Shown here piece after piece: positions 1 to 64,000 of a DNA stretch of 64,000 bases. Within the stretch, counting starts at the first letter, position 1, and the number at the start of each line of letters is the position of its first letter. The notes under the pieces are model-generated. The model had not been told where the DNA came from. It saw nothing but the letters and a program-made list of their open reading frames with translations, and did not search any database. This stretch comes from an uncultured Candidatus Saccharibacteria bacterium (lineage in GTDB: Bacteria > Patescibacteriota > Saccharimonadia > Saccharimonadales > UBA10212). The stretch covers positions 213 through 64,212 of the forward strand of contig CAZUXR010000001.1 of the NCBI GenBank assembly GCA_964624785.1. Direction: 5' to 3'. A program made the translations under genes and the position numbers.

Positions 1-1
1 T

Positions 2-814
2 CGAAAATACGCGCTAAATTTAACTGTGGCCAACCAATATATTGCCCAGATGAGCGAAGAGGTACGCAGCGCCGTATTCGGCAACGTAGGAACGGTAATT
101 TCGTTCCGCGTAAGTCCAGATGACGCGCCGTTTTTGCAAAAATATTTTGAACCGCAGTTCGAGGCAGGGGATATAGTGCAGCAGCATAACCGCTACTTTA
201 TAACCAGTATGACTATCGGCGGAGAAAAGGCTCCGGCGTTTTCTGCCAAAACCCTTAACCTGCCAACTCCTCCTGGCGATTTAACGCCACAAATTATAGA
301 TGAATCCCGCCAGCGCTATGCAAAAGATCGCCAGGCCGTAGACGATGTAATCCGAAGTAACATTATAAATCAAACCATCGCTGGGGAGCCATCGAACCGA
401 CCATCAACTACTAAAGAACCCCAGCAAAAACCAATAGTGAGCCAAGCTGCACCCGCCGTGGACAAACCTAAGGCCCCCGCCCAAAGTACGCCGCCAGCTC
501 AAGCTGGCAACAAACCCAGGCCGCTAGGCAAAGTTGCTTCTACGTTAGTAAGGGCGGCTGTAAATGGTGTTGATTCGGCCTCGATGCAAGTCAGAGAGCC
601 CGAAGCCGGCCAGCAAGAAACCAACAAACCCAAGCGCCGCCGAACTCGCCGTGGGCGCGGAGGCGGCCAAAAATCACCCGATCCGCCGCAGCAACAGCAA
701 TTCAACCAGCATCAACAAACTCACCAAACACCCCACGAACCTAAAGTAATACATCCATCCAGCAACTCATCAGGCAAAACCCCAAACGAAGAACACACCA
801 TCCACCTCCGTTAG
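2..814 (+). CDS. C-terminal part of a VirD4/TraG/TraD-like type IV secretion coupling ATPase (5' end lies outside the window) with a long Pro/Gln/Lys/Arg-rich tail
   Basis: The frame is open from nt 2 (RKYALNLTVANQYIAQ...), so the GTG at 26 is not the true start. NQYIAQMSEEVRSAVFGNVGTVISFRVSPDDAPFL resembles the conserved C-terminal block of T4SS coupling / TraM-recognition-domain ATPases. Residues encoded after about nt 420 are low complexity. Confidence 0.5.
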   Translation, partial: RKYALNLTVANQYIAQMSEEVRSAVFGNVGTVISFRVSPDDAPFLQKYFEPQFEAGDIVQQHNRYFITSMTIGGEKAPAFSAKTLNLPTPPGDLTPQIIDESRQRYAKDRQAVDDVIRSNIINQTIAGEPSNRPSTTKEPQQKPIVSQAAPAVDKPKAPAQSTPPAQAGNKPRPLGKVASTLVRAAVNGVDSASMQVREPEAGQQETNKPKRRRTRRGRGGGQKSPDPPQQQQFNQHQQTHQTPHEPKVIHPSSNSSGKTPNEEHTIHLR

Positions 815-935
815 TTTTTGCATTATTGTTGGTTTAGTGTTAGAATATTGTTAGTTTGCTGAGCAGGGATGCTTCACGCGAATTCGCACACCCCATGAAC
901 GGGGCACACAACTGGGAAAGGGACGGTTTATAGCA

Positions 936-1301
936 ATGAACATTCTGCTTCACTGGGCACTGATATTCGCCTGTACGAGCATTGTCTGCTTCGTGGGGTC
1001 ATCGGTGCTCGATCGGTACTGGTGCCCCATCTTCGAACCTGAATGGCCGTTCACTGTTCTGGCCTTTGGGTCGGTGATGCCCGGCTTACTTGCCAGCATG
1101 TGCCTGGTGGCCTTCGTCGTAAGGGCAACCGATTTTTGGTTGCTCCCCATCACAGTGGTTTCGGGTCTGATGCTTGGATTCTTCTATTTGGTTGAGGATG
1201 ATGATGAGTACCTCGCCGCGCTGTCCGGAGCCAATGCGATGCTTGGTGGCAGCATAATCGCCGCGATCGGGGCAACAATCCCACCACCACCCTTTCTATA
1301 G
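936..1301 (+). CDS. hypothetical small membrane protein (about 4 TM) inside high-GC islet 1
   Basis: 121-aa ORF with hydrophobic segments. A hand count of nt 1021-1080 gives 35/60 G+C, against about 45% in neighbouring genes. No recognisable family. Confidence 0.45.
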   Translation: MNILLHWALIFACTSIVCFVGSSVLDRYWCPIFEPEWPFTVLAFGSVMPGLLASMCLVAFVVRATDFWLLPITVVSGLMLGFFYLVEDDDEYLAALSGANAMLGGSIIAAIGATIPPPPFL

Positions 1302-1609
1302 GGAGATAGGGGGCATCCCACCAACGAACGGGCCGGAGGCAAGGTGTGCGAGGTAATCCATCTCAGCAGACCCCTTGCTTCCGGCAGAAGTACTAAGTTA
1401 AATTTTATAACTGTATGAACATTTTGCGAACACGGTAATGGGCTTGGGTTTTATCGTGGAAGACAATATAGATTTATTCCTCACTAAAACTCTTAGTAGC
1501 AGGCGAGAAAGCTGTAATAAAAATAAATACGAATAATTAGCAGAGAATTTAGCGGCGAGCTAGTTACAAAAAAGTCAGGGGGGAATGTAGAAACAGAGCT
1601 GTGAACATA

Positions 1610-1637
1610 ACGTCGCACAATGTATATTTTGCGACTC
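1610..1637. other. candidate Xer/dif-like recombination site (11-6-11 layout)
   Basis: ACGTCGCACAA-TGTATA-TTTTGCGACTC. The arms GTCGCACAA / TTTTGCGAC are near-palindromic around a TGTATA core identical to the central hexamer of E. coli dif. The site lies in a 720-bp gene-free gap between convergent genes. Confidence 0.2.
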
Positions 1638-2022
1638 TGTATATGGTTAGCATAGTTGTTTAGTAATACCACCCTAACGGGGGAGTTTTTGAACTATTAC
1701 CCTTAATTATCATTATTACGTCTCGCTCGGCTGTTATCGACTACGCGATTATGTTGGGTCTCTACATTGCCTATATTAGAATGTTTGCATGTAAGTCATT
1801 GTGATATTTCACGCACGACTTATCCACAGCCCGCTTATGATTTGTTTGACTTTTGCCTATATCATTCTTTTATTATCTTTCCCCTGCTTTTCTTCAAAAA
1901 ATACAAATATTTGACTTTTATTAATTTAATATTAAAATATATATTTTCTGAGTACCCATTAAATAATTAATAACTGAACATATTACGAACAGGAAGAGGA
2001 GAGAGGGGTTGATAGTATAGAT

Positions 2023-2877
2023 TTACTTATAAAAGACTTTACCTTCAACTCTAGCATCAAGGTACTGGCTGGGTGTAGTTTTAGTGATTTCGAACTGGTG
2101 ACGCGCAGCCATAAACTGCCCTGCCTGACGATCAACCTTGCCACCTAAAAAGAATTTAACATAATAGGGTTGATCTGCGGTTTGTAAATCTAACTCCTGG
2201 GCGCGTACCGGTAAACTGAGTGATTTTACAGGAATTTTAGCCGACTTACAGATGGAAAGAAGCTGGTTTGTAAAATTAACGTTTGCCCCGCTCATAATTG
2301 GCTTGCCGCGCGTAACCTTAAAGCTAGACTGGTCCGTTATAACCGGAAGACCCTTCGTTACTCCAGGAAAACTAGAAGCAAGCCCAACAGCTATCCCATC
2401 GGTATCAATAATATATAACTGGCCGCCACTACTAACCACAAAGCTCGGCACCGATATCGTAATATGTAGCTTTGGAGTATGGTCTAGTAGGGGCAGTTCT
2501 ATCTGTAAATTAGATATTTCCGGAAATTTAGATTGTAGATTTTTAGTAATTTGATCTTCGTCCAAGCTAATCTTATTATGATTTTTTATACTACCAAACG
2601 CATCGGTCGCCGCTGATTGATAAGAACTCGATGGTCGGTAAGCCTGGCTAGAAACATTTACCTCTGGATTGGAGCCAAGAACCATACTGTACACGAGTCC
2701 GAAAATTATGCTTCCTAAAATGATTAGATCGATCGTACGGTTAAGAAATACTCTGAAGAAACCACGATTTTTAGGACGTTTCTTAGGATTAGAATCATCT
2801 TTTTTGCCGCTCGCCGAACGATAGTAGGTTAACGGAACTCTGCCTCTTGCTCTAGACTTTGGTTTTCTATCGCTCAT
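2023..2877 (-). CDS. ftsQ: FtsQ/DivIB-like cell division protein (N-terminal basic tail, single TM, POTRA-like region)
   Basis: It lies directly after murG in the dcw cluster. It has a TM segment (LIILGSIIFGLVYSMVL) followed by a beta-rich region (LHITISVPSFVVSSGGQLYIIDTDGIAV) typical of FtsQ. Confidence 0.55.
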   Translation of the reverse strand: MSDRKPKSRARGRVPLTYYRSASGKKDDSNPKKRPKNRGFFRVFLNRTIDLIILGSIIFGLVYSMVLGSNPEVNVSSQAYRPSSSYQSAATDAFGSIKNHNKISLDEDQITKNLQSKFPEISNLQIELPLLDHTPKLHITISVPSFVVSSGGQLYIIDTDGIAVGLASSFPGVTKGLPVITDQSSFKVTRGKPIMSGANVNFTNQLLSICKSAKIPVKSLSLPVRAQELDLQTADQPYYVKFFLGGKVDRQAGQFMAARHQFEITKTTPSQYLDARVEGKVFYK

Positions 2878-2883
2878 ATTAAA

Positions 2884-4068
2884 TTAACTTGCCTCGTGCA
2901 AAAGTAGTTTTGCAAGTTCGGTTGCGGCGGTTTTATGTTTATCTGTATAAATTTTGCGCGATAACTCTTCACGCCTCTGTTTATTTTGTAATAAGTCATT
3001 AGTAACATTGAACAAATTTTCTGGTGTTGTATTGTTTGCAACAATCTCCACTGCCCCACTCGCTTGCAGTATTTCGGCATTTTTAACCTGGTGCCCACCA
3101 GCTAGAGCCGGGTTTGGGATCAAAATACAAGCTTTGCCTTGAGTGGCGAATTCGGCAATAGCGTTAGCCCCTGCCCTGCTAATTATTAAATCGGCGGCGG
3201 CGCTAAGTTCATTAAAATTATTCACAAAATCATAAATTTTAACGCGTTTTAACAGATCTGGATTCAAAGTAGCACGATATTTTTGTTCAACTTCAACGAA
3301 GTCATAAGATCCCGCAATATGAATAAGGTACAGTTGATTATTAGAGTTTAGGAGTCGTTCTGCGATAGATGTAACTATATTATTTATATCCAAAGCTCCG
3401 GAACTCCCACCGGCTATTAATAAAACTAGGCTATCGCTACTTAACCCAAGTTGCTCCTTGCTTGCGGCCTGCGCGTTGGGCGAAACTTTTTCTAAATTAC
3501 TATCAATAAGATTGCCAACGTAGTGCTTACTGTGTCCCGCTGGAACTCCAGAGGTACGCACTTTCGACCAGCGACCAAGGACGCGGTTAGCCAACCCCGG
3601 GACACTGTCGGAATCATGTGTGACTATTGGAATGTGCTTTAGATGGGCAGCAACTCCAACCGGCAGCGCCACAAATCCCCCTTTGGAAAAAACTACGTCG
3701 GGTTTTGTTGTACCCAGAATTCTCAGGGCCGCTAGAGTGCTCGTTATAAATCTAAAAAGATCTCGGACGTTTAGCGCGATAGTTTTTACATCCAACAAGT
3801 GCGACAGAATGCTTTCGCCGTGATAACGCCTAAACTTTCCGGCCCGAATGTATTTAACATTATCAAAACAATCGTTTAAACGGTCCTTTAGATCGCCAAA
3901 ACTATCCCCTTTGTTTCCTATGTAAACGATAGTCGCATGCGGGTCTAGGTCCTTAACCGCGCGGGCGAGTGACAGGAGTGGGACTATATGCCCGCCCGTT
4001 CCGCCGCCGCTCAGGATTATTACTGGCGCTTTGCCCTTGTTCAAGGCTACTGCTGATCTCTGTGACAT
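2884..4068 (-). CDS. murG: UDP-N-acetylglucosamine--N-acetylmuramyl-(pentapeptide) pyrophosphoryl-undecaprenol GlcNAc transferase
   Basis: It carries the G-loop VIILSGGGTGGHIVP and GT28 architecture, in dcw context. Start chosen at the ATG at 4068 (MSQRSAV...); the ORF is open to 4107. Confidence 0.9.
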   Translation of the reverse strand: MSQRSAVALNKGKAPVIILSGGGTGGHIVPLLSLARAVKDLDPHATIVYIGNKGDSFGDLKDRLNDCFDNVKYIRAGKFRRYHGESILSHLLDVKTIALNVRDLFRFITSTLAALRILGTTKPDVVFSKGGFVALPVGVAAHLKHIPIVTHDSDSVPGLANRVLGRWSKVRTSGVPAGHSKHYVGNLIDSNLEKVSPNAQAASKEQLGLSSDSLVLLIAGGSSGALDINNIVTSIAERLLNSNNQLYLIHIAGSYDFVEVEQKYRATLNPDLLKRVKIYDFVNNFNELSAAADLIISRAGANAIAEFATQGKACILIPNPALAGGHQVKNAEILQASGAVEIVANNTTPENLFNVTNDLLQNKQRREELSRKIYTDKHKTAATELAKLLLHEAS

Positions 4069-5218
4069 TGTTACTAGTATAACGCGAAATCTGGAAAACA
4101 AGGCCAAGAGCAGCCGTCAAAAAGATTAAGCTTGTTCCGCCCTGACTAATTAACGGCAGAGTGATCCCCTTAAGCGGTAGTAGGCCAATCATGGCGCCTA
4201 CATTGATGACTAGCTGCGTGCTTAGCCACGCCAACACACCAACTACCACAAGACGGCTAAATTGGTCGCTGGTTCGATTAACTATACGCTTTAACCTGGT
4301 GATAAACGTGCCGTAAATTAGGATGATAGAGAATGTTCCTACAAAACCAAACTTTTCGGCAATGATTGCGAAAATTGAGTCGTTAGAGGCCTCTGGCAGG
4401 TAACCATAAGCTTGAACACTATATCCTAGCCCTAAACCAAAAACACCGCCAGAACCCACCGAAATGAGTGCCTGGCAGGCTTGATAGCCATTGCCCTGGC
4501 AGTTGCTTTGCGGATGCAGATAAGTAGCCAGACGCTCACGTCTGTAACCGCTACTAGAAACAGCCAGAATAGCAAGTATGACAACCAGTCCAACAATAAT
4601 TAACAATCGCTTGACTGGCACGCCCACGGCAAACACCATCATGCCAATCATTGCTATTATTACACCGGTAGATCCAAGGTCGCTTTGCAGTTTGGCCACG
4701 ACCACACCAACCCCAAGCAATACGATCAAAAGTGGCTTGAGCGTAGCATCAAAATCTGCCAACTGCCCACCACGCCACCTATCTGTCAAAAATTTTGCTA
4801 CCCACAGCAAGAGCGTAACTTTTATAAGTTCTACGATCTGGAAAGAAAATCCGCCAAGCCGTATCCAGCGGTGCGCCTGGTAAACTTCGTCAATCGGCGT
4901 AATCATCACAACTAGACACCCCGCCAAGGAAAGTAACACCATCGGCGTAATAGCGGCTCGCCAAAATTTAAGCGGCAAATAGGCAGCGATTCCGAATGTC
5001 ACTAGTCCCAGCCCAACGGCAATAAACTGCTTGATCACATAGTAGCTTTGGCTAACGTGGCGGCTAGCAGCCAGACCGGGGCTAATGGAATAAACTACCA
5101 CCAAACCTATAACTAGCAGCAGCGCCGAGAATATTAAAATAGAATAGTCCGGCTTAGTGCGGCGGGCCAAACGCTGGCCGCCACTATTATTGGTCGCAAT
5201 AGGTATACGATTACGCAT
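3953..5218 (-). CDS. ftsW: SEDS-family peptidoglycan glycosyltransferase FtsW/RodA
   Basis: About 10 TM segments and conserved motifs (SDLGSTGVI, LPEASNDSIFA, LPLISQGGTSL), in dcw context. Confidence 0.9.
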   Translation of the reverse strand: MRNRIPIATNNSGGQRLARRTKPDYSILIFSALLLVIGLVVVYSISPGLAASRHVSQSYYVIKQFIAVGLGLVTFGIAAYLPLKFWRAAITPMVLLSLAGCLVVMITPIDEVYQAHRWIRLGGFSFQIVELIKVTLLLWVAKFLTDRWRGGQLADFDATLKPLLIVLLGVGVVVAKLQSDLGSTGVIIAMIGMMVFAVGVPVKRLLIIVGLVVILAILAVSSSGYRRERLATYLHPQSNCQGNGYQACQALISVGSGGVFGLGLGYSVQAYGYLPEASNDSIFAIIAEKFGFVGTFSIILIYGTFITRLKRIVNRTSDQFSRLVVVGVLAWLSTQLVINVGAMIGLLPLKGITLPLISQGGTSLIFLTAALGLVFQISRYTSNNVTEISSSLEQGQSASNNPERRRNGRAYSPTPVTRPRG

Positions 5219-5227
5219 TGCAGCACT

Positions 5228-6268
5228 TTATAGGGGTACGCCAAGGATGAACAATATTAGCCCGCTGATCGCCGCCACTTGACCAATTATCCAAAAACGC
5301 ATTGTAACTTTTGTCTCTGGCCAGCCGATTGCTTCAAAGTGATGATGAATTGGTGAAGACAGGAATATTTTTTTGCCGTTTCTAAGCCGTTTACTAATTA
5401 ATTGAACAACTACGGATCCTGCTTCTGCAACAAACACCGCGCCAATGATTGGTAGCAGCAAAACGGTGTCGGTTAACATAGCAACTACTCCAAGCGCCGT
5501 GCCAAGTGCAAACGAACCCACGTCGCCCATAAAGAATCTTGCCGGATATACATTAAACCAGGTATAGGATAGCAACGCCCCAACGATAGTCATGCAAAAA
5601 CCGGCTAAGCCGTACTTTTTCTCAAGCAGAGCTATAACCGCGTAGGCGCCGAAAGCAATTGCCGCCAATCCCCCGGCTAGACCATCGAGCCCATCCGTCA
5701 TATTAACAGCGTTGGCTGTAGCAAAGATTACTATGATGAATAAAGGAATTATTAGCCAACCAAGATGAAGGCTACCGACAAATGGAATATTGATGCTAGT
5801 TACGCCAAGTTTTGCAAAAAACCACCATCCACCCACAAATGCCACGCCCGTTAATAACATGGCTTTTAGCTTGGTCCGCATTCCCGCAATATTCCCGCCC
5901 AGACCCCTGATATTTATCACGTCGTCAACCAGCCCTATCATTCCAGCTCCGGCCATAGCGGCCAAAGGAAGCCATGTTTCCGAGCGTACCAAATTTCCAG
6001 CCACAGTTACAATTAAGGTAGCAAGAACAAAAACTGCACCAGCCATTGTAGGAATGTTGCGAGCATGCTTAGCAGCGTGCAACTTGGTGAAAATCGGCGC
6101 TTTTTTGCCACTTACGTCGTGCGTTCGAGCTTTCTTCCACCATTTGCCAGTGAAAGCTGCCGTGGTGTACAAAGGCGTTAGAGCCATGCTGACCAAAAAG
6201 CCCATTAGCCCAAACAGAAAAACTTGTTCTATGGCTGTGGCGTCGGCTGTGATTTGAATGTTTATCAT
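5228..6268 (-). CDS. mraY: phospho-N-acetylmuramoyl-pentapeptide transferase
   Basis: Motifs NAVNMTDGLDGLA, FMGDVGSFALG and PIHHHFE, in dcw context. Confidence 0.95.
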   Translation of the reverse strand: MINIQITADATAIEQVFLFGLMGFLVSMALTPLYTTAAFTGKWWKKARTHDVSGKKAPIFTKLHAAKHARNIPTMAGAVFVLATLIVTVAGNLVRSETWLPLAAMAGAGMIGLVDDVINIRGLGGNIAGMRTKLKAMLLTGVAFVGGWWFFAKLGVTSINIPFVGSLHLGWLIIPLFIIVIFATANAVNMTDGLDGLAGGLAAIAFGAYAVIALLEKKYGLAGFCMTIVGALLSYTWFNVYPARFFMGDVGSFALGTALGVVAMLTDTVLLLPIIGAVFVAEAGSVVVQLISKRLRNGKKIFLSSPIHHHFEAIGWPETKVTMRFWIIGQVAAISGLILFILGVPL

Positions 6269-6293
6269 TTTTTTCCTTATTATTAATTTAACA

Positions 6294-8066
6294 CTATGGA
6301 CTCGTTTTTGGCAAAACGTTAAAGCTATTTACCAACATGTGCCCCAGACTGTTAAAAATTGGCTGGGCGGCGGCTGTTCCGGCATATCCGCCAACAGATG
6401 GATCATTAACTCGAACAACTATAACGTACTGCGGCTTATCCCCACCCACAAAACCCATGTATGTTCCGTTATATTTATTAGCAAAATAGCCGCCAGCCGG
6501 ATCGGCAATTTGGGCTGTACCCGTTTTGCCACCCACACTATATATGCTGCTAAATGACGGATTTAAGTGGTGATTGTCTACAACATATTCCATGAGCGAC
6601 TGAACTTGCGTGCTAACAGTCGGCGATACAACGTGCTCATTTAATACTTGCGACTTATTTATAGAGCTGTTACCGGACGAATCAATGGTCTGATCTACTA
6701 ACCTCGGCTTGTAATACTTCCCACCATTCAGTACAGCTGACAGCGCTGCGCCCATTTGCAGTGGCGTAGCGGTCATGGCCTGACCAAAGGATGTATTGGC
6801 GTACGCCAGCTGCAGCGCATAGCCTTTTTGAGCATCGGGAATATAACCACTAGCCTCGTAACCCTGCTCTATGCCGGTTGCCGCGCCCAAATGATAATGA
6901 TTCACCATATAGTCATGCCATTTTTGACGCGCAGCTAGATTCACCTGCCCTGTTTGGCCGCCCATTTGCATTAACATCCAGGTCGCACCGGTATTTATAG
7001 ACAGGTTTAAAATGCTTGCAATATTATGAGTGCCAGCACCGCCGTCCTCCTCGATATTTGTAATAGTGTGGCCGTCTAGATCCCAGCGGCTTGGGTCGTA
7101 GTAACTTGTGTCGGGCTTGATTGCCCCTTGGTCGAGCGCGGCGGCGGCGGTTAAAACCTTCATGATCGAACCTACTTCGAGCGGGCTAGAAACGGCGGCA
7201 TTATTAAATACATTGGCATCTTGTTCTTTGTAGTACTGGGCTGGATCGAACGTAGGCCAGTTGGCCATAGCTTTTACAGCACCGGTGTTAGGATCCATTA
7301 TTAGCGCACTGCCGGATTTTGAACCGGCTTTATCCAGCCCTTGTTTCAAAAGGCTTTCCAATTGTTTTTGCATGGCGAGATCAATGGTTAAAATAACTTT
7401 TTTACCGGGTTTAGGATCTATTTGAATGTTTTCTTTGCTGGCCGCCAGTGGAACTCCAGCCGCATCAGTAATGGCTTTTAGTTTGCCGGGCGTGCCAGAC
7501 AATTGCTTATCCATGGCTTGCTCGAGTCCGTAAGTTCCTTTGCCGTCGTTACTTACAAATCCAAGCAGCTGAGCCGCAAGATTACCCTGCGGGTAGTTGC
7601 GATAGTTTTGCGCTTGAGCGCCAACTCCTGGCAACTTTAAGCTAGTAATTTTGTTTTTTTGATCTTCGCTTAATCGTTTAGCCAGGATGACGTAGCGGCT
7701 TTTAGGGGTTTTCATAAGATCCACATACTGGGATTTATCGCCCCCTGTGATAGTAATTAGTTTTGCCGCACTCTTGCCAGCATCTTTAATAAAAGATGGG
7801 TCGGCATAAAGTGTGTACAGGGTTTGGTTAAGCACAACAGGCACTGTACTGTCGCCGTTTTGGGCTTCTATAGTGCCGCGCGGTGCAACCAGCGAATACT
7901 CTTTTAGCTGATCGCTTAACGCCTGCTGACGGTAATAATCGTGGCGAATAACTTGCAAGTAGAATAACCGGACCACAAACAATGCGAGAATAAATATAAG
8001 ACCAGCGTACCAAATATTAATACGGTACCTGGGAGTAATCGCAAGTTTGCTTTTTACCGGCTGCAT
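6294..8066 (-). CDS. ftsI: class B penicillin-binding protein (FtsI/PBP2-type transpeptidase)
   Basis: N-terminal TM anchor and a PBP dimerisation region. The transpeptidase motifs are GSIMK (SxxK-like), SFG (SxN-like region) and GKTGTA (KTG). Confidence 0.9.
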   Translation of the reverse strand: MQPVKSKLAITPRYRINIWYAGLIFILALFVVRLFYLQVIRHDYYRQQALSDQLKEYSLVAPRGTIEAQNGDSTVPVVLNQTLYTLYADPSFIKDAGKSAAKLITITGGDKSQYVDLMKTPKSRYVILAKRLSEDQKNKITSLKLPGVGAQAQNYRNYPQGNLAAQLLGFVSNDGKGTYGLEQAMDKQLSGTPGKLKAITDAAGVPLAASKENIQIDPKPGKKVILTIDLAMQKQLESLLKQGLDKAGSKSGSALIMDPNTGAVKAMANWPTFDPAQYYKEQDANVFNNAAVSSPLEVGSIMKVLTAAAALDQGAIKPDTSYYDPSRWDLDGHTITNIEEDGGAGTHNIASILNLSINTGATWMLMQMGGQTGQVNLAARQKWHDYMVNHYHLGAATGIEQGYEASGYIPDAQKGYALQLAYANTSFGQAMTATPLQMGAALSAVLNGGKYYKPRLVDQTIDSSGNSSINKSQVLNEHVVSPTVSTQVQSLMEYVVDNHHLNPSFSSIYSVGGKTGTAQIADPAGGYFANKYNGTYMGFVGGDKPQYVIVVRVNDPSVGGYAGTAAAQPIFNSLGHMLVNSFNVLPKTSP

Positions 8067-8075
8067 TTAGATTAG

Positions 8076-8423
8076 TTACTGAGAAACTACGCCGGACGGA
8101 GAAGCAGCAACAAGATTTTTAGCTGGTTGGCTAGAACTAACCCGATCAAGCGACTGCAAACGCGCAGACATTACTTCTAGATCAGCTTTTTGGTCGGTAA
8201 GTTTAGCTTGTTCTTGCTGTAAATTATTAATTGTGTAGCCAAAACTGTTAGTTTTTGTAACTTGGGTCAAATAAAGCAGGCCAATCAGACAGGCCAAAAC
8301 GATTAAAATAATCGCATTGCTAACAGGCCCTAAACTGCGAGCGCGAGCTTTAAACGATACTACATTTTGGTTTCGCCGGACGTATGTGCGCCGGCTCATG
8401 GCTACGGAGCTTGAATATGTCAT
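8076..8423 (-). CDS. ftsL: FtsL/DivIC-like septum formation initiator
   Basis: 115 aa with a single TM followed by a coiled coil (NNLQQEQAKLTDQKADLEVMSARLQSL). It sits between rsmH and ftsI. Confidence 0.6.
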   Translation of the reverse strand: MTYSSSVAMSRRTYVRRNQNVVSFKARARSLGPVSNAIILIVLACLIGLLYLTQVTKTNSFGYTINNLQQEQAKLTDQKADLEVMSARLQSLDRVSSSQPAKNLVAASPSGVVSQ

Positions 8424-8440
8424 ATTTTTGTTTTTCTTGG

Positions 8441-8569
8441 CCCCGCACCTGAAACTGCTTTTAACCTTGCGGTTAATTAATTGCTGTGACGCTTATTAAA
8501 CTTTCTAGATTAATTCGACTTTACTCTATTCTCGATACTAGAGCAGCGTAAGCAGTTTCAGGTGCGGGG
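8441..8569. repeat. 129-nt stem-closed element, copy 1 (20-bp perfect terminal inverted repeat)
   Basis: CCCCGCACCTGAAACTGCTT (8441-8460) pairs perfectly with AAGCAGTTTCAGGTGCGGGG (8550-8569). There is an internal hairpin TTAACC-ttgc-GGTTAA at 8461-8476. The element lies 17 nt upstream of the ftsL start. Confidence 0.85.
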
Positions 8570-8669
8570 GCCCGGTTCCCCAAGCTAGTTAGCGTTCGTG
8601 CACTATTCTAACTTGGACTTTTTGTTGCCGGGATCTATCTTTTACCTCAATTGACATTGAGAGTTATCC

Positions 8670-9587
8670 CTATCCTTTCTTTTTGCTCGTTATTTCTAAC
8701 GAGTGATTTTTTATTTTCGCTGCGGCTCGCAATTTTGCACTGCGGGCACGCGGATTTAAAACTATTTCATCAGTCGAAGCCGTAATTGGCTTCTTGGTAA
8801 GTAAACGCAGGTCAGCATCGTAAGTATCTGCGCCGTGACTTTTTAAAAACTGTTTAACAACTGCGTCCTCCAAACTATGGAAGCTTATTACAACTAGCCG
8901 TCCACCCGGATTTAGCAGTTCCAACCACAGTGGCAAACTTCTTTCCAGCTGCCCCAGCTCGTCGTTAACTGCGATCCGTAGTGCCTGAAAAGTGCGAGTG
9001 GCAGGATGAACCTTACTGTGGCCCGGCCAAACACTTTTGGCGATATCGGCAAGCTGAGTGGTAGTGCGCACTGGGCGGCTGCGAATAATGCGTTTGGCGA
9101 TAGAGCGAGCTTTTGGTTCCTGGCCATAATCTTTTAAGATTTGGGTCAGCTTATCCTCTTTATAGGTATTAACTATGCGGTAGGCATCCAGTTTTTGGCG
9201 CTCGTCCATTCGCATATCCAGCGGCGCTTCATTTTTAAAGCTAAACCCGCGTTCGGTTTTATCTAGATGAAGCGAACTTACACCTAGATCTGCCAGGATC
9301 ATATCAAATTGCTTACCCTCGCCTACCAGCTGTTCGCTAGCAGAAAAGAAGTCCGCATGAATGATTTGAGGTTTGTCGCCGAACTGTTTGGTTAGCTCAT
9401 CAACTGCTGATGCGTCTCGGTCAACTAGAGTTGTTTTGTTTGGACTTTTGGTCCGCTCAATAACTAAGCTAGCGTGGCCGCCGTAACCTGCCGTTAAATC
9501 CAAATATGACTCCCCACTATCGGGAGCCAGATATTCGAGTACTTCGATCGGCATGACTGGTGTGTGTTGTTTTTGTGTTTGTTTCAT
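8670..9587 (-). CDS. rsmH: 16S rRNA (cytosine1402-N4)-methyltransferase
   Basis: HTPVMPIEVLEYL, DLTAGYGGHA and DLGVSSLHLD motifs typical of MraW/RsmH. It follows mraZ. Confidence 0.95.
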   Translation of the reverse strand: MKQTQKQHTPVMPIEVLEYLAPDSGESYLDLTAGYGGHASLVIERTKSPNKTTLVDRDASAVDELTKQFGDKPQIIHADFFSASEQLVGEGKQFDMILADLGVSSLHLDKTERGFSFKNEAPLDMRMDERQKLDAYRIVNTYKEDKLTQILKDYGQEPKARSIAKRIIRSRPVRTTTQLADIAKSVWPGHSKVHPATRTFQALRIAVNDELGQLERSLPLWLELLNPGGRLVVISFHSLEDAVVKQFLKSHGADTYDADLRLLTKKPITASTDEIVLNPRARSAKLRAAAKIKNHSLEITSKKKG

Positions 9588-9712
9588 ATTTTTGTTTTTG
9601 CAAGATCACCTAATCAGCAGCCAGCTTTTTGTTTTAACGGTTGTTTTTGTTTTTGTTGAAGCTCATTAAGTGGTTAATGAGCTAATGTGAAGCGAAGAAG
9701 CGCGATTTTTTG

Positions 9713-9841
9713 CCCCGCACCTGAAACTGCTTTCAACCCTGTGGTTGAAAAGTTGCTCTGATACTTGCATGAAATTTCCTAGAATCGTTAGATTTTAGTT
9801 AATTTCGGTGCGAAGCAACATGAGCAGTTTCAGGTGCGGGG
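9713..9841. repeat. 129-nt stem-closed element, copy 2
   Basis: It has the same termini as copy 1 (CCCCGCACCTGAAACTGCT ... AGCAGTTTCAGGTGCGGGG) and the same length. The internal hairpin is TCAACC-ctgt-GGTTGA at 9733-9748. The element lies 125 nt upstream of the rsmH start. Confidence 0.85.
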
Positions 9842-10040
9842 TCTCTTACTTTTTCGCTTACGTTGTAAAAAGTCTTGTTAAGGGACTTTTTTAGGTGGAG
9901 TTTTGGGAGGTGTTAGTGAGAGAAAAATGTACGAGGGTTTTTAAAGGTGGTTACCCTATTGATCCACCTGCTGACTGCCGAATAGCTAATCTCGATAGTT
10001 CTTGTTTACTTACCAATTTGTTAAAGATCTACCTATCCCG

Positions 10041-10415
10041 CTATAGCGACTCGGCCGATTGCTTGCTCATTAGCCGCCAATATTGGCCAGCCCGAACAGC
10101 AACAACATCGCGTTCTATACCCGCGGTGTCCAGCAAATGCTGCGGCAACTGAATGCGGCCTTGCTTTTGGTCTATTCCGCCATCAGCTTTGCCCATCCTA
10201 AATTGCACGTTCAAATCAGCTGTTCGCTCATCCAGGATTTGTCCTGTAAGCTGCGGCTCGACCTGCAATTCCCACACTGCTTTGGGGTATAGGTGGAGAT
10301 AATTTTTTTTAAAACCTCTGGTTATAACTACTCCGTCTTCAAACTCAATCCTAAGTTCGGTCGGTATGGTCAACCGCCGCTTATCATCGAGTTTCCTTTC
10401 AAAGTAATCTCCCAT
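10041..10415 (-). CDS. mraZ: transcriptional regulator MraZ (tandem SpoVT/AbrB-like domains)
   Basis: Two DxxxR-type motifs (LDDKRRLTIP and IDQKQGRIQLP), 124 aa, first gene of the dcw cluster. Confidence 0.9.
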   Translation of the reverse strand: MGDYFERKLDDKRRLTIPTELRIEFEDGVVITRGFKKNYLHLYPKAVWELQVEPQLTGQILDERTADLNVQFRMGKADGGIDQKQGRIQLPQHLLDTAGIERDVVAVRAGQYWRLMSKQSAESL

Positions 10416-10465
10416 GGTTTTTCTACTAGTGGTTTTTGTTTTTAGTTAGGTAACCTGTTTTGGGT

Positions 10466-10513
10466 TACCCACATTTACCCACTGCCATGAATATACTACC
10501 CACCACTACCCAC
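10466..10513 (-). promoter_or_regulatory. probable MraZ operator: four direct GTGGGTA repeats (TACCCAC on the + strand)
   Basis: TACCCAC occurs at 10466-10472, 10476-10482, 10497-10503 and 10507-10513, with spacings of 10, 21 and 10 bp. The array lies 51-98 nt upstream of the mraZ ATG. Confidence 0.5.
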
Positions 10514-10636
10514 TTGCAAGTGTTTTATACTAAAAAAGCGCTCGCATACTGAGCACTTTTCCACAGGATCACAATTCCGCCCAGTATTACACAATATATG
10601 GCGTTTAGTACGATTTGGTAGACGCTATTGTGCAGA

Positions 10637-11923
10637 TTAACTAGATAGGTTTTTTATGCGCTGCGCGTACCATTTGGCGCTGGGGCGAATCTGACGCTTC
10701 ATCCCATGTTTTCTGTCCACGCTAACCAGTCCAAACTTGGGCCACCAACCGTAACTCCATTCAAAATTATCTAGCAAACTCCAGTGCATATAACCGCGAA
10801 CGTCCACCCCTTCGCTCAATGCCCGCTCTATTGCTACGATCGTCTCTTCTATATACCAGCGCCGATATTCGTCCTGCGAATCAGCTAAACCACCTTCTGT
10901 AACGATGATCGGTTTGCCATAATGCGCCCATATTCGCAGCAGCAACGGATAGATTCCTTCTGGCTCCATGTAACTGCCCACATCGCTCAAGGGTACCTTG
11001 GGGTCGTCGATCTTAAACGGCAATGCGAACCGATAGTAATCACTAAAGTAATAATTAACTCCTATAAAGTCTTGTTCGCGGCGAACGCGGCGCAAGAACC
11101 ACCAATTCCAAAAATATCGCATAAATTCTGTTACCAGCTCGTCGTAAAAATTATGCGGCCTTTTGGCTTGAATATTCGCCAGCTGCGAGGCCAGGCTAAT
11201 TTGCAAACCGGGCTTTTGATGCTTAAGAATGTAATAAGCGCGGCGGTGAGCTAATGTTAAATTGCGATAAACCCTGCCGAATTTTAGTAGGCCATGATCA
11301 TTGGGAGGCCACGGTCCGGTGTTGGGCTCCGGAGCTAAATACCCAAAAGATGCGTAAACATTGGGTTCGTTGAGAGTTAACACATACCTAACGTCTGCGA
11401 TAAGTTCCTGGCCTACTTTGTGTACAAAACGTTCAAAATACTTTAGGTTGCGGCGCTTTAAAAAACCGCCCTTGTCGGCAAACCATACTGGAACCGTCCA
11501 ATGCCACAAAGTTAACATCGGCTCGATCCCTCTTTTTTTCAGTTCACCAAGATAGTTTTTATAGTGTTCGATCTCGTCTAGATCCCACACGCCCTCTTTT
11601 GGCTCTATTCGGGACCATTCAATGCCTACGCGCATAGTGTTTAGGTTTAATTTTTTAGCTATATCAAAATCTTTTTTGTATAAATTATAGTGATCTATGC
11701 CCTTGCCAGAAATATAGTTGGCAGGTGTTTGCGCTTCTTTACTAAAATTCTTCCAACCAGGCAAGCCGCTTAAACGATCTTTAGCAGTGCGCGCATATTC
11801 ATCGGCGTGGTCCCTTTCCCATACAGTCCACTGATTATGATTCCCGCCCTCTGATTGGTGAGCAGAAAGACTCGCCCCCCATAAAAAATCCTTAGGAAAT
11901 TTAAAATCCGTTTGTTCTTGCAT
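10637..11923 (-). CDS. GH1 family beta-glucosidase / 6-phospho-beta-glucosidase-like glycoside hydrolase
   Basis: FPKDFLWGASLSAHQSEGG at the N-terminus, TLNEPN (acid/base Glu), IVTEGG (nucleophile Glu) and WSLLDNFEW near the C-terminus. Confidence 0.9.
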   Translation of the reverse strand: MQEQTDFKFPKDFLWGASLSAHQSEGGNHNQWTVWERDHADEYARTAKDRLSGLPGWKNFSKEAQTPANYISGKGIDHYNLYKKDFDIAKKLNLNTMRVGIEWSRIEPKEGVWDLDEIEHYKNYLGELKKRGIEPMLTLWHWTVPVWFADKGGFLKRRNLKYFERFVHKVGQELIADVRYVLTLNEPNVYASFGYLAPEPNTGPWPPNDHGLLKFGRVYRNLTLAHRRAYYILKHQKPGLQISLASQLANIQAKRPHNFYDELVTEFMRYFWNWWFLRRVRREQDFIGVNYYFSDYYRFALPFKIDDPKVPLSDVGSYMEPEGIYPLLLRIWAHYGKPIIVTEGGLADSQDEYRRWYIEETIVAIERALSEGVDVRGYMHWSLLDNFEWSYGWWPKFGLVSVDRKHGMKRQIRPSAKWYAQRIKNLSS

Positions 11924-11951
11924 TCTAAAATCTATTGTATCAGTTTTTGCC

Positions 11952-14900
11952 TCAGCGCTTGTGGTTTGTTAGTAGATAATCTTGCCAGGCTTTTGGCTGT
12001 GAACCATCAATGTCTAAGTCGCCCAAACACTTAACTAGCAGGCGACCGAGTTCGCCGTTGGTAATTAGTGGCAAGTGATTATCGATTGCTACACGCCGGA
12101 TAATGTAGCCGTCGTTTCCATCCAGCCCGTCTTCGGCCGGAATACTGATCATCAGCGATATTTTTTGGTCCGCAATTGCGGATTCTACGCTAGGTTCGCG
12201 GCGGTCTTTGATTTTATAAAGAAGCGTCGTCTGCACCCCGTGCTCTTTAAATAAGTCGTGCGTACCGGGAGTAGTATATACATTCCAGCCCTTTTTGATA
12301 AGCTTTGCCGTAACTTCAACAAACTTGAATTTATATTCATCCGGCAATGCGAGAAACAAATTTTTGCCTTTTAGATTTTGTTCGGTCGCCAACCACGAGC
12401 GCATAAATGCCTCGTCCAAGCTGCTGCCAAAGCAGGCCACTTCCCCGGTAGAAGCCATCTCTACACCCGCCACTGGATCGGCACCTTTTAGTCGATTGTA
12501 AGAAAATTGCGGACTCTTCACTCCAACGTAATCGTACTCCAAAGTTTGGTAGCGAATATTATTTTCTATTCCTAAAATCGCTTCTGCAGCAATTTGTATA
12601 AAGTTGTGCCCGGAAATTTTAGAAATAAACGGAAACGAACGCGACGCCCGCACATTGCATTCAATTACTTTTAGCTGGTTATCTTTGGCAATAAACTGCA
12701 CGTTGAACGGGCCGGTAATGTTTAGGTTGGCGACAATTTGGCGCGTAATATTTTTGGCTCGACGGACTGTTTCTAGATACAAACTCTGCGCCGGGAACAC
12801 CACAGTCGCATCGCCGGAATGTACGCCTGCATTTTCTACGTGCTCGCTTATGGCATATATAATCAGCTGGCCATTACTGGCAACTCCGTCAATTTCTAAC
12901 TCCTTCGCATGAGTAATAAACTGCGAAATCACCACCGGATGGTCGGGCGACAGTTTTGCTGCTTCTTTTAGATACCGGGCAAGTTCTTGCTCGTTACCAA
13001 CTACGTTCATCGCCCCGCCGGACAAAACATATGATGGGCGAATCAAAACCGGATAGCCAACACGAGCCGCAAAAACTTTGGCGCGCGCAAGGCTAGAAAC
13101 TTCTTGCCAGGCGGGTTGATCAATATTGAACTCGCCGAGCATGGCCGAAAATTTTTGCCGGTCTTCTGCGCGGTCGATGTCTTTAGCTTTTGTTCCAAGA
13201 ATCGGATAACCTGCCCGCTCTAGCGGCAACGCAAGGTTGTTAGCAATCTGCCCACCCACGGACACAATAATTCCCTGCGGGCGTTCAAAATCAGCAATAT
13301 CACGCATTCGCTCCAGCGTTAATTCCTCAAAATACAAGCGGTCGGAACGATCAAAATCGGTCGAAACCGTCTCTGGATTGGAGTTAACAATGATTGTTTT
13401 GCGCCCACGGGCCTGCAAAGTTTTAGCAGTATTAACCGCACACCAATCAAACTCCACCGACGAACCGATGCAATACGGACCAGAACCAACCACAACAACG
13501 GCCTTACCGTCCAGTGGCTCAATGTCGTCTTCCTGCCCGTGGTAGGTCGTATAAAGATAGTTAGTTTTAGCGTCAAACTCGCCAGCAAGTGTGTCGATTT
13601 GTTTAATTACGGGTTTGATTCCGAGCTTTAGTCGGCGTCTTCTAATTTCTTCTTCTGTCTTACCTTTTATAAAAGCCAGTGCTTTGTCGGAGAATCCGAC
13701 TTGCTTAGCCGCCCGCAGTAAATCCTCGTTCAGATTATTTTTTTTGACCTCGCTTTCCATATGCGCGATGTCGGCAACTTGACCCAAAAACCATTTGTCG
13801 ATTTTAGACAGATCGTGAATTTTGTCCACGCTTACCCCACTTTTAAGCGCCTCATAAATTGCAAACAACCGCCGATCAGTGGCACGAGTAATTTCTTCTA
13901 ATGGATCGTCAAAATCATGCAGCTCAGTGCTCAGTCCGTCGGCACCAATATTTAGCATACGCACTGCTTTTTGCAGAACTTCTGGGAACGACCGCCCCAA
14001 AGCCATAACTTCTCCCACGCTCTTCATTTCTGATCCAATTTGATGGTCGCTAGATTTTAGTTTGGTTAGATCCCAACGCGGCATTTTTAGTGCCAAATAA
14101 TCCAGCGCCGGTTCGTAAAATGCCGATGTTTGACCAGTCACAGCGTTTTTAAGCTCAGGCAAAAGCTTGCCCAAACTCAGTTTGGTTGCCACGAATGCCA
14201 GCGGATAGCCGGTCGCTTTAGACGCTAGCGCGCTGGAACGGCTAAGCCGAGCGTTAACTTCAATAACCCGATAGTCGCCATTTTCTGGGTTAAGGGCGTA
14301 CTGGATGTTGCACTCGCCAATTATTCCTAAGTGGTTAATGGTTTTGATCGCTACTTCACGCAAATGATGATATTCGCGGTTAGTTAAAGTTTGCGACGGT
14401 GCCACCACAATGCTCTCGCCAGTGTGAATTCCCATTGGGTCAAAGTTTTCCATGTTGCAGACCGTAATTGTGTTGCCTGCTCGGTCGCGCACAACTTCGT
14501 ATTCGATTTCTTTCCAGCCGCGCAGGTATTCTTCTATCAAAATTTGTGGGGCCGCTTTAAACGCCGGCGCGGCTTTTTTGCGAAGTTCGTCTGCATTGTT
14601 TACCCTGCCCGACCCCAGTCCGCCAAGACTAAAGCCCGAGCGCAGCATTACCGGATAGCCGATTTTTTCGGCCGCCGCAAGCGCTCCGCTTAAATCATAC
14701 GTGGCGATACTGCGAGCTGTTTTAATATCAATCTGTTTTAGCGCATCTTTAAAAAGTTCGCGGTCCTCGGTTATGTTGATCGTGTCGACCGGAGTACCCA
14801 GAACTTTAATGCCAAGTTTTTTAAACACGCCGATTTCGTATAATTTTAGTCCCAGATTTAGCGCGGTCTGGCCGCCAAAACTTAGCAGTACGGCGTCTGG

Positions 14901-15140
14901 TTTTTCGCGTTTTAGAATTTTGGTAACTTCGCCCACGTTAAGCGGCTGAAAGTAAACCCGGTCCGCCATATCGTGGTCGGTCTGCACGGTCGCAATGTTT
15001 GGATTAATCAGCACCGTTTCTATCCCATCCTCTTTTAATGCTTTAATGGCCTGCGATCCAGAATAATCAAACTCGCCAGCCTGGCCTATGCGCAGACCGC
15101 CAGAGCCGAAAATGATCGCCTTCCTTATTTTTGTGCTCAT
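11952..15140 (-). CDS. carB: carbamoyl-phosphate synthase large subunit
   Basis: 1062 aa with duplicated ATP-grasp halves and N-terminal GSGGLRIGQAGEFDYSG. Its start overlaps the carA stop (ATGA). Confidence 0.95.
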   Translation of the reverse strand: MSTKIRKAIIFGSGGLRIGQAGEFDYSGSQAIKALKEDGIETVLINPNIATVQTDHDMADRVYFQPLNVGEVTKILKREKPDAVLLSFGGQTALNLGLKLYEIGVFKKLGIKVLGTPVDTINITEDRELFKDALKQIDIKTARSIATYDLSGALAAAEKIGYPVMLRSGFSLGGLGSGRVNNADELRKKAAPAFKAAPQILIEEYLRGWKEIEYEVVRDRAGNTITVCNMENFDPMGIHTGESIVVAPSQTLTNREYHHLREVAIKTINHLGIIGECNIQYALNPENGDYRVIEVNARLSRSSALASKATGYPLAFVATKLSLGKLLPELKNAVTGQTSAFYEPALDYLALKMPRWDLTKLKSSDHQIGSEMKSVGEVMALGRSFPEVLQKAVRMLNIGADGLSTELHDFDDPLEEITRATDRRLFAIYEALKSGVSVDKIHDLSKIDKWFLGQVADIAHMESEVKKNNLNEDLLRAAKQVGFSDKALAFIKGKTEEEIRRRRLKLGIKPVIKQIDTLAGEFDAKTNYLYTTYHGQEDDIEPLDGKAVVVVGSGPYCIGSSVEFDWCAVNTAKTLQARGRKTIIVNSNPETVSTDFDRSDRLYFEELTLERMRDIADFERPQGIIVSVGGQIANNLALPLERAGYPILGTKAKDIDRAEDRQKFSAMLGEFNIDQPAWQEVSSLARAKVFAARVGYPVLIRPSYVLSGGAMNVVGNEQELARYLKEAAKLSPDHPVVISQFITHAKELEIDGVASNGQLIIYAISEHVENAGVHSGDATVVFPAQSLYLETVRRAKNITRQIVANLNITGPFNVQFIAKDNQLKVIECNVRASRSFPFISKISGHNFIQIAAEAILGIENNIRYQTLEYDYVGVKSPQFSYNRLKGADPVAGVEMASTGEVACFGSSLDEAFMRSWLATEQNLKGKNLFLALPDEYKFKFVEVTAKLIKKGWNVYTTPGTHDLFKEHGVQTTLLYKIKDRREPSVESAIADQKISLMISIPAEDGLDGNDGYIIRRVAIDNHLPLITNGELGRLLVKCLGDLDIDGSQPKAWQDYLLTNHKR

Positions 15141-16243
15141 TTTATTAGCTCGTAAAATTTAGTGAATAAATGATTAGTATCGGTGGGCCCGGGGGCGGCT
15201 TCCGGATGAAACTGCACTGCAAAGAATGGTTTGGATTTATGAATAATTCCTTCTACGGAATTATCATTTAAGTTGCGGAACCATACACGCCAGCCACTTG
15301 GTAGTTTTTTATCGTCAAGCGCGTAACTGTGATTCTGGCTGGTAATGTAGCATTTACCCGAGCCCGATTCCTGGCATGGCTGGTTGTGGCCACGGTGCCC
15401 AAACGGTAATTTATAAGTAGAAGCGCCGGCCGCCAATCCCATAATTTGGCTTCCCAGGCAAATCCCAAAAACCGGTTTGTTACGAGCTAAGACTTTCTTG
15501 ACGATCGCCACCGTGGCCCTATAATCCGTTGGATCGCCCGGGCCGTTAGACAAAAGTACGCCGTCGTATTCCTCGCCGCTAAAATCATAGTCCATCGGTA
15601 CATGCTTAACCTGCACGGGCAGCTTTAGCAGCTCGCGCAAAATGTTGGCTTTTGCTCCGCAGTCTACCAAAATAACCTTCTTTTTTTGGTTTGCATTGTA
15701 AATTTCTGGACGAGCGATCGTTACGAACTTGGGCTCAAAGCTGAATTTTTTTGGATCAACTTTGCCAGCACTAATCGCTCCAAGCATTGTGCCGCGAGTT
15801 CGCAAATGTTTGGTTAATGCCCTGGTATCTACTCCAAAAATGATCGGCACGCTCTGGCTTTTTAGCCATTCCAATAGCGAACTTTTGGCCTTCGCATGAG
15901 CGTAATGCACGGCCGCCTCACTCACAATAACGCCGCTAGCTTGGATTTTGCCAGACTCCCCGTCATCCGGATTAACCCCGTAATTTCCAATCAGCGGATA
16001 GGTAAAAGTTAGTATTTGCCCGGCGTAACTTGGATCGGTCAGTGACTCAACATAACCACTCATTCCGGTATTAAACACCACCTCGCCCTCAAACACACCG
16101 TCTTGCCACATCGGCTGCCGTCCACTAAATTCTCTACCATCGCCGAGAGTTAGAATAGCTTTTTTAAAAGAAAAATCGCCCCTTGCGGAGCGATTATTAT
16201 CCGATTTTGCTTTAGAATAAGTTGTTAGATTTTTACTCAACAC
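15137..16243 (-). CDS. carA: carbamoyl-phosphate synthase small (glutamine amidotransferase) subunit
   Basis: GATase triad context (GICLGSQIM, HRGHNQP, FHPEA). It is translationally coupled to carB. Confidence 0.9.
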   Translation of the reverse strand: MLSKNLTTYSKAKSDNNRSARGDFSFKKAILTLGDGREFSGRQPMWQDGVFEGEVVFNTGMSGYVESLTDPSYAGQILTFTYPLIGNYGVNPDDGESGKIQASGVIVSEAAVHYAHAKAKSSLLEWLKSQSVPIIFGVDTRALTKHLRTRGTMLGAISAGKVDPKKFSFEPKFVTIARPEIYNANQKKKVILVDCGAKANILRELLKLPVQVKHVPMDYDFSGEEYDGVLLSNGPGDPTDYRATVAIVKKVLARNKPVFGICLGSQIMGLAAGASTYKLPFGHRGHNQPCQESGSGKCYITSQNHSYALDDKKLPSGWRVWFRNLNDNSVEGIIHKSKPFFAVQFHPEAAPGPTDTNHLFTKFYELIK

Positions 16244-16370
16244 TTAAATATAGATTGTACTAGAATATCTCACGGCCCGCAAATTTTATGCACGTACTCA
16301 CTACATCGTGGACACTTGGCGACCCAACAGCTTTAGCCATACAAGAACCACCCCTAAATTGAAGTTTATT

Positions 16371-16414
16371 CAAATTATCATAAAATCGGCGATCGCCGAT
16401 TTTATGATAATTTG
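16371..16414. repeat. 44-bp perfect palindrome with GCGATCGC core
   Basis: CAAATTATCATAAAATCGGCGATCGCCGATTTTATGATAATTTG is its own reverse complement. It lies in the divergent carA / 16477 promoter region. Confidence 0.9.
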
Positions 16415-16476
16415 TGTTAGTTTTTACACCATTCATGCTTATAAGATTAAAAAATCGTATATAATCAAGGCTATTC

Positions 16477-17319
16477 ATGAATCAAAAAGTTTTAATGTCT
16501 GGGGCGGAATATTTTACGGATGAATTCGCCATTAATCCTTACTACGGCTCCGGTCCTGCGGTAGATACCGCCGCAGCTGTCGCCGAACACAAGTCAATCC
16601 AAGCCGCACTTAAAAAAGCCGGGGTAGAAATAGTTAAGGTTGACGCCCCGCCTGGCTGCCAGGACGGCGTCTACACTGCCAACTGGGGACTTTGCCGCGG
16701 CAACAAGTGCGTGTTGTCTTCCCTGCCAAACAAACGCTCGAGCGAGGAACCTTATGCAGAAAAAGTACTCCATGAACTCGGCAAAGAAGTCACTAAACCA
16801 CCTATGCGTTTTAGTGGCCAGGGCGACGCCTTGCCCTGCGGCGATTACTTATTCGCCGGATCTACCTACCGCACCGACCCAGCAATTCACAAATTTTTAG
16901 CCGACACTCTTGGTTTTAAAGTAATTTCCTTGCAAACCGTTCCTAAATTAGACGATTATGGCCAACCACTGATCAACTCCGTTACTGGCTGGCCGGACAG
17001 TTTTTTCTACGACATCGACCTGGCGCTGTCCGTACTCACACCCAACCTTATAGCATGGTGCCCAAGCGCGTTTACGCCGCAAAGTCAGGACAAAATCAGC
17101 GCCTTGCCGATGGGCAAAATCGAAGTCAGCCACAAAGAAGCCGTCGAAAATTTTGCCTGCAACCTACTTAGCACCGGTCAAACTGTGGTAATGAGCAACA
17201 GCGCGCCGCAGTTTAAAGCAGCCATAGAAGCCCGCGGCCTAAAAACCATTACGCCGCGCATCACAGAACTCGGCAAAGGCGGCGGCTACATCCGCTGCAC
17301 CACTCTTACCTTGGAATAA
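16477..17319 (+). CDS. guanidino-group modifying enzyme superfamily protein (amidinotransferase / DDAH / arginine deiminase-related fold)
   Basis: 280 aa ending ...GKGGGYIRCTTLTLE (C-terminal catalytic Cys motif of the superfamily). The N-terminal VLMSGAEYF...INPY is typical of this family. Confidence 0.6.
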   Translation: MNQKVLMSGAEYFTDEFAINPYYGSGPAVDTAAAVAEHKSIQAALKKAGVEIVKVDAPPGCQDGVYTANWGLCRGNKCVLSSLPNKRSSEEPYAEKVLHELGKEVTKPPMRFSGQGDALPCGDYLFAGSTYRTDPAIHKFLADTLGFKVISLQTVPKLDDYGQPLINSVTGWPDSFFYDIDLALSVLTPNLIAWCPSAFTPQSQDKISALPMGKIEVSHKEAVENFACNLLSTGQTVVMSNSAPQFKAAIEARGLKTITPRITELGKGGGYIRCTTLTLE

Positions 17320-17360
17320 ATTTTTGCGTTATTAGTTAATTAGTAGTATAATATCGTTAT

Positions 17361-17404
17361 CTTTTGCGGTTCGCCAGATTTGGCAGATCCAAAAGGAGTT
17401 TTTT
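17361..17404 (+). terminator. candidate intrinsic terminator after the 16477 gene
   Basis: Stem CTTTTG (17361-66) / CAAAAG (17390-95) with inner stem GCCA/TGGC, followed by a T6 run at 17399-17404. Confidence 0.4.
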
Positions 17405-17407
17405 AAC

Positions 17408-17710
17408 AAGGCAGGGTTTTTATATGCTCAAGGAACGCTTTTCCGGGTAGTGCTTCTTCTTTTTAGGGAACCAAACCTCAACCGACTGGAGCAAAAAAGC
17501 AATGAGCGATGATGACTACATCACAGAAGAGATCGATGCGATGCTCAGGAACTACGCAGCCTTGACGGGCAGGGTCAGGAGGTTCATCCGACGACTATTC
17601 CGAGCGCGCTAGGCGCTGCGCCTAACGCGCAGCGATACAATCAAAATCTCTCGCCAGGACGGTGCCGCCCCAAAAGCATCGTCCTGGCACAGCCACTAAA
17701 ACCCTGCCTT
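17408..17710. other. high-GC islet 2: 303-bp module closed by a 13-bp inverted repeat
   Basis: AAGGCAGGGTTTT (17408-17420) pairs with AAAACCCTGCCTT (17698-17710). The interior is GC-rich (nt 17581-17640 hand count 37/60) and has a GCCAGGACG...CGTCCTGGC hairpin. Confidence 0.7.
17502..17612 (+). CDS. possible 36-aa micro-ORF (acidic N-terminus, Arg-rich amphipathic C-terminus)
   Basis: MSDDDYITEEIDAMLRNYAALTGRVRRFIRRLFRAR. A GGAG lies 12 nt upstream. It is below the ORF-track cutoff and there is no homology evidence. Confidence 0.25.
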   Translation: MSDDDYITEEIDAMLRNYAALTGRVRRFIRRLFRAR

Positions 17711-17742
17711 AATTTTTTATAACACAACTAATTCACCGCATT

Positions 17743-17897
17743 GGACTTTCGCACTTTTCCATAGCAACAGACCATAGCTGACTGACCAACAAACTGCCTA
17801 TCTTTTCTCGGTGTAGCTATAGCTACTCCTCAAAAACCTAAACAGTTTTCGTCCAAACCAGCTACACCCTGTTATCTACAGAAAAGTGCGAAAGTCC
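17743..17897. repeat. 155-nt stem-closed element in the pyrB leader (17-bp perfect terminal inverted repeat)
   Basis: GGACTTTCGCACTTTTC (17743-17759) pairs with GAAAAGTGCGAAAGTCC (17881-17897). There is an inner stem GGTGTAGCT / AGCTACACC. Confidence 0.8.
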
Positions 17898-17968
17898 TAT
17901 AAAGCCCGCACGCAAACAATTTGAGTTTTACCAGCTAATAATAAATACTGGGACATAGAAAACAGGAG

Positions 17969-18904
17969 GTGCGTATGCATGTGATTTCTATTAACCAGTT
18001 TAGCGTGGGTCAAATGGACAAGCTTTTTAAGCGAGCTGACGAAATTAGGCAAGAGCATTCTGCGGTCGCCGGTCGCGCCAAGCTGGCCAAACTCCACTAC
18101 GGCAAACAACTTTGCAGCATTTTTTACGAACCATCCACCAGAACACGAACCAGTTTTGAAACAGCCGCGCTTAAGCTGGGAATGGGCGTGGTTAGTACAG
18201 AAAACGCCCGCGAATTTTCTTCTGCCGCTAAGGGCGAAACTATCGAAGACACTTTTCAAATGTTCAATCAATACCACTTTGACGCAGTAGTGATGCGTCA
18301 TCACGAAGCCGGTGCCGCCGCCCGCGCGGCTTGCATTAGCACTGCCCCGCTCATCAATGCCGGCGACGGCAAAGGCGAACACCCCACCCAAGCCCTGCTT
18401 GATGCCTACACAATCAAACGTTGCCACGGCCGCCTAGATAATTTAAAAATTGTAATCGGCGGAGACCTTAAATACGGCCGCACCGCTCGCTCGCTCGCCC
18501 TACTGCTGTCTAATTTTAAAGACAATCACATCACCTTTGTTTCTACAAAAGCTTTTAAAATTGGTGACGACATAAAATCAGCGCTTGTTAGTTCTGGTAC
18601 ATCGTTTTCCGAAACCGACAGCATGGCAGATGCGTTCAAGAATGCCGATGTAGTCTACTGGACCAGGCTGCAAAAAGAGCGACTAGAAGACGGTGAACAA
18701 GACCCAGGCAACGGATTTATTATTGATACTAACGCTCTAAAGCTTATGCCAAAAAACACAATAATTATGCACCCATTGCCCCGCGTGGACGAAATTACCC
18801 CAGAGGTAGACAGCGACCCGCGAGCAAAATACTTTGAACAAGCCGGCAACGGCCTCTGGCTAAGAATGGCGCTTTTAGATATGCTTTTGACTAACAAATT
18901 ATGA
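17969..18904 (+). CDS. pyrB: aspartate carbamoyltransferase catalytic subunit
   Basis: STRTR motif (EPSTRTRTSFE) and HPLPR motif (HPLPRVDEI). GGAGG SD upstream; ATG at 17975 is an alternative start. It overlaps pyrC by ATGA. Confidence 0.9.
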   Translation: MRMHVISINQFSVGQMDKLFKRADEIRQEHSAVAGRAKLAKLHYGKQLCSIFYEPSTRTRTSFETAALKLGMGVVSTENAREFSSAAKGETIEDTFQMFNQYHFDAVVMRHHEAGAAARAACISTAPLINAGDGKGEHPTQALLDAYTIKRCHGRLDNLKIVIGGDLKYGRTARSLALLLSNFKDNHITFVSTKAFKIGDDIKSALVSSGTSFSETDSMADAFKNADVVYWTRLQKERLEDGEQDPGNGFIIDTNALKLMPKNTIIMHPLPRVDEITPEVDSDPRAKYFEQAGNGLWLRMALLDMLLTNKL

Positions 18905-19950
18905 GTAAAATAATTACTCTTCCCGGCCTGATCGACATGCATGTGCATCTGCGTGACCCTGGCCAAACTCATAAAGAAGATTTTTACAGCGGCTCGTCCG
19001 CAGCGCTTGCCGGCGGGTTCACAACGGTTTTTGATATGCCAAACAACTTGCAGCCTATCACCACCGCGCAGCGATTAGATGCCAAAACTGCCAGCGCAGC
19101 CAAACAAACTGCGTGCGACATCGGCTTTTATTTTGGAACTCTGGGCGATAATTTTGATCAGTTCGCTAAAGTCGTAGATAAAGTGCAAGGGTTAAAAGTT
19201 TACCTAAATTTAACTACCGGCGGATTTATAATCAACAAAGACAAACTGACCGATATCTACAAAGCATGGCAGATTAATAAACCAATTCTTTTGCACGCCG
19301 AAGACGATGTATCTGATTTGGTTTTGTCGACTCTGCGCGCCAACCCAAAACCAACCCACATTTGCCACGTATCCAGCCGCGCAGAATTAGAATTCGTAAT
19401 GCGCGCCAAAGAAGAAGGACTTCCAATTACCTGCGGTATCACGCCGCACCATCTATTTTTAACCAACAAAGATGCCGAATTGCTTGGCGCCTATGCCCAC
19501 ATGAAGCCATATTTAAAAACCAAAGCCGAGCAAGACTTTTTATGGCAACATTTGGACGCTGTAGATGTAATCGAATCCGACCACGCTCCGCACACTAGGG
19601 ACGAAAAAGTTAGTACTGAGCCACCATTCGGTGTCCCCGGCCTAGAAACCACCCTGCCCTTAATGTTAACGGCTGAAGCCGAAGGCAAACTAAACCGCAA
19701 AAAACTTCTTGATCTGCTGCATTATTCCCCAGCTAAAATTCTTGGCTTAAAAATTGACAGGGAAACGTTTATCAAGCTCGACATGAGCGAATATCAAATT
19801 AGCAACGAGGGTTTGCAAACCAAATGCGGCTGGACACCATTTGCCGGCCGACGCGTAATCGGCAAAGTCCAATCCGCAACTATCCGCGGAGTTAGTGTCT
19901 ACAACAAAGGAAGAATCCTAGTCTCACCCGGTTCCGGAAAAGTTTTATAA
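18901..19950 (+). CDS. pyrC: dihydroorotase (short form)
   Basis: N-terminal metal-binding motif DMHVHLRDPG and a later DHAPH motif. It is coupled to pyrB. Confidence 0.85.
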   Translation: MSKIITLPGLIDMHVHLRDPGQTHKEDFYSGSSAALAGGFTTVFDMPNNLQPITTAQRLDAKTASAAKQTACDIGFYFGTLGDNFDQFAKVVDKVQGLKVYLNLTTGGFIINKDKLTDIYKAWQINKPILLHAEDDVSDLVLSTLRANPKPTHICHVSSRAELEFVMRAKEEGLPITCGITPHHLFLTNKDAELLGAYAHMKPYLKTKAEQDFLWQHLDAVDVIESDHAPHTRDEKVSTEPPFGVPGLETTLPLMLTAEAEGKLNRKKLLDLLHYSPAKILGLKIDRETFIKLDMSEYQISNEGLQTKCGWTPFAGRRVIGKVQSATIRGVSVYNKGRILVSPGSGKVL

Positions 19951-20014
19951 AATGAAGAACCCCCGACGAGGCCAGGGGCCTTCAAGTCGGGGGGTTAGTG
20001 GGGGGCCTCCTCGC

Positions 20015-20221
20015 TCAGCTGGCGGGGTGAGTCCGTCTTGCTGGCGGGTTGTCAAGCCGGTCGTGCCAGCCAGGTTCTGAAACGTCGAGCTCTTGCTCAA
20101 GCTGGCGGACCTGCGCATCATGTCTGGCAATGACTGCAGCTGCACCGTCCCAGCCGTCACTGGGATAACTATTCATCAAGTACAGCCACCCTCGGCTGTC
20201 GGACTTGACTGCGTAGTTCAT
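20015..20221 (-). CDS. hypothetical 68-aa protein in high-GC islet 3
   Basis: The ORF shows strong G/C third-position bias (aac tac gca gtc aag tcc gac agc ...). nt 20041-20100 hand count is 36/60 G+C. An overlapping alternative ORF (19945..20160) cannot be excluded. Confidence 0.35.
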   Translation of the reverse strand: MNYAVKSDSRGWLYLMNSYPSDGWDGAAAVIARHDAQVRQLEQELDVSEPGWHDRLDNPPARRTHPAS

Positions 20222-20317
20222 TGACTGGCACCGAACCTTTCTTTTTGATTTGCAATTAAACTTCTGTCCAATCTGTTAAAAATTGTAGTCTAAATCTTGA
20301 CCTTTGCAAGCATAAGC

Positions 20318-21400
20318 CTAAAGAGCAGTTTTGATCTCGGCGGCTAGGTTTGGGTTCCACATCACGCCGGTAAGCCCCATCACAAAATCGGCGCCAGCTG
20401 CGCGGTGATCGTGGAAATCTTGGGCGTTCATAACTCCTCCAACCCCAATTATTTTAAAATCATAGCCAAACTCGTCACGATGTTTTTTAAGCCTTTTTAC
20501 CATATCAATAGCCAGCGGCTTTATTGCCGCCCCACTCACTCCGGCTTGAAGACGTGAATCGCCACCAGAAAATGCCTGCTTCCCATTCATGTCTACAATA
20601 TTCTGCGGCACGGTATTTATCGCGGTAATGCCGACCACTATCGGGCCAATCCGCCTAATAAAATCATGCAAATATTTATCGTCGCTTATATAAGAAATTT
20701 TTGTAATTAATTTTAATTTAGGGTAATTTCGCATTATTTCATGTACAATCTGGCTCGTAGTTTTAAGGTCAAAACAAAGTAGATTTGAATGTCCCTCATT
20801 CGGACAGCTCAGGTTTAGTTCGATGATTTTCGCACCAACATCCATTAACTTACCGATGCCTTCAATATGATCGTTAATGAATGCGCTATGTCCGCCAGCG
20901 GCAGGAATTGTGCCTTGAAAAGCGATTAGCAACACCTGTCCTTTGCCTATTAGCCTGAGTGATTCTTTGATTTCTTGCTGCCAAACTTCCGGCTCAAAAG
21001 AAGGAATTCCAAACGAGTTAGCTATGCTAAGTGGCGGCTCGAAATCATTTTTTACTTTAATCGACCTGCTACTCATAAGGTCGATATCACTAGCATCGAG
21101 CGGGTAGACATTGGGGTGATCGTGGCATGGATATTGGTGAGAGCGAACAGTTTTAAAAGTGACAATATCAAACCCGCGATCAAGCGCCGAAGCTATAAAC
21201 TTTGCTCTTGGCAGCGGCCCAGCAGCAATGCCAAATGGCGAATAAACAGGCGTGTCAAAAAAATCACACTGGGGCTGGCCGCTATTTTTGTATTTTAGTT
21301 GTTTGTTAAAGTCGCCAAACGGACCGTATTTAAGGTTATCTGCATAGCTGTATTTAGGATCATACAGCCATGGTGGTAATATTTGTCCCATGCTTCGCAC
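20318..21400 (-). CDS. pyrD: class 1-type dihydroorotate dehydrogenase-like flavoprotein
   Basis: ELNLSCPN active-site Cys motif, FGIAAGP, and C-terminal GVGGV...GADFV FMN-binding motifs. The ATG at 21391 is an alternative start to the GTG at 21400. Confidence 0.75.
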   Translation of the reverse strand: MRSMGQILPPWLYDPKYSYADNLKYGPFGDFNKQLKYKNSGQPQCDFFDTPVYSPFGIAAGPLPRAKFIASALDRGFDIVTFKTVRSHQYPCHDHPNVYPLDASDIDLMSSRSIKVKNDFEPPLSIANSFGIPSFEPEVWQQEIKESLRLIGKGQVLLIAFQGTIPAAGGHSAFINDHIEGIGKLMDVGAKIIELNLSCPNEGHSNLLCFDLKTTSQIVHEIMRNYPKLKLITKISYISDDKYLHDFIRRIGPIVVGITAINTVPQNIVDMNGKQAFSGGDSRLQAGVSGAAIKPLAIDMVKRLKKHRDEFGYDFKIIGVGGVMNAQDFHDHRAAGADFVMGLTGVMWNPNLAAEIKTAL

Positions 21401-21454
21401 TTAGTGTAGCACGACGAGGTTAATTGTTTCCGCCTGGCCGTTTAAATCTTACGT

Positions 21455-22699
<1,245 letters not shown>

Positions 22700-22853
22700 C
22701 TAAAAATAAAGATGACCTGGACCAGAAATATGTAGAGCTCGCCGGAGGCAGAACAATACACATTTCTGGCACAGACCACGGGAACGAGCATCCTTGCTCT
22801 AGCTCCCGTGCCAGGATCAGTCTGTGTTTCAAGACGGGCGATGATTGCTGGCG

Positions 22854-23150
22854 CTACTCGACGGCAGCAAAGAACATCGTCAGTGCCGAGAGAACGGTCA
22901 GTAGCCCTCCGAACCCCCAGTAGCCGGCGATCGGCTCACTTCCGTGGCCCTGTGCCACGAAGTAACTCTGCGAATCAACGCCGAAGCCGGCGAAGACCGC
23001 GACAGCCACCAACCACAGCAGCGCCGCTGGCAAGCGCATCCACGAGTTCAACCCACCGGATTCCGCGGCGTAGATGAAGCTGAGGAGTGCTATCACTACC
23101 GGCAGCAACGCCGTAATGCACAGAAGTCCGACGCGAATACCATCCGACAT
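22854..23150 (-). CDS. hypothetical 98-aa membrane protein (3 TM) in high-GC islet 4
   Basis: Hydrophobic ORF. nt 22861-22920 hand count is 36/60 G+C. Several overlapping alternative-frame ORFs are typical of GC-rich DNA. Confidence 0.45.
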   Translation of the reverse strand: MSDGIRVGLLCITALLPVVIALLSFIYAAESGGLNSWMRLPAALLWLVAVAVFAGFGVDSQSYFVAQGHGSEPIAGYWGFGGLLTVLSALTMFFAAVE

Positions 23151-23272
23151 GGTCGCGCACCTTTCTACTCACAAGAAAACAGGATTGTTTTCTATCAACA
23201 CATACTATACACTACTTGTCAAAATTAGTCCAGTTATTACGCGTCCAAACTCAACACAGCAGTGACACTTTT

Positions 23273-23845
23273 TTATTGAGGTTTTAGTTTTTTAAAGCGG
23301 CGTTTGTCGCGATATTCCAGTTGGCGGCGGTGCTGATCGATGCGTTCGATGTAACTTTCGTATTTATTAAATAGATTTGAGTAACGAGCATTTGGAGTAA
23401 GAATTTTATGCAATTTACCACGCGCCTCTAGGTACTCTACCAGCGCAAAAAAGTCACCGTCACCAGATACAATTATGGCTTTATCGTATTCATTAATGTC
23501 TTTCATTGCCCAAAGTACCAGCTCTACGTCCACGTTGCCTTTGATTGGCTTTTTTTCTTCCGGTGGTTCGGATGGATCGGCTTCTGGACGTGGCCGCGTC
23601 ATGTCGTAAGTTGGTTTTAAAACTATGCTGTAGCCGTCTTCGTGCAGCTTTTCGTACATATCTTCGAATTCCGGAACGTACCCAATAAACATTAACGCAC
23701 GGGTTACGCCGTATTTTTCGGCCAGGAATTTATGGAACTCCCGCCAGTTCATCTTCCAGCCTAGCTTTTGTATGCTGACGTTTAGGTTCTGGCTATCTAT
23801 AAACGCGTAAATTTGCGGTTTTTGCTGTTTTTGTGGTTGCTGCAT
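23273..23845 (-). CDS. NYN-domain (LabA/DUF88-like, PIN-related) putative RNase
   Basis: IYAFIDSQNLN ... GNVDVELVLWAM ... AIIVSGDGDFFALVEYL match the NYN acidic-residue motifs. Confidence 0.8.
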   Translation of the reverse strand: MQQPQKQQKPQIYAFIDSQNLNVSIQKLGWKMNWREFHKFLAEKYGVTRALMFIGYVPEFEDMYEKLHEDGYSIVLKPTYDMTRPRPEADPSEPPEEKKPIKGNVDVELVLWAMKDINEYDKAIIVSGDGDFFALVEYLEARGKLHKILTPNARYSNLFNKYESYIERIDQHRRQLEYRDKRRFKKLKPQ

Positions 23846-23894
23846 TACTAATATAATACCAGTTTGAGAATTTTAAGATAATATCCGTAAGTTT

Positions 23895-24770
23895 TTAATA
23901 AATATTAAGCAAGATTATCCCCGCCACAACGCTAACCGCCCCTAGCCGCTTTATAAGCCCAACTCGTTCCCCATCAAAAACCGCTCCAAGCAATGAAGTT
24001 ACGAGCGGAGCGGCAGATGCAATAACCGCCGGAATCAACGCACTGCCGTTCTTTTCGGTACCATAGTAAAGCCCTACCGCTCCGATTGCTAAAGCTACAC
24101 CCGAGTACAAAGCGAGCCTGTTTTTTTGAATCCGCTTTAAGCTTTTTATAGCCTTTCTTTTTTGGACGATAATCAACAAAATCAAAGCGACTAATGCCGT
24201 AAGCGTGCCTTCTATGCCTGCGATTACTTGCCAGGTAGTTTTATCGGCAATCGTGTTAAGGAAGAATATGCCCAAACCCCAAAAGAGCGTGGCCAGTAGC
24301 GCAAAGGCCGATTCCATGTGCAATTCTTTGAATGAGAGTTTTTCGTTATTTTTTTCATAAGCCAGCAAAACTGCGCCCGCTACGATCATAACCATAAAAC
24401 CCAGTTCTAACCCGCTAAATTTTATCGTTAAAAAAATAGCGGACATCAAAATAACTATGAGAGGGTAAATGTTGGCCAAGGGTACAACGATTCCAACCTT
24501 GCCAGTTGACAGTGCTTTTATGAAACATACCCACCCCGCTACGTAAAAAAGAGCCATTAGAAAAAGGCTCAATAACACACCCTTGCCAGGTAACGACTGG
24601 CCAGACATAACGAATACAGGCAAAAGTATTGCAAAGGAAGGAATCTGAATAGCTAGGTTTGTTTCTAGTTCCTCGAACTTTTTGCTGCTCCGACTGGCCA
24701 GCCAATCGCTCAAGCCAAATAAAACAAGTGCTATCATTCCGCCCAAAGTAGCAATAAAAATCGTGTTCAC
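23895..24770 (-). CDS. EamA/DMT-superfamily transporter (10 TM)
   Basis: Two EamA-like halves. Start assigned to the GTG at 24770, which overlaps the pdaD TGA stop (GTGA). The longer ORF to 24821 would overlap pdaD by 55 nt. Confidence 0.75.
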   Translation of the reverse strand: MNTIFIATLGGMIALVLFGLSDWLASRSSKKFEELETNLAIQIPSFAILLPVFVMSGQSLPGKGVLLSLFLMALFYVAGWVCFIKALSTGKVGIVVPLANIYPLIVILMSAIFLTIKFSGLELGFMVMIVAGAVLLAYEKNNEKLSFKELHMESAFALLATLFWGLGIFFLNTIADKTTWQVIAGIEGTLTALVALILLIIVQKRKAIKSLKRIQKNRLALYSGVALAIGAVGLYYGTEKNGSALIPAVIASAAPLVTSLLGAVFDGERVGLIKRLGAVSVVAGIILLNIY

Positions 24771-25255
24771 GAGTTTGCTTTCCAGGGTTCTGATTCGAAT
24801 ACCGCAACAACTAATGCGCAAACGCCTTTGCCGTCGGTACAGGTTGTACCAGCCAGCTTCATGTGTATCGGCCCAAATTTATGCCGCCGATTTTTTGCCA
24901 GGTCCGCCAAACTATTTTTAATGTCAGCCGTAACCGCTGCTTTGGAGTAGCCTTCGTGTTCGACAAGCAACCCCTTACCATCGGTTTTGTCTTGCATCCA
25001 ACCAATGCCCGCCCAAACTTCTTTGTTGAGGTCCGATGTACGCTGTTGCGCCATAACAACATACAGCTTATCACCCCAAGTACCTTCTGGATTTATTGGC
25101 CTATCACTGACTATCACTTTACTGCCAGGCGGCAAAATCGAACTTAAGTATATCAAATTAAAATTAGCTGCCCCGGCATTGCATAAAGCCTGGTCAAAAG
25201 CGGACATTTCCGTAGAACCCTTACCTGTCGCACTGCTTAAATATATTTTCGCCAT
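24767..25255 (-). CDS. pdaD: pyruvoyl-dependent arginine decarboxylase
   Basis: 162 aa. The N-terminal region GKGSTEMSAFDQALCNAGAANFNLIYLSSILPPG carries the self-cleavage Ser-Ser context typical of PvlArgDC. Confidence 0.85.
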   Translation of the reverse strand: MAKIYLSSATGKGSTEMSAFDQALCNAGAANFNLIYLSSILPPGSKVIVSDRPINPEGTWGDKLYVVMAQQRTSDLNKEVWAGIGWMQDKTDGKGLLVEHEGYSKAAVTADIKNSLADLAKNRRHKFGPIHMKLAGTTCTDGKGVCALVVAVFESEPWKANS

Positions 25256-25286
25256 TCAAATACTCTACCCTACAGAAAGCTTCCCC

Positions 25287-26216
25287 TCAAGTTTTCGACT
25301 TATCCTTAATCGAATATTTTTTAAAGAAACTAACTGGTCTTAGACCCTTTTTATGTTTTCGCAAGCCCTCTAGACCTAAATCCATTTCGATATTAATAAA
25401 TTCTACGCCGTTGCTTACTGCTACTTTAGCTAGTTGATTGAACGCGTAGTCGAAGATATTAGATAGCGAATAATCCACCTTCAAATGATTAGCGATATAG
25501 TAATTTTTATTAGCAGATTGATGATACAAAAGCACTGCCATTAACTTCCCGCCCACATAGACGCAGAGGTTCTTCATTCCTAGCATATCGTAATTATTTA
25601 ATGTTTTTTCTATAGCTAACTTTTCTTCGAACTCCGGGTCATTTTCTGTTTTGAATTTTTCGCTCCAGCCAGCTATGGCCGCAAAGACCTCTTGTCTTGT
25701 TCTCTCATCCGACAAATTAAGCTCTTTTGTTTGCAGTTCTCTACCACCCACTTCCCGTAAGAATCGACTAATCTGCTGCCTTAATCGAGCGTGGCTGGAG
25801 CCCTTCAATTCCGCAAGTTCATGACTATTTAATACATACTCGTTGTCATCTTGTTGCTCTTCGATTTCGAATTGGTCGGGGTATTTAATTGCACTTACCA
25901 CGAATTCTGCAATATGCATTAGTTTGGCTTGCTTGTTCTGAGCCTTTAGTTCTTTGAATATGATTTTTATAGATTCGTCGATCTTGTACGTGCCAACTAA
26001 TCCCAAGCCCGAATCCTGTATTTCTAAAGGCTGGTTATAGCTAATTACCATATTGCCATTCAGATCAGAAACAGTAAGTTTATCGTCTAAATTCCACCAT
26101 ATTTGTAGCGATGCAAAAGAGATATCGGACACTCCAGGGTAGCCTGCTACGAGTTGATCGTAGTTTTGTTTATCCTCCAGCGTAAGAGGTCTAAATCTTG
26201 GGAACTCCGGAAACAT
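25287..26216 (-). CDS. DUF2156 / MprF C-terminal (aminoacyl-phosphatidylglycerol synthase-like, GNAT-fold) domain protein
   Basis: FRPLTLEDKQNYDQL...SDISFASLQIWW is the typical N-terminus of stand-alone DUF2156 proteins. Its length of 309 aa fits the family. Confidence 0.6.
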   Translation of the reverse strand: MFPEFPRFRPLTLEDKQNYDQLVAGYPGVSDISFASLQIWWNLDDKLTVSDLNGNMVISYNQPLEIQDSGLGLVGTYKIDESIKIIFKELKAQNKQAKLMHIAEFVVSAIKYPDQFEIEEQQDDNEYVLNSHELAELKGSSHARLRQQISRFLREVGGRELQTKELNLSDERTRQEVFAAIAGWSEKFKTENDPEFEEKLAIEKTLNNYDMLGMKNLCVYVGGKLMAVLLYHQSANKNYYIANHLKVDYSLSNIFDYAFNQLAKVAVSNGVEFINIEMDLGLEGLRKHKKGLRPVSFFKKYSIKDKSKT

Positions 26217-26266
26217 AGGTTTGATTATATGCTATGCGCTTTCTTTAAGCCAAACATATCTTATTA

Positions 26267-26296
26267 TTGACACGAGCATAATCAACAGATTAAAAT
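26267..26296 (+). promoter_or_regulatory. candidate sigma70-type promoter for the 26306 operon
   Basis: TTGACA (26267-72), an 18-nt spacer, then TAAAAT (26291-96), 10 nt before the GTG start. Confidence 0.35.
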
Positions 26297-26305
26297 TAGA
26301 CTTGA

Positions 26306-27133
26306 GTGAATAACTTACAAACAAAAATTATATTATTACCAGTCGCAGTTTTTTCAGCCTTTTTTCTTTGGTGGCTCAATCTTCAGCCTCTCGTTAGCGA
26401 ACAGGGCCTATCGGTACAATGGTTTGGTGGTACCTACGGTGTAATGGCCCTGCTCGGCGCAATTATTGGCCTGATTAGCGCTCATAAGTGGGGTGGCTTT
26501 AAAACTGTAATGGGCAGGGCTTTAACCTTCTTTTCCATTGGGCTCCTACTGCAAGAAGCTGGGCAGCTCATTTATACCTACTATGTTTATGGAGCACATG
26601 TTCAGATCCCCTATCCATCGCTTGGCGATGTAGCATACTTTGGCAGCACACTATCATACATTTGCGGTGCGGCGTTACTCGCAAAAGCCATGGGCGTAAA
26701 ATTCGCGCTTAAAATGAATCGTTATAAAGTTATCGCTACTCTTATCCCGGCCATTTTAATCGCGTTGTCGTATTTTATATTTTTACGAGGTCACGAGTAT
26801 GATTTCTCTAAACCACTTACCGTCTTTTTGGACTTTGGCTACCCCGTAGGTGAAGCTGTTTATATCTCTCTAGCGCTCGCTGCTTATTTAATATCCAAAA
26901 AAATGCTTGGTGGTGCCATGCGGCCCGGAATTATCTTGATTATTTTTGCCCTAGTAATACAGTACACCGCTGATTTTACATTTATTTACCAGAGTAATCG
27001 AGGTACTTACCTCTCTGGCAAATACGTAGATCTTCTTTATTTATCCGCTTACTTCACTATGACCATTGCTATGATTAAGTTCTACCTTATTTATAAGAAT
27101 CTAAAATCACCCAAAAAGGTTGTTGCGAAATGA
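26306..27133 (+). CDS. hypothetical polytopic membrane protein (about 8 TM), possible sensor module
   Basis: 275-aa hydrophobic ORF with a GTG start. Its stop overlaps the next ATG (ATGA). Confidence 0.6.
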   Translation: MNNLQTKIILLPVAVFSAFFLWWLNLQPLVSEQGLSVQWFGGTYGVMALLGAIIGLISAHKWGGFKTVMGRALTFFSIGLLLQEAGQLIYTYYVYGAHVQIPYPSLGDVAYFGSTLSYICGAALLAKAMGVKFALKMNRYKVIATLIPAILIALSYFIFLRGHEYDFSKPLTVFLDFGYPVGEAVYISLALAAYLISKKMLGGAMRPGIILIIFALVIQYTADFTFIYQSNRGTYLSGKYVDLLYLSAYFTMTIAMIKFYLIYKNLKSPKKVVAK

Positions 27134-27423
27134 ATCCGTATATGCAAATTGCTGAGAGTATAATTTCCGAGCAAGAGAATATTATTGGTCCACTGGCGAT
27201 CGAACAGGCTAAAAGCGTGGAGCATTTAGAAGTTAATTGGTCTAGTGACGAACATGAGATTACGTTTAGCGGCGATGAGCGCCAAGTGATAGATTCGTTA
27301 ATCAGGAGTTATTCGGCCGTATTTGGGCAATTGTCTGTAGAAGTTTGCAAAGAAGCCGCCAAACCCTTTCTTACTCATATGGAAAATAAACAAATACCAG
27401 GCTTATTAAAGGCTGCGGGCTAG
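27130..27423 (+). CDS. hypothetical 97-aa soluble protein coupled to the membrane protein and kinase
   Basis: ATGA overlap upstream and a 9-nt gap to the kinase gene. No recognised family. Confidence 0.55.
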   Translation: MNPYMQIAESIISEQENIIGPLAIEQAKSVEHLEVNWSSDEHEITFSGDERQVIDSLIRSYSAVFGQLSVEVCKEAAKPFLTHMENKQIPGLLKAAG

Positions 27424-27432
27424 ACGATCATC

Positions 27433-28887
27433 ATGAAATTAGGGTGGAATAGCAACGTAAAAGCAACTGACAGCGAAGCAGAACTTGCTCACATCACGCA
27501 GGAAATCTATAAACGCAACCTAGAACTATCCGAGCGCAACAAAACTCTGCTTTTATTGCAACATATCGACGAGGCGGTTTTAAGTTCAACCGGTCAGCTT
27601 AGCGCCGTAATTCAAACAATCACCGACTTGCTAATTAGCGAGGGCGAGTTTGGATTTGCATCGATTTACCTGGCTGGCAAAAGTAGTAGCCTTGGCACGG
27701 CGCGCGGCTTTAGCACGAGCAAAACCATCCGCCCCGAACGTTTGGATTTAATAAAAAATCAGTTTGGCGCGCTCAACCTTACTCCGTCAAAAGACAACGA
27801 TCTATCCTATGCCATGCTAAGCGGAGATATTCAGGTTATTACTAGTTTCCGAGGGTTCAGGCCAGAGATTTCGGAAGAAGACGACGCTTCGCTAAAGGCC
27901 CTGCTAGAGGTCGACACGTTCTTTATATGCCCCCTTAAGTCCACCGGCCAAAGCTTGGGCGTAATGATTATCGGTCTGGTAAAAACCGCCGCATCTGTAA
28001 GCGAATACAAGATGAACCTAATTAAACGCCTTACAAACTCAATTAGCATAGCCGTACAAAACTACCTACTCTACGAAGAGCTAGAAGTCGCTAGCGATAA
28101 ACTTACCGAGCAGAACGCCACCCTGCAAAAGCTGAATCATTTAAAAGATGATTTTATGTCTATGGCAACGCACCAGCTTGGCACACCAATGGCTGTTGTG
28201 GATGGGTATATTTCTACAGTTATTCACCCAACGCACGGCGCTAATGTTAATAAGGATGAGCTACTGGGCAAAGCGCTTGCACGTCTGCGGCTTATGAAGC
28301 GTTTGGTCGAGGATTTTCTAAATGTGAGTCGAATGGAAACTGGACGATTTATAATTACCCGCACGCCAACCGATCTAAATAAAATGGTAGAGCAGGAAGT
28401 CGAACTTCTCGCGCAAAAAGCCAAAGAAGAAAATATAGAATTAAAATACAAAAAACCTGATCATCAGGTGCCGGTAATTTCTATCGATGAGCAAAAAACC
28501 CGCCAAGCAATCATGAATTTGATAGACAATGCCATCTACTATTCACCCGGAGCTACCGTAACAGTCAGCCTAAAGTCAGATGAACAAAATATCACTTTTC
28601 AGGTAGAAGACAGCGGAATTGGAATCGATGAGGAATCGCAAAAAAACTTATTCACCAAATATTACCGTGCAGACAACGCTAAAAAACAACGCCCCGACGG
28701 CAGCGGAATCGGCCTGTTTTTGGTCAAAAAAGTTATACAAGCCCAGGGCGGCCGATTGATTTTTAACAGCCAGCTGGGCGTAGGATCAACTTTTGGATTT
28801 ATCTTGCCAATAAAAAATCCCCCTGAACCAGAACAAGATATAGGACTGCCCAGCGAGCCAAAAATGCAACCCGAAACAGAAATTTAA
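27433..28887 (+). CDS. cytoplasmic sensor histidine kinase (GAF-like, HisKA, HATPase_c)
   Basis: H-box FMSMATHQLGTPM, N-box NLIDNAIYYS, G1 DSGIGI and G2 GSGIGLFLV. No TM segment. Confidence 0.85.
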   Translation: MKLGWNSNVKATDSEAELAHITQEIYKRNLELSERNKTLLLLQHIDEAVLSSTGQLSAVIQTITDLLISEGEFGFASIYLAGKSSSLGTARGFSTSKTIRPERLDLIKNQFGALNLTPSKDNDLSYAMLSGDIQVITSFRGFRPEISEEDDASLKALLEVDTFFICPLKSTGQSLGVMIIGLVKTAASVSEYKMNLIKRLTNSISIAVQNYLLYEELEVASDKLTEQNATLQKLNHLKDDFMSMATHQLGTPMAVVDGYISTVIHPTHGANVNKDELLGKALARLRLMKRLVEDFLNVSRMETGRFIITRTPTDLNKMVEQEVELLAQKAKEENIELKYKKPDHQVPVISIDEQKTRQAIMNLIDNAIYYSPGATVTVSLKSDEQNITFQVEDSGIGIDEESQKNLFTKYYRADNAKKQRPDGSGIGLFLVKKVIQAQGGRLIFNSQLGVGSTFGFILPIKNPPEPEQDIGLPSEPKMQPETEI

Positions 28888-30413
28888 CTGTGAGTTTTTA
28901 GTTCCGCGACGGCATCCTCGCCAAAGTGTTTTTTGAGTCTGGCTCGGATGGAGCCGGGGTGGCGACCAAATTCCTCGGTTAATTTTTTGACTGTAATCGG
29001 CTTACCTGCAGAAAAGAACCCTACCAACCTAGCATCGTCATCCGCAGACCACGGTTTATATGCATTTGGATATTTTGAACGCATTTTATCCAGCTTGTCA
29101 TTCCAGCTCCCACTAGATTTTATTATGATCGGCTCCTTAGAACGCTTACGTGCGCTTTCTCTCAAATGTTCGAACTTTTTAGCATCAATAACTGACTTTT
29201 TGCGCAATGTTTTATCTATCTCGAGAGCCTCGGGGCTTACCCGAAGCGCCATTTGGTTAATCCCTGCCAGGCTCAAAGTGTCCAAGCTGCGCACTCGGCT
29301 TAATGCCACATAGCCCATGCCTTCCACAAACGCCCGGCGTAAATCAATCCGTGCAGCGTCCAATGTCATTCCCTGACTTTTGTGCACCGTGATCGCCCAG
29401 GCTAGCCGCAGCGGAATTTGGCTCAAAGACGCACGTTTTTTGTCACCGTCGCGTAGCTCCCACGACTCCGGCGTAATTACTAATTTGCGGCCGCTTTTAA
29501 GTTCAACTTTTGGGTAGCCCGTTCCCTCTTCAAAACCCACAACCGTGCCGAGCGATCCGTTGACATACTTTTTTTCCGGATTATTTTTTATGCACATAAT
29601 CAACGCGCCTTTTTTTAATGTAAGAGTTTCTGCCGCCAAACAAGCTCGCTTGAGTGATTCCACATAGCTGGCTTTTCCGGTGGTACTCATGTGATATTGG
29701 CGCTCTTCGCTATCTAGTTTATGAAGCTGGCTAGAGTTTAGCTCGTCTACATCTACGTTTGTGGTGTGCAGCTGCGTAGCTTCGCCGACGTCCGCACTTT
29801 GGCGCGAAAGCAAAAGTTCCGCGTGGTGTCGGCGTATATCATTGCCCCTCAGCGCGTTCAAAATTTCTAAAAACTCATCGTCGTTTTGGCGATGCTGTTC
29901 GCTCAAATAACAAACTACCGGGTCTAGTTCTTCCCATACAACTGAATTCACCACAAATTCGCCAAGCTCCTCGCCGCGCTTGCTTACCGGGGGCAGCTGG
30001 AAAAAGTCGCCGCAAATCACCACCTGTAAACCGCCAAAAGGTTCGTTGACTTTACGCACGCTTCGCGCAATCTGATCTACCATATCCAGGCGAAAATGAT
30101 GCAGCATAGAAATCTCATCAATAATCAAAACATCTGTTTTAGCGATTGTGTCACGTCGGCCTTTAGTTAAATTTTCTATGATCCCAGGCGCCAGCTGGTT
30201 GTGGATTCCTATTCCGCTCCACGAATGTATGGTGTTGCCGTTTAGATGAGTCGCAGCCAATCCTGTCGTTGCCGTAACAGATACATGTTTGCCACTAGCC
30301 CGGGCGCGGCGAATAAAATCATTCAGAACAAAAGTCTTGCCAGAGCCTGCTGGCCCGGTCAGCAAAACGTTCTGCCCAGCTAACAGAATCTCTAGCGCAA
30401 GTTCTTGATCCAT
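28884..30413 (-). CDS. PIF1/RecD-family AAA_30 helicase with C-terminal helicase-associated HTH tail
   Basis: Walker A LLTGPAGSGKTF, Walker B VLIIDEISML, and the C-terminal motif ITVHKSQGMT. Confidence 0.85.
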   Translation of the reverse strand: MDQELALEILLAGQNVLLTGPAGSGKTFVLNDFIRRARASGKHVSVTATTGLAATHLNGNTIHSWSGIGIHNQLAPGIIENLTKGRRDTIAKTDVLIIDEISMLHHFRLDMVDQIARSVRKVNEPFGGLQVVICGDFFQLPPVSKRGEELGEFVVNSVVWEELDPVVCYLSEQHRQNDDEFLEILNALRGNDIRRHHAELLLSRQSADVGEATQLHTTNVDVDELNSSQLHKLDSEERQYHMSTTGKASYVESLKRACLAAETLTLKKGALIMCIKNNPEKKYVNGSLGTVVGFEEGTGYPKVELKSGRKLVITPESWELRDGDKKRASLSQIPLRLAWAITVHKSQGMTLDAARIDLRRAFVEGMGYVALSRVRSLDTLSLAGINQMALRVSPEALEIDKTLRKKSVIDAKKFEHLRESARKRSKEPIIIKSSGSWNDKLDKMRSKYPNAYKPWSADDDARLVGFFSAGKPITVKKLTEEFGRHPGSIRARLKKHFGEDAVAELKTHS

Positions 30414-30419
30414 CTATGA

Positions 30420-30580
30420 ATAGTTTATCGTTTTTGGTTTATGGTTGATAGTTTTTTTCAAAAATCCGAATCTCCCAGATTATTTCCGGGGTTTAATTCT
30501 GGAAATATGGGTTCTGGCTTCCTGCTTTTTTGCTCTGGACTACCGGCTCTCAGCTACAAGCTAATCCGAACGGTTTTTAT
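30420..30580. repeat. phase-locked heptanucleotide mosaic, copy H
   Basis: About 23 consecutive 7-mers in one register. The blocks are ATAGTTT ATCGTTT TTGGTTT ATGGTTG ATAGTTT, then AAATCCG AATCTCC, then TTCTGGA AATATGG GTTCTGG CTTCCTG, then GCTCTGG ACTACCG GCTCTCA GCTACAA GCTAATC. It overlaps the DUF167 stop. Confidence 0.7.
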
Positions 30581-30790
30581 TCGCGATTTATGGCCGCGTA
30601 CAATTTCGACATTCGATTTTGGCACTTCATAAAAATCCGCCAGCAACCCAATCACCGCCTTATTAGCTCGGCCATCAATCGCCGGTTCGCTGGTATAAAC
30701 CAAAAGCTCGCCAGTCAAACTCGGCTGCACCAAAGAACCTTTTTTGCTCGCTGGTTTAACCCGTACCGTAATCTCAAAAACCTTATCCAT
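30554..30790 (-). CDS. DUF167 (YggU-like) family protein
   Basis: MDKVFEITVRVKPASKKGSLV...AIDGRANKAVIGLLADFYEVPKSNVEIVRGHKSRIKTVRI is the YggU pattern. Start set at the ATG at 30790, not the longer ORF. Confidence 0.75.
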   Translation of the reverse strand: MDKVFEITVRVKPASKKGSLVQPSLTGELLVYTSEPAIDGRANKAVIGLLADFYEVPKSNVEIVRGHKSRIKTVRISL

Positions 30791-30803
30791 TCCTAAAACG
30801 TAC

Positions 30804-31442
30804 CTAACTTTTTGGGGGCAAAAGTCGTTTAAAATCCCAGGTTCCATGGCGCATCGTATAATTTTTATTCCCAACAGCTTTATCCAAAATAATATTGTCG
30901 GTCTTGAACTTCCTTGCGTAAATATCTTGGTAGGCAATCTTTGCTACCAGCTTAGCTGGGCCTTCTGCCATAACCTCGTCCAGGGCTTTTTTAGCTTCGA
31001 GGTCCATCATAACTAACTCGCTCTCTTCTACTGCCAGACTACGGTTGGAACTAATCTTTATTTTCCCCACATAAACATCAACATATTTTGCCGGACCCTT
31101 ACCCAAATTGCGCAAGTATAACTTTTGCAGATTGCCGTTTTTTATTATCGGCCCCTTGCCCTTTTGAAGTGGTTCGATTATCGGCAAAAATTCGTTAAGC
31201 ATTATTTCTTCCTGCATATCCACTTGCTTGCTGGTGCTCATTTTTAGCTGGTAAGTTTCGTAGGCATACCAAAAAATCCCTAGTGCTGTTAGCCACAAAA
31301 CCGTGTCGCTAACCCGCCCGTCGTCAGAAAGGTTCACCCAACTGAGCCGCCCGCCAAGCCAAATAAATCCCGCACCCAACAAAAAACACAAAAACAAAAC
31401 AGGAATTATATTCTCCTTAACAATTTGCTTTAACTTTTTCAT
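30804..31442 (-). CDS. hypothetical protein with 2 N-terminal TM segments
   Basis: 212-aa ORF. No family recognised. Confidence 0.5.
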   Translation of the reverse strand: MKKLKQIVKENIIPVLFLCFLLGAGFIWLGGRLSWVNLSDDGRVSDTVLWLTALGIFWYAYETYQLKMSTSKQVDMQEEIMLNEFLPIIEPLQKGKGPIIKNGNLQKLYLRNLGKGPAKYVDVYVGKIKISSNRSLAVEESELVMMDLEAKKALDEVMAEGPAKLVAKIAYQDIYARKFKTDNIILDKAVGNKNYTMRHGTWDFKRLLPPKS

Positions 31443-31465
31443 CAGATTTCAATCATAACATTGAA

Positions 31466-32035
31466 CTAGCTTAAGGTGCGTCGCCGGTATAAAACCGTAA
31501 ACATAATAGCGCAGTTAATTAGCAAGAGGTAAATTGCAAAACTCAAAGAGGCAACATTGAATTTATCTAAAGACACAAGTGTTAATACCGAGGCAATGGA
31601 TATAACAAAGAATGTCTGCCAGGTTTCTTCGCCTGGATTAATCCATGAATGGCGAAGTGTAGGAATAGCGGCTATAAGATCGATTATAACTGCGGCAACG
31701 ATTGCGACTTCTGGCGAGTTAAAAATTAACCATAAGGCCAAGCCTACCACTGCCGCAGCCTGGCATAGACCATCAAACCAAGAGAATTTGGCAATTCCAT
31801 ATTTTAGACCCAGTAAAAGTGTAGTGCCAGTACCAATCAGATCTCCTAAAGTCAAAAATGCACTTCTTGGTTCGTGCGCCACAAATGCAGCGCTGGTCGC
31901 AATGGCTAGAAGTATTGTCCATGTCAACCAAGATACAACATTCGGTTTTGTTCTACCGTGAATTATGTCAATTATATACGGAATAATTGCTACGACCGCT
32001 AACACTCCAGCAATAATTGCCAATATTTCTTTCAT
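31466..32035 (-). CDS. hypothetical polytopic membrane protein (about 6 TM)
   Basis: 189-aa hydrophobic ORF. It has a 4-nt overlap with the upstream gene's stop. Confidence 0.55.
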   Translation of the reverse strand: MKEILAIIAGVLAVVAIIPYIIDIIHGRTKPNVVSWLTWTILLAIATSAAFVAHEPRSAFLTLGDLIGTGTTLLLGLKYGIAKFSWFDGLCQAAAVVGLALWLIFNSPEVAIVAAVIIDLIAAIPTLRHSWINPGEETWQTFFVISIASVLTLVSLDKFNVASLSFAIYLLLINCAIMFTVLYRRRTLS

Positions 32036-32769
32036 CTTGGGTTCATTTTAGCACCTTTGGCTCGCATGTAATGTTGGCGTTGGGTGGGATTTAGATGTTC
32101 TAAGCTGTAACGCAGAGCGGTGCGGCGCATTTGGTGGGCGTGTTCGTCCAAGAACTCGAGCAAAGCCTGCCTATCCACGTCACCGGCGCAGCGCAACATC
32201 CAGCCAACGGCTTTGTGAATTAAATCATGATCGTCATTTAATAAAACCTTGGCCAGCGCGAACGTATCATCCAACTGCCCAGCACGAATAAATTGCAGTG
32301 TGCTAACCATTGCCACTCGTTTTGCCCACAGATTTTTTGATTCAGCCAATTTGTAAAGCGGCGCGTGATTTTTACCTAGCAAATACCCACCAACGACTCC
32401 CGGACAGCTAATATCCACCAGGTCCCAATTATTGATGTGTTTAATGTTTTTTAGATAGCTTTTGTAGAGTCGTTTTTTAAGTTCCGGATCAGCTCGTTTA
32501 GCCTGTTCGGTCATGATCACCAGCGCCGCCATTCGATGCTCGTGCATGGGACTAGCAAGCAATTTTTCGATTTCTGGCAGCGGCAAACTTTTATATTGTT
32601 TGCAGATTTTGCGAATCACCGGAACCCGTATTCCTAAAAATTTATCACCCGCGCCATATTGCCCTTCGGCCGTTTTAAAGAACCGCGCAGCAAACCTCGC
32701 CACATCCCCATCCGCCAACTCGTCCAAATCCCGCCTAACACTCCCTGCTGTCATCACGGGAATATCCAT
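32032..32769 (-). CDS. DNA alkylation repair protein (AlkD-like HEAT-repeat glycosylase family)
   Basis: FLGIRVPVIRKI...HEHRMAALVIM...INNWDLVD...KAVGWMLR are typical of the family. Start set at the ATG at 32769 to avoid a 77-nt overlap. Confidence 0.8.
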   Translation of the reverse strand: MDIPVMTAGSVRRDLDELADGDVARFAARFFKTAEGQYGAGDKFLGIRVPVIRKICKQYKSLPLPEIEKLLASPMHEHRMAALVIMTEQAKRADPELKKRLYKSYLKNIKHINNWDLVDISCPGVVGGYLLGKNHAPLYKLAESKNLWAKRVAMVSTLQFIRAGQLDDTFALAKVLLNDDHDLIHKAVGWMLRCAGDVDRQALLEFLDEHAHQMRRTALRYSLEHLNPTQRQHYMRAKGAKMNPR

Positions 32770-32773
32770 ACTT

Positions 32774-33172
32774 CTATGAGACACAGAGCTCTTTAAAACC
32801 TGTTGCTTCATCCATGCTTCTGCGAAAGCTCGCTCCTTCTTCGTAACCAATCACCAATTCTAACGTAGTTTTAACGCGTCCCCCTTTTAGGTGACCCCCT
32901 TTAACGATCCCATCTTTATCGGATAAAGATATGTGAAGATGATGACCGTCAACAGAAAACGTTCCAACCAACGAAACTATTTCCAATTCTTCTTTGAATG
33001 TTCGAATGTCTTCAACTTTTGGAGTTGCGCCAGCCATACGGCAAGTCACCTCGCTCAAGCAACCAACAGCCGTAATTACAAAACCAGCTCTAACTCCGTG
33101 GTTTTTAACCACTTTATCCATGCTAGCTTTGAGCTCTTCCCCTGGTTTAAGTCGAATCGTAACAGTCTTCAT
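32774..33172 (-). CDS. PPC/DUF296 domain protein
   Basis: RLKPGEEL...GFVITAVGCLS...EIVSLVGTFS...HLHISLSD...GGHL matches the PPC-domain pattern. Confidence 0.75.
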   Translation of the reverse strand: MKTVTIRLKPGEELKASMDKVVKNHGVRAGFVITAVGCLSEVTCRMAGATPKVEDIRTFKEELEIVSLVGTFSVDGHHLHISLSDKDGIVKGGHLKGGRVKTTLELVIGYEEGASFRRSMDEATGFKELCVS

Positions 33173-33230
33173 ACTACCCTAATCATAGCACTTAATAAGA
33201 TGTATGGTGCCCAGATCTTTGTGAGTGTTT

Positions 33231-33620
33231 TCAGGATTTATTGGGTTTGGAGTGATTTTTAAACCAGGCAGCGATTGCTGGAACATTCAGGTGTTCTACC
33301 GCCACCCGCACCGCAAAATCCTCCAGCTCTTTAGGCAATGCTACCGGCTTATAACCATTTCGCATCAAAAATAGCGACGCCAAGGTAATCGCTGAGCGCT
33401 TATTTCCGTCCACAAACGGATGGTCGGCAATGATAGAGCGTACGTAAACTGCCGCTTTTTCAAATACGGAGGGATACAGCTCCTTACCAAAAACATCTTG
33501 TGCCGGAGCCGCCAAGGCGGACTGCAGCCGTCCTTCATCGCGTACCCCGTGTGAGCCGCCAAATTCTTCGATAATCACATGGTGTAAGAGCAATAACTCT
33601 TCAATATCAAAATAACGCAT
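33231..33620 (-). CDS. doc: Doc (death-on-curing) Fic-fold toxin
   Basis: Fic/Doc motif HPFVDGNKR. 129 aa, 6 nt downstream of a small AbrB-type gene. Confidence 0.85.
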   Translation of the reverse strand: MRYFDIEELLLLHHVIIEEFGGSHGVRDEGRLQSALAAPAQDVFGKELYPSVFEKAAVYVRSIIADHPFVDGNKRSAITLASLFLMRNGYKPVALPKELEDFAVRVAVEHLNVPAIAAWFKNHSKPNKS

Positions 33621-33626
33621 GGTCAG

Positions 33627-33848
33627 TTATCTCTGCGAAAGGTTTTTAAGAGTTTCGCTGTATTGCTGCTTGAATTTCTCGTAGTCCGTCAGTAATTGTT
33701 CGTTTTTAGTTACTTTTTCTGTTGGCTGGAGCGTAACATCAACTTCGCTACCTGCCATAATACCGGCACTACGAGCCTCACGAGCCGGAATAGTAACCGC
33801 CAGGCTACTGCCAACTTTTATAACTTTTTGAATAGATTTAATGGTCAT
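33627..33848 (-). CDS. AbrB/MazE/SpoVT-type antitoxin
   Basis: VIKVGSSLAVTIPAREARSAGI is a swapped-hairpin AbrB motif. 73 aa, immediately upstream of doc. Confidence 0.75.
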   Translation of the reverse strand: MTIKSIQKVIKVGSSLAVTIPAREARSAGIMAGSEVDVTLQPTEKVTKNEQLLTDYEKFKQQYSETLKNLSQR

Positions 33849-33969
33849 GCTTACATCCTAGCATTATTATAATATTATTACAATATTTTCTTCTTATAGT
33901 GGTTCTAGGTGGAGCCACTCACCTTCAAAAATCACCCCCACCTCCCTATGATTTAAAATTGGGTTTTGT

Positions 33970-35319
33970 TTATAGGTCGGATATTTTTACGCGGGTTTGT
34001 TTGGTGGTGTCGCGGTCGCGGACTGTTACGGTGTTGTCTTCCAGGGTTTGAAAGTCGATAACCACACAATACGGTGTGCCGATTTCGTCTTGGCGACGGT
34101 AGCGTTTGCCGATGTTGCCATTATCATCCCACTCGCAAGGGAATTTTTTGCTCAATTCCCCGTAAACTTCGCGGGCTTTTGCCACCAACTCCGGCTTATT
34201 TTTGAGCAGCGGCGAAACGGCGTAGCGGACCGGGGCCAGATCGGGATTTAGTTTTAGCACAGTTCGGCTCTCGCCGTTAATCTCTTCTACCGTATAGGCG
34301 TCGCTAATAACCGCCAAAAACATGCGACCCAGACCAACAGAAGTTTCTAAAATCCAGGGAATGTATTTCTCGTGCGTTTCCGGATCCTGGTAGTTCAAAT
34401 CCGTGCCAGAAAACTTCATGTGCTGGCTTAAGTCGTAGTCTGTCCGGTCGTGCACGCCCTCCATCTCATCAAAGCCAAGCGACGGATAATTATACTCAAT
34501 ATCCCAGGCATCCGACGCGTAAAATACCAGGTTGTCATGCTGCTTCCAGCGCAAATTTTGTTCTTTAATACCAATATCCAAATACCACTGCCAGCGGTTT
34601 TGCTTAATCTTTTCGTAAGCTTCTTTGTTCTGGTGCGGTTTTACAAAATACTGCGTATCGGCTTGTTCTAGTTCGCGGGTGCGAAACAAAAAGTTGCGCG
34701 GACTAATCTCGTTGCGAAAAGCTTTGCCAATTTGAGCGATGCCAAACGGCACTTTCATGCGCGTGGTGTCGACCACATTTTTAAAATTCAAATAAATCCC
34801 CTGGCAGGCTTCGCCGGGCAAATAAACCGGTCGATCGTCTTCACCGGCAAAATCACCCAGGTTTGATTTAACTAACAGATTAAAGGCTTTTGCTCCTGTA
34901 AAATCTTTGTTGCCGCACTTTGGGCATTTGATTTTGTCGCGACTAGCGTCGAATAATTTATTGAGTTCAACTTCGCCCATTTTTTCGTCAGCCGCCACGC
35001 CGACGTTGCCTAGTTCTTTATCCACCCGAATTCGCGTATGACAAACTTTGCATTCAGCCAACGGATCAGAAAATCCAGTAGTATGCCCAGACGCTTCCCA
35101 TACTTTTGGGTTTTTAAAAATCGCCGAATCCAAACCTACGTAATTTTCGCGATTTTGCACATTTGCCTGCCACCAAGCCCGCTTAAGGTTGTTGAGCAGC
35201 TCAACACCGTACGGCCCAAAATCATACAATCCGGCTTCCCCGCCGTAAATTTCTGACCCTTGGTAAATAAACCCGCGGCGCTTACACAAACTAACAATAT
35301 CTTCTAAATTTGCACTCAT
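33970..35319 (-). CDS. glyQS: glycine--tRNA ligase (homodimeric class II type)
   Basis: RRGFIYQGSEIYGG...LYDFGPYGVELLNN, FRNEISPR and the C-terminal anticodon-binding domain. Start at the ATG at 35319. Confidence 0.9.
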   Translation of the reverse strand: MSANLEDIVSLCKRRGFIYQGSEIYGGEAGLYDFGPYGVELLNNLKRAWWQANVQNRENYVGLDSAIFKNPKVWEASGHTTGFSDPLAECKVCHTRIRVDKELGNVGVAADEKMGEVELNKLFDASRDKIKCPKCGNKDFTGAKAFNLLVKSNLGDFAGEDDRPVYLPGEACQGIYLNFKNVVDTTRMKVPFGIAQIGKAFRNEISPRNFLFRTRELEQADTQYFVKPHQNKEAYEKIKQNRWQWYLDIGIKEQNLRWKQHDNLVFYASDAWDIEYNYPSLGFDEMEGVHDRTDYDLSQHMKFSGTDLNYQDPETHEKYIPWILETSVGLGRMFLAVISDAYTVEEINGESRTVLKLNPDLAPVRYAVSPLLKNKPELVAKAREVYGELSKKFPCEWDDNGNIGKRYRRQDEIGTPYCVVIDFQTLEDNTVTVRDRDTTKQTRVKISDL

Positions 35320-35365
35320 CTTGATGAAAATTATACGCAATCACCTCCCCAAAGTACACTTAGCC

Positions 35366-35396
35366 TTCAAATAAAATAAGCGATAGGTTATTTTAT
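35366..35396. repeat. left copy of the 31-bp inverted repeat flanking the 35401 gene
   Basis: TTCAAATAAAATAAGCGATAGGTTATTTTAT is the exact reverse complement of 35982-36012. It is itself a hairpin (AAATAAAATAA / TTATTTTATT). Confidence 0.85.
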
Positions 35397-35400
35397 TAGT

Positions 35401-35985
35401 ATGGCTAAAAACGAAAGTACATCTGCGATTGTTGACGGAGTGTTAAGATTTACAGTGGTCGGTGGTTCAATCGCCGCCGGATTGTTCCTGCCTAACCTTT
35501 TAGTCACGCTGGATAAACCACTTAACAAATACTTTGCCCACCTTGATAAAAACGCTCGCGAAAGAGAAGTTCGAAGAGTGCTTAGCTATATGAAATCGCA
35601 CAAACTATTAACAGAAAATTACGAACACGGCATTGTGCTTACAGAAACGGGCAAAAAGCGCCTAGAACAGGCTGAGTTTGAATCACTTAAAATTAAACCG
35701 CTCAAAGAGTGGGATTATAAATGGCGTATCGTACTATATGATATCCCAGAAAATAAAAAAGTTGACAGACGAATACTGCAATTAAAGTTACAAAAGCTAG
35801 GGTTTAGACAGCTTCAACGCAGCGTACTGATTCACCCCTTCCCTTGTCGAGAAGTTATCGAATCCGTTTCCAACCACTACAAGCTAAGCGTGTATGTCAG
35901 CTATATAGAAGCAACTGGAATCGACAATCAAGCTGCCCTGATATCAAAATTCCAAAAAAGCTTACCAAACACATCCTTCAAATAA
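35401..35985 (+). CDS. membrane-anchored winged-helix / PaaX-like (Cas2-fold) putative regulator
   Basis: N-terminal TM, a wHTH-like segment (VLSYMKSHKLLTENYEHGIVLTETGKKRL), and WDYKWRIVLYDIPENKKVDRRILQLKLQKLGFRQLQRSVLIHPF typical of the PaaX-like middle domain. Confidence 0.5.
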   Translation: MAKNESTSAIVDGVLRFTVVGGSIAAGLFLPNLLVTLDKPLNKYFAHLDKNAREREVRRVLSYMKSHKLLTENYEHGIVLTETGKKRLEQAEFESLKIKPLKEWDYKWRIVLYDIPENKKVDRRILQLKLQKLGFRQLQRSVLIHPFPCREVIESVSNHYKLSVYVSYIEATGIDNQAALISKFQKSLPNTSFK

Positions 35986-36012
35986 AATAACCTATCGCTT
36001 ATTTTATTTGAA
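35982..36012. repeat. right copy of the 31-bp inverted repeat flanking the 35401 gene
   Basis: ATAAAATAACCTATCGCTTATTTTATTTGAA. It overlaps the stop codon of the 35401 gene. Confidence 0.85.
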
Positions 36013-36215
36013 ACCGGAGCGGATGTTAGGGTGGATAAATTTGCACAATATATTTATGCAAAAAATAAAAACCTAGCTCATTATTCGCGACATAACGCAA
36101 CCCTACCAAGAGATTGTAAGAATAATCACAAAAAAACCCTTGCGCTTAAGCTTATAAAATGGTACACTGCGTCGTATAAATCACTATTAATGTTCCTAGG
36201 ATTCAGAAAAATAAA

Positions 36216-36926
36216 ATGAATAAGAGCTCCGAAGAATCAGTAATACCCGTTCTTAAAATCATAGAAAAAGGCCGATCAGGGCACTTGGTCAGCCCCCAAG
36301 TTTTGCGACCAAAACGGAAGGAGGATGTTTCAAACCCCGAACTCGCAGCATCAATGGACCTTGCCGCCGCCATCGAGGCACTTAGAAGTGGTGATGTGAA
36401 AAAAGCAGAAGAAGACGCGAATAAAGCATACGGAGAGTATCATGCAGCATTTGCATTAAGGAGATCTACGACGGGTGACAGTGTTCCCAAATCTGGCGAC
36501 TTGTTGGGCTTAGCGGCTGCTAAAGATACTGTTTTAGCAACTTGGGAATTAGATCCAGAAGCGCACAAAGATCAAATAAAAAAGGCCCGCGACGAAGTGA
36601 GTGATTTCTTACTACTGGCACGTGAATTGCTTGGAAGTGAAGTAGACTCTGGAGATGTTGATCCCGAGTCTCCTGAATATGCTCAGAGACTAGCCGCTCT
36701 AGCGGTTTTGGAGGCCCAAACATATATAGCCGAGGGTAAGCCTGTGGAAGCATTTTGGACAATTGCACATACTACTCAAAATCTTAATGGCAGCACACCT
36801 GGGCACGTGGAAAATATCTTAAGCGAAGAAGCTACGATCTTAGCTATGATGGCAGAGCATGAAGGTACTACGCCTCCTCGATCAATTCGCTGCAATGGCG
36901 CACGAGTTCTAGCGCTAGCTGCTTAG
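36216..36926 (+). CDS. hypothetical alpha-helical protein
   Basis: 236-aa ORF. A possible TTGCGC-17-TACACT promoter lies about 70 nt upstream. No family recognised. Confidence 0.5.
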   Translation: MNKSSEESVIPVLKIIEKGRSGHLVSPQVLRPKRKEDVSNPELAASMDLAAAIEALRSGDVKKAEEDANKAYGEYHAAFALRRSTTGDSVPKSGDLLGLAAAKDTVLATWELDPEAHKDQIKKARDEVSDFLLLARELLGSEVDSGDVDPESPEYAQRLAALAVLEAQTYIAEGKPVEAFWTIAHTTQNLNGSTPGHVENILSEEATILAMMAEHEGTTPPRSIRCNGARVLALAA

Positions 36927-37621
36927 GGGCGGGTGTAGTTTTTTAGCATTGTTTGAATTATATTTTGAGTTTCCGCTGTTAGTTTAACGTGATTCTCTAC
37001 CCTGCTTAGTACTTTTGGGCTAGCAGCGCTAAACCCCAAGCGTAAGAATTTTATATGGTTGGCGGTAAAAATTCCGCTGCTGGAAGGTTCCGGAACAAAA
37101 TGCATATTATCTATTTGGAAGTTATATTTTTTACTTGGCAAAAGTTTGGAACCTTGGTTGTCAGTATGCAGATTTGGGGCGTGGCCAGCTATTTTAAGCA
37201 GCTGCATATAAAACCACAGTTTGGTGATTTGCTGATCTAGGTCTAAGTCGTTCAATGCTTCCAGCCCAGTCGCTAACAGATTGAAATAGTCAGATTCTGT
37301 CGCATCTTCGGTATTTTTATTAATCAAACTCAAGAACTCGTAAGCCGAGTTGGTCCGATCTATGTCCTTAACAATATCGCCAAAATGCTTCACTAGCCGC
37401 GCGGAAATCAAAGTATAAATTTCGCTGCGGCCAACAATATAGCTAATGTCGCTAACACTAAAAAGTTCTACGCTGCCAGCTAATTTGCTTTTTTTAAGCC
37501 GTACACCTTTGGCAATAACCGTGATTTTGCCGTGATCGGGCGTAAGAAATTTAATAATGCGGTCACCTTCGCCAAAATCCGTACGTGTCAGCACAATTCC
37601 GGTTGTACTAGTCGAATTCAT
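36923..37621 (-). CDS. recO: DNA repair protein RecO
   Basis: N-terminal OB-fold pattern GIVLTRTDFGEGDRIIKFLTPDHGKITVIAKGVR. 232 aa. Confidence 0.85.
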   Translation of the reverse strand: MNSTSTTGIVLTRTDFGEGDRIIKFLTPDHGKITVIAKGVRLKKSKLAGSVELFSVSDISYIVGRSEIYTLISARLVKHFGDIVKDIDRTNSAYEFLSLINKNTEDATESDYFNLLATGLEALNDLDLDQQITKLWFYMQLLKIAGHAPNLHTDNQGSKLLPSKKYNFQIDNMHFVPEPSSSGIFTANHIKFLRLGFSAASPKVLSRVENHVKLTAETQNIIQTMLKNYTRP

Positions 37622-37995
37622 GCGACTAAAGCTGTGCTGAGGCTCTGCCCTAGACGGTCAAGTGAAGTAGTTGGTTTGTAATGATAGTTTGTGATTTCTA
37701 GTTGGCTTAACACTTCTTGGCAGTAAATTAACTCTTCTGGGGCCAAGCTGCTAAAAACGATTACTGGCAAGCGGTTCCATTCTGGATAACTGCGTAATTC
37801 GTATAAAAATTCCACGCCGCTATGGCCCGCGAGCAGCAGGTCCATAATAATAGCATCTGGTGTTTTGGTGTCGGCCTGGCAAATTGCGGACTGCGAATCC
37901 GCACACCACACCACGTTGTGACCCAAACCATCAAAAAATTTGGTTATGTTATTAGCCACCAATCGGTCTGATTCAAGAAGTAAAATGTTGCTCAT
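37618..37995 (-). CDS. single-domain response regulator (receiver only)
   Basis: ILLLESD ... AIIMDLLL (phospho-acceptor Asp context) ... VIVFSS. Start at the ATG at 37995, 1 nt after the upstream stop. Confidence 0.8.
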   Translation of the reverse strand: MSNILLLESDRLVANNITKFFDGLGHNVVWCADSQSAICQADTKTPDAIIMDLLLAGHSGVEFLYELRSYPEWNRLPVIVFSSLAPEELIYCQEVLSQLEITNYHYKPTTSLDRLGQSLSTALVA

Positions 37996-37996
37996 T

Positions 37997-38725
37997 TTAG
38001 ATAAAATTAAGTTGCTTGGTCGCAGGAATGCTTGTAGCCAGTCCACTCATTTTGTGATGCGCCGCCGCTCGCAAAGGCTGCCACATTGAAGCACAAAGCA
38101 TATCGGCAATTAAAACACCGGCAGCAGAACCCAGCGGTAATCCAGCGACTGGCTGACGAGCGCGACCAGCCATTCGGTGAGCATTGCGCAATGTTTGACT
38201 GCTAAAACCCTCTAGACTACTAAAAACTCCTGTGGTTATAAAATTATTAGCGGAACGATGTGCACCTAGCAATAATGATTGGCGATCTTTGTCGGCCGCC
38301 GCCGACTGTCCCCGAATAATGCTTGTTCCTAGCACTTGCAGCGCGGCCGCTAGGCTTGGCTTGTGGGCTAAAACTGGCGCGAGCTTGCCGCTTATATCTA
38401 CCTCTACCTCTGTAGAATAATGTTTAGCGTAAGGGTAAAGTTGGTGCGCCACATCTTGTAAAACCGCACCAACAGCCACAGGTTCGAGATCTAAATTATG
38501 CCCCCCCATAAGCGCTAATCTGTATGCTTCTATAAGTTGCAGCCCGGCCTCCATACTGACCAGCATTGCATCTTTGTTTTCGAGGCTAATGTCCCCAGCA
38601 GATTCCAGGTTAGTCTTTATCTGCAAAAAAGGCAGCATAAGGTCATTGCTAAGTGCCGCCAGCACCGATTTTTGGCGTGCAAGCTCGGCGAACTCCCTAT
38701 CAATATAGTGTTTTTTAACCCCCAT
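37997..38725 (-). CDS. degenerate histidine-kinase-like protein (no phospho-acceptor His, degraded ATP-lid motifs)
   Basis: The layout parallels HisKA plus HATPase. The H-box position reads AALSNDLMLPF, the N-box position LQVLGTSIIRG, and the G-box positions are degenerate. Confidence 0.45.
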   Translation of the reverse strand: MGVKKHYIDREFAELARQKSVLAALSNDLMLPFLQIKTNLESAGDISLENKDAMLVSMEAGLQLIEAYRLALMGGHNLDLEPVAVGAVLQDVAHQLYPYAKHYSTEVEVDISGKLAPVLAHKPSLAAALQVLGTSIIRGQSAAADKDRQSLLLGAHRSANNFITTGVFSSLEGFSSQTLRNAHRMAGRARQPVAGLPLGSAAGVLIADMLCASMWQPLRAAAHHKMSGLATSIPATKQLNFI

Positions 38726-38786
38726 TGCTAATCAGTATACACCTGGTTGTCAGGCTTAAATTGAGTATTTAAAACATCACGGACAG

Positions 38787-39449
38787 CTAAGGAGTGAATG
38801 TGAGCGAGGCTAAAACGGTATTATTAAAATCAGCAGCAAAATCGTTAGACATCGTATAAATTTTTAAAGTTTTATCACGAACCTTAATAACAACTAATGA
38901 CCCAGGCTGAGTCCTTGAATCGCTAGACAAATACCCATCGATTTTTGTTCCAGGTTGCAAGTTGGGCGCTCCAACCATTTTTGGCGGAATATAGGCAATG
39001 GCTTTTGCTTTGCCGACCTTTACCTGCTGCGAGAACTGCTGCATCACCTGGCTGTATGTAAGATTTACCAGCTCAACCCTGAGCGCAAATGCCGTCTGGC
39101 TTTGGGCGGCCGGTACGATATTTGGATTAAAATACCCGTTTATTGGAGTCGATAGGTTGGTTTCGTCTACGTATGCACTCCAGGTTTTTGGATAATTGAA
39201 TGTCACAGATCCGTAAGTTGGCGAACCCTGATAAACCTTGTTCGGATTTTTGTAATCTTCGTCAAATTTTAGCTTGAGCTTGGCGGCTTGGGTTTCCTCT
39301 GCTTTAGTAACTGCTACCGCGGACTTTTGGTCGCTGCGATCTTTATAGTCCTGACGGCTCATAAACGCCCAGGCTCCAAACGCCAGCGCGCTAAGCAAAA
39401 AGAACGATAGCAATGCTACCACAACAACCGAGCCTCTTTGGTTTTTCAT
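38787..39449 (-). CDS. hypothetical exported / membrane-anchored protein
   Basis: N-terminal TM or signal anchor (VVVVALLSFFLLSALAFGAWAF) followed by a beta-rich domain. Confidence 0.5.
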   Translation of the reverse strand: MKNQRGSVVVVALLSFFLLSALAFGAWAFMSRQDYKDRSDQKSAVAVTKAEETQAAKLKLKFDEDYKNPNKVYQGSPTYGSVTFNYPKTWSAYVDETNLSTPINGYFNPNIVPAAQSQTAFALRVELVNLTYSQVMQQFSQQVKVGKAKAIAYIPPKMVGAPNLQPGTKIDGYLSSDSRTQPGSLVVIKVRDKTLKIYTMSNDFAADFNNTVLASLTFTP

Positions 39450-39489
39450 ATACGCTTATGTTAACTCAAATGCCACCCTCGTTGCAAGA

Positions 39490-39981
39490 TTAGAACTTAT
39501 ACATAAATATGGCTTCGCGTTCGGCGATGGGTTTGCGGCCGGGAAGGGCGAATGCGTAACTGGCGATTTTTGGCTTGCCCAGCCGCTTTTGGTTTTTTAA
39601 AAATGGTGCAAACTTGGCCATGTACGAGTCGCTTAAAAATACGAATATGCCCTCGGCGGGTTCTAGTTGCTTGCTCCAAAAATTACCCCAAACCACTTTG
39701 ACTCTGCCCCGGTAGCGGCGGGTTCTAAGCCACACAATGACTACCAGCAAGGGGTTAATTTCGTATCCCGTGGCCCGTAGTCCACGTTTAGCGGCGGCTA
39801 TTAGTAGCGCTCCATCGCCGCAGCCCAGATCGATCAAATGCTGACCGGGTTTTAGATGGAGCATATCTAACGCAATTCCCCGTTGGCGCCGCAAGGTTCG
39901 CAAATACGGCGGACCAATAAAAATCACCGTAAATTGCAACGCTATGACTAGCCCGAGTAGCGCAAGCCATATAGCGATCAC
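39490..39981 (-). CDS. small class I SAM-dependent methyltransferase with N-terminal TM
   Basis: Motif I LIDLGCGDGALL. 163 aa. Confidence 0.7.
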   Translation of the reverse strand: MIAIWLALLGLVIALQFTVIFIGPPYLRTLRRQRGIALDMLHLKPGQHLIDLGCGDGALLIAAAKRGLRATGYEINPLLVVIVWLRTRRYRGRVKVVWGNFWSKQLEPAEGIFVFLSDSYMAKFAPFLKNQKRLGKPKIASYAFALPGRKPIAEREAIFMYKF

Positions 39982-39985
39982 GTTT

Positions 39986-40183
39986 TTAAACCTTAATTGA
40001 TAGTTTGCGAACTTTATTTTCGGCAGTTTTTAGGTAAGCTTCCATTTTTTTTATAAGTTCAACCGCTTGTTGGTGTTTTGCTACAGCTTCGTCTAAATCC
40101 AGGTTATCGCCTTCAAACCAAGCCAGCAATTGTTCTAGCTGGGCAGACATTTCTCGGTAGCTTTTTGGGCTAGCTTTTGGCAT
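39986..40183 (-). CDS. xseB: exodeoxyribonuclease VII small subunit
   Basis: 65 aa with LEQLLAWFEGDNLDLDEAVAKHQQAVELIK. It overlaps the xseA end. Confidence 0.8.
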   Translation of the reverse strand: MPKASPKSYREMSAQLEQLLAWFEGDNLDLDEAVAKHQQAVELIKKMEAYLKTAENKVRKLSIKV

Positions 40184-41294
40184 TATTCACTCCGATTACT
40201 TTCGCTTTAATTGTACCATCACTTAAATTTATGACCAGAAGGTCGTTAGCTTTGACCAGTTTAATACTCGCGATATGTTTGCCTTGGCTACGCACCAGTG
40301 CATAACCACGCCGCAAAACCGCCGATGGATCGTAAACACCGGCCAATCGATGTGCGGATTGTAAATATTCCCTGTTTTTATTGAACAAATTATTAGTGCT
40401 GGCAGCGATAGCTTCGGCCTGGGTTTTTAGCAAGTTAGTTTGTTCTTGAGCAATGCCCTCTATTCTACGAACAACACAGCTCAGCGTAGTTTGCAGCTGC
40501 GCAATTTTGTGAGCACGATCCGGAACCAGAATCATGGCAGCGTTTGTGGGCGTGCTAGCACGTTTGTCTGCAGCCATTTCTGCCAAGCTAATATCTACTT
40601 CGTGGCCGATAGCTACAAGTGTAGGAATCCGACTTGACGCCACCGCTCGAACTACGCGCTCATCGTTGAATGCCGCAAGATCTTGCTCACTGCCGCCGCC
40701 GCGCGTAATAACTAACACTTCCGGCGGGTCAGGCAGTTGATTAAAATGATTAATCGCGGCAATAATCTGGCCAGCAGCTTGTTCGCCCTGAACATACACA
40801 TCGCTTAACCACACATTCAATCCACCCCAGCGCTCGTTTAATATTTTTATAAAATCAGCAGCCGCAGCAGAACCAGCGGCAGTAATTAAGCCAATGTTTT
40901 CTGGCAAATCTGGCAAGGTACGTTTGCGAGAATCTTCAAACAATCCTTCCACGGTTAATTTACGCAGCAACAAATCTGCAGCTTTTTTGAGCGAACCCTC
41001 TCCCACCGGAGTTATTGACTGAAAACTAATGGTAAAACCAAACTTTGGGTGGTAGCGCGGACTACCAACAACCCGCACTGTTAGACCATCTTGCAACGGC
41101 CCGGGGAGTTGGAACACACTGCCAAAAAACGGCACGCTCGATATGTCGTCTTTTAGATCAAAGTACACCCAGCGATTTTTTGACACTCTAAATCCGCTTA
41201 ATTCCCCTTCTATAGTCACGATTGGGTAGGCAAATTCTAAGGTCTGATTTAAAACACCAACAAAATCTGTGGGCGTAAATACAATAGCATCCAT
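40170..41294 (-). CDS. xseA: exodeoxyribonuclease VII large subunit
   Basis: N-terminal OB fold (VTIEGELSGFRVSKNRWVYFDLKD) and the catalytic region ITRGGGSEQDL...AIGHEVD. Confidence 0.9.
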   Translation of the reverse strand: MDAIVFTPTDFVGVLNQTLEFAYPIVTIEGELSGFRVSKNRWVYFDLKDDISSVPFFGSVFQLPGPLQDGLTVRVVGSPRYHPKFGFTISFQSITPVGEGSLKKAADLLLRKLTVEGLFEDSRKRTLPDLPENIGLITAAGSAAAADFIKILNERWGGLNVWLSDVYVQGEQAAGQIIAAINHFNQLPDPPEVLVITRGGGSEQDLAAFNDERVVRAVASSRIPTLVAIGHEVDISLAEMAADKRASTPTNAAMILVPDRAHKIAQLQTTLSCVVRRIEGIAQEQTNLLKTQAEAIAASTNNLFNKNREYLQSAHRLAGVYDPSAVLRRGYALVRSQGKHIASIKLVKANDLLVINLSDGTIKAKVIGVNNAKS

Positions 41295-42349
41295 TACTTT
41301 TTAGGCGTGCCCAAACCGTTATGAACGGCCTTTTGATAGAAGTAATAACCAGGAATCAACTGGATGCTCATATTTAGAACTCTATACATGATCGTGACTG
41401 GGATGCTCAAAGATGCTGGAATTCCGCAGGCCACCAAAACAGCCGTCATTAAGCCTTCGTAAATACCTATTCCTGCTGGCAAAACAGAAATCAATCCGGC
41501 AAAGTTGGCGACCGCGTAAGCAATCACCACCGCGCCAAAATTAACAAAGTGTCCAAAGGCCACGTAGACAGTGTAAACCGCCGCCACTTCGGTAATATTG
41601 GCAATCGTAAGATACATAAACGGCTTTTTTAGCTGCGACCAGTCTTTCCGATAGATATTATAGTTTTCGTGCAGTTCTATAAAAGTCTTTTGTGCTCCTT
41701 CAATACTAATAGTTTCTGGATGTTTGGGACGGACAAGATGAACGATTCTGTTAATAAGTTTTGTCACAAAAGTTAAAAAGCTGTTAATACGGCTGCGGCT
41801 TTCTACAATATAAACGCCAACAAAAGTACCAACGATCACAAGGGTTACGATTGTGCTGGTAATGAGCATTATTAGATTGTTGACATGCCCGCCGATGGCT
41901 AAAACCAAAAGGCCAAAAATCAAAATTGGCTGAAAGCTAATGTATAGAATGAGCAACTTCATCACCTGCGCGAGCGTTGACTGGGCGGTTGTTATGCTCA
42001 TGGTTTTTGTACGGACATTAAAGTAGCTAATGCCGCTCACCCCACCGCTTGGCAAAATATGATTCACAAAGTTAAGCTCCAGCATCAACTTAAACATATC
42101 TTTGTATTCGACTTTTTTGCCTAGAGTCTTAAACTGGTTCTGGTGCAATTTGGCGTAAACATGATAGTTGAGCCACTCGATTGGGATCAAAAGAAAAAGT
42201 ACTAGTGAGTGTACTTTTCCAAAATCTCTGATCACCTGGTGGATTTGGCTGCGAAGAGTGTATATCAAAATAGCTAGTGCCAGGAATGACAGCACATTCA
42301 GAATCAACTTCCAGCGGGATTTCTTGAGTAGTACTTGTTCGGGCTCCAT
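41294..42349 (-). CDS. flippase-like / lysylphosphatidylglycerol synthase TM-region (UPF0104) family membrane protein
   Basis: About 8 TM with the N-terminal pattern KKSRWKLILNVLSFLALAILIY...; the family assignment is by overall pattern only. Confidence 0.65.
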   Translation of the reverse strand: MEPEQVLLKKSRWKLILNVLSFLALAILIYTLRSQIHQVIRDFGKVHSLVLFLLIPIEWLNYHVYAKLHQNQFKTLGKKVEYKDMFKLMLELNFVNHILPSGGVSGISYFNVRTKTMSITTAQSTLAQVMKLLILYISFQPILIFGLLVLAIGGHVNNLIMLITSTIVTLVIVGTFVGVYIVESRSRINSFLTFVTKLINRIVHLVRPKHPETISIEGAQKTFIELHENYNIYRKDWSQLKKPFMYLTIANITEVAAVYTVYVAFGHFVNFGAVVIAYAVANFAGLISVLPAGIGIYEGLMTAVLVACGIPASLSIPVTIMYRVLNMSIQLIPGYYFYQKAVHNGLGTPKK

Positions 42350-42398
42350 ATCTAATTATTATAACTATAAATGTTTAATATGGGGTAAAATTATACAA

Positions 42399-43655
42399 AT
42401 GGATAAAATTAAAACAGTTGCAATTCTTGGCCGGCAGAAGTCGCTGGGACTTGCCGAACTAGAAAGTCTTTATGGCGCGGAGCATGTGCGCTCCTTGGGC
42501 GACAACGCCGCTGTTTTAGATATTCCAGCCACGGAAATGGATTTTAGACGGCTTGGCGGCGCTGTAAAGCTTGCCCAGGTACTGGCCGAACTACCTACCA
42601 CCAACTGGCCGGACATGGTTAAGTTTTTGGGCGATAAAATTCCTGAGCATATTCAATACATGCCAGAAGGCACCTTTACACTTGGGGTAAGTGTTTATGG
42701 AATAGTGGTTAAGCTAGAAACCTTGAACAGAAATTTACTTGGAATCAAAAAAATTATTAAAGCTGCTGGCAAATCAACGCGAATTGTACCTAATAAATCG
42801 CTGGGACTTAACAGCGCCCAAGTCCTGCACAACAAACTCACAACCAAGGGTGGCTGGGAGCTAATATATATTCGCGATGGCGAGCACACCTTGCTGGCAC
42901 AAACTTTATTTATTCAAGATATCGAGGCCTACGCAGCGCGAGATCAAGCCCGTCCAAAACGCGATGCCCGAGTGGGAATGCTACCACCAAAGCTAGCGCA
43001 GATTATGGTCAACCTTGCCAGTGGCAAGGTCGGGTCACCAGTCACTAGTCACCAGTCGACAGTCACCGGACAAACGACTGGCGACCGACCACTAGTGACT
43101 AACAAGCCTTTGGTTTTGCTAGATCCATTTTGTGGCACCGGCGTAATCCTACAAGAAGCGCTATTAATGGGCTATACAGTCTATGGTACGGATGCGGAAC
43201 CGCGAATGATAGATTATACCAAAGCCAATTTAGACTGGCTTGATTTGCGTGGCGCCAGCAAAGAAGGGCGGATTGAACTAGAAGTAGGCGACGCTACAAA
43301 ACATCAATGGGCTCCACCCCCCAATCTTGTAGCCAGCGAAACATACCTAGGCCGGCCGTTCACTTCCCCGCCGCGACCCGAAATTTTAACCCAAAATATC
43401 AGCGACTGCAATGTAATAATTAAAAAGTTCTTGAGCAATATCCACTCGCAATTAGAAAGCGGGACAAGATTATGCCTGGCTGTGCCGGCTTGGCAAGTTC
43501 AGCCCGGGGTATTTAAGCACTTACCTCTTATTGACCAAGTTGGCAATCTGGGATATAATCGACTGAGCTTTGTTCATGTCAAAGATCAGGATTTGATCTA
43601 TTACAGACCAGACCAAATCGTTGGACGTGAACTAATCATATTAGCTAGAGTATAG
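42399..43655 (+). CDS. THUMP-like / UPF0020-type RNA (guanine-N2 or adenine-N6) methyltransferase
   Basis: Motif I LLDPFCGTGVIL preceded by PPKLAQIMVNLA. Start at the ATG at 42399; the upstream ORF extension overlaps the convergent 41294 gene. Confidence 0.7.
   Translation: MDKIKTVAILGRQKSLGLAELESLYGAEHVRSLGDNAAVLDIPATEMDFRRLGGAVKLAQVLAELPTTNWPDMVKFLGDKIPEHIQYMPEGTFTLGVSVYGIVVKLETLNRNLLGIKKIIKAAGKSTRIVPNKSLGLNSAQVLHNKLTTKGGWELIYIRDGEHTLLAQTLFIQDIEAYAARDQARPKRDARVGMLPPKLAQIMVNLASGKVGSPVTSHQSTVTGQTTGDRPLVTNKPLVLLDPFCGTGVILQEALLMGYTVYGTDAEPRMIDYTKANLDWLDLRGASKEGRIELEVGDATKHQWAPPPNLVASETYLGRPFTSPPRPEILTQNISDCNVIIKKFLSNIHSQLESGTRLCLAVPAWQVQPGVFKHLPLIDQVGNLGYNRLSFVHVKDQDLIYYRPDQIVGRELIILARV
43034..43103. 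repeat. in-frame heptanucleotide array inside the methyltransferase gene
   Basis: GTCACCA GTCACTA GTCACCA GTCGACA GTCACCG GACAAAC GACTGGC GACCGAC CACTAGT GACTAAC. It encodes SPVTSHQSTVTGQTTGDRPLVTN just before SAM motif I. Confidence 0.75.
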
Positions 43656-43671
43656 AAGGACAGATTAACAG

Positions 43672-43944
43672 ATGAGTAAAACCAAAGCAGGCGGTACCGC
43701 CAAAAATATCCACGACAGCCCCGGCCAACGACTGGGTGTTAAAGTATACGGCGGCCAAAAAGTTAAAACCGGCAATGTTATTGTTCGCCAAGTCGGTTTA
43801 ACTAAGCGCGCTGGTGCTGGTACCTTTTTAAGCCGAAATTACACAATCCACGCCGCAAAAGACGGCACCGTTAAATACGTTAAGCGCCGCGTTAAACACT
43901 TTAGCGGACGTTCAGTTCCTCGCACCGAAGTAACCGTTGAATAA
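43672..43944 (+). CDS. rpmA: 50S ribosomal protein L27
   Basis: KAGGTAKNIHDSPGQRLGVKVYGGQKV..GNVIVRQ.G matches the L27 signature. 90 aa. Confidence 0.9.
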   Translation: MSKTKAGGTAKNIHDSPGQRLGVKVYGGQKVKTGNVIVRQVGLTKRAGAGTFLSRNYTIHAAKDGTVKYVKRRVKHFSGRSVPRTEVTVE

Positions 43945-43950
43945 AAACTA

Positions 43951-44097
43951 GCTCTAAGCTAAGAGCCCAGAGCTTAGAGCGGGCTTCAAGGTTTATGGTT
44001 TGTAGTTTATGGTTTTTGGGCTAACGCCGAACGCTAGCTTTTTTCATTCTCTATTCTCAATTCTCTAATTCCTGCTCTTAAGCTAAGGACTCTTAGC
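43951..44097. repeat. phase-locked heptanucleotide mosaic, copy A
   Basis: 21 consecutive 7-mers in one register. The blocks are GCTCTAA GCTAAGA GCCCAGA GCTTAGA, then TTATGGT TTGTAGT TTATGGT TTTTGGG, then CTAACGC CGAACGC, then CTCTATT CTCAATT CTCTAAT, then CTTAAGC TAAGGAC TCTTAGC. The first block forms a 10-bp hairpin (43951-43980). Confidence 0.8.
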
Positions 44098-45707
44098 TAT
44101 AGTGCTGCTTTTATAAGGCCTAGGAACAACGGGTGGGCTCGGCCGGGTCGAGAGCGAAATTCCGGGTGAGCCTGAGTGGTTACAAAATACGGATGATCAA
44201 TGGCTTCTACCATTTCTACTAGCTGCCCGTCGGGCGATACGCCGGATTCTATAATTCCCCACGATTTATAATCCTTACGATAATCGTTATTGGCTTCGTA
44301 GCGGTGGCGATGACGCTCGATAATATTTTCGGCTCCGTAGAGTTTACGAGCCTTTGTTCCAGATTTGATTACGCAGGGATAATCGCCTAGGCGCATCGAC
44401 GCACCGGTGTTTTCTTTGCCTTTTTGATCTTCCATGGTGCTTACAACGGCGTGTTTAGGTTTAGGATCAAACTCTGTAGAATTAGCACCGGCTAAGCCCG
44501 CTCGGCGAGCAGCAGCAATGATCCCAACCTGCAGCCCCAGACAAATCCCTAGGTATGGCAATTTATTATCAAGAGCGAAGGCGGCGGCGGCAATTTTGCC
44601 CTCTACCCCGCGCCCACCAAATCCGCCAGGAACAATGATCCCGTCTAGGTCGGCCAAAACATTAACGGCTTTTTTGTCTTTTTCTAGGTCTTCGGCATTA
44701 ACCCATACAATATCTACATTGCATTCGTTAGCCCAGGCTGCGCTTCGCACCGCCTCGAATACAGACATATAGGTGTCTTGATTGTCGATATACTTAGCTA
44801 CCACGCCAATTCGTACGGTTTTGCGGTAATTAGCTAGTGCAGACTTAACCGTGCGCTCCCAGCTCTTCATATCGGGCTTATGAGCCTTTAGACCTAGGCG
44901 CTTAACGATAATATCGGCGATATTGGTGGACTCTAGAGTTAGCGGCACCTGATAGACAGTTTGAGCATTTGGCATCAGCACGATTGCTTCTTTGTCCACG
45001 CCACTAAATAGGCTTAGTTTGGGTATAACCGCTTTAGCTGGGGGCTTAGATTCGCTTCGGGCTGCCAGAACATCTGGCACAATGCCAAGTCCGCGAAGCT
45101 CACGGACAGAATTTTGCGCTGGCTTAGTTTTAAACTCACCACTGGCGCCCAGATATGGAATGTAAACAACGTGCACGAACATGCAGTTTTCTAGCCCAAC
45201 GCGCATGGACATTTCGCGGATGGCTTCTACAAAGCTCAATGATTCGTAATCGCCAACCGTGCCGCCAATTTCTGCGATGTGCACGTCAAAACCTTTGCCA
45301 GCACGCTCGATATACCCTTGGATGGCAGCAGTTAAGTGCGGAATAATTTGTACGTCTTCGCCTTTATATTTACCGGCGCGTTCGTCGCTGATAACTTTTT
45401 GCAGGACTTGCCCGCTCATCAAGCTGCTGCTTTGGGTCAGCTCCTCGTCTAAAAATCTTTCGTAGTGGCCAAGGTCCAAGTCTGTTTCTGCACCGTCTTT
45501 GGTTACAAAAACTTCGCCGTGTTCACGCGGATTTAACAGCCCAGCATCAACGTTTAGGTACGGGTCGCACTTTTGGATGTTAACGGATATTCCGCGGGCT
45601 TTTAAAATGGTGCCGATAGAAGCAGCCGTAATGCCTTTGCCAACGCCGGATAAAACCCCGCCGGTCACAAAAATATACTTAGTCTGCGGCTTAGTCCCTA
45701 GCGCCAT
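44097..45707 (-). CDS. pyrG: CTP synthase
   Basis: N-terminal KYIFVTGGVLSGVGKG, GATase domain GICLGLQ, and HPEF near the C-terminus. 536 aa. Confidence 0.95.
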   Translation of the reverse strand: MALGTKPQTKYIFVTGGVLSGVGKGITAASIGTILKARGISVNIQKCDPYLNVDAGLLNPREHGEVFVTKDGAETDLDLGHYERFLDEELTQSSSLMSGQVLQKVISDERAGKYKGEDVQIIPHLTAAIQGYIERAGKGFDVHIAEIGGTVGDYESLSFVEAIREMSMRVGLENCMFVHVVYIPYLGASGEFKTKPAQNSVRELRGLGIVPDVLAARSESKPPAKAVIPKLSLFSGVDKEAIVLMPNAQTVYQVPLTLESTNIADIIVKRLGLKAHKPDMKSWERTVKSALANYRKTVRIGVVAKYIDNQDTYMSVFEAVRSAAWANECNVDIVWVNAEDLEKDKKAVNVLADLDGIIVPGGFGGRGVEGKIAAAAFALDNKLPYLGICLGLQVGIIAAARRAGLAGANSTEFDPKPKHAVVSTMEDQKGKENTGASMRLGDYPCVIKSGTKARKLYGAENIIERHRHRYEANNDYRKDYKSWGIIESGVSPDGQLVEMVEAIDHPYFVTTQAHPEFRSRPGRAHPLFLGLIKAAL

Positions 45708-45869
45708 TTAGCCTCTGTTTTCTCCTACCCTGTCTCATAATTACTCCTGATATGCTACCACGGAAGTAGCGATGAGCCAATACCTTGAAGCCAAGACTCC
45801 TTGGTTGGTGGCTGAAAGGCCTGAAATTCATAATGCAGAGTTGAGAATGCGAAACTTCCGTCACCAACA

Positions 45870-45907
45870 AATCAAATAAAATAAGCGATCGCTTATTTTA
45901 TTTGATT
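45870..45907. repeat. 38-bp perfect palindrome with GCGATCGC core
   Basis: AATCAAATAAAATAAGCGATCGCTTATTTTATTTGATT lies between the S41 peptidase stop and the pyrG start. Confidence 0.9.
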
Positions 45908-45969
45908 CGTTTAATAGTTCAGGGTTCAGAGTTTTATGTTCTTGAACTTTAGCTTCTATAAACTCTCGG

Positions 45970-47229
45970 CTATGGGCTCTTAGTACCCTGCATTTTGCTG
46001 CGTAAAATTTCGTAAGCTTTGTCTTTTTGGGCGTCTTTGCCACTGGCTTGGCTATCTCCGTCGGCTGGTTTAACTTCCGTATCCGGCTTAATTCCCTGCT
46101 TATCTATGTTTTTGCCGCCCGGTGTATACCAATGAGCGATTGTGACTTTTATTTCGCTGCCATCTTTAAGATTTATTACCTGTTGAACACTGCCTTTGCC
46201 AAAGCTTTTTTCGCCAGCTAAGATTGCCGCGCCGTTGTCATGCAAAGCACCGGCTGTAATTTCGCTGGCGCTGGCGCTACCGCCATCAATCAAAACAACT
46301 GTTGGCAGTCCTTTCAAGGTGGCTTCGCCGTTAGAATATTCTGTTTGCGTAACTTTTCCACCATGTTTTTGGGCAACAACTGTTTTACCAGAATCAAACC
46401 ACAAGCTAGAAACATCCACAGCTCCGCTTAAATATCCGCCGGGGTTGCCACGCAGATCAAGCACGATGCCTTTAACGCCCTTCGCTTTGAATTCATCGGC
46501 GGCTTGGCGTGCCAACCTAACCGTGTCTCCGTTAAATTGGCTGATTTTTATATACCCTACATCCTCGTCAATTTGCCATTTTACGCTGGCAACTTCTATC
46601 TTTGCCCTGGTCAAAACTACGTCGAACGGTTGACCCGATCCGCGCACAATAGTAAGAGTTACTTTAGTATTTTCTGGACCACGTATTTTTTTAACTACCG
46701 CATCTATGCGCATCCCGCTGGTTGACTGGCCGTTTATTGCGGCAATTATATCCCTGGGTTTTAGTCCGGCTTTATCTGCCGGGTAGCCCGATAGCGGCGA
46801 AACGATAATGATATTATTGTCAGCATCGCTGCCAAGTTCCGCGCCGATTCCCGTAAAGCTACCGGATAGCTGATCGCCAAATTCCTGTGCTTCTTTAGGC
46901 GTAAAGTAGGTGGTGTAAGGGTCGCCGGTTGCCTCTACCAAACCGGTGTTTATGCCGTCCATAAGTTTATTTTTGTCTAGGTTACCATCAAAGTTCTTTT
47001 TTAAAATGCCATATAGCTGATCTGCAGATGAATAATCTAAGTGTTCAGAATTTGAAGTATCAAGCTGCTGAGTACTTAGCCCACTGACAGTAAGATTACC
47101 ATGCCCAGCCAAATAACCAATACTAAAAATACTAAACCCAGCCAGCAAAAATATCGCTCGCCTACCAAATAGCCCAAGCTTCTTGTGCCCTCGTCTTATT
47201 TTGTCTGTTTTTAGTTTATTTTTTAACAC
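45970..47229 (-). CDS. ctpA: S41-family C-terminal processing peptidase with PDZ domain
   Basis: PDZ region (VSPLSGYPADKAGLKPRDIIAAING) and catalytic region DLRGNPGGYL ... GGSASASEI ... FGKGSVQ. Confidence 0.85.
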   Translation of the reverse strand: MLKNKLKTDKIRRGHKKLGLFGRRAIFLLAGFSIFSIGYLAGHGNLTVSGLSTQQLDTSNSEHLDYSSADQLYGILKKNFDGNLDKNKLMDGINTGLVEATGDPYTTYFTPKEAQEFGDQLSGSFTGIGAELGSDADNNIIIVSPLSGYPADKAGLKPRDIIAAINGQSTSGMRIDAVVKKIRGPENTKVTLTIVRGSGQPFDVVLTRAKIEVASVKWQIDEDVGYIKISQFNGDTVRLARQAADEFKAKGVKGIVLDLRGNPGGYLSGAVDVSSLWFDSGKTVVAQKHGGKVTQTEYSNGEATLKGLPTVVLIDGGSASASEITAGALHDNGAAILAGEKSFGKGSVQQVINLKDGSEIKVTIAHWYTPGGKNIDKQGIKPDTEVKPADGDSQASGKDAQKDKAYEILRSKMQGTKSP

Positions 47230-47271
47230 AATACTCCCATTGTACTAGACTACGAACGGTTTAGTATCTTT

Positions 47272-48447
47272 TTAGAATTCGCGAGAAAGCGAGTGGAATT
47301 GGCCGTCAAGGTATGAATTATACTCGTAAGTTTGGAATGTATTACCGGACACACCTATTACGTACATTGCGTGTCCCCAATAACCGCCCGTACTAATTGC
47401 AACGTCGCCAGGTTGTGGCGTGCGAGAAACTTGAATCCCGCGCGCATAAGCAGCTCCTACCCAGTCAGCAGCATTACCCCAGTACATTGGTGCTGATCGG
47501 CCAGATGCAACTACTGCCCAAGCCGCAAACGACACGCATTGACGAGTACAGTAACCCCATTGATCCGGACCATCATTATTCACACAACCCCCAGGGCTCA
47601 TCCCAAAACCAGCGTTCTTGTATGGATAATTGCCAGGACTGATGCTGTTGATAGCTCCCGGGAACCGCAGGAAGTAATATCCTCCATCTGGACTAAAGTT
47701 AGCTTTGCGCTGCTGTGCAATCAGCGCATCTATTTTACTTTGGTTATCTTTGGTTTTTTGGTTATAGCTGGCTTGCTGGCTTTCGTTATACGAAAGCAGG
47801 TTATTCTGTTCGGCGCGACTGGCCTGTTGATTAGCTTGCTGCACTTTTTGCTGCGAAAGGAGCGCTTCTATCTGTTCCTTCTGCGTCTTTAGCTGAATCC
47901 TTAGAGCAGTAATTTTATCTACGGTATTTTTAATTTTGGTTTGAACAGAGTTGCGATATTCTTCTTTGTTCACATAATCACTGATGTTTTTGCTGCTGGC
48001 TAGCATCTCGAGCGTAGAGACTTTGCCCTCCAAATACATAGCTTTTATGTTTTCGCTCAAGACATTTTTTTGCTTGACCAATTCGGCCTCGGCCGCCGTT
48101 ATTTCCGCTTGCAACCGATTCTGCTCTGCGGTGTTAGCATCTATCTGAGCTTGCAGAGCGCTTATTGCCGCCTGCAATTTATTGATTGCATCCTGGTAGC
48201 TTGTAGCCTGATCTTCCAGCTGAGCGACAGTGTTTTGATTGGCGGCGTTTTCTTGCTGGAGAGCATTGATTTCATCGCTTATACTTGCCTTTGCATGGGG
48301 CGTTGCAAGCGTACCAAAAGCCAAAACAATAACAGAAGCAAGTACCAACACCTTTGTGGCGTGATTAGCAGAGCCTAAAATACTTTTTTTGAATTTTTGT
48401 TTTAGCATGAGCACTTTGATCATACCACCCCCGTACAGCCAATGCAA
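47272..48447 (-). CDS. PcsB-like secreted peptidoglycan hydrolase (N-terminal coiled coil, C-terminal CHAP domain)
   Basis: Long Q/A/L-rich coiled coil and the CHAP motifs QCVSFAAW ... GDVAI ... GHAMYV. It is adjacent to ftsX/ftsE. The start is ambiguous (M1, M9 or M14). Confidence 0.8.
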   Translation of the reverse strand: MHWLYGGGMIKVLMLKQKFKKSILGSANHATKVLVLASVIVLAFGTLATPHAKASISDEINALQQENAANQNTVAQLEDQATSYQDAINKLQAAISALQAQIDANTAEQNRLQAEITAAEAELVKQKNVLSENIKAMYLEGKVSTLEMLASSKNISDYVNKEEYRNSVQTKIKNTVDKITALRIQLKTQKEQIEALLSQQKVQQANQQASRAEQNNLLSYNESQQASYNQKTKDNQSKIDALIAQQRKANFSPDGGYYFLRFPGAINSISPGNYPYKNAGFGMSPGGCVNNDGPDQWGYCTRQCVSFAAWAVVASGRSAPMYWGNAADWVGAAYARGIQVSRTPQPGDVAISTGGYWGHAMYVIGVSGNTFQTYEYNSYLDGQFHSLSREF

Positions 48448-48504
48448 GCAGTATCCAGCACGGGCTCTATTATTAAATTTAAAGTATTTAGTTTGTTGTC
48501 CTTA

Positions 48505-49455
48505 CTATTTATGTAACTTTAGGTAGCGGCGGGTAGCAATACTGGAAGATGCCGCTCCTATCATTATACCAACAGCAACTTGGCTGCTAAGGATCAGCCA
48601 CATATGCTGTTTAAAGAAGTGGCTAGAATATCCAATATCAAGAAGGCCTAAGCTACTGGCCTGCAAGGTAGATGAAGCAACGGCAAACAGCGTTGCACAG
48701 ACGGCTAGCGACAAAGCTGCCGCCACCGCCCCGTAAAGCATTGTCTCTACAATAAACGGACCACGGATATATCCAGGCGTAGCACCAAGCAAACGCATAA
48801 TCACAAGCTCGTCGCGGCGATTGAATATGGTCATGCGAATAGTGTTAAAGATAATCAGCATAGATATAATTACAAAAACCACAATTCCCACTACTCCAGC
48901 TTCCTGAAAAAAGTGCGTTGCTTTGGTAATTTTGTCTATTGCCGCTTTACGGTCGCCAGAATAAGAAGTTGGATCGGACTGCAAAGCCAACACCGCCGGT
49001 TTGTCTAAAAAGTCTTTAATATCTTGCAGCTGGTTGGTATTGCGTGGCTGAATGTTAAGCGACGCCGGTAACGGGTTGCTTGTTTGCGATATCGCACTCA
49101 GCAATGCCGGGTTATTGGCGTTTTGCTGTTCGTATGCGGCAAGCGCTGCGGCCTTGCTTACATATTTGACCGATTTAACATTACCAACCCCCTTTAGCTG
49201 CTCGATAAGCTGGTCGCGCTGGCTATCTTTTATACCGTCTTTTAAATAAACCGACACGTCTATGTGACTAGTTATGTCGGCGATGGTGTGGTTAAAAGTC
49301 GCGTTCGCTACAATCGCGAACAGTAAAATCGTAAGGGTTATGCTCATCATGGCAATGGCGGCAATCGCTAGCCAAATGTTGCGCCAAAAGTTAACAAAAC
49401 CGTTCTTAACAATTCGCTCTAGGGTTATAAATCTGTGATCTTTGTCAGAACCCAT
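48505..49455 (-). CDS. ftsX: cell division ABC transporter permease-like protein FtsX
   Basis: 4 TM with a large first extracytoplasmic loop, downstream of ftsE. Confidence 0.85.
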   Translation of the reverse strand: MGSDKDHRFITLERIVKNGFVNFWRNIWLAIAAIAMMSITLTILLFAIVANATFNHTIADITSHIDVSVYLKDGIKDSQRDQLIEQLKGVGNVKSVKYVSKAAALAAYEQQNANNPALLSAISQTSNPLPASLNIQPRNTNQLQDIKDFLDKPAVLALQSDPTSYSGDRKAAIDKITKATHFFQEAGVVGIVVFVIISMLIIFNTIRMTIFNRRDELVIMRLLGATPGYIRGPFIVETMLYGAVAAALSLAVCATLFAVASSTLQASSLGLLDIGYSSHFFKQHMWLILSSQVAVGIMIGAASSSIATRRYLKLHK

Positions 49456-49497
49456 TTTAAATCCCCCTGCTATAACAAAAAACTACCCGGCACATAG

Positions 49498-50178
49498 TCA
49501 TGATTTGTATTTTCCAACTGCTTTATCGCTTACAATATGCCCGTCTTTTATGGTTACCACGCGGCGCTTTAGCGCATTAACAATCTCTTGATTGTGGGTG
49601 GTCAGCAGTACGGTGGTACCAAAGCGGTTAACTTTTTCTAGAACTTTTATAACGTCCCAGGCGTGCTTAGGGTCCAAGTTGCCGGTAGGTTCGTCGGCGA
49701 TCAGGATTTTGGGCTGGCGAACAATTGCCCTAGCGATCGCCACGCGCTGGCGCTCGCCGCCAGAAATTTCTAGCGGGTAGCTGTGTTCTTTACCCTTTAA
49801 CCCTACCAGATCAATTACTTTTGGCACTGTGTGTTTGATCTCTGCTGTTGGGATTCCGGCGATTTCTAGTGCGAAGGCTACGTTTTCGTAAACGGTTTTA
49901 TTAAGCAGCAACTTAAAGTCCTGGAACACCACGCCAATCTTGCGGCGCAATAACGGAATATCTTTGTCTTTTAGGTGTTCGTAGTCGATCCCGCCAACGA
50001 TTATTTTGCCGCTTGTGGGCTTTTCTTCCCTGGTGAGCAGTTTGAATAATGTAGACTTACCCGCCCCGGACTGGCCAACAATAATTACAAATTCCTTAGG
50101 CTCGACATGCAAAGAAATACGCTCTAGCGCTGGCCCTCTGTGGGTGTAACTCTTAGTCACTCTGTCGAGTAAAATCAT
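49498..50178 (-). CDS. ftsE: cell division ATP-binding protein FtsE
   Basis: Walker A GQSGAGKST, signature ISGGERQR and Walker B ILIADEPT. 226 aa. Confidence 0.9.
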   Translation of the reverse strand: MILLDRVTKSYTHRGPALERISLHVEPKEFVIIVGQSGAGKSTLFKLLTREEKPTSGKIIVGGIDYEHLKDKDIPLLRRKIGVVFQDFKLLLNKTVYENVAFALEIAGIPTAEIKHTVPKVIDLVGLKGKEHSYPLEISGGERQRVAIARAIVRQPKILIADEPTGNLDPKHAWDVIKVLEKVNRFGTTVLLTTHNQEIVNALKRRVVTIKDGHIVSDKAVGKYKS

Positions 50179-50179
50179 C

Positions 50180-50346
50180 AGGACTTACGCGCCATACCCT
50201 TCCAAGCCGGGCAAAGCACGCCATTGAATGCTATTTTTGACACAATAGTTAATTTTTGTCTGCGATACTCGCGCACCGTACCACTTGTACGCCTTGCTCC
50301 GTTTCTCGCCAAGAAATTCACTCTTGCGCTCAAACGCGTAAGTCCT
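50180..50346. repeat. 167-bp stem-closed module (12-bp perfect terminal inverted repeat)
   Basis: AGGACTTACGCG (50180-50191) pairs with CGCGTAAGTCCT (50335-50346). It encloses most of a doubtful 56-62-aa minus-strand ORF. Confidence 0.7.
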
Positions 50347-50387
50347 GTTAGCCATATGAACCCAGTATAACATGAGCGGTTTAGGCT

Positions 50388-50906
50388 TTATATTCTGGGT
50401 AGAGTAACGCCAGTTTTAAGAGACACTTCTTTTGCCCAACTGATCATAATGGCAAGTTTTTGCTCTAGCTCTAAAGATTCTTGAGCTTTAAGATTGGGAT
50501 GTCGTTTTTCTAGAGCAACTATCCGCATATAAATTTCTTTGATATCGCTTTCTACGCCCATCAGGCGATTGTCGATTTTTTCCATCCACTCGGCCATTTC
50601 CTGGTGCCCGCGCTCCAGGCTGGTCATTCGACCTTCCAGGCTTCCCATGCGCCCTTCTATATTTTCCATACGTCCATCAAGACTCTCAAAGCGCTGGTCA
50701 ATCTGCTCAAAACGCTGGTCAATCTGCTCAAAACGCTGGTCGACTTGCTCAAAACGTTTATCCATATTTATAGCCAAAGCACCGATCGATTCGGCAACAC
50801 TTGTAGCGAGATCACTGATCGACTCAGCAATATCGTTCACACTTGCCGTAAGAGTGCTTATCGACTTGGTAATGTCATCCTTATTTGTGCTTCCCGTAGT
50901 TGCCAT
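50388..50906 (-). CDS. coiled-coil protein with tandem 7-aa (21-nt) repeats
   Basis: FEQVDQR FEQIDQR FEQIDQR FESLDGR MENIEGR MGSLEGR MTSLERG. The underlying 21-nt tandem repeats span about 50620-50765. Confidence 0.6.
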   Translation of the reverse strand: MATTGSTNKDDITKSISTLTASVNDIAESISDLATSVAESIGALAINMDKRFEQVDQRFEQIDQRFEQIDQRFESLDGRMENIEGRMGSLEGRMTSLERGHQEMAEWMEKIDNRLMGVESDIKEIYMRIVALEKRHPNLKAQESLELEQKLAIMISWAKEVSLKTGVTLPRI

Positions 50907-51168
50907 AAATTAATTATACCTAAAAAACCTTAACAAGTTCTTTGTATTTATTACGTCAACTCGATTCGCTGTTTACAGCTTTTTTTGTTTTTGAATCATC
51001 TGTAGTCGAGTCAACGGGAGCTCGCCGTGCTTATTGCTTGATCGCGGTTGCGATCGAGCACGCACAGGCGAGTCCCGCCGGAGAGGTTTAATTTGGCTAA
51101 TCCTCTCTAAAAGCCACTTATCACGGTCGACGCTACTTCGCGAGATACTGTCTATGGTCCGAATCGAG

Positions 51169-51420
51169 TCAGTTACGCTCGAAGGTCATGACCTTGACCA
51201 GCCTTTCCCACGCGGTCGTACCTGGCCAGCGCTTACGCGAGTTCCAGATAACGATGTAGACGAGGTTGCCAATGAGTACCAGAATAGTACCCAAGTTGCT
51301 TACAGCCCACGCCGCATCACCATGTCCTACGGCAAACAGACAGGCCGCAGCAATGATGATGACGACGAGGGGGGCAACAACAGTCCAGCACGCCTTTACA
51401 AAATTCACCTTTATTTTCAC
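51169..51420 (-). CDS. hypothetical 83-aa membrane protein (2 TM) in GC-elevated islet 5
   Basis: Hydrophobic ORF. Hand counts are 37/60 (51181-51240), 27/60 (51241-51300) and 34/60 (51301-51360) G+C. GC-rich hairpins lie downstream at 51030-51110. Confidence 0.4.
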   Translation of the reverse strand: MKIKVNFVKACWTVVAPLVVIIIAAACLFAVGHGDAAWAVSNLGTILVLIGNLVYIVIWNSRKRWPGTTAWERLVKVMTFERN

Positions 51421-51492
51421 CTCCTCTTAGCTAGGCATAGCGAGTTTTGTAGTAATATTTATAACACAATGTTATAAATAGAGCAATTATAT

Positions 51493-52575
51493 TTAGATGT
51501 TGTGTTCGAGCCAGGATTCGATTAGGGGGTCTAGGTTGCCGTCTAGGACGGTTTGGGGGTCGGAAGTTTCGTAGCCGGTGCGCAGGTCTTTGACTTGTTT
51601 ATAGGGGTGTAAAACGTAGCTGCGGATCTGATTGCCCCACTCTGCCGATTGATTTGGGCCTTTAAGCTCACTCAACTTTTCGGCGTGCTGTTGCAGTTGC
51701 AAGGCCGCCAAGCGGGAGCGCAAAATCGTCATGGCTGTTTCTTTGTTTTGAACCTGAGAACGCTCGTTTTGAATACTTACCGTTAGGCCGGTTGGAACGT
51801 GCGTTATGCGCACAGCCGAGTCGGTGGTATTTACTGATTGGCCGCCGTGGCCGCCAGCACGATAAACGTCAACTTTAAGATCATTGTCATCAATTTCTAG
51901 CTCGCCAGGTTTGTCGATTTTTGGCATTACCTCTACCTTGGCAAAACTGGTTTGGCGCAGGTTGTCGGAATTATAAGGGCTCAACCGCACCAGGCGGTGC
52001 ACACCGTGCTCGCCCGCTAAACGGCCGTACAAAAAATTACCGCCGGAAAGTTCGAGTACAGCGCTTTTTATCCCGGCTTCTTCTCCAGAAGTTTGAGAAT
52101 CGGTTTGGACTTTTAGCCCGTGCTTTTCGGAGTAGCGAACATACATGCGCAGCAGCATAGCAGCCCAATCCTGAGCATCGGTGCCGCCCGCGCCGGCGTA
52201 AATTCCTAAAATTACATCGTGGTTGTCGTAGGGGCCACTAAAGCGAAGCTCGCGCTTAAGGGACGAGAATTGAGAATTGAGAATTGAGAATTTAGCTTCG
52301 AGTTCGGGCTCTAGGCTGGAATCATTTAGGCTAATTAATTCCGCTAGTTCGCGGGCGTCTTTTTGCAGGTTTTCCCAGGGTTGAATGCGAGAACTAAGCG
52401 CCGATTCTTGCTTACTTATATCCTGAGCCTTAGTGCTATCTTGCCAAAAATCCGGCTCCGCTATAGCAGTTCGCAAACCCGCTAATTCCGACTTTAGTTC
52501 ATCTAATTTTAGCTGAGCAACCGTCTGGGTAATGTCTTTATTAAGCTCACTAGCCCGCCTTTTAAGCTGTTCCAC
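51493..52575 (-). CDS. prfB: peptide chain release factor 2 (uninterrupted ORF, no programmed frameshift)
   Basis: GGQ motif (GGHGGQSVNTTDSAVRITH). The RF2-type recognition loop reads LVRLSPYNS (SPY at the SPF position). Confidence 0.9.
   Translation of the reverse strand: MEQLKRRASELNKDITQTVAQLKLDELKSELAGLRTAIAEPDFWQDSTKAQDISKQESALSSRIQPWENLQKDARELAELISLNDSSLEPELEAKFSILNSQFSSLKRELRFSGPYDNHDVILGIYAGAGGTDAQDWAAMLLRMYVRYSEKHGLKVQTDSQTSGEEAGIKSAVLELSGGNFLYGRLAGEHGVHRLVRLSPYNSDNLRQTSFAKVEVMPKIDKPGELEIDDNDLKVDVYRAGGHGGQSVNTTDSAVRITHVPTGLTVSIQNERSQVQNKETAMTILRSRLAALQLQQHAEKLSELKGPNQSAEWGNQIRSYVLHPYKQVKDLRTGYETSDPQTVLDGNLDPLIESWLEHNI
52265..52292. repeat. four perfect GAGAATT heptamers (AATTCTC on the coding strand) inside prfB
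   Basis: gagaatt occurs 4 times at 52265-52292 and encodes AKFSILNSQFS in RF2 domain 1. The same 7-mer occurs in the intergenic mosaics. Confidence 0.9.
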
Positions 52576-52663
52576 GCGGAACTCCTTCGGAGTTATTTAT
52601 CATTTGCCGCTGCGTATTTTTCATTAATTTCATCATCTATCATTTTACACTTGAACGATACTA

Positions 52664-52747
52664 GCGTACAGCGGCCAGGGGTTAGCGGACAGGAATTTCG
52701 GATCTGAACGCTAAACGCTATACGCAGTACGCTAGCCGGTTTATATA
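52664..52747. repeat. heptanucleotide mosaic, copy D (partial)
   Basis: GCGTACA GCGGCCA GGGGTTA GCGGACA ... GAACGCT AAACGCT ATACGCA GTACGCT AGCCGGT TTATATA. The AACGCTA block shares about 30 nt with copy B. Confidence 0.65.
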
Positions 52748-52831
52748 AACAGATACGAAGTTCTAAATCTCAAGGATTAACCCCCGAGCGCTAAAAAAAG
52801 CGCCCGGGGTAATCCCCACAGCAGCAAACCG

Positions 52832-53473
52832 CTACAGCAGCAAACCGGCGCGCTCAGCTCTTTTCTGGAGTCGGTTGAAGTGACCGAGCAGGATGCGCGC
52901 TTCTTCTGGGTCCACCATCGTCTGGTCGACGCTGTTGAGCCCGTCGAGTCCGCGACCCAGCTCAAGTAAACCTTTACGGATCAGCCCGAGGGTGATCTCT
53001 CTGCGGTGAGTATCGGCATACTCACGGTCGGAGCCTGACAGCATGCGGATGACCTCGTCGTGGATCTTGTTGGAGTCGGCATCGAAGTCGAGCAGGATGC
53101 GCGAGGCCACACCATCGTCCTCGCGCACCAGCCCGAGCAGGATGTGCTCGGTGCCGATGTAGTTGTGCCCCAGGGCCAGCGCCTCGCGAAACGCCAGCCC
53201 GAGGACCTTCTTGGCCCTCGGGGTGAACGGGATCTGCCAGAAGGTGACCTCCTCGCCGGAACCGACGGCTCGCACGATCTGGACGCGCACGCGCTCGACG
53301 GTGATGTCGAGGCTCTGAAGGACCCGCGCGGCCAGGCCTTCCTCCTCGCGGAGGAGCCCAAGCAGAATGTGCTCGGTGCCGATGTAGTTGTGCTTGAGGG
53401 TTCTGGCTTCTTCCTGCGCAAGCATGACCACTTGCCGCGCCCGTTCGGTATACCTTTCGAACAACTTTCTCAC
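52832..53473 (-). CDS. stand-alone Clp N-terminal (double Clp_N repeat) domain protein, ClpC1-NTD-like, in high-GC islet 6
   Basis: FERYTERARQVVMLAQEEARTLKHNYIGTEHILLGLL ... IPFTPRAKKVLGLAFREALALGHNYIGTEHILLGLV closely parallels the actinobacterial ClpC1 N-terminus. There is no AAA+ module. The likely true start is the TTG at 53464, preceded by AGGTGA, giving MFERY... nt 53101-53160 hand count is 41/60 G+C. Confidence 0.8.
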   Translation of the reverse strand: MRKLFERYTERARQVVMLAQEEARTLKHNYIGTEHILLGLLREEEGLAARVLQSLDITVERVRVQIVRAVGSGEEVTFWQIPFTPRAKKVLGLAFREALALGHNYIGTEHILLGLVREDDGVASRILLDFDADSNKIHDEVIRMLSGSDREYADTHRREITLGLIRKGLLELGRGLDGLNSVDQTMVDPEEARILLGHFNRLQKRAERAGLLL

Positions 53474-53645
53474 CTGTCTTTCGCTAGTCTTGCTTGTAGG
53501 GATTTTTGAGGATTTTAACTAAACGCAAAATACACGTTTGATCAAAAAGAACCTCATATCTATTTATAAAAAGTGCTAAAACCCCGATAAACCTCGAAGG
53601 CAATAGCTATATTATAAAACAGCCATCAGCAAAAAGCAAAGATCC

Positions 53646-53799
53646 GGCTTTGAGTTATGGTTTGTAGTTTATGGTTTATGGGCTAACCCTGAACACTAAA
53701 CGCTATCCGCTGTACGCTTTTCTTCATTCTCAATTCCCCATTCTGAATTCTAAATTCCTGGTATTTAAGCTCTGGGCTCTCAGCTCTTAGCTTCCCAGA
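53646..53799. repeat. phase-locked heptanucleotide mosaic, copy B
   Basis: 22 consecutive 7-mers in one register. The blocks are AGTTATG GTTTGTA GTTTATG GTTTATG, then GGCTAAC CCTGAAC ACTAAAC GCTATCC GCTGTAC GCTTTTC, then TTCATTC TCAATTC CCCATTC TGAATTC TAAATTC, then TTAAGCT CTGGGCT CTCAGCT CTTAGCT. It overlaps the last codons of the M16 gene. Confidence 0.8.
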
Positions 53800-55075
53800 G
53801 GGGTTGGATAGTTTCGTTCAGCTTATCCGTCAAAGCGCGAGTTTTACTATCACCCAGCAGCCCTAACCCGCCAATTCCATCACTAAACATGCGCTCCGAT
53901 GCCCGCACAATACGGCTTTTAGTTATGGCTTTAATGCGTTTTGGAATAGCGTCGTAATCGTCGATTACATTATCAAAGTAGTAGCGGCTAGAGTAGCCGG
54001 ACATAATTCCGCCAACAGTCTGGCCACTGCGCTGGTAGCGCCCTAATAGGTACTGCTTTGCGGCCTCTAAATCTTCTTCGCTGATTTCCCCTGCCCGCAC
54101 GCGGTTGACCTCACGGACGATGATTTCAAACAGCGGCAAAGCGTTTTTAGGAATCACCTGCGCGCCAAACCACCATACCGAACTGTCTTTTGTGGTGTCT
54201 AAATTAGAGCTCATGGAATAAACCAGTCCGCGCTCGCGGGCTTCGCCCAAAATACGTGAATTTAGAGTAGCAGTTAGCATAGTGTTGACCAGCCCAAGCG
54301 CGTCCCATTCCGAGTCCGAAAAGCGATGATTAGCAAACGCGTCAATATAAAAATGCGTAGTATTAACAGATGGGCGCGACACAAAAACGGGCTTTGGTGG
54401 AGCACTCGGAAGTTCTGATGGTAACTCAATTCGCTCGCGGCCTTTTGGTAGTCCGATATTTTCTAGCAGTTGTTTGATTTGGCTGGTGCGCCCCCGCAAA
54501 TTACCGGCAATTATAAACCGCATATTGCGGGTAGTGTGGGTGTTTTTGTAATGCTCTACAACATCTTTTAGCTTAACGTTTTTCATTAGTTTTAGGCATT
54601 CGCGGTCGGTCATGGCCAGCAGCCCATAAGCCTGACGAGTCACAGCATGCAAGTGCAAAAAGTGGTTGTTTGCCCGAGCCGCACGCTCGTCTTTCACGTT
54701 ACCAAATTCGGCCTTAAATTCGTCGCGCAAAAAAAGCGGCTTGCTAATTGCGGTAAGCATTAGCTCTAGCACGCGTTGCCACTCAAAGTCGGCGGCTTCG
54801 GCTTCGTAGGTTACATGATATGTGCTGGTGTGTGCATTAGAATACGCACCGTTTTTTTCGAACTCTGCCTGAAACGCCCGCGCTTTTGGATATTGCTTAT
54901 TAGCGCCAAGCAGTACATGTTCCATTAAATGCGGAGCTTCCCATTTGTCTTTTGGTACCAGGTATTCGCCCGCTCTAAAGTTAAATTCATAATCCATAAC
55001 AGTGGCGCCAGGCACATCGATCAAAATACCTTTTGCGCCATTTTTTAGTTCAATCTCGGTTGCGGTGTGCTTCAT
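53780..55075 (-). CDS. M16-family (pitrilysin/insulinase-like) zinc peptidase
   Basis: Inverted zinc motif HLMEH (HxxEH) near the N-terminus. 431 aa with two-lobed M16 architecture. Confidence 0.85.
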   Translation of the reverse strand: MKHTATEIELKNGAKGILIDVPGATVMDYEFNFRAGEYLVPKDKWEAPHLMEHVLLGANKQYPKARAFQAEFEKNGAYSNAHTSTYHVTYEAEAADFEWQRVLELMLTAISKPLFLRDEFKAEFGNVKDERAARANNHFLHLHAVTRQAYGLLAMTDRECLKLMKNVKLKDVVEHYKNTHTTRNMRFIIAGNLRGRTSQIKQLLENIGLPKGRERIELPSELPSAPPKPVFVSRPSVNTTHFYIDAFANHRFSDSEWDALGLVNTMLTATLNSRILGEARERGLVYSMSSNLDTTKDSSVWWFGAQVIPKNALPLFEIIVREVNRVRAGEISEEDLEAAKQYLLGRYQRSGQTVGGIMSGYSSRYYFDNVIDDYDAIPKRIKAITKSRIVRASERMFSDGIGGLGLLGDSKTRALTDKLNETIQPLWEAKS

Positions 55076-55131
55076 GGAATTAGAATCTCGAATTTGGATT
55101 ATGGAATTTGGAATTAAGATTTATCGAATTT
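55076..55131. repeat. heptanucleotide array, copy C (GAATNNN block)
   Basis: GGAATTA GAATCTC GAATTTG GATTATG GAATTTG GAATTAA GATTTAT CGAATTT fills the M16-secA intergenic gap. It is the reverse-complement type of the NNNATTC block of copy B. Confidence 0.75.
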
Positions 55132-55146
55132 TTCAAAATATGTCCT

Positions 55147-57804
55147 TTATTTCTTACGTCGACCTTTAGTTTTGCGTTTGCGTTCGGCTTTGCGGGCTTT
55201 TTTGCGCTGCGCTTTTACCCGAGCTTCTTTGGCCTGCTCTTCGCGCTCCGGGGTAAAATCGGTTTCGTGGAACTCCTCGGCGGCTAGAATTTTACTGGCG
55301 TTATCTACCGATCCGCGGGCCGCGCGAGTCAGGTCGGTTTCTACTGGGCGATTTAGCGATGACTCGTCCACTGGCTGGGCGCTCATGATTGCGCGAACAA
55401 TTTCTTGGCGCAGAATCATTTGCATATCGTCAAACAATCGTTGGCCCTGGCGGCGATATTCTACCAACGGATCGCGCTGACCAACACTAATCCAGTGAAT
55501 TCCTTCGCGCAAGTGATCCATGTTCTCTAGGTGTTGCATCCATAAGTTATCCAAAACTTGCAAGTAAATATCGCGTTCTACTTTGCGCATAACTTCCGCG
55601 CCAAAGAGCTTTTCGCGACTCTTATACAGCTTTACAGCTGATTCGCTCAGCAAACCTTTAAACTTGTCGGTTTCGGCATCAAACAAAGTGTCTAGAGTCT
55701 TGTCGGTTAGCGGGAAGACTTCTGTTAAGATCGACTCGTAATTTTCGCTCGTGGATTCTGAATGGTTAGCTAGCGCTTCTGCCTCTTCCTGGATAAGTTT
55801 TTTGATTCGAGGGGCGATGTCGTCGCTTGTTAGAATCTCGCGGCGCATGGCGTAAATGGCGCGGCGGTGACGGTTCATTACGTCGTCGTATTGCACCACG
55901 TTTTTGCGAGTATCAAAGTTAAAGCCTTCGACCTTCTTCTGTGCGCCTTCTAGGGCTTTGCTTATCCGGCGACTTTCTAGCGGAGTTTGCTCATCTACCT
56001 TTAGAAGATTCATCAGCGAGGCAATTTTTTCGCCGCCGTAAATACGCATTAGATCATCCTCTGTACTTACATAGAATTGAGTTTTGCCTGGGTCCCCCTG
56101 GCGACCGGCGCGCCCGCGGAGCTGGTTGTCTATGCGGCGCGATTCATGTCGTTCGCTTCCTAGTACAAACAGTCCGCCCAGATCTTTGATCCCATTGCCT
56201 AGCACAATGTCCGTTCCGCGTCCGGCAATGTTGGTAGCCAATGTTACCGCGCCTTTTTCACCGGCTTTAGCTACAATCGAGGCTTCTTTTTCGTTATTTT
56301 TGGCGTTTAAAATTTCGTGCGGAATCCCGGCTTTTTTAAGCAGTCCAGAAAGTAGTTCGTTGCGCTCAATACTCACCGTACCAATCAAAACCGGCTGGCC
56401 TTTTTTGTGAAGATCCTGGACTTCTTTGGCTATGGCGTTAAACTTGCCTGTCTCGCTCTTGTAAATTCGGTCTGGCAAGTCTTGGCGGACCAGTTTGCGG
56501 TTTGATGGGACCTCTACCACGCTAAGTTTATAGACCTGGTGGAATTCTTCTTCTTCGGTCAAAGCCGTACCAGTCATACCGCCAAGCTTGTTATACAAAC
56601 GAAAGTAGTTTTGGAAGCTGATAGACGCTAGAGTCATAGATTCTTCTTGGACCTCTACGCCTTCTTTGGCTTCGATTGCCTGGTGCAGGCCTTCGTTATA
56701 ACGCCGGCCTTTAAGCAAGCGCCCAGTAAAGTCATCAACGATTACGATTTCGCCGTCTTTAGTGACCACGTAATCTTTGTCGCGCTTGAACAAAACTTCA
56801 CCCTTAAGCGCTTGTTCTAGGTGATAAATAGTGCGTAAGTTTTCGGTTGCGTACAAACTTTTTATTCCTAGGATTTTTTCTACCAGCTCTACGCCGTCGT
56901 CGGTTAGAATCACGCTGCGGCGTTTTTCATCTTTTTCGTAGTGGTCGGTCTCTTTTAACGAACGCACGACCTTGGCAAATTGCTGGTAAGCCGCACCGCT
57001 GGCAGTTGCCGGAGCGCTGATAATTAGCGGTGTGCGGGCTTCGTCAATTAGGATTGAGTCGACTTCGTCTACGATGGCGTAGTGTAAGTCGCGCTGGCGC
57101 AGCTGGTCTACTTCGCGGACCATGTTGTCGCGCAAGTAATCAAAGCCGAATTCGTTGTTGGTTCCGTAAGTAATATCGGCGGCGTAAGCGTCCTGACGAC
57201 TAGCTGGGCGCAAATGCTTCATTCGTTCGTCGTAATGGTCTTTGTTTTGATAATCCAGATCGAAAACAAAAGACTGGTCTGGAATAATTACCCCGACACT
57301 AAGTCCTAAGAAGTTATAAACTTGCGCCATCCAGCCGGCATCACGCTGCGCTAGGTAATCGTTAACTGTTACAACATGTACACCTTTGCCTTCCAAGGCG
57401 TTTAAATAAACCGGCAGTGTGGCAACCAGGGTTTTACCTTCTCCGGTCTTCATCTCTGCTACGTTGCCTTCATGCAGCACCATACCACCGATTAATTGCA
57501 CATCAAAGTGACGCTGTTTTAGAGCGCGGCTTGCGGCCTCGCGCACTACGGCGAACGCATCTGGCAAAAGTGAATCTAACTTTGCGCCATCCGCTAAACG
57601 CTTTTTAAGAATATTTGTCTGATCCTTGAGCTTAGCGTCGGTCATGACCTTGTATTTTTGCTCGAGCGCGTTGACCTGTTTTACCCGCTTGCGCATTCGC
57701 TTAATAGTAGCTACTTGCGGATCACCCAGGACACGCTTTACCGCTTTTTTACCAACTTTTCCTACAGATATTTTCAAAAAAATCCCTCTTCCAAGACCCA
57801 CCAA
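55147..57804 (-). CDS. secA: preprotein translocase ATPase SecA
   Basis: 885 aa with DEAD-like motor motifs (MKTGEGKTLV, IVDEVDSILIDEARTPLIIS, TNIAGRGTDI). The exact start is uncertain. Confidence 0.95.
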   Translation of the reverse strand: MVGLGRGIFLKISVGKVGKKAVKRVLGDPQVATIKRMRKRVKQVNALEQKYKVMTDAKLKDQTNILKKRLADGAKLDSLLPDAFAVVREAASRALKQRHFDVQLIGGMVLHEGNVAEMKTGEGKTLVATLPVYLNALEGKGVHVVTVNDYLAQRDAGWMAQVYNFLGLSVGVIIPDQSFVFDLDYQNKDHYDERMKHLRPASRQDAYAADITYGTNNEFGFDYLRDNMVREVDQLRQRDLHYAIVDEVDSILIDEARTPLIISAPATASGAAYQQFAKVVRSLKETDHYEKDEKRRSVILTDDGVELVEKILGIKSLYATENLRTIYHLEQALKGEVLFKRDKDYVVTKDGEIVIVDDFTGRLLKGRRYNEGLHQAIEAKEGVEVQEESMTLASISFQNYFRLYNKLGGMTGTALTEEEEFHQVYKLSVVEVPSNRKLVRQDLPDRIYKSETGKFNAIAKEVQDLHKKGQPVLIGTVSIERNELLSGLLKKAGIPHEILNAKNNEKEASIVAKAGEKGAVTLATNIAGRGTDIVLGNGIKDLGGLFVLGSERHESRRIDNQLRGRAGRQGDPGKTQFYVSTEDDLMRIYGGEKIASLMNLLKVDEQTPLESRRISKALEGAQKKVEGFNFDTRKNVVQYDDVMNRHRRAIYAMRREILTSDDIAPRIKKLIQEEAEALANHSESTSENYESILTEVFPLTDKTLDTLFDAETDKFKGLLSESAVKLYKSREKLFGAEVMRKVERDIYLQVLDNLWMQHLENMDHLREGIHWISVGQRDPLVEYRRQGQRLFDDMQMILRQEIVRAIMSAQPVDESSLNRPVETDLTRAARGSVDNASKILAAEEFHETDFTPEREEQAKEARVKAQRKKARKAERKRKTKGRRKK

Positions 57805-57865
57805 AACTGTTTAAATGATTACCTAATATTCTACCGCAAATTTGCGATAAGTATAAGATCTAAAT

Positions 57866-59164
57866 TTACATCAGTTCACGGCCACCCATAAGGGAGCGCA
57901 AAACTTCCGGAATTCGAACGCGGCCATCGGCCTGCTGATTGTTTTCGATTATAGCGATTAGTGGACGCTGCGAAAAAGCCGTGGCATCATTATTGTGTAC
58001 AAATTCTATAATGCCGTTTTTACGCTTAACCCTGGTGTTGGTGCCGCGTGCCTGGAAATCCGTTATGTAATCGGCAGTGTGAGTCTCTCGGTATTTATCC
58101 TGTCCTGGTAACCAAACGTTTATGTCCATGCCACGGGCGTTTGGAAAACCAATGTCTGCTGTGCATTTATTAAGAAGCTGGTACGGCAAGCCCAGTTGCT
58201 GCATTAAATATTCTTGGATTGCGACCATAAACAGATGCTCGTTCATGGAATGTTCTGCTAGGTTAAAGCTCTCCATCTCGAGCTTGTTGAACTGATGCAA
58301 ACGCAAAATCCCTTCCATGTCTTTGCCGTAAGTTCCGGCCTCGCGGCGAAAGGCTGTAGTGTGACCGACATAGCGCAGCGGAAAGTCGTCTTCGTTCAAA
58401 ATCTCGCCCATATACATTGGTGCCAGAGTGTGTTCGGCGCTGGCGTTTAGCCACAATTCATCGTCTTCTAGCTTGTAGGTTTGCTCTTCTTTGTTTAGGC
58501 GACCGGTTGCTTCGAAAACTGCAGTTTTAGCTACGGCCGGCGGTATAACAGGTATGAATGGCTTGTCACTAACGTTCAAATTATTTTCGCTTATAATTTT
58601 CTGCAAAATTTCTTGATTAGTTAAAACACTCAGGCCAAACTGCCACAAAGCAAATTCCAGCATGACCAGATCGCCTTTTAGGTACACAAACCGGCTGCCG
58701 GCAACTTTGGCGCCGCGCTCCTTATCCAACCAGCCTTTTGCCTGCGCAATCTGGGCATGGTTTTTAATAGCAAAATCAAACTGCGGCTTCTGCCCCCAAG
58801 TTTTTACGACTACGTTTTGGTCTTCGCTAGCGCCAATCGGCACATCACCTGCTGGCATGTTTGGAACTTTTTTAAGCTCAGCTAGCCAAGTGCTTTCGGT
58901 TTCGTTTAGTAGCTCTTCCCTTTTGGCTAGTTCTAGTTTGATCTGCTTGCCTTCGTTGATTAGCTCTTCGGTCGGGCGGCCGGCCTTTTTAATAGCTTCG
59001 GAATTAGCATTGCGGCGGGCACGCAGCGATTCGACAGTTTCTAGCAACTGTAAACGTTCGGAATCCAGCGCCAAAAGCTGGTCAATGTCCACGTTGGCCC
59101 CTTTTTGCGCGGCTTTTACTTTAACAACTTCCGGATTATCGCGGACAAACCTAATATCAATCAT
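57866..59164 (-). CDS. serS: serine--tRNA ligase
   Basis: N-terminal coiled-coil arm (MIDIRFVRDNPE...) and class II motifs (FRREAGTYGKD, TSCSNCTD-like region, GSGLAVGRT-like C-terminus). Confidence 0.95.
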   Translation of the reverse strand: MIDIRFVRDNPEVVKVKAAQKGANVDIDQLLALDSERLQLLETVESLRARRNANSEAIKKAGRPTEELINEGKQIKLELAKREELLNETESTWLAELKKVPNMPAGDVPIGASEDQNVVVKTWGQKPQFDFAIKNHAQIAQAKGWLDKERGAKVAGSRFVYLKGDLVMLEFALWQFGLSVLTNQEILQKIISENNLNVSDKPFIPVIPPAVAKTAVFEATGRLNKEEQTYKLEDDELWLNASAEHTLAPMYMGEILNEDDFPLRYVGHTTAFRREAGTYGKDMEGILRLHQFNKLEMESFNLAEHSMNEHLFMVAIQEYLMQQLGLPYQLLNKCTADIGFPNARGMDINVWLPGQDKYRETHTADYITDFQARGTNTRVKRKNGIIEFVHNNDATAFSQRPLIAIIENNQQADGRVRIPEVLRSLMGGRELM

Positions 59165-59210
59165 GGGTTTTATTATACGTTAATTGCACTAATATTTCGT
59201 TGCTTGCACT

Positions 59211-60167
59211 TTAAACTTCTACAGCAATATGGCCTACATGCAATGCTTTACTAACGCGAACAGTACGGTCCCTACCAACCACCTCTGGTCTAATTTTAGG
59301 AGCATCTTCTTTATCTAGACCTAACAATCTACCGGTTTTCGCAATTATTTCAGGTGACATGCTAGGCATTTCTGCTATTAGAAGTTGGTTTATTTCTGCT
59401 TTATTTAATTTAGGGCGGTCGGGTTCATGTTTACGTGAAGCCATTGCCTGAGCGGCATCTACCCAGGCAACAATTTTTATGGCAAACAAGTCATCCTGGG
59501 TTAGTATTTTTTCTTGGTATAATTCATGGTCGTTAAAAGGATACGGGTCCTTTTCTTTAACGCCATGGTGAAGAAGGATAACTTTTGCCGCAATTGACTC
59601 AGGATCTCCGCCAGCTTCTACGTATCTATCATGGCCAATCTGTGAATGCGTCGCCAATATTGCTCGCTGTATTGGATCTGGCTGTTCAGGCGTATCAAGA
59701 GCGTCGCGCATAGGTGTGCCTTTTTCGGATATTTTGCCGATGTCATGAAGGAGTGCGGCAATCGTAAGATCCTGCAGTTCCTGCCCCCTTTTGCCAAGCC
59801 TGTAGCCAAGAGCCGCGGTCATTTGCGCTACCTCTTGAGTATGTGTCCATGTGTATACATCTTCAACACCGCAAAGCATCTCTTTCATGAATCGCTTTAC
59901 GATTGGGTCTTGTTCTGCCGACCTTAATACATCGGCGACTTCATACCTAAGCTCTTCATCTAGCTCAAATAAGTGATTGGCGCTATGCCGAGCCATGCTC
60001 TCCTTAAGATCACTGAGCGGCTTGAGTTCTCTAAATACATCAGCTTGTGCCGAATCCGGAGCGACTACGAAAGAGTCAAGATCGCTAGGTTGGAGGTGTG
60101 ATGCTTCTGCTATTGCCATAATTAAGCCTTTGCGCTTAGTTATACTCCCTAAAAGTTTAAAATACAA
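59211..60167 (-). CDS. HD-domain phosphohydrolase of the HD-GYP type (degenerate GYP)
   Basis: AALLHDIGK ... THSQIGHDRY ... LLHHGVKEKDPYPF follows the HD-GYP spacing (HD ... H ... HHExxDGxGYP), with GYP replaced by PYP. It abuts the upstream nuclease gene with no gap; the ATG at 60119 is an alternative start. Confidence 0.7.
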   Translation of the reverse strand: MYFKLLGSITKRKGLIMAIAEASHLQPSDLDSFVVAPDSAQADVFRELKPLSDLKESMARHSANHLFELDEELRYEVADVLRSAEQDPIVKRFMKEMLCGVEDVYTWTHTQEVAQMTAALGYRLGKRGQELQDLTIAALLHDIGKISEKGTPMRDALDTPEQPDPIQRAILATHSQIGHDRYVEAGGDPESIAAKVILLHHGVKEKDPYPFNDHELYQEKILTQDDLFAIKIVAWVDAAQAMASRKHEPDRPKLNKAEINQLLIAEMPSMSPEIIAKTGRLLGLDKEDAPKIRPEVVGRDRTVRVSKALHVGHIAVEV

Positions 60168-60941
60168 CTATTTTTTCTTCTGTAAGGCGGCGATTGTTAA
60201 CTCTGTCCTAGCGCGCGCATAGGCACAATGTTCGCACTCCCCACCCATGGCTGCGACACCTACTTTTGGCATGTTGCCTTCCAGGCAGTCTTTCATTTTA
60301 AGCAAAGTTGACTCAATCCACGAATCATCCCCGGTATATGAAATAATTTTTGTACGAAATTCAATACGGTCATTAAATCCATCCACATCCATGCGGCCAT
60401 TGGTATAAACAAAGTAACCGGTGTTATTAACCTTAAAACCATTTGCGCGCAGCAACCATTGGTAAATCTCCATCTGGCGCTTATACATAATTTGCCAGTC
60501 GGCGTCCAAAGTAATCTCTGCGTTTTTAGCGGTAGCTTTGTAGTCGACTACAATGAGCTCGCCTTCGTCATTAACCCAAATATCGTCCACGGCACCAAAG
60601 ATATGCAAGTTAGTCGGCTTATGCAAAGTAGAAACGCCGGTAAAGTTGTGCCGCCATGTATCTAGATCCTTATGCGCGTATGGAATCGCTTTGATCTGGT
60701 TGTCGGTCATTAGTGGGTGGGGTTCTGACTTGGCGCGGTAAATATCAAACTCTTTTTTGAACAGTTCATCAATAGCTTTGTTAATTTGGAAAGGCGGACT
60801 GCTGGGGCGTTTGATTTTAAGACGCTCGCCCAACCAAAAACAGCGCGGACACTGCGTAAAAAGTTCTATTTTGGAACGACTTAATTTGTGAGCAGTGGTC
60901 TGGCCGGGTTTGTAAGCCGGGCTGCGTTCGTAATAAGCCAT
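60168..60941 (-). CDS. PD-(D/E)XK (Cas4/RecB-like) nuclease family protein with CxxC pairs
   Basis: N-terminal CPRCFW, core GAVDDIWVNDEGELIVVDYK (D ... DxK), and C-terminal GGECEHCAY. Confidence 0.7.
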   Translation of the reverse strand: MAYYERSPAYKPGQTTAHKLSRSKIELFTQCPRCFWLGERLKIKRPSSPPFQINKAIDELFKKEFDIYRAKSEPHPLMTDNQIKAIPYAHKDLDTWRHNFTGVSTLHKPTNLHIFGAVDDIWVNDEGELIVVDYKATAKNAEITLDADWQIMYKRQMEIYQWLLRANGFKVNNTGYFVYTNGRMDVDGFNDRIEFRTKIISYTGDDSWIESTLLKMKDCLEGNMPKVGVAAMGGECEHCAYARARTELTIAALQKKK

Positions 60942-60944
60942 TTC

Positions 60945-61055
60945 TTAACCCGCTAACTGCACTGCGATAAACGACAGAATCGCCAGCACAACTGCCACGC
61001 CAGCTAATATCAACGACTTTTTGTACGGGGTTGGAGTTGGAGCTTCTGGAGGCAT
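60945..61055 (-). CDS. possible 36-aa single-TM micro-protein
   Basis: MPPEAPTPTPYKKSLILAGVAVVLAILSFIAVQLAG. A GGGAGA SD lies 7 nt upstream. It sits 15 nt after the heliorhodopsin stop and 3 nt before the nuclease start, and is below the ORF-track cutoff. Confidence 0.35.
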   Translation of the reverse strand: MPPEAPTPTPYKKSLILAGVAVVLAILSFIAVQLAG

Positions 61056-61070
61056 CTTGATCTCCCGCAG

Positions 61071-61892
61071 CTATGGCCTAAGCGTACCGGCAAAAACTTG
61101 CCAAGCAAGAGCCGTTTTAGCAATTAGACTCAAAATAATATACACACGTTCGCCGTAAAGATAGTTCGACCAATGTCCAATCTTTTTGTACTGCAAGTAC
61201 ATATTGACGGCAAAGCTGCTAAATAAGATAAACAAACTAATGTAGATCGCGTACACAAAGCCAGGAACACCGCTTCCGTAGGTGTGAGCACTCCAAGTAT
61301 AGATCGCCAAAACAACCCATGGAGCCACGCCGCTCAGGCAGCCCACGTAGTAATTTGCCCAGTCAACTTTGTCTGAATTCTGGTTGCGCAGTTCCATTAC
61401 TAAGCCGGACAAACTCATGATTGCTACAAGAATAAAGATCATTACCAAACTAGAAAAGTCAAAAATGCCCGAAAGAAGCGCGATCCCCACCATCATCGTG
61501 CTGGCAGAAACAGAATATTCTATCCAGCGAGCGCGGTTAATACCCTTCTTAAGATCAGCTTCATAATGTTTGCGATAGCGGGTAGCCACAATCATGTGAG
61601 CAGCCGCACTCATAAAAAAGAACGCGGCAACGATGTAGGCAAGATTAATATCAAATAAGTGACGGCTGGCACTGGCTAAAACTGGGTGTCCACTGGACGT
61701 AGAAGCGACTTTGTCTAAAGCTAAAAAGTTAGTGGTAATCGGCTGGGAGCCATGGCTTGGATCGCTGATAACAAGCACTAATATACCCTGTAATGCGTGG
61801 GTGGCGGCCGCTATTAGATTGTACTTTCGCAGATTTTTGAATGTAATTTTTCCGGACTTTGGAGCTAAGCTTAATTGTTTAGGGACCCTCAT
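61071..61892 (-). CDS. heliorhodopsin (7-TM retinal protein, inverted-topology family)
   Basis: Collinear by eye with heliorhodopsin 48C12: NRARWIEYSVSASTMMVGIA (counterion Glu), VPGFVYAIYISLFILFSSFAVNMYLQYKKIGHWSNYLYGERVYIILSLIAKTALAWQVFAGTL (Schiff-base Lys in SLIAK), N-terminal THALQ and AAAHMIV His positions. Confidence 0.85.
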   Translation of the reverse strand: MRVPKQLSLAPKSGKITFKNLRKYNLIAAATHALQGILVLVISDPSHGSQPITTNFLALDKVASTSSGHPVLASASRHLFDINLAYIVAAFFFMSAAAHMIVATRYRKHYEADLKKGINRARWIEYSVSASTMMVGIALLSGIFDFSSLVMIFILVAIMSLSGLVMELRNQNSDKVDWANYYVGCLSGVAPWVVLAIYTWSAHTYGSGVPGFVYAIYISLFILFSSFAVNMYLQYKKIGHWSNYLYGERVYIILSLIAKTALAWQVFAGTLRP

Positions 61893-61984
61893 GAATACCG
61901 CCGACCTTTCTGGTTTTGAATTATTACTCTCTAGAGTTTACTACTTGATTGATCTGTACGCAAAACTCACTTATTGAGCCTGTC

Positions 61985-62356
61985 TTACCCTCCGAGTTCG
62001 TGGATGCGTTTGTGACCTAAACCATAGTAATGGGCTACTTCGTGCCAGATTGTTTTGTTGATTTTATCTTTAAGATCAGCAGTATCGGCGCTAATCGACA
62101 AAAGCGGATTTTTAAACAAGGTAATTTTATCCGGCAAAATTTTAACATCACTATTGCGCTGCGGCAACGGAATCCCTTCGTACAAACCAAGCAGAAGCTG
62201 ATTGTAACGCACGCCTAATTTGGTCTTTTGCTGCTCGCTAGGTCCGTCCTCTACTATGAATGCCACATTCTGCAAGTGCTCGCTATAGGTTTTTGGTATA
62301 GCATCAATCCCAGCCGCCACATAGTCGTTGAACTGCTTGTCGCTAATATTAATCAT
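61985..62356 (-). CDS. small zincin-like metallopeptidase family protein (DUF1025-type)
   Basis: C-terminal HEVAHYYG (HExxH). 123 aa. Confidence 0.7.
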   Translation of the reverse strand: MINISDKQFNDYVAAGIDAIPKTYSEHLQNVAFIVEDGPSEQQKTKLGVRYNQLLLGLYEGIPLPQRNSDVKILPDKITLFKNPLLSISADTADLKDKINKTIWHEVAHYYGLGHKRIHELGG

Positions 62357-62429
62357 TTAAATATACTACCATTTAGTAGTGGCGATTTATTGAATCACTT
62401 CCGTTTGAAGCCAGGAGTATAATACTTGT

Positions 62430-63107
62430 ATGGCTACCCTTAATGATAAAAAGCCTGCCGACCGGTTACGGTCGCTATTCAGAAGTGGTCGCGCGCAAAC
62501 TTGCCCAAAAAATCAGATAATACAATACCGTGGCGATGACCTTAATAACATTTACCTTATAAAAAAGGGTTTCGTCAAAGCTTACACCATATTAGATAGC
62601 GGCGACACCAGAACGTTGTTTATTCTGGGACCGAATGACATATTCCCTATCGCTTATTCTTTGGATACAAATTGGAAGAATTACAAAGTTCAATATTTTT
62701 ACCAAGCAATGACTGCTGTAGAAATGAGCATGATAGATAGCCTGCGGTTAAAAAAATCTATAGACTCCGAGATTGCTTTCACACACGCCTACCTGGGGTA
62801 TATGGCAAAAATGAACAGAGTTATAATGGCGCAGCTAGAAATTATGAAGAACAAAAAAGCGGTCGATAAAATGCTTTTACTGCTTCCTTATTTAATTAAA
62901 AAGATTGGCCGACAAATAAAGTCCAACACCTATCAATTTAAAGTTAAGTTGTCGCATCAAGAAATGGCAGATTTATCGGGGGTAACCCGAGAAACAACAA
63001 CCACCCTAATTAACCAGCTCGAGAAAAAGGGCAAAATACAACAAAAGAAGGGCAAGTGGATTATCAAGACAACCGAAGAAGAAGATAATCAAATAGATGA
63101 GTTTTAA
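62430..63107 (+). CDS. Crp/Fnr-family transcriptional regulator (cNMP-binding domain plus C-terminal HTH)
   Basis: A beta-roll region (IIQYRGDDLNNIYLIKKGFVKAY) and the HTH segment SHQEMADLSGVTRETTTTLINQLEKKG. Confidence 0.85.
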   Translation: MATLNDKKPADRLRSLFRSGRAQTCPKNQIIQYRGDDLNNIYLIKKGFVKAYTILDSGDTRTLFILGPNDIFPIAYSLDTNWKNYKVQYFYQAMTAVEMSMIDSLRLKKSIDSEIAFTHAYLGYMAKMNRVIMAQLEIMKNKKAVDKMLLLLPYLIKKIGRQIKSNTYQFKVKLSHQEMADLSGVTRETTTTLINQLEKKGKIQQKKGKWIIKTTEEEDNQIDEF

Positions 63108-63204
63108 AGACTGCAGTCCACTATTAACTCCGATACCAGGGGTTACGGGTTAAAATAGTTACAGCCGCCTGGGAGGGATCTGTGCTAAGCTTAGGCTGCG
63201 AAAT

Positions 63205-63711
63205 ATGGAGGTTGCTATGATGACTCAAAACCCACAAAACACAGGTAGCCTAACACTCCAACTGACTAGCCCCGTTTTCAGAGAAGGAGGAGTAATCCCA
63301 CCCCAATACACATGCAAGAGCAAAAGTAATGTTAATCCGCCGTTAAATATTGCTGGTGTACCAGATGCTGCAAAAAGTTTAGTGTTAATAGTGCACGATC
63401 CAGACGCTGTAGGCACCGATTATTTACACTGGATGATGTGGGACATTAGTCCAAAAATCGAGACGATTGGCGCTAATTCTGTGCCTGCTGGCGCGATTCA
63501 AGGCATTAATAGTGCCGGCACAAACTCTTACGTTGGCCCCTGCCCTCCCGTTGGATCAGGAACCCATCGCTATATTTTTGAGCTGTATGCGCTAGATACA
63601 ATCCTAGGTATGAATAACGAAAACTACACCTGGCGGGGACTGAAAGAAATTATGAAAACACACATTTTAGACCAACACAGGTTAACTGGCTTGGTGGCTG
63701 CAAGTTCTTAA
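63205..63711 (+). CDS. YbhB/YbcL-family PEBP (Raf kinase inhibitor-like) protein
   Basis: PPQYTC, LIVHDPDA and GPCPPVGSGTHRYIFELYALD motifs. The start is ambiguous among the first Met codons. Confidence 0.85.
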   Translation: MEVAMMTQNPQNTGSLTLQLTSPVFREGGVIPPQYTCKSKSNVNPPLNIAGVPDAAKSLVLIVHDPDAVGTDYLHWMMWDISPKIETIGANSVPAGAIQGINSAGTNSYVGPCPPVGSGTHRYIFELYALDTILGMNNENYTWRGLKEIMKTHILDQHRLTGLVAASS

Positions 63712-63717
63712 ATCCAA

Positions 63718-64000
63718 CTAGAAAGTCGAGTAGTAACTTTTAACCGTATCGAGGCATTCGGCTGTTAAGCCCGCGGGCAAGCTGTTGCATAGTTCTTTTG
63801 CCTGTGTATCGCTGTGGAAATAAGAGACAAAGTCCATGGCGGCACCCCGTATGCAGCTCCTTTGGGCCTCCTCTGTAGGGCCCAACAAACATCTGGTTCT
63901 GGTCTGGGTTACGTCACTAATACTATTGCCAGAAGCATCCCGCCCCAGACTGGTATAGCAAGTATCCCGATATAGCTCGTCTACGCCAGAACACAAGCTA
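63718..64000 (-). CDS. C-terminal part of a Cys-rich hypothetical protein (5' end outside the window)
   Basis: The frame is open to the window edge. 6 Cys in the 92 aa visible. No family recognised. Confidence 0.4.
   Translation of the reverse strand, partial: SLCSGVDELYRDTCYTSLGRDASGNSISDVTQTRTRCLLGPTEEAQRSCIRGAAMDFVSYFHSDTQAKELCNSLPAGLTAECLDTVKSYYSTF

Follow-up and report, generated by a model that had tools for sequence, protein, structure and literature searches.

Horizontally acquired ORFan islets are small, strain-specific stretches of DNA with atypical GC content, GC3 and codon usage, and they occur preferentially close to the replication terminus. Saccharibacteria, which live as ultra-small epibionts, have reduced genomes, and gene transfer between them and their actinobacterial hosts has been reported by comparative genomics. 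A further class of acquired DNA comprises IMEX and the Acinetobacter-type pdif modules, in which cargo is integrated at, or bounded by, XerC/XerD sites. To our knowledge, the ways in which Saccharibacteria gain genes, and the identity of the hosts of their environmental lineages, are poorly understood.

Here we describe a GC-rich segment, islet 1, in a 64,000-nucleotide stretch of Saccharibacteria DNA (the window). Like the ORFan islets, islet 1 is sharply bordered and stands out in GC, GC3 and codon usage; it is missing at the syntenic site of relatives, and holds a single short ORF in a variable, terminus-proximal locus. It differs from them in its very small size (0.5 kb), in lacking a tRNA, an integrase, a transposase and direct-repeat borders, and in having no known donor homologue; moreover, such islets are unusually dense here for a reduced epibiont genome. 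The parallel with host-Saccharibacteria transfer is likewise partial: the recipient is a Saccharibacterium, and a sister islet encodes a Thermoleophilia-like ClpC N-domain, but islet 1 has no actinobacterial homologue, and the units seen here are sub-kilobase fragments rather than whole operons or metabolic genes. In common with IMEX and pdif modules, islet 1 is a small cargo near a dif-like site, and its inverted repeats hold the dif arm core TCGCACA; however, its borders lack complete 28-bp Xer sites and it is present in single copy, which places it outside the strict definition, and 225 bp, including a conserved module repeat, lie between it and dif. MITEs share with islet 1 a sub-kilobase size and imperfect inverted repeats near both ends, yet islet 1 carries an ORF, lacks a target-site duplication and occurs once, and its short repeats (10 + 9 nt) contain gaps and fall short of the right end. 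The window samples a genome that is unusually dense in tiny, compositionally foreign insertions without mobility genes, to which islet 1 adds that foreign DNA can lodge right beside the dif-like site of the chromosome.

Composition and borders of islet 1

The original prediction, made from the sequence, placed a compositionally foreign islet at 857-1373. Its left edge stands, whereas the true right edge lies at approximately 1385. As redrawn on the basis of composition and of its absence at the syntenic site of relatives, islet 1 spans 857-1385 on the plus strand, measures 529 bp and has a GC content of 56.3% (56.1% for 857-1373), compared to a window average of 45.9%. A recount returned the 35 G or C bases out of 60 that had been given for 1021-1080. 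The edges are sharp, as the adjoining native, AT-rich spacers have a GC content of only 21-24% (23.8% for 815-856 and 20.7% for 1386-1414, both on the plus strand). Within the islet, GC content is 55.7% in the non-coding 5' part (857-935), 54.9% in the ORF and 63.1% in the 3' part (1302-1385), and a k-mer scan of the window shows a trinucleotide anomaly peak at 900-1100.

The foreign character claimed for islet 1 is borne out by deviations in GC, GC3 and synonymous codon usage, and it extends to the non-coding parts. Across the window, the islet falls outside the host range: the GC3 of its ORF (ORF121, see below) is 0.656, while 48 reference ORFs average 0.457 ± 0.046 with a maximum of 0.555 (z = 4.3). 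The synonymous-codon LLR of ORF121 is -0.22, against -0.93 ± 0.115 for the host (z 6.2), and the best 121-codon chunk of the host reaches -0.62 at most. Furthermore, the ORF121 frame has the highest codon LLR among all six frames, and its codon positions follow the order GC3 > GC1 > GC2.

Insertion site and synteny

The gene to the left of islet 1, which had been taken for a T4SS ATPase gene, is indeed the 3' end (262 codons; 26-814, plus strand) of a native, conserved TrwB/VirD4-like ATPase gene, with a GC-rich low-complexity tail and yet a normal GC3 of 0.49. This 3' end is 70-77% identical at the nucleotide level to genes encoding proteins of ~870-900 aa in L002, L005, L007, L009, L010 and L011; the full-length relatives contain DUF8128, TrwB_AAD_bind and DUF87 domains, and the C-terminal ...LR* ending is common to L009 and the window. 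To the right, the long AT-rich gap of the original prediction proved not to be a gap, but a conserved AT-rich non-coding module with a dif-like site, which changes the reading of the insertion site. The module (1415-1992, unstranded) is bounded by the 17-nt direct repeats TGAACATTTTGCGAACA (1416-1432, the "right repeat") and TGAACATATTACGAACA (1975-1991), and is conserved, at a length of ~550-580 bp, across the Saccharibacteria sampled.

The distance from the ATPase stop codon to the right repeat of the module is 601 bp in the window, compared to 20-63 bp in nine related lineages (the relatives compared for this spacing being L111, L010, L108, L005, L121, L002 and L007/L011). Hence, islet 1 represents a lineage-specific insertion. 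The native spacers on its two sides sum to ~71 nt, which is comparable to the spacer of the relatives. Islet 1 is missing at the syntenic site in all nine lineages, which are distant relatives (FtsQ at most 51% identical), and a MurG scan of GTDB genomes returned no closer sister genome, the nearest FtsQ being 51% identical, so that an empty site in a true sister strain was not observed. Islet 1 occurs once in the window, and neither 131 Saccharibacteria loci nor the collections of metagenome, viral, phage and plasmid sequences yielded another copy. The direct repeats near islet 1 do not flank its ends, and a comparison of 856/857 with 1385/1386 accordingly shows no target-site duplication. 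Islet 1 contains no mobility gene, and the neighbours of all islets are housekeeping genes.

In relatives, the ftsQ-side spacer of the module carries differing cargo genes, while in L009 the place of islet 1 on the ATPase side is taken by an unrelated ORF of 223 aa. This locus is therefore a hot spot for gene flux.

ORF121, an orphan membrane-like protein

ORF121 (936-1301, plus strand) encodes an orphan protein of 121 amino acids in a frame that is open from position 855 (149 codons). Four hydrophobic helices are predicted both by hydropathy and in an AlphaFold model, the latter calculated from a single sequence and of low confidence (pLDDT 57.6). The protein contains no Lys, compared to 2.6-6% in membrane proteins of the host, and its two Arg and nine acidic residues form no clear positive-inside pattern. 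On direct reading, a weak Shine-Dalgarno-like motif lies ~12 nt from the ATG. The residue charge, the weak Shine-Dalgarno motif and the low pLDDT are all compatible with a non-functional ORF; ORF121 may be a working accessory membrane protein or a neutral scar, and we would give its expression an even chance and regard its functional importance as doubtful.

A word-indexed search of 5.8 billion clustered proteins yielded no homologue of ORF121, and a HMMER search of 1.84 billion representatives recovered only the query itself and two spurious matches within proteins of more than 2000 aa. In Pfam, the sole hit was DUF5989 at E = 0.04, under the cut-off, while NCBIfam and PHROGs gave no significant match and the best Foldseek hit of the model against the PDB had E = 2.6. 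Searches with the other five frames of islet 1 and with the 5'-extended frame of ORF121 likewise gave no homologue. At the nucleotide level, tblastn and blastn of ORF121 and islet 1 against phages and plasmids gave no match, nor did scans of metagenome and viral contigs with back-translated ORF121; the 131 Saccharibacteria loci contain neither an ORF121 homologue (tblastn) nor islet 1 DNA (blastn). A family confined to CPR bacteria, which would have spoken for a native gene, is therefore not what was found: ORF121 has no CPR homologue and, indeed, none of any kind in the databases searched. As no donor or homologue is available, the case for a foreign origin of islet 1 is made from composition and synteny.

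These same data bear on the view that ORF121 is native to this lineage, as an orphan gene that evolves fast or arose de novo, and that its odd composition reflects the amino-acid bias of membrane proteins or a local mutational bias at the terminus. The absence of homologues from all databases is what one would expect of a lineage-restricted gene, ORF121 is co-oriented with the upstream gene, and the relatives are too far off to exclude an old residence. However, the deviation holds in synonymous codons conditioned on amino acids (the z of 6.2 given above), extends to the 79 and 84 non-coding nucleotides of islet 1 (56-63% GC), and stops at abrupt edges, while other membrane proteins of the window show normal GC3 and the usual Lys content. 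In addition, five further islets carry the same signature, one of them demonstrably actinobacterial by sequence identity, and other Saccharibacteria DNA (951 kb) contains such islets ~20-fold less often. Together, these observations make a native origin of ORF121 improbable.

Inverted repeats and the 3' hairpin

The left inverted-repeat arms, GTTTGCTGAG (854-863) and TCGCACACC (884-892), lie in the 5' untranslated part (854-892, plus strand), and their respective partners are CTCAGCAGAC (1362-1371) and GGTGTGCGA (1343-1351). The repeat is imperfect and gapped, with one pair of 10 nt that has a single mismatch and a second pair of 9 nt. The right-hand arms lie 14-42 nt from the right edge, within the loop of a strong local hairpin (1332-1385, plus strand) that has a 16-bp outer stem and no U-tract and ends exactly at the right edge of islet 1. 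The gapped arm-to-arm alignment scores 23, compared to 13.2 ± 2.4 for shuffles (6 of 2000 as good or better), and in a genomic control 3 of 654 equally spaced pairs were as good or better. The bracketing inverted repeats that had been proposed are thus present, but they are weak as evidence, being modestly above chance (~0.3-0.5%) and picked post hoc.

Such repeats, if the TCGCACA copies were recombinase or transposase sites, could mark islet 1 as a small non-autonomous mobile element, either MITE-like or a Xer-dependent dif module/IMEX. They do bracket ORF121, and TCGCACA, which occurs four times in the 64 kb, clusters at 884, 1345 and 1613, the last of these within the dif-like site only 225 bp from islet 1. 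Both repeat 11-mers resemble the left arm of dif (8/11 and 9/11 on direct reading), and the 13-mer ATGAACATTYTGC is common to the start of ORF121 and the right repeat of the module. Against this, neither end of islet 1 has a full 11-6-11 site (the second arms match at 2-4/11 on direct reading), and the right arms sit in a hairpin loop and not at the terminus of the islet. The similarity between islet 1 and the module is not above background (best local score 21 versus a null of 21.9 ± 2.7), and derivation of islet 1 from the dif module, or a sharing of sites with it, was rejected accordingly. Furthermore, the conserved right repeat, which keeps its usual distance of 178-203 bp from the dif-like site, separates islet 1 from dif, and islet 1 was therefore not integrated at dif. 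Since complete Xer sites and a target-site duplication are lacking and no collection searched contains another copy, the strict form of a mobile element is refuted, and we consider this explanation very unlikely overall.

The region 1302-1400 folds at -39.8 kcal/mol (z -3.25). No terminator was called at 1332-1385, since the hairpin has no U-tract. RNA genes often form GC-rich islands in AT-rich genomes, and islet 1 could accordingly be imagined as a structured non-coding RNA gene, closed by long-range 5'/3' pairing, in which the ORF is incidental. Its plus strand has a minimum free energy of -213.6 kcal/mol (z -2.34) with paired ends, the minus strand reaching z -0.9. A z of -2.3 is, however, unremarkable for GC-rich sequence; Rfam gave no match either at gathering thresholds across the whole window or at permissive thresholds for 750-2050, and ARAGORN found no tRNA or tmRNA in the window. 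Since the GC content of the 149-codon open frame is also periodic by codon position, the codon bias is specific to this frame, and its product is regularly hydrophobic and helical, an RNA gene has hardly any probability in our estimation.

An attC/integron cassette was considered separately and rejected: the 3' palindrome at 1332-1385 is present, but the upstream inverse core is absent on direct reading. The only GTTRRRY motif, GTTAAAT at 1398-1404, lies 13 nt outside the stem and has no pairing partner.

Sister islets and a captured ClpC fragment

Islet 1 had been listed as one of six GC-rich islets in the window, three of them encoding membrane proteins. Five are clear outliers in composition and k-mer content; the islet at 17408 is the weakest (~180 bp, with a 36-aa ORF of GC3 0.73). 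ORF121, ORF98 and ORF83 are indeed membrane-like. In the remaining islets, ORF GC3 amounts to 0.62-0.69 (19945-20221), 0.747 (22854-23150), 0.631 (51169-51420) and 0.808 (52832-53473). Islets occur here at a density of 3-4 per 64 kb, compared to 2 per 951 kb in other Saccharibacteria loci. A search for direct repeats flanking islets 2-5 gave none, and scans of metagenome and viral data gave no relatives of ORF98 (islet 4, at 22700).

The islet at 52780 (ORF 52832-53473) encodes a ClpC N-terminal domain with 85-88% protein identity to Thermoleophilia ClpC, the named matches being from Gaiellales/Solirubrobacterales, and it is 81% identical in DNA to Thermoleophilia-type clpC. A high-GC actinobacterial donor of this islet is therefore demonstrated at the level of sequence identity. 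The possibility that it is a duplicate of a native gene was rejected, as a nearby 885-aa ORF is unrelated. The islet is a captured gene fragment (145 of ~830 codons), and "capture of small genes" may thus in reality be capture of DNA fragments. The proposed high-GC donor is shown for the ClpC islet; for islet 1 no donor homologue was found, and such a donor is inferred. That one islet can be traced to Thermoleophilia-type Actinobacteria suggests that fragments of host DNA are captured directly, and such islets may help in assigning hosts.

Mis-assembly, with high-GC reads of co-occurring Actinobacteria spliced into a Saccharibacteria contig, might be suspected, as the NCBI contig of 65,805 bp belongs to a metagenome-assembled genome and the ClpC islet shares 81% identity with actinobacterial DNA. 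It is nevertheless exceedingly improbable: this identity is far from the value expected of a chimera with a co-occurring genome, and the insertions are short and precisely intergenic with intact flanking genes. Moreover, a Logan contig of SRR9179559 (L001) matches both junctions of islet 1 at 100%, and Logan assemblies of two further runs (SRR9179560 and SRR9179561) contain the two junctions of islet 4.

Proposed origin of islet 1

We favour, as fairly probable when taken as a whole, a joint reading in which ~529 bp of foreign DNA of higher GC content were inserted in this lineage to form islet 1, with the origin and expression outlined here. The fragment would have entered a short, dispensable spacer between the ATPase stop codon and the conserved AT-rich module, in a terminus region that is presumably tolerant of such insertions, and would have carried in ORF121 together with the GC-rich hairpin without U-tract directly 3' of it. 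From its composition, and by analogy with the ClpC islet, we infer a high-GC bacterial donor, probably an actinobacterial host; the GC3 of ORF121 (0.66) is intermediate and not specifically Actinobacteria-like. Uptake was probably as naked DNA, and fixation is likely to have occurred through illegitimate recombination rather than through a transposase or integrase; the junctions of islet 1 bear no diagnostic recombination signature.

The ORF121 transcript would probably arise from read-through of the ATPase gene, from the TG-extended promoter-like site TTTGCA-18-TAGAAT in the native spacer (817-846, plus strand), or from both, and the 3' hairpin may then end or stabilise it ahead of the dif module. 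The inverted repeats most likely have no part in mobility, although they may provide a 5'-3' pairing of the transcript that competes with the 3' hairpin.

A broader and distinctly more tentative proposal, which we rate as possible but on balance unlikely, is that sub-kilobase pieces of actinobacterial-host DNA have been fixed repeatedly in intergenic spacers without mobile-element machinery, as competence-driven "host-DNA scars" that include islet 1. These may be likened to insertions of organelle DNA in nuclei. Were this the case, the ClpC piece would name the host lineage as Thermoleophilia, and the ClpC N-domain might have been exapted as a stand-alone ClpC-NTD decoy. If the process were also general, such islets could serve to identify the hosts of uncultured Saccharibacteria from the environment.

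A dif-like site at the probable replication terminus

The palindromic 11-6-11 site ACGTCGCACAA TGTATA TTTTGCGACTC (1610-1637, unstranded) within the AT-rich module resembles dif of E. coli, GGTGCGCATAATGTATATTATGTTAAAT (Kono et al. 2011, PMC3025954). The two share the 11-6-11 architecture, an identical central TGTATA, 16 of 18 core positions and occurrence once per genome, with 17 of 28 bases identical overall; the arms of the module site are more palindromic, and, unlike E. coli dif, it is embedded in a conserved module with direct repeats and a DnaA-box-like motif. With three mismatches allowed, the full site occurs in the window only at 1610-1637. Each of 128 loci has the motif once. At least 120 species genomes, nearly all from Saccharibacteria, possess a single copy each, none of them recurring among the 120 hits.

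In four complete or near-complete chromosomes the motif is positioned at 46.6-50.4% of the length, with one exception at 75.8%, on the assumption that deposited chromosomes start at the origin. As is the case for bacterial dif sites, the module site thus lies opposite the start of complete chromosomes, at the point on which GC skew and gene orientation converge; genes of either orientation have a negative GC skew on the plus strand. The ftsQ-like gene (2023-2877, minus strand) is the last of the division cluster mraZ-to-ftsQ, whose genes run towards the module. The AT-rich module with its dif-like site is thus probably the replication terminus. A literature search returned no report of dif in Saccharibacteria, nor of the terminus module or the SRR run, and none of the 20 window ORFs scanned is a tyrosine recombinase. 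The module and its dif-like site should help in curating CPR genomes and setting their orientation, as well as in tests of Xer-type dimer resolution in Saccharibacteria.

An RNA helix between the module blocks CAGGGGA and TCCCCTG was considered and rejected, as the variants mostly break the pairing and show no compensatory pattern. The module also contains TTATCCACA at 1820-1828 and a promoter-like site at 1911-1938.

A foreign islet beside the ATPase gene

Islet 1, a GC-rich segment that extends from 857 to about 1385, is real: an orphan islet, specific to this lineage, that was acquired horizontally. Its composition is foreign, it is an insertion relative to related genomes, it carries no mobility apparatus, and it lies at the probable replication terminus, beside a dif-like site. 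The original prediction of a compositionally foreign segment is borne out, its count of 35 G+C in 60 nucleotides at 1021-1080 being exact, and GC, GC3, codon score and trinucleotide scan all deviate. The GC content of 857-1373 is 56.1%, against 45.9% for the window, and the edges are abrupt, with AT-rich flanks of 42 nt (23.8% GC) and 29 nt (20.7% GC). GC elevation taken alone is little proof, and raw GC over-calls such islets, because the low-complexity, Pro/Gln/Lys/Arg-rich C-terminal tail of the ATPase (351-750) reaches 58% GC with normal GC3. The 121-aa ORF of the islet (ORF121; 936-1301, plus strand) has a GC3 of 0.656, compared to 0.457 ± 0.046 (maximum 0.555) in 48 reference ORFs. Its synonymous-codon log-likelihood ratio, conditioned on amino acids and thereby freed of membrane-protein bias, is -0.22, while host ORFs score -0.93 ± 0.115 and host chunks of 121 codons never exceed -0.62. 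The peak of the trinucleotide anomaly scan coincides with the islet, and the non-coding ends are GC-rich as well (5' 79 nt, 55.7%; 3' 84 nt, 63.1%).

ORF121, proposed as a multi-TM ORF, has four hydrophobic helices by hydropathy and likewise in the AlphaFold model (residues 2-29, 38-65, 70-86 and 90-114; pLDDT only 57.6). Starting at 855, its frame stays open over 149 codons, its codon positions follow the order GC3 > GC1 > GC2, and its donor-like codon score is the highest among the six frames; we have therefore treated the islet as coding DNA, and the evidence favours this, at least by origin. Rfam and ARAGORN returned no RNA gene match, and the folding of the whole segment has a z of -2.3 on the plus and -0.9 on the minus strand. 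That ORF121 functions as a gene is doubtful. The protein contains no Lys, two Arg and nine acidic residues without a positive-inside pattern, and the Shine-Dalgarno-like motif is weak. A search of 5.8 billion clustered proteins recovered only ORF121 itself, on a 994-bp Logan contig, and no homologue was found in a complete HMMER scan of 1.84 billion representatives, in Pfam, NCBIfam or PHROGs, in phages and plasmids, or among metagenome and viral contigs; fold comparison against the PDB gave no match.

Insertion at a conserved site

Comparison of FtsQ homologues and their contigs showed that the spacer is bounded on one side by mraZ, rsmH, ftsL, a PBP gene, mraY, ftsW, murG and ftsQ, and on the opposite side by dprA, topA, a sigma-70-like gene and a DUF8128/TrwB_AAD_bind/DUF87 ATPase gene of ~890 aa, both sets reading inward. 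The 3' end of this ATPase gene occupies 26-814 in the window. The lineages with this arrangement were identified as Saccharibacteria by a genome scan. In the nine related lineages where the ATPase adjoins the conserved module described below, 20-63 bp separate its stop codon from the module's right repeat; in the window this distance is 601 bp, and the native AT-rich remnants of 42 and 29 nt together correspond to the ancestral spacer. Islet 1 is thus missing at the syntenic site in these nine lineages, and neither ORF121 nor the islet DNA was found in 131 Saccharibacteria loci. Islet 1 and islet 4 (at 22700) are not assembly artefacts: Logan contigs of separate runs match the window with 100% identity across both junctions of each (SRR9179559 for islet 1; SRR9179560 and SRR9179561 for islet 4).

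A conserved dif-like module

The interval beyond the islet, originally described as a long AT-rich gap, proved on spacer alignment, followed by alignment of 113 distinct sequences, to be a conserved non-coding module of ~550-580 bp (1415-1992 in the window) among the Saccharibacteria sampled. It is bounded by 17-nt direct repeats (TGAACATTTTGCGAACA at 1416-1432 and TGAACATATTACGAACA at 1975-1991) and holds G- and C-tract blocks, a DnaA-box-like motif (TTATCCACA, 1820-1828), a promoter-like site (1911-1938) and an invariant dif-like palindrome at 1610-1637, ACGTCGCACAA-TGTATA-TTTTGCGACTC. The palindrome is laid out 11-6-11 like a Xer site and shares 17 of 28 positions with E. coli dif (sequence taken from PMC3025954); within the core, 16 of 18 positions agree. 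In the related locus L009, both arms carry an identical C-to-T change (ACGTCGTCAAA ... TTGTACGACGT).

At least 120 species genomes, nearly all of them from Saccharibacteria, contain the 24-nt core of the palindrome, each exactly once. Four complete or near-complete chromosomes have the core at 48.7%, 47.6%, 46.6% and 50.4% of their length, and a fifth at 75.8%. Of the window's coding bases, 82% are directed toward the module, and genes of either orientation show negative plus-strand GC skew; in most relatives tested, the skew switches sign across the module. Taken together, and on the assumption that the deposited chromosomes begin at the origin, site layout, position, gene orientation and skew point to a probable replication terminus that includes a dif-like site. 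The module could instead be read as a replication origin, a reading which is disfavoured because the genes converge on it rather than diverge.

The terminus spacer is also a hot spot for gene flux, as shown by its variable cargo on the ftsQ side and by an insertion on the ATPase side. Between ftsQ and the module, cargo differs by lineage (in the numbering of each locus: L002, 10943-11734; L005, 10909-13226; L009, 10899-11675; L010, 10902-14931; L012, 10885-12208) and is absent from L007 and L011. The sets comprise 50-aa and 192-aa ORFs; an ABC transporter with a 2'-5' RNA ligase; an OMP decarboxylase; a Cho-like nuclease with an MFS transporter and a 332-aa ORF; and a DAG kinase with a PAP2 phosphatase. 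On the ATPase side, L009 carries an unrelated, AT-rich 223-aa ORF (12269-12940) exactly where islet 1 lies in the window, with the module's right repeat on one side and the ATPase stop on the other.

Mode of insertion

We considered Xer-mediated integration and reject it: a full Xer-type site occurs just once in the window, the islet repeats are half-sites at best, the conserved right repeat intervenes between islet and dif, and islet-to-module similarity is at background level overall in a local-alignment null. Two short matches were observed: the start of ORF121 (ATGAACATTCTGC, 936-948) and the module's right repeat (ATGAACATTTTGC, 1415-1427) are alike at 12 of 13 bases, and three of the four TCGCACA motifs in the window lie at 884 and 1345 (islet repeats) and 1613 (dif-like arm). 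Given the background-level similarity, both are probably coincidence.

The inverted repeats proposed to bracket the ORF are both present (854-863 with 1362-1371; 884-892 with 1343-1351), but carry little weight. The gapped arm-to-arm alignment scores 23, against 13.2 ± 2.4 for dinucleotide shuffles (6 of 2000 as good), and 3 of 654 equally spaced genomic pairs match it: above chance, yet weak for a post hoc feature. The right arms are enclosed in a strong local hairpin (1332-1385), whose terminus is the exact right border of the islet; the folding energy of 1302-1400 is -39.8 kcal/mol (z -3.25). As it has no U-tract, it was not called as a terminator. Islet 1 has no target-site duplication.

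Saccharibacteria are naturally competent. The source of the islet 1 DNA was most likely a high-GC bacterium, probably an actinobacterial host, and after uptake it was probably fixed in a dispensable spacer by illegitimate recombination. Transcription of ORF121 could run on from the co-oriented ATPase gene or begin at a promoter-like site at 817-846, and the 3' hairpin may terminate or stabilise the transcript ahead of the dif module.

Sister islets and a captured ClpC fragment

Of the six mini-insertions originally proposed, five are clear compositional outliers and that at 17408 is weak; all islet ORFs show atypical codon usage (z 5-10). Their recurrence is upheld, with three to four per 64 kb here compared to two per 951 kb in 113 other Saccharibacteria loci by the same GC criterion. 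The neighbours are housekeeping genes (pyrB, pyrC-like, pyrD, tgt, NYN, prfB, M16 peptidase), with no integrase or transposase among them. The spacers between such genes hold GC3-rich mini-ORFs: a 98-aa membrane ORF without Lys in islet 4 (ORF98; 22854-23150, minus), an 83-aa membrane ORF (51169-51420, minus), overlapping soluble ORFs of 68 and 71 aa (19945-20221, minus), and a 36-aa ORF followed by GC-rich palindromes (17502-17612, plus). The four that are situated between co-directional genes all share the orientation of those genes. Metagenome and viral scans gave no relatives for ORF98.

The islet at 52780 holds a stand-alone gene for a ClpC N-terminal domain (52832-53473, minus; two Clp_N repeats; GC3 0.81). 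Its product matches the N-terminal domain of M. tuberculosis ClpC1 in the PDB (E = 8e-54) and is 85-88% identical to ClpC of Gaiellaceae and Solirubrobacteraceae (Thermoleophilia), and its DNA is 81% identical over 430 nt to the clpC 5' end on a contig of 68% GC that shows greA-lysS-clpC-radA synteny. The homology ends at about codon 145, followed by an unrelated 65-aa tail, so the captured piece is a gene fragment. A 30-nt direct repeat (52704-52733 and 53689-53718, 90% identical) lies on either side of the unit, and the left copy of the repeat pairs with 52661-52692 into a hairpin. The unit may serve as a ClpC2-like decoy, or may be no more than a captured fragment. The ClpC piece supports the proposed high-GC donor and also suggests capture of DNA fragments rather than of chosen small genes. 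Overall, the original interpretation holds in part: foreign origin and recurrence stand, an actinobacterial donor is proven for the ClpC islet only and not for islet 1, and the inverted repeats add little. Two by-products are of greater use, namely the dif-like terminus module conserved in Saccharibacteria and this Thermoleophilia-derived ClpC fragment.

Elsewhere in the window, a pyrimidine-synthesis set (11952-21400: carA, a 1062-aa ORF, pyrB, a pyrC-like amidohydrolase and pyrD) adjoins the division cluster; genes for making pyrimidines de novo are uncommon in Saccharibacteria. Among the relatives examined, lineages differ in the genes that lie upstream of the GH1 gene. A heliorhodopsin gene lies at 61071-61892 on the minus strand (Pfam PF18761, E = 1.2e-88).

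Follow-up and report, generated by a model that had tools for sequence, protein, structure and literature searches.

What are the two long palindromes that stand in the dcw operon of this saccharibacterium, one ahead of rsmH and the other ahead of ftsL, and how did two such similar elements come to lie in one transcription unit? The sequence-only reading had offered three roles for them: RNase III-type processing stems that segment the dcw polycistron, a regulatory leader, or a MITE. The window referred to below is the whole 64-kb stretch of DNA that was analysed.

Anatomy and operon setting of the two elements

The elements, termed E1 (8441-8569) and E2 (9713-9841), are both 129 nt long, lie in the same orientation 1272 nt apart and can be aligned end to end with 76% identity (E=6e-21), their similarity stopping exactly at the ends of the inverted repeats. 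In the case of E1, the left terminal inverted repeat (8441-8460, CCCCGCACCTGAAACTGCTT) and the right one (8550-8569, AAGCAGTTTCAGGTGCGGGG) comprise 20 nt each and are 100% complementary. The left repeat of E2 (9713-9732) has the same sequence as that of E1, and its right repeat (9822-9841) carries a G at position 9822 where E1 has an A. This leaves 19 perfect pairs in E2, the 20th being T:G when read on the plus strand and C:A when read in the sense of the genes. The length, the positions and the perfect 19-20-bp termini that the sequence-only reading had given for the two elements are confirmed. The 19-mer of the arm (CCCCGCACCTGAAACTGCT) occurs four times in the 64 kb when up to three mismatches are allowed, against 0.01 occurrences expected, and four occurrences were reached in 0 of 100 shuffles; a weaker copy of the element was not found elsewhere in the window.

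Next to the 5' arm, each copy has a perfect hairpin with a 6-bp stem (hairpin A), which reads TTAACC-TTGC-GGTTAA in E1 (8461-8476; the loop is GCAA on the sense strand) and TCAACC-CTGT-GGTTGA in E2 (9733-9748). One pair is altered on both sides (T:A to C:G), the double change that had been noticed before. The coding capacity of the elements is small, with early stops on the sense strand and ORFs of at most about 15 codons running through them. A Logan assembly of run SRR9179559, made independently, contains E1 base for base. Searches for strain variants or empty sites with the exact RsmH, MraZ and FtsL products returned only one 1.3-kb Logan contig, which stems from the same run and is identical at E1.

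The minus strand encodes the operon, which runs from mraZ through E2, rsmH, a small ORF of 22 aa and E1 to ftsL; mraY and ftsW are also among the minus-strand genes. In transcript order, E2 starts 199 nt past the stop of mraZ (10041-10415, PF02381) and ends 125 nt ahead of the first ATG of rsmH (8670-9587; in the database its start is called at 9554). After 12 nt rsmH is followed by the conserved small ORF (8589-8657, MSIEVKDRSRQQKVQVRIVHER), whose stop lies 19 nt from E1. A further 17 nt separate E1 from the ATG at 8423 of the ftsL-like gene (8076-8423), exactly the distance first reported. This gene has no Pfam match and was assigned by its position ahead of a PBP transpeptidase gene (6294-8066, minus strand). 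Both the minus-strand location of the genes and the conserved small ORF between rsmH and E1 had been missed in the sequence-only reading. The small ORF is not a split-off C-terminus of RsmH, as the NPRARSAKLR motif already ends RsmH. Among 5.8 billion proteins, the best non-self match of RsmH shares 67% identity with it, and the named matches are Saccharibacteria or Saccharimonadales; the host genome belongs to the Saccharimonadia (TM7).

A Pfam scan of approximately 60 further ORFs of the window identified housekeeping genes but not a single transposase, recombinase, invertase, Y1 transposase or RNase III gene (rnc). Our scans of the gene strand revealed neither a promoter-like site in or beside E1 and E2 nor a U-tract terminator at either element (the sense-strand tails are CCAAGAAAAAC after E1 and CAAAAAATCGC after E2), which rules out a role as intrinsic terminator or promoter. 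Since such sites are lacking on the gene strand, we infer by default that E1 and E2 are co-transcribed with the operon.

Empty sites and hairpins in the relatives

For comparison we used the dcw regions of eight Saccharimonadia, which are distant relatives at 62-67% RsmH identity and all have the gene order of the window. The element is absent from their orthologous spacers. A comparison was feasible for the E1 site in all eight relatives and for the E2 site in five, and at this evolutionary distance both sites are empty. An nhmmer profile of E1 and E2, run against all 77 fetched loci, had no match in the relatives either. The sequence-only reading had suggested looking for further copies in related genomes; we found none in the eight relatives, the 77 loci or the GTDB species genomes described below.

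At the E2 site, the mraZ-rsmH spacer measures 331 nt once E2 is taken out, compared to 337 nt in the relative L065, and it is collinear with the spacers of L065 and L077. Moreover, the bases directly after E2 (CAAAAAATCGCGCTT) correspond to AATTCGCGCTTT in these two relatives. Because of this collinearity and the matching bases behind the element, E2 is a clean insertion into a variable stretch between invariant leader blocks.

At the E1 site, the relatives have a structure of their own. Seven of them, folded individually, form a GC-rich hairpin of 10-13 bp (z -3.0 to -6.3) between the stop of the small ORF and the A/C-rich ftsL leader, which is the exact position of E1, and the eighth (L074) shows the same pre-ftsL hairpin in the fold of its spacer. 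The sequence of the relatives' hairpin is unrelated to E1. In the window, CTTGG (8436-8440) pairs with CCAAG (8580-8584) around E1, and taking E1 out joins the flanks, by direct reading, to CTTGGG-8 nt-CCCAAG, possibly a remnant of the ancestral hairpin. E2 is likewise enclosed by an outer helix, formed by AAGCGAA (9690-9696) and TTCGCTT (9853-9859).

As the flanks of both elements pair around them and the relatives have a hairpin at the E1 site, we place E1 and E2 in the loops of older hairpins. One explanation of this position would be a target preference, by analogy with the insertion sequences that target REP hairpins; an equally good one would be survivorship, since a palindrome inserted into a loop merely lengthens the hairpin. 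Twin hairpins are not a habit of the clade: in five relatives the two spacers have only the A/C-rich leader in common and share no hairpin sequence, so that the twin arrangement sets this genome apart. E1 and E2 are a real, non-random and lineage-specific pair of palindromic insertions.

Conservation of the arms and predicted folding of the transcript

The two copies have not diverged evenly. Their arms are identical at 39 of 40 positions, whereas the interiors agree at only 56 of 91 (62%), a difference that is significant by a binomial estimate (P~1e-7) as well as by Fisher's test (4e-6). Between E1 and E2 we observed no covariation in the 19 closing pairs. Selection on pairing alone would permit compensatory differences, and their absence from all 19 pairs argues that the arm sequence itself is constrained. 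To judge from this pattern, the arm sequence presumably is, or recently was, recognised by something.

One candidate for such recognition would be a protein that acts on DNA, the arms serving either as recombination sites of an invertible switch or as paired operators that loop the DNA around rsmH at a distance of about 109-110 bp. The four identical 20-bp sites, arranged as two inverted pairs, would suit such a protein. So would the distance between the arm centres, which direct reading puts at a conserved 109 and 110 bp or about 10.5 helical turns, and the fact that it is the arm sequence that is conserved, rather than the pairing. However, the elements contain no promoter-like site on the gene strand, the window encodes no recombinase or invertase, E1 has one orientation only in both assemblies examined, and the relatives are devoid of such sites. 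In addition, the homologous interiors fit duplication of a whole unit and not independent sites, and we give this explanation a very slim chance. For an invertible promoter switch (inverton) in particular, promoter and recombinase are missing and the orientation is the same in two assemblies. An integron attC site is ruled out by direct reading as well: the ends are CCCCGC/GCGGGG, the stem is perfect, and the internal TTTTAAC/GGTTAAT departs from the RYYYAAC...GTTRRRY consensus.

Alternatively, the arms could be read as RNA. On the sense strand, the predicted folds reach -55.9 kcal/mol (z -8.9) for E1 and -63.1 kcal/mol (z -10.0) for E2, and a fold of the entire 1451-nt segment retains both of these local structures. 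Cross-pairing of E2 with E1 around rsmH, in the manner of rRNA processing stems, is therefore not preferred. The closing duplex has 20 perfect pairs in E1, extendable to 22 with one bulged C, and 19 in E2. A perfect duplex of 20-22 bp is a classical RNase III substrate, and both elements offer the roughly two uninterrupted helical turns on which this enzyme depends. Structurally, processing of E1 and E2 by RNase III would therefore be plausible. The idea gains indirect support from the position of E1, exactly where the seven individually folded relatives have their strong hairpin.

The sequence-only reading had argued for selection on structure from the compensated pair of hairpin A. A rough estimate of the probability that drift would keep a perfect 6-bp hairpin at the observed interior divergence (P~0.01-0.02, back-of-envelope) makes this suggestive only. 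On the other hand, there is a single compensated pair, which 237 of 500 shuffles equal in a covariation test that has no power with two sequences, and the closing stem itself does not covary. Interior folds beyond hairpin A differ between the copies and between the strands.

These observations bear on the view that E1 and E2 are a selected RNA module, i.e. two sequence-identical long stems bracketing rsmH and the small ORF as processing or stability sites for RNase III or a sequence-specific RNA-binding protein, which would set the expression of rsmH versus that of ftsL and the genes downstream. Both copies have the same orientation and occupy the positions of the relatives' hairpins, both are still 129 nt long despite real internal indels (+2, -1, -1), hairpin A is perfect in either copy, and the predicted folds are very stable; a single protein reading the arms would also explain why these are identical in sequence. 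Yet the relatives manage without the element, which is then no conserved solution, and the closing pairs do not covary. The folds of the interiors, hairpin A excepted, are not shared, E2 reads C:A at its 20th sense-strand pair, no Rfam match exists, and with two sequences covariation testing is powerless. We regard this module as possible but rather unlikely.

Like the cis-regulatory leaders of rsmH, among them the mraW RNA motif (Rfam RF01746), E2 is a structured element in the rsmH/mraW leader. In contrast to that motif, the element corresponds to no Rfam family at threshold and is not conserved in relatives. Rfam gave no match at gathering thresholds, in agreement with the sequence-only reading, which had recognised no known RNA family in it, and at E<=5 only sub-threshold noise from miRNA-precursor hairpins. 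A conserved cis-regulatory RNA family is not supported, given the missing Rfam match, the absence from relatives and just one covarying pair, which is moreover between paralogous copies.

Probable mobile-element character and likeness to known repeats

By definition, a MITE (a non-autonomous transposon with terminal inverted repeats) measures 50-800 bp, has repeats no shorter than 10-15 bp and is flanked by a target-site duplication of 2-10 bp (PMC11602168). E1 and E2 are non-coding and, at 129 nt, within the size range; their perfect terminal repeats of 20 and 19 bp, respectively, exceed the minimum. What is missing is the duplication: the flanks (CTTGG before and GCCCGG after E1, TTTTG before and TCTCTT after E2) show no direct repeat at either copy, not even one of 2 bp, as the sequence-only reading had remarked. 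Reading of these flanks also rules out an IS91-like CTTG/GTTC target and an IS630-like TA target. As two of the three properties in the definition are present, we say that the pair works like a MITE and is a putative member of such a family. Among the three roles initially offered, the MITE-type one fits best; that of a conserved regulatory leader is not upheld, the element being absent from relatives and from Rfam.

Outside the window, the element left no trace in the collections searched. An exact scan of 185,579 GTDB species genomes with the arm 19-mer yielded eight single matches in unrelated high-GC or other taxa, the same scan of JGI metagenomes 13 single matches, and a scan of IMG/VR with a 16-mer arm core 42 single matches, in no case as a pair. 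These are chance matches, as they lack a partner arm and any similarity to the interior. None of the three collections contained a longer element with the same ends, distant-mode blastn against plasmid and phage collections gave no match to the element, and a full-text literature search combining Saccharibacteria with "miniature inverted-repeat" returned no paper.

Taken by themselves, these searches would suit a single local duplication with no dedicated function and no mobile family behind it: the hairpin-forming unit of one site would have been copied once into the hairpin of the other. Template switching could do this, as could gene conversion, the two palindromes being 1.3 kb from each other. 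The known copies number only two and share one operon at a distance of 1272 nt; they lack a target-site duplication, the window has no transposase among its ORFs, and no public collection searched holds a copy. But such an event leaves unexplained why the arms agree at 39 of 40 positions when the interiors agree at 62%, and why the copied unit stops exactly at the inverted repeats. Arms of 20 nt are also short for repeated gene conversion, and we consider a one-off copy unlikely.

We instead favour, with roughly an even chance of being right, the reading that E1 and E2 are lineage-specific non-coding copies of the MITE kind, each inserted into, or surviving only in, the loop of a pre-existing intercistronic hairpin. 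This reading assumes a dispersed MITE family in the genome, of which the 64 kb contain two copies, both in the dcw operon. A transposase encoded elsewhere in the genome and acting in trans would bind the arms, or would have done so in the past. Both copies would be transcribed within the mraZ-rsmH-sORF-ftsL message, and each would fold on itself into a perfect duplex of 20-22 bp closing an interior of about 90 nt. E1 would stand in for, or lengthen, the GC-rich hairpin found in relatives after the small ORF and ahead of ftsL. It would then probably serve the same purpose, as boundary of a transcript, as barrier that stabilises it or as site of its processing. Biochemically, cleavage of the arms by RNase III would be the likeliest outcome, as in the Correia elements of Neisseria. 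A mobile palindrome of this type could also have been domesticated into a dedicated module that replaced the ancestral hairpins of this ultra-small episymbiont, with one sequence-specific factor, or pairing of E1 with E2, excising or separately stabilising the segment of rsmH and the small ORF. Domestication would explain the identical arms, the identical length and the shared orientation; we think it quite improbable.

The Correia elements (CREE/NEMIS) resemble E1 and E2 in several respects. They are non-coding, about 100-150 bp long and bounded by terminal inverted repeats of 20-26 bp, they lie in intergenic or intercistronic positions, and their inverted repeats form a long RNA duplex, as predicted for our pair. 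Correia elements duplicate TA on insertion, whereas E1 and E2 are known in two copies only, have no duplication and no promoter-like site, and show no sequence similarity to them by reading. The inverted repeats of Correia elements are cleaved by RNase III, and the elements are co-transcribed with neighbouring genes (PMC10969869, PMC2649163), a further likeness if our default for E1 and E2 is right. Correia elements also number in the hundreds, contain a site for IHF and can give rise to promoters at their termini (PMC2649163).

The ERIC sequences, or intergenic repeat units, of enterobacteria are almost equal in length to E1 and E2 (127 bp versus 129 nt). An ERIC sequence is an imperfect palindrome over its whole length, whereas complementarity in E1 and E2 is confined to the 20-bp ends; our elements also have a host from another phylum, and we detected no homology. 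ERIC sequences occur in transcribed intergenic regions, where their RNA hairpins can alter mRNA decay (PMC10969869, PMC2759123); they act through an RNase E site and are present in 30 to >700 copies per genome (PMC10969869).

REP/BIME sequences and REPINs are palindromic and intercistronic like E1 and E2, and act as barriers at mRNA 3' ends, a role that would correspond to the one proposed here. REP hairpins are preferred targets of insertion sequences (PMC1525189), which parallels the insertion of E1 and E2 into hairpin loops. A REP unit is a short palindrome rich in GC; such units exceed 100 copies and are associated with RAYT Y1 transposases (PMC2817692, PMC3333891). The 20-nt arm of our elements, by contrast, has no internal palindrome on direct reading and the window encodes no Y1 transposase. 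An arm that is not self-complementary, the missing Y1 transposase and only two known copies place the pair outside the REP/REPIN group.

As probable small non-autonomous mobile elements, E1 and E2 would belong to a rather ordinary class, though in an unusual host. Saccharibacteria have reduced genomes with little room for repeats. If the MITE-type reading is true, the pair would represent a family of small mobile palindromes not recorded before in this group, and would show how a compact genome can still harbour such elements, namely where they have landed in hairpin loops that tolerate extension. It would also put a long candidate RNase III duplex 17 nt ahead of ftsL, which could shift the expression ratio of rsmH to the division genes.

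Independently of the twin elements, the comparison revealed conserved features of the Saccharimonadia dcw operon, namely the small ORF, an obligatory pre-ftsL hairpin and a structured mraZ-rsmH leader. In the Saccharimonadia, the latter spacer contains a leader hairpin with covariation. These features (small ORF, pre-ftsL hairpin and covarying leader) are possibly more valuable than the twin elements themselves.

Stem-closed elements accumulate in dcw spacers

In one of the eight distant Saccharimonadia relatives whose dcw regions were compared with the window (RsmH identity 62-67%), L067, the spacer between ftsL and the PBP transpeptidase gene carries a 230-nt insertion (L067 4379-4608), which is also present in L068. 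It is closed by a 14-bp perfect inverted repeat, CCAGATGTTTTGTG, folds with a dG of -98 kcal/mol (z -6.7) and has no match in Rfam. This is an independent stem-closed element, and it shows that the dcw spacers of this clade accumulate such elements.

Between the stop codon of the small ORF that follows rsmH and the ftsL ATG, seven relatives (L065, L067, L069, L070, L072, L075 and L077) have a strong GC-rich hairpin of 10-13 bp, followed by an A/C-rich leader. These hairpins are unrelated in sequence, so that the structure is kept but the sequence is not, and none of the seven has a U tract at this site. The hairpin may represent a transcript boundary or a stability element.

The mraZ-rsmH spacer

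The spacer between mraZ and rsmH (window ~9590-10040, minus strand, especially 9887-10015; L065 2709-2837, with equivalents in the others) is 330-560 nt long, and the blocks AACACCTCCCAAAACTCCACCT and GCTGRCTGCTGATTAGGTGAYCTTG within it are invariant. A hairpin of the form NNNTGG...CCANNN is present as well, in which three pairs covary in a comparison of six genomes. We regard the spacer as a candidate conserved leader RNA or operator for rsmH; it has no match in Rfam.

In three relatives this spacer contains an extra structured insert of ~90 nt (L070 ~2540-2625, L075 ~2540-2630 and L077 ~1380-1465) with the pattern GAGCAGCCCGAGCAAATG...CATTTGCCCGGCGCGATGAGA...TCTCAT. The L070 and L077 inserts are almost identical, that of L075 differs by compensatory changes, and no Rfam match was obtained for any of them.

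A small ORF and the starts of rsmH and ftsL

The gap between rsmH and ftsL holds a conserved ORF of 19-22 amino acids (window 8589-8657, minus strand) in the window and all eight relatives (L065, L067, L069, L070, L072, L074, L075 and L077), whose product conforms to the motif M[PS]I.V...SR..K[VI].VR[VI]... in the nine genomes. As its changes among relatives are mostly synonymous, the sequences suggest a genuine small protein of the dcw cluster. By eye, an AAGGA-type ribosome-binding site is seen 5' of the ORF in several relatives. The possibility that the ORF is the C-terminus of RsmH was rejected.

The same 16-mer, TCATATTTTTGTTTTT (sense AAAAACAAAAATATGA), occurs at window 8420-8435 and 9584-9599, covering the ftsL start codon and the first in-frame ATG of rsmH, respectively. 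This points to 9587 as the probable start of rsmH, in place of the 9554 of the database call, and suggests that translation here makes use of A-rich leaders without a Shine-Dalgarno sequence.

Further features of the window

An aspartate/ornithine carbamoyltransferase gene is preceded by a 650-nt non-coding gap (17320-17968) without a match in Rfam. Within this gap, the arms of a 25-nt inverted repeat (17740-17764/17876-17900, 88% complementary) are 111 nt apart, and a further palindrome lies between them. Three AT-rich palindromes (16371-16414, 45866-45911 and 35977-36012), each 36-46 nt long and either perfect or nearly so, are related in sequence (…ATAAAAT…CGA|TCG…ATTTTAT…). They may act as bidirectional terminators, or they may constitute a second repeat family. 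This Saccharimonadia contig also encodes a heliorhodopsin (61071-61892, minus strand; PF18761, E=1e-88).

Follow-up and report, generated by a model that had tools for sequence, protein, structure and literature searches.

PaaX of E. coli binds to a 39-bp dyad with the sequence TGATTC-N27-GAATCA and autorepresses the Px promoter by steric hindrance, blocking RNA polymerase (review, PMC9493321). The PaaX proteins of E. coli and Pseudomonas combine a winged-helix N-terminus, a Cas2-like central dimerisation domain (PaaX_M) and a C-terminal domain that senses phenylacetyl-CoA. In the REP/RAYT systems, a species-specific palindrome is found around a single-copy, vertically inherited gene and elsewhere in intergenic regions, with hundreds of near-identical copies, and bidirectional intrinsic terminators can take the form of perfect palindromes composed of an A-tract, a short GC-rich stem and a T-tract. 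The genomes of Saccharibacteria and other Patescibacteria are tiny, and we know of almost no transcription factors or operators that have been defined experimentally in these organisms.

The locus described here, from an uncultured Saccharibacterium, resembles the PaaX system in several respects. It encodes a short protein, designated mini-PaaX, that shares the PaaX_M domain and probably the winged-helix N-terminus. Its candidate operators are long dyads with widely spaced symmetric contacts (palindromes of 38-46 bp, compared with 39 bp for PaaX), and one of them lies on the putative promoter of the regulator gene itself, where mini-PaaX would be expected to bind. In contrast to PaaX, mini-PaaX has only 194 residues, carries an extra N-terminal hydrophobic helix and lacks the phenylacetyl-CoA-sensing domain; furthermore, its gene has no paa genes nearby and possesses a second copy of the site at its 3' end, the operator sequence is unrelated, and the host belongs to the Saccharibacteria. 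In the searchable literature we found no description of a truncated PaaX-type regulator with palindromic candidate operators bracketing its own gene in Saccharibacteria.

The window, i.e. the whole stretch of 64,000 nucleotides that was analysed, contains a 44-bp palindrome (S1, Table 1) in the 233-bp spacer between carA and a divergently transcribed gene for a DDAH/amidinotransferase-like protein. The first-pass annotation had described S1 as perfectly self-complementary, and this was confirmed, as the sequence equals its own reverse complement. S1 is the longest perfect palindrome within the window, compared with maxima of 14-20 bp in 20 mononucleotide shuffles; the palindrome is real and highly non-random. 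The window was searched for ATAAAAT-N(0-30)-ATTTTAT, and four matches were obtained, all with a 12-nt centre, while 0.06 matches were expected for ATAAAAT-N12-ATTTTAT. The same design had been noticed earlier at carA and pyrG, and the palindromes at these two genes (S1 and S4) indeed represent one motif class, with a perfect 38-mer within S4. Both of these copies are real, but the window holds four, and the two sites around ORF 35401-35985 (S2 and S3) had been missed.

Table 1. Sites and genes of the window, and additional sites in two related genomes (contig coordinates for L205 and L207).
Feature	Position	Strand	Sequence	Matrix score (bits)	Remarks
S1, palindrome	16371-16414	strand-neutral	CAAATTATCATAAAATCGGCGATCGCCGATTTTATGATAATTTG	25.7	44 bp, perfect
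S1, 26-bp core	16380-16405		ATAAAAT-CGGCGATCGCCG-ATTTTAT		12-nt centre CGGCGATCGCCG
S2, full site	35366-35397	plus	TTCAAATAAAATAAGCGATAGGTTATTTTATT	38.6	directly upstream of mini-PaaX gene
S2, core	35371-35396				12-nt centre AAGCGATAGGTT
S3, full site	35977-36012	strand-neutral	TTCAAATAAAATAACCTATCGCTTATTTTATTTGAA	38.8	overlaps mini-PaaX stop codon
S3, core	35982-36007				12-nt centre AACCTATCGCTT
S4, palindrome	45866-45911	strand-neutral		37.1	46 bp, one mismatch; perfect 38-mer at 45870-45907
S4, core	45876-45901				12-nt centre AAGCGATCGCTT
carA	15137-16243	minus			start GTG at 16243
Likely -10 box of carA	16254-16259	minus	TACAAT		10 nt before GTG 16243; read by eye
DDAH/amidinotransferase-like gene	16477-17319	plus			start ATG at 16477
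Likely -10 box of DDAH-like gene	16460-16465	plus	TATAAT		11 nt before ATG 16477
mini-PaaX gene	35401-35985	plus			194 aa; between S2 and S3
Extra site in L205	12621-12650				before histidine-kinase-like / response-regulator / recO operon
Extra site in L207	11576-11601				after xerC/D-like gene

Gene calling yielded 59 genes. Among the 41 spacers with a length of 40 bp or more, 33 lie between tandem genes, 5 between divergent and 3 between convergent ones. Two of the divergent and two of the tandem spacers carry the motif, and none of the convergent spacers does. S2 lies within a 60-bp divergent spacer shared with glyS and ends 3 nt before the ATG at 35401. By eye, a promoter-like TTCAAA-N17-TATTTT was recognised inside S2, ending 6 nt before this ATG, which suggests that the mini-PaaX gene may be transcribed from the embedded promoter as a leaderless transcript. 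At the other end of the gene, the left arm of S3 codes for the C-terminal Phe-Lys-stop of mini-PaaX. S2 is identical to the first 32 nt of reverse-complemented S3, and the outer half-sites of S2 and S3 recur unchanged as both halves of S4 (CAAATAAAATAAGCGAT). S4 itself is located 59 nt past the stop codon of a ctpA-like gene (S41 peptidase) and about 180 nt before the start of pyrG, both genes being encoded on the minus strand.

The mini-PaaX protein has a hydrophobic helix at its N-terminus, a predicted winged helix-turn-helix, and a PaaX_M domain of the Cas2-like type. The latter (Pfam PF20803) was detected at residues 102-175 with 65.3 bits (gathering score 24, E = 5.3e-18), whereas the N-terminal domain had no Pfam match. 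PaaX_C is absent, as the protein stops at residue 194 without a C-terminal ligand domain, and the NCBIfam PaaX equivalog model TIGR02277 gave 34 bits compared with a cut-off of 264.55. An AlphaFold2 model was generated from an alignment of 21 sequences (mean pLDDT 78). In its N-terminal part it contains helices at residues 39-46, 50-66 and 82-94 and short strands at 70-80, with pLDDT values of 59-79. A Foldseek search with this model retrieved E. coli PaaX (8a39) as the best PDB match (E = 3.1e-5, TM 0.44, 200 columns), followed by Rv0674 and then by Cas2 proteins, so that the fold is PaaX-like. PaaX was found by the fold search only; a PDB sequence search returned nothing significant. NCBIfam Cas2 models produced sub-threshold matches only, PADLOC reported weak matches to Cas2 domains and no defence system, and domain searches of mini-PaaX detected no HUH/Y1 or other transposase or recombinase domain.

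Homologues of mini-PaaX are numerous. A first search returned 21 of them at 45-58% identity, a profile search at least 259 clusters at 90% identity, and a library clustered at 50% identity contained 288 family representatives at E <= 1e-30. Among the 120 clusters listed, nearly all members have about 190 residues and all carry PF20803; few of these clusters come with a named source, mostly Saccharimonadales/Saccharibacteria. In the window, the neighbours of the gene are glyS, recO and an ORF of no assigned family. The position between glyS and recO is shared by the window, L001, L003, L155 and L205, and this synteny across deep divergence argues for vertical inheritance of mini-PaaX. Literature searches returned no paper joining PaaX with Cas2 or with Saccharibacteria, and nothing relevant on leaderless promoters in Saccharibacteria.

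The contigs of eight mini-PaaX homologues, together with two loci from other scans, were then compared with the window. In L001, L003, L005, L007, L155, L205, L206 and L207, whose mini-PaaX proteins are 45-58% identical to that of the window, a related palindrome ends 0-3 nt before the mini-PaaX start codon. These upstream palindromes consist of AT arms and a GC core, and their inner arm holds the sequence TAnnnT 6-9 nt before the start, a placement that suggests a leaderless transcript in the relatives as well. A second palindrome at or just after the mini-PaaX stop codon was found in L001, L003, L005, L007, L110, L155, L205 and L207; L206 counts for the upstream palindrome only, as its sequence ends at the stop codon. 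The linkage of the motif to the mini-PaaX gene family is conserved.

To obtain a half-site consensus, 38 half-sites were aligned on the dyad. Conserved positions are A at -14 (32/38), A at -13 (33/38), T at -12 (35/38), A at -11 (35/38), A at -9 (28/38), T at -7 (28/38), G at -4 (28/38), C at -3 (36/38), G or T at -2 (25/38 and 11/38, respectively) and A at -1 (32/38). The S1 half-site matches 10 of 12 conserved positions. Identity of the sites between genomes was 20.3/36, compared with 10.9 (maximum 11.6) in shuffles that keep symmetry and composition. Upstream and downstream copies of the same genome are identical at 24-34 of 36 positions, while the mean between genomes is 21.8 and the maximum 28. 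Subsequently, a log-odds matrix was built exclusively from 15 sites of other genomes and scanned as a dyad across the window. S3, S2, S4 and S1, in this order, were the top four positions (Table 1); the fifth-best position reached 16.5 bits, and ten shuffled windows peaked at 5.6-16.5 bits. As the fourth-ranking site of a matrix derived from other genomes, S1 is a true but weaker member of a motif that is defined independently of the window.

Since the motif brackets the mini-PaaX gene family, and since a matrix from other genomes recovers S1-S4, we consider it most likely, though by a cautious judgement, that S1 is a cognate site (operator) of the protein encoded by ORF 35401. The operator for a dimeric regulator that the first-pass annotation had proposed accordingly is the explanation that best fits the sequences, with the motif conserved at the putative regulator's own promoter in nine genomes. 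Its mention of the 35401 product as a candidate regulator also proved well chosen: this product is PaaX-like and probably a winged-helix protein, and its gene is bracketed by the motif here and by related forms of it in eight further genomes. Binding by mini-PaaX is what we infer, as are the direction of any regulation and any effect on carA or pyrG. A homodimer of mini-PaaX would bind S1 as double-stranded DNA; the site recognised would have dyad symmetry, a length of about 36-44 bp and half-sites that follow the consensus AATAAAwTAnGCGA. At S2, which covers the -35 and -10 elements of the putative leaderless-type promoter, binding would occlude RNA polymerase and lead to autorepression, as for E. 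coli PaaX at Px. S3 at the stop codon might be used for looping, as the second operator, or might form a roadblock; a weak activity as a hairpin terminator is also conceivable. S1 and S4 may represent further copies that arose in this lineage, through which mini-PaaX might influence the adjacent pyrimidine genes from a position upstream of them and without overlap. Against an operator function of S1 speaks that it is the weakest of the four sites. With this assignment, a large uncharacterised family of short PaaX-like proteins is linked to a specific conserved DNA motif at its own promoter, which provides a candidate regulator-operator pair and a consensus for regulon prediction in these organisms.

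Alternatively, the palindromes might act at the RNA level as bidirectional intrinsic terminators or as stabilisers of transcript ends (A-tract, short GC stem, GAUC loop, U-tract), in which case the association with mini-PaaX would reflect a promoter-proximal insulator plus the gene's own terminator. We regard this as unlikely, even though several properties of the sites fit. S1 folds as RNA at -27 kcal/mol (z = -8 to -10) and S4 at -20 to -24.5 kcal/mol, S1 matches the terminator-scan pattern with 6 GC pairs, and S3 and S4 lie just 3' of genes. Between S1 and S4, 8 of 22 half-site positions are different, but both palindromes are perfectly or near-perfectly symmetric, so that pairing of the arms is kept by variation that looks compensatory. 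Moreover, palindromes between convergent genes in L011, L064, L090 and L093 have a similar A-tract/GC-core/T-tract design and look like plain bidirectional terminators. In the window, however, S1 and S2 are each flanked by divergent gene starts, with nothing to be terminated, and the motif is missing from all three convergent gene ends; a terminator position of S1 had been doubted before for the former reason, and rightly so. Two of these three convergent spacers contain unrelated, ordinary GC-rich hairpins, and in the third the scan called none. The scan did not call S2, S3 or S4 either. The stems are mostly A-U; the GC stem is very short in S4 and disrupted in S2 and S3, whose cores are asymmetric. 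Searches against Rfam at gathering thresholds detected no RNA family anywhere in the 64-kb window. Selection for a hairpin would leave unexplained why the primary sequence is conserved across genomes and why a matrix from other genomes recovers S1-S4, and a terminator would not be expected to end 0-3 nt before a start codon with a -10-like hexamer inside, as the upstream copy does in nine genomes. Both functions need not exclude each other, as it is plausible that a site has a dual role, serving as an operator in the DNA and forming a hairpin where it lies at the 3' end of the gene. The symmetry of the diverged S1 and S4 is not demanded by a dimeric protein and points to additional selection for a hairpin or to an origin that generates palindromes.

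A further alternative would be a REP/RAYT-like or other mobile palindrome, selfish or domesticated, with S1 and S4 as dispersed copies, the master copies flanking the protein gene and the pyrimidine neighbours being incidental. The arrangement in the window, where the mini-PaaX gene lies between two mutually inverted palindromes, is reminiscent of REPs around RAYT genes, and S1 and S4, being perfectly symmetric, look as if they had been generated recently. Their spacers are also enlarged: the ctpA-pyrG spacer measures 262 bp in the window and about 80-155 bp in relatives, and the carA spacer 233 bp compared with 78-99 bp. The DBS2-1.bin101 MAG (labelled only 'bacterium') and a Limisphaerales MAG contain another palindrome of this design, which occurs there in at least 16 near-identical copies and in every kind of intergenic context, and one copy of it precedes a full-length PaaX-family gene in L065. 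A mobile origin is nevertheless improbable in our view. Copy number is low, with two extra sites in 64 kb here and none or one per 8-32 kb scanned around the gene in the eight relatives, only two of which have a copy away from the mini-PaaX flanks (L205 and L207, Table 1). In total this amounts to about 4 extra copies in the roughly 200 kb surveyed, a density that is regulon-like and not REP-like. A scan of genome contigs with the pattern ATAAAATNNSSNATNSSNNATTTTAT was too permissive, the matches listed being unrelated palindromes in many phyla. Unlike the near-identical copies of a REP, S1 and S4 share only 24 of 36 positions and have neither common flanks nor target duplications. Mini-PaaX lacks the HUH/Y1 domain of such systems as well as other transposase or recombinase domains, its upstream site doubles as the likely promoter of the gene, and its glyS-recO synteny indicates vertical inheritance. 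Nor do the flanking copies keep the same orientation to each other, as they are direct in L003 and L205 and inverted in the window.

A related and similarly doubtful view is that the mini-PaaX gene and its two bracketing palindromes form a self-contained module, widespread in Saccharibacteria, whose palindromes multiply and are recruited to new loci. In that case the targets of a winged-helix protein with a Cas2 fold would be long perfect palindromes, which might be recognised in the form of extruded hairpins or cruciforms. If true, the module would represent a counterpart of REP/RAYT built on PaaX, or else a novel type of insulator or boundary element. S1 and S4 would then have been recruited recently, changing how pyrimidine genes are controlled in an organism for which very few regulators are known.

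Far less probable still are site-specific recombination sites in the manner of lox or dif, with arms of 12-14 bp and an 8-bp spacer, where the 611-bp gene cassette would have integrated or been inverted, leaving S2 and S3 as hybrids of the attL/attR type, and S1 and S4 would have stayed unoccupied. S2 (AAGCGAT/AGGTT) and S3 (AACCTAT/CGCTT) are the exact hybrids that a crossover of the S4-type AAGCGAT/CGCTT with AACCTAT/AGGTT would produce, a xerC/D-like tyrosine recombinase gene adjoins the mini-PaaX gene in L005 and L207, with the sites of L207 bracketing both genes, and the recO-glyS junction varies among relatives. On the other hand, no recombinase is encoded near the mini-PaaX gene in the window, L001, L003, L155 or L205, most genomes have symmetric cores or direct copies, the geometry is not conserved between genomes, and the upstream copy is consistently part of the likely promoter of a gene whose position is kept across deep divergence. 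The attL/attR interpretation of S2 and S3 was therefore set aside on the grounds of the conserved glyS-recO position, the varying orientation of the copies and the lack of a nearby recombinase in most genomes.

HIP1 of cyanobacteria, which is defined by extreme genome-wide over-representation, had been brought up for the octamer GCGATCGC at the centre of S1 and S4, and was rejected on counts, as the octamer occurs 3 times in the 64-kb window (1.12 expected; 9 of 100 shuffles reach 3) and is thus not over-represented. In contrast to HIP1, the octamer here appears to be the centre of a longer operator consensus (GCGA/TCGC), and at the dyad centre in other mini-PaaX genomes it is replaced by GCGATAGC, GCTATAGC, CCGATCGG or CGGCCG; on these sequences, the resemblance is coincidental.

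Returning to mini-PaaX as the probable ligand of S1, the position of this site relative to the adjacent genes was considered. The centre of S1 lies about 150 nt from the start codon of carA and about 84 nt from that of the DDAH-like gene. With promoters assigned by eye, S1 is found about 110 nt upstream of the likely -10 box of carA, while that of the DDAH-like gene is located 46 nt downstream of the right edge of S1. Neither likely promoter is overlapped by S1, which makes a role as a simple steric repressor unlikely at this spacer. An arrangement of TATAAT-N10/11-start is found before glyS as well as before the DDAH-like gene. Contig L202, the only one retrieved from the same organism, terminates inside S1.

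The occurrence of the motif at carA and pyrG had led to the proposal of a pyrimidine/arginine regulon. Both non-self sites of the window (2/2) do adjoin pyrimidine genes, which is suggestive, with a chance of about 0.005-0.01 given 41 spacers in what is a post hoc comparison. Orthologous promoters did not bear out a conserved regulon. No motif was found upstream of carA orthologues in the two loci available (68-69% identity), which have short, palindrome-free spacers and, differing from the window, pyrC as the divergent neighbour. Likewise, 78 related loci had upstream sequence long enough for a scan, in none of them was an S4-like palindrome found ahead of pyrG, and the extra sites of the relatives adjoin unrelated genes. 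The idea of a pyrimidine regulon thus appears weak. As the motif is absent from orthologous pyrG and carA loci and S1 lies off the promoters, any control of carA or pyrG would be specific to this lineage, and the apparent pyrimidine operator would be a lineage-specific feature and not a conserved regulon signal. Of 80 related loci retrieved, about 75 keep the ctpA-pyrG gene order itself. Absent from the window, another conserved palindrome, AATACTTAAC-NN-GTTAAGTATT, is present upstream of pyrG in at least 5 of the 78 loci, with a variant in a sixth.

Upstream of glyS, carA and the DDAH-like gene, a TATAAT or TACAAT box precedes the start codon by exactly 10-11 nt in each of the three. This arrangement points to near-leaderless transcripts being common in the genome of the window. 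Unlike these genes, pyrB and pyrG are preceded by Shine-Dalgarno-like sequences. The carA gene, which diverges from the DDAH-like gene, starts with an N-terminal extension of 30 codons that contains a terminator-like hairpin. As homologous CarA proteins likewise comprise ~367 amino acids, this extension is probably coding, and the hairpin within it may have an attenuator-like role. A gap without genes separates the DDAH-like gene from pyrB and could be a long regulatory leader of pyrB-pyrC; it includes a GC-rich stem and an imperfect palindrome, and no Rfam family was matched in this gap.

Features in the window and in compared loci
Feature	Position	Strand	Details
TATAAT or TACAAT box of carA	16254-16259	minus	
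TATAAT or TACAAT box of DDAH-like gene	16460-16465	plus	
TATAAT or TACAAT box of glyS	35330-35335	minus	
Terminator-like hairpin	16174-16195	minus	AATCGCTCCGCAAGGGGCGATT then TTTCTTTTAA
Gene-free gap	17320-17968		649 bp
GC-rich stem	17653-17688		13 bp
Imperfect palindrome	17791-17848		58 bp
Fifth-best operator-matrix match	25475-25518		TTCAAATGATTAGCGATA|TAGTAATTTTTATTAG, 16.5 bits
ORF downstream of S3	36216-36926		236 aa
GCGACAATAAAATACGCGATCGCGTATTTTATTGTCGC copies, bacterium DBS2-1.bin101	L009, L027, L030, L032, L050, L052, L057, L068, L072, L075, L084, L099, L103		
GCGACAATAAAATACGCGATCGCGTATTTTATTGTCGC copies, Limisphaerales	L062, L071		
Perfect palindrome of GCGACAATAAAATACGCGATCGCGTATTTTATTGTCGC type, Puniceicoccaceae	L065 2459-2520		62 bp
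AATACTTAAC-NN-GTTAAGTATT 5' of pyrG	L131, L150, L154, L158, L159, L162		~90-155 nt upstream of pyrG

Palindromes of the same design as those of the window were obtained from other MAGs, where GCGACAATAAAATACGCGATCGCGTATTTTATTGTCGC is present in at least 16 near-identical copies with asymmetric flanks that are conserved as well. These copies occupy convergent, divergent and tandem spacers alike and are a REP/MITE-like family. In L065, a perfect palindrome of this type also precedes a full-length PaaX-family gene by ~25 nt. In the window itself, the fifth-best match to the operator matrix, which was built from sites of other genomes only, is probably due to chance, since it is located inside a coding region and scores level with the best matches in shuffled sequences. 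The 44-bp palindrome S1 in the carA/DDAH-like spacer probably breaks short-read assemblies: a contig of the same organism (L202, Logan SRR9179560), 100% identical to the window over 2336 bp, terminates inside S1, with its position 1 corresponding to window position 16400. Such breaks may conceal palindromic sites in MAGs.

Several related Saccharibacteria share a distinct conserved palindrome, AATACTTAAC-NN-GTTAAGTATT, which recurs 5' of pyrG and also at other loci; it is present in L110, L135, L146, L161 and L207 too. It was not detected in the window (0 matches with up to 3 mismatches allowed). A different regulator may use this palindrome as its operator, and S4, the palindrome of the ctpA-pyrG spacer, may have taken its place in the lineage of the window.

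The recO-glyS junction is 0 to 1311 bp long in the relatives compared (L001, L003, L127-L200) and contains the mini-PaaX gene in the window, L001, L003, L155 and L205, with other or no content elsewhere. With both size and content varying, this junction is a hotspot of variable small genes. Directly downstream of S3, the palindrome at the mini-PaaX stop codon, an ORF was found that had no match in Pfam, NCBIfam or PADLOC and no tblastn homologue among the related loci compared. This ORF is an orphan, and its insertion separates the mini-PaaX gene from recO. In one sub-lineage (L207 9970-11601; L005 7815-8459), the mini-PaaX gene is instead flanked by ndk on one side and by a xerC/D-like tyrosine recombinase gene on the other, and in L207 both the mini-PaaX and the xerC/D-like gene are bracketed by three sites. 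At the middle one the promoter-like arrangement recurs: TAGAAT stands 6 nt ahead of an ATG, and a stop codon comes immediately after this ATG. On a related metagenome contig (L003 10625-10690), ~8 tandem GGGCGTTT units were observed just 3' of the palindrome at the 3' end of the mini-PaaX gene.

Follow-up and report, generated by a model that had tools for sequence, protein, structure and literature searches.

A degenerate heptanucleotide mosaic upstream of a PIF1-family helicase gene and its two paralogues in a Saccharibacteria genome

The 140-nt spacer that runs from the stop codon of a DUF167 gene to the ATG of a PIF1-family helicase gene, both on the minus strand, is occupied over its whole length by a mosaic of short heptanucleotide arrays, hereafter H. 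This mosaic belongs, in degenerate form, to a small family of dispersed composite arrays, itself part of a class of prokaryotic repeats that is known but lacks a functional explanation. The diverged H has two better-preserved paralogues, A and B, in the same window (the term designates the whole stretch of 64,000 nucleotides that was analysed). The heptamer-repeat class is a known one, and the new aspect is that it is newly seen in a CPR genome. The window is gene-dense (46% G+C), and the majority of its genes are encoded by the minus strand. Homologues of its CTP synthase that carry a name belong nearly all to Candidatus Saccharimonadales / Saccharibacteria, and its closest non-self relatives reach 77-80% protein identity at most.

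Period-7 signal and block structure of H

The two flanking genes and the blocks of H are as follows:

28884-30413, minus strand: ORF of the PIF1-family helicase, with the ATG at 30411-30413 (Pfam PIF1, 1e-36)
30420-30454, plus strand: block 1 of H, five GTTTAT-type heptamers (ATAGTTT, ATCGTTT, TTGGTTT, ATGGTTG, ATAGTTT)
30455-30503, no strand: middle segment of H, aperiodic, with 0-3 lag-7 matches per unit
30497-30531, plus strand: TTCTGG/TTCCTG-type block of H, weak, with a 1-nt register slip; counterpart of the ATTCTCx block of copies A and B
30532-30566, plus strand: GCTxxxx block of H (GCTCTGG, ACTACCG, GCTCTCA, GCTACAA, GCTAATC), homologous to the AGCTCTx block of A and B
30554-30790, minus strand: DUF167 (YggU-family) gene, with the stop codon at 30554-30556 (Pfam DUF167, 2e-21)

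The start of the helicase is supported by homologues that begin MDQ...ALE at the matching place. Small plus-strand ORFs that run across H (63 and 88 amino acids) were set aside because they are antisense to DUF167.

When H was read as successive 7-mers from position 30420, sequence and coordinates were as described in the first-pass annotation. Self-matching at lag 7 over 30420-30580 was 0.403, compared with 0.278 ± 0.035 in 5000 dinucleotide shuffles. Three of the 5000 shuffles reached the observed value, so that the autocorrelation check against shuffled controls proposed with the annotation yielded a significant signal; 26 of 2000 shuffles reached it when the best of lags 2-29 was taken. 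Lags 14 and 21 were raised as well, and the H region ranks fifth for period 7 among the 140-nt windows of the 64 kb. Periodicity is thus demonstrated by autocorrelation. The Fourier check proposed alongside failed, as coherent period-7 power over the whole span of H was not significant (289 of 2000 shuffles), Fourier analysis being a poor detector for mosaics of differing units. The Tandem Repeats Finder check succeeded in part: within H, the program reported only 30423-30454, with a score of 36 that is below the default threshold of 50.

The signal is unevenly distributed along the spacer. In block 1, described earlier as five ATNGTTT units and indeed periodic at 30420-30454 (3 of 3000 shuffles reach its value), neighbouring units match at 5-6 of 7 positions at lag 7. 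H therefore contains at least three head-to-tail 7-nt units, five of them in this block, and belongs among the heptanucleotide tandem repeats. Block 1 carries the family hallmark GTTTNTNGTTTATGGTT and, on the gene strand, appears as (xAUAAAC)-like units that end 6 nt before the helicase AUG. The 49 nt that follow (30455-30503) had been assigned to an AATNNCN block, but no period-7 signal is found in them (lag-7 z = −0.16). Over 30504-30573 lag-7 matching amounts to 0.46, a value matched in 0 of 3000 shuffles, and about eight weaker units make up the right part of H. The block annotated as NTTCTGG does include a weakly periodic part, but a slip of 1 nt breaks its supposedly uniform register. 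Because the two copies of TTCTGG in H are spaced by 15 nt and not by 14, the claim of about 23 successive 7-mers kept in a single register across 160 bp was overstated; the actual content is about five strong units plus 8-10 weak ones, with a third of the span aperiodic. Hence, what survives of the original observation is a patchy periodicity and the membership in a family.

The GCTxxxx block overlaps the stop codon and the last codons of DUF167. The gene does end in ...TVRISL with its stop at 30554-30556, as annotated, but the proposal that the array supplies the final codons cannot be maintained, TVRI being the conserved C-terminus of the fold. The KTVRI stretch aligns with GRHKQIKI in E. 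coli YggU (1n91) and with SRQKTIRI in MTH637 (1jrm), and the Pfam DUF167 alignment extends to the last position of the profile. Since KTVRI matches the conserved last strand of both structures as well as the end of the profile, the C-terminal strand is native. These three alignments rule out the array as creator of the DUF167 C-terminus, and the array-derived part of the protein could comprise at most SL and the stop codon. Of the earlier interpretation, therefore, the heptamer mosaic and its relationship with A and B are supported, while the continuous register and the supply of DUF167 codons are not.

Copies A and B and heptamer arrays elsewhere

The two better-preserved members of the family map as follows:

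53621-53802, plus strand: copy A, the best-preserved member; its right end overlaps the stop codon of an M16 peptidase gene
43945-44099, plus strand: copy B, which exactly fills the gap between the stop codons of the convergent genes rpmA (L27) and pyrG

On the plus strand, the block order of the family is [AGC-type] [GTTTATG]4-5 [xAACGCT]3-5 [ATTCTCx]4-6 [AGCTCTx]4-5, which in copy A takes the form [AGCxxxx]3 [TATGGTT]4 [xAACGCT]5 [ATTCTCx]6 [AGCTCTx]4. Lag-7 matching in copy A (0.61) is the maximum of the window, and 10 of 2000 shuffles reach its value in the Fourier test. Over 113 aligned nt, 87% of positions agree between A and B, which have a 22-mer in common. The first-pass annotation had attributed the same architecture to H, and rightly so: block order and orientation are common to the three copies, which align collinearly. 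Relative to shuffles, local alignment gives z values of 25 for A and B, 6 for H and A, and 4.5 for A and H without block 1; the alignment of H with B is collinear as well (z about 6). The three-way alignment includes the non-periodic junctions GGGCTAAC, TTCATTCTC and AATTCCTG...AAGCT, and the stretch TTCCTGCT-TTTTTGCTCTGGACT...CTCAGCT within the GCTxxxx block of H is collinear with A and B. The last block of each copy overlaps a minus-strand stop codon, namely that of the M16 peptidase gene for A, of pyrG for B and of DUF167 for H. Paralogy of the three mosaics is thus established, and H, in which the first block of the family is lacking and the third lost, is the most eroded of them. Its middle segment sits where A and B have the AACGCT-type block, aligns weakly with both, and presumably is an eroded block of this type.

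At two mismatches or fewer, the hallmark GTTTNTNGTTTATGGTT has 10 matches compared with 0.24 expected, and seven of the 10 lie inside the three copies. Scanning the window with a profile made from A, B and H returned three full copies only, all on the plus strand; as the profile was built from these very copies, the scan proves that there is no further full copy but is not an independent test of membership. Within blocks, variable positions tend mildly to cluster in certain columns (combined p = 0.02, for blocks picked by eye), a pattern to be expected of binding-site arrays and not of random decay.

Heptamer arrays in the window are not restricted to this family. Ten stringent lag-7 blocks were detected compared with 1.4 in shuffles, an excess of the kind that marks the STRR / long SSR class, and seven of the 10 are intergenic, intergenic DNA representing 12% of the window. 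Arrays outside the three copies include the following:

55076-55131, plus strand: xGAATTx array of about eight units that fills the SecA-M16 spacer and adjoins the M16 start codon (Tandem Repeats Finder, unit map)
52650-52732, plus strand: [CGxxCAG]4 and [xACGCTA]4, both in the spacer that separates prfB from a Clp_N-domain gene
52265-52292, plus strand: perfect (GAGAATT)4 inside the prfB (RF2) coding sequence (Tandem Repeats Finder, 100% match)
43034-43067, plus strand: (GTCACCA)-type array of about five units inside a methyltransferase coding sequence (Tandem Repeats Finder)

The repeat within prfB is made of the unit of block 4 of A and B in opposite orientation, and is a weak match to the family profile. 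It is translated as FSILNSQFS, and comparison with solved RF2 structures shows no net insertion. Three extra GAGAATT units in prfB would amount to 21 nt, in frame. The occurrence of heptamer arrays within two coding regions suggests slippage in steps of 7 nt. Small arrays of unrelated units are present in relatives too. Tandem copies of the classical units (STRR1-3, TAACTGA, GGGGATT) are absent from the window; TAACTGA is found there as four single occurrences and 0 tandem pairs, which sets the arrays apart from the TAACTGA family as far as the unit is concerned.

When one genome per species was scanned for TATNGTTTNTNGTTTATGGTT, at least 120 loci were found, compared with about 17 expected by chance according to a rough estimate. 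Among the matches listed, these loci are overwhelmingly from Bacteroidota (Chitinophagaceae, Flavobacterium, Bacteroidales), and their arrays comprise up to 31 units. The left edge of GTTTATG-oriented arrays lies 15 nt or less from a gene boundary in 58 of 102 cases among the matches listed, and the right edge is near a boundary in 11 of 97, with crude ORF calling in both counts; the 58 boundaries are 37 stops of plus-strand genes and 21 starts of minus-strand genes. The right-hand partner of the listed Bacteroidota arrays is very often a reverse-complement array. Four loci (L021, L103, L139 and L146) are mosaics with a similar succession of units, in which GTTTAxG, ATTCTCx and AGC-type arrays are adjacent. 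These loci were chosen by similarity in a profile search, so that a shared grammar is not demonstrated by them and a selection effect may explain the likeness. A two-block gapped pattern retrieved 25 loci, mostly chance matches, true adjacent arrays being restricted to L126, L139 and L146; a conserved cross-phylum grammar is therefore not established. Matches of nhmmer to mosaics of Chitinophagaceae are suggestive, with E-values that are unreliable on repetitive sequence.

Origin of the arrays and their position at the helicase gene

The Saccharimonadales genome GCA_035480715.1 (L151) shares synteny with the window over a segment that extends from SecA past rpmA, which permits comparison of three array-bearing spacers. 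The SecA-M16 spacer, 71 nt long with its array here, measures 5 nt in L151, with AGGAGG just upstream. The M16-RF2 spacer of L151 is 1 nt long; here, the corresponding interval contains copy A, an extra Clp_N-domain gene and more arrays. Lastly, pyrG and rpmA overlap by 14 nt in L151 and are separated here by the 152 nt of copy B. Given that the spacers of L151 are 5 nt, 1 nt and an overlap, the arrays are derived, lineage-specific expansions of spacers and not conserved regulatory DNA. In other words, a streamlined genome has grown spacers from 0-5 nt to 70-180 nt by means of heptamer arrays. Divergence from L151 is too large to place the insertion points. In L149, the pyrG-rpmA spacer is 181 nt long and aperiodic. 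The helicase neighbourhood is not syntenic on its upstream (DUF167) side in the relatives L001-L003, which makes them unusable as a source of orthologous spacers for H.

The 45 nt that precede the helicase AUG contain 58% A and 4% G, without a Shine-Dalgarno (SD) motif, and stop codons are present in all three frames just before the AUG. The initiation region (these 45 nt plus the first 15 nt of the gene) is weakly structured: at −1.4 kcal/mol, it is the second least folded of 59 genes. The least folded is that of the M16 gene (−0.7 kcal/mol; median, −7.4), whose upstream region also has 4% G. Hence, the genes with an ATG abutted by an array occupy ranks 1 and 2 of 59 for weak folding. Because G-poor direct repeats are unstructured by construction, this ranking is suggestive and does not prove selection. 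The GTTTAT block of copies A and B adjoins no start codon. SD motifs are found in about one-quarter to one-third of the genes in related Saccharimonadales loci, with a comparable scarcity in the window. A TATAAT-N6-11-ATG layout is found at many genes both of the window and of its relatives, and the presence of TATAAT 6-11 nt before the ATG at so many genes implies leaderless transcripts. In H, one short motif occupies a comparable place:

30422-30427, minus strand: TAAACT, candidate −10 box contributed by the last unit of block 1, 8 nt upstream of the helicase ATG

TAAACT agrees with the −10 consensus at four of six positions, and in relatives the hexamer found 7-8 nt upstream of the orthologous ATG is TATAAT or TATACT; judged by its letters and location, TAAACT is a candidate −10-like box. 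A search for intrinsic terminators (GC-rich hairpin plus U tract) gave 0 sites in 30300-30700, and no Rfam 15 family or tRNA was matched anywhere in the window.

The explanation that we favour, with a confidence slightly above even for the reading as a whole, is that H is an eroded paralogue of a composite that originated by slippage, became dispersed, and is tolerated as a spacer at the helicase gene. The element is an intergenic composite of 150-190 bp made of 4-5 short tandem arrays, each with another heptanucleotide. Such arrays would arise by slipped-strand expansion in 7-nt steps, in a process that is apparently active in this Saccharimonadales genome and may be purged from most coding sequence. 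The composite would then have been copied to at least three gene junctions by recombination or mobilisation, and the outcome would be the expansion of spacers that are only a few bases long or absent in the syntenic relative. A dispersal mechanism is needed because slippage alone does not explain the block order and the junctions shared by three loci. H itself may be tolerated and possibly mildly useful, as block 1 is A-rich and essentially unstructured, features that would suit an SD-poor organism, and as its last unit may supply TAAACT at the place taken in relatives by a TATAAT-type −10 of a leaderless transcript. The other parts of H probably are spacer without sequence-specific function. 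It is the combination of an open, SD-less region with the position of TAAACT that leads us to read H as a tolerated spacer that preserves an open initiation region and a weak −10-like box. This explanation is supported by 21 Bacteroidota arrays of GTTTAT type which, among the matches listed, end 15 nt or less from a start codon in the same orientation as H. Against it stand the recurrence of the unit types adjacent to each other in unrelated genomes and the mild column clustering of variation within blocks. Furthermore, the single orientation and the start at a stop codon in all three copies could reflect either function or target choice.

One alternative, which we consider unlikely, is that H is a modular cis-regulatory platform whose blocks bind an oligomerising single-stranded RNA- or DNA-binding protein with a footprint of about 7 nt, and thereby control the flanking genes. 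A cold-shock-domain protein, ribosomal protein S1 or a HutP-like factor might act in this manner on translation or stability. The cold-shock domain makes contact with 6-7 nt, and HutP recognises UAG triplets spaced by 7 nt. Invariant cores of 3-4 bases followed by a variable rest (ATTC+NNN, AGC+NNNN, GTTT+NNN) would be appropriate for such a protein, but the column clustering that speaks for them (p = 0.02) comes from a weak test on blocks picked by eye, and one third of H is no longer periodic. The three copies have a constant orientation with respect to the gene strand, and the listed arrays from other phyla abut gene boundaries far more often on one side than on the other (58/102 vs 11/97); yet arrays are found within coding regions too, and the orthologous spacers are missing in L151, an absence which indicates that nothing essential or ancient is encoded in them. 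The platform would have a precedent in the proposal that S1, Csp and CsrA bind TAACTGA repeats (PMC4679880).

We also find it improbable that A, B and H represent insertions, at gene 3' ends, of a non-autonomous mobile element of the MITE or REP/BIME kind that has heptamers as a secondary feature. Such an element would account for three paralogues at unrelated junctions with common non-periodic junction sequences, for the start of all copies at a stop codon, for the empty spacers of the relative, and for the fact that arrays flank the Clp_N gene that is missing from the M16-RF2 junction of L151. Its structural marks are, however, found in one copy only. The ends of B are inverted repeats of AGCT-containing units with arms of 20-30 nt (85% complementary over arms of 20 nt), and RNA of B on the gene strand forms a long hairpin (z = −3.9 compared with shuffles). 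The corresponding z values are −0.9 for H and +0.5 for A; as these copies fold no better than shuffles, a structured-RNA reading is rejected. No inverted repeat was found in 30380-30600, which contains H, or at the ends of A. Hence, both the terminal inverted repeats typical of MITEs and the imperfect palindrome of 20-40 nt with a stable hairpin typical of REP/BIME are lacking in H and A, and the arms of B may be a by-product of having a block of self-complementary AGCT-based units at both ends. In addition, no target-site duplication is visible by eye at B, three copies only are present in 64 kb, and a scan of metagenome contigs detected no further copies of the junction specific to A and B.

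It is very unlikely that H is simply the promoter region of the helicase gene, with AT-rich units that provide a −10-like box and A/T tracts and a periodicity that is incidental or tunes promoter strength. The location of TAAACT, 8 nt before the ATG and where relatives have TATAAT or TATACT, does agree with the leaderless-type layout common in the clade. Nevertheless, a consensus scan of 30300-30700 found 0 promoter sites of the sigma-70 type (−35/−10 with a 16-18 nt spacer), TAAACT has no −35 match at 16-18 nt and retains only four of six consensus positions, and a promoter would cover the last unit of block 1 but neither the 140-nt element nor copies A and B. Chance patterning of AT-rich intergenic DNA, with which the Fourier result (289/2000), the low Tandem Repeats Finder score and the aperiodic middle third would agree, has a probability close to nil and is ruled out by lag-7, 14 and 21 values above those of shuffles, by two sub-regions that are each significant, by collinear homology to A and B, and by the 10 occurrences of GTTTNTNGTTTATGGTT compared with 0.24 expected.

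Comparison with known heptanucleotide repeats

According to the summary of Mrazek (2007) given in PMC4679880, heptamers are the commonest unit of long simple-sequence repeats in prokaryotes, and polymerase slippage has been proposed as their source. TAACTGA repeats are found shortly before start codons devoid of an SD motif (MacGregor 2015, PMC4679880), and mixed assemblages of heptamers fill intergenic regions of Bacteroidetes and Microcystis while they are missing in close relatives (PMC4679880; also PMC4692102). A full-text literature search retrieved no paper on heptamer repeats in Saccharibacteria. If the simple reading of H as an eroded, tolerated composite is right, an example from CPR/Saccharibacteria is added to the puzzle of 7-nt repeats in prokaryotic intergenic DNA. 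The question whether such repeats are neutral products of slippage or devices for SD-independent initiation could thereby become testable, on the basis of ranks 1-2 of 59 for weak folding, a fixed boundary polarity in more than 100 Bacteroidota loci, and little use of SD motifs.

A decidedly doubtful speculation is that heptamer mosaics constitute a modular intergenic class common to Saccharibacteria, Bacteroidota, cyanobacteria and Beggiatoaceae, and selected in lineages with low SD use. Under such a scheme, G-poor arrays at start codons would serve as structure-free ribosome entry sites or as loading platforms for S1 or cold-shock proteins, self-complementary arrays at stop codons would form 3' hairpins, and composites would spread between junctions. 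In compact CPR genomes, composites might also mark sites of spacer expansion and gene insertion.

Comparison of H and its family with described systems can be summarized as follows. REP/BIME and MITEs resemble the family in being short, dispersed, non-coding mosaics that are located after stop codons or between convergent genes, and copy B has inverted ends and a hairpin like theirs. In contrast, H and A are devoid of palindromes and terminal inverted repeats, the interior is made of direct 7-nt repeats, and no target duplication is seen.

The (GGTTTAT)n arrays of Bacteroidota have the unit of block 1 of H and a like polarity with respect to the gene boundary. Among the matches listed, they very often have a reverse-complement partner 30-150 nt away, whereas H is without such a partner.

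The TAACTGA repeats and mixed assemblages of Beggiatoaceae, Cyanobacteria and Bacteroidetes are, like H, arrays located a few nt upstream of SD-less start codons. Block 1 of H has the position and sense orientation of the TAACTGA family, a likeness that is to be taken as an analogy only. Assemblages of Elizabethkingia are near-identical at more than one locus (PMC4679880), and the H/A/B family likewise has copies at several loci; close relatives of the genomes described by MacGregor (2015) have short, repeat-free spacers (PMC4679880), as is the case here. Differences are that the unit sequences are not the same, and that here one of three copies abuts a start codon while all three end on a stop codon.

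The closest general description is that of the class formed by cyanobacterial STRR sequences and long SSRs (Mrazek et al. 2007, as outlined in PMC4679880), which shares with H the head-to-tail 7-nt units, the mostly intergenic location and the presence of several units per genome. In the same outline, the class also has a sporadic phylogenetic distribution, a function that is not agreed upon and a proposed origin by slippage, as do the arrays described here. The arrays of this window differ from the class in being short (3-8 units), degenerate and joined in a fixed order, in forming a composite that has at least three paralogous copies, and in residing in a small-genome member of the Saccharibacteria (CPR).

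Heptamer arrays inside genes and at gene junctions

Three further heptamer arrays lie within coding regions or reach a start codon:

52265-52292, inside prfB (RF2; ORF 51493-52575, minus strand): perfect (GAGAATT)4 array
43034-43067, inside a methyltransferase ORF (plus strand) ending at 43655: (GTCACCA)-type array of about five units
55076-55131: about eight xGAATTx heptamers occupying the spacer between SecA and the M16 peptidase gene and reaching the M16 ATG

The prfB array is translated as FSILNSQFS, with the net length of the protein unchanged when compared with solved RF2 structures, and, read on the opposite strand, GAGAATT matches the unit of block 4 in copies A and B, the better-preserved heptamer mosaics. 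In the methyltransferase, translation of the array yields ...SPVTSHQSTVTG..., a stretch that is apparently a low-complexity linker.

The initiation region of M16 is the least structured among 59 genes. In L151, a Saccharimonadales locus syntenic with this region, the orthologous SecA-M16 spacer is 5 nt long, and an AGGAGG motif lies just upstream. M16 and RF2 are adjacent in L151, 1 nt apart (3215-3235), and in the window (region 52576-53802) they are separated by a gene with a Clp_N domain (52832-53473). Heptamer-array DNA is found on either side of this extra gene, as copy A and as the arrays at 52650-52732.

Other repeats and regions upstream of start codons

Repeats of other kinds were also detected in the window:

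45868-45907, spacer upstream of pyrG: nearly perfect palindrome, AT-rich, with two halves of about 20 nt (CAAATCAAATAAAATAAGCGA/TCGCTTATTTTATTTGATT)
50685-50756 and 50614-50657, within ORF 50388-50906: 21-nt tandem repeats, with 3.4 copies (92% match) and 2.1 copies, respectively

The palindrome may be the terminator of the gene that precedes it. Because the 21-nt repeats lie inside an ORF, a 7-residue protein repeat is implied.

Many genes of the window have a near-consensus TATAAT/TACAAT box that ends 6-11 nt 5' of the start codon, as do genes in L151, in L149 (a relative's locus carrying pyrG) and in L001 and L003, relatives' loci found through the helicase. Examples in the window are the following genes:

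57866-59164, minus strand
50388-50906, minus strand
41294-42349, minus strand
25287-26216, minus strand
62430-63107, plus strand
16477-17319, plus strand

Only about one quarter to one third of the genes in the same five sequences have a Shine-Dalgarno motif. Together, the boxes near starts and the scarcity of Shine-Dalgarno motifs suggest that this Saccharimonadales clade commonly produces leaderless transcripts.

Heptamer arrays in other genomes

Among the matches listed, (GGTTTAT)n arrays of Bacteroidota are very often followed, 30-150 nt further on, by a reverse-complement (ATAAACC-type) array; the order is invariable, GTTT left and AAAC right, and the left array begins a few nt from a stop or start codon. 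Such pairs occur in L013, L030, L046, L053, L120 and at least some 40 other loci.

Multi-block mosaics were found in two Chitinophagaceae MAGs and two unclassified metagenome contigs:

L021 (Chitinophagaceae), 5440-5700, minus strand
L103 (Chitinophagaceae), 6240-6420, plus strand
L139 (unclassified), 380-540, minus strand
L146 (unclassified)

One of them reads [ATGAGCx]8 [GTTTATx]4 [CTGxAAC]6 [AAATCTC]6. The succession of unit types in these mosaics is similar to that of copies A and B, a likeness that may stem from selection by the search itself. Closer to the window, L149, whose pyrG is 77% identical to that of the window, harbors a small [xTTAACC/xTTTACC]4 array (1629-1656) that begins at the stop codon of an S41 peptidase gene; heptamer arrays are thus present at a low level elsewhere in Saccharimonadales.
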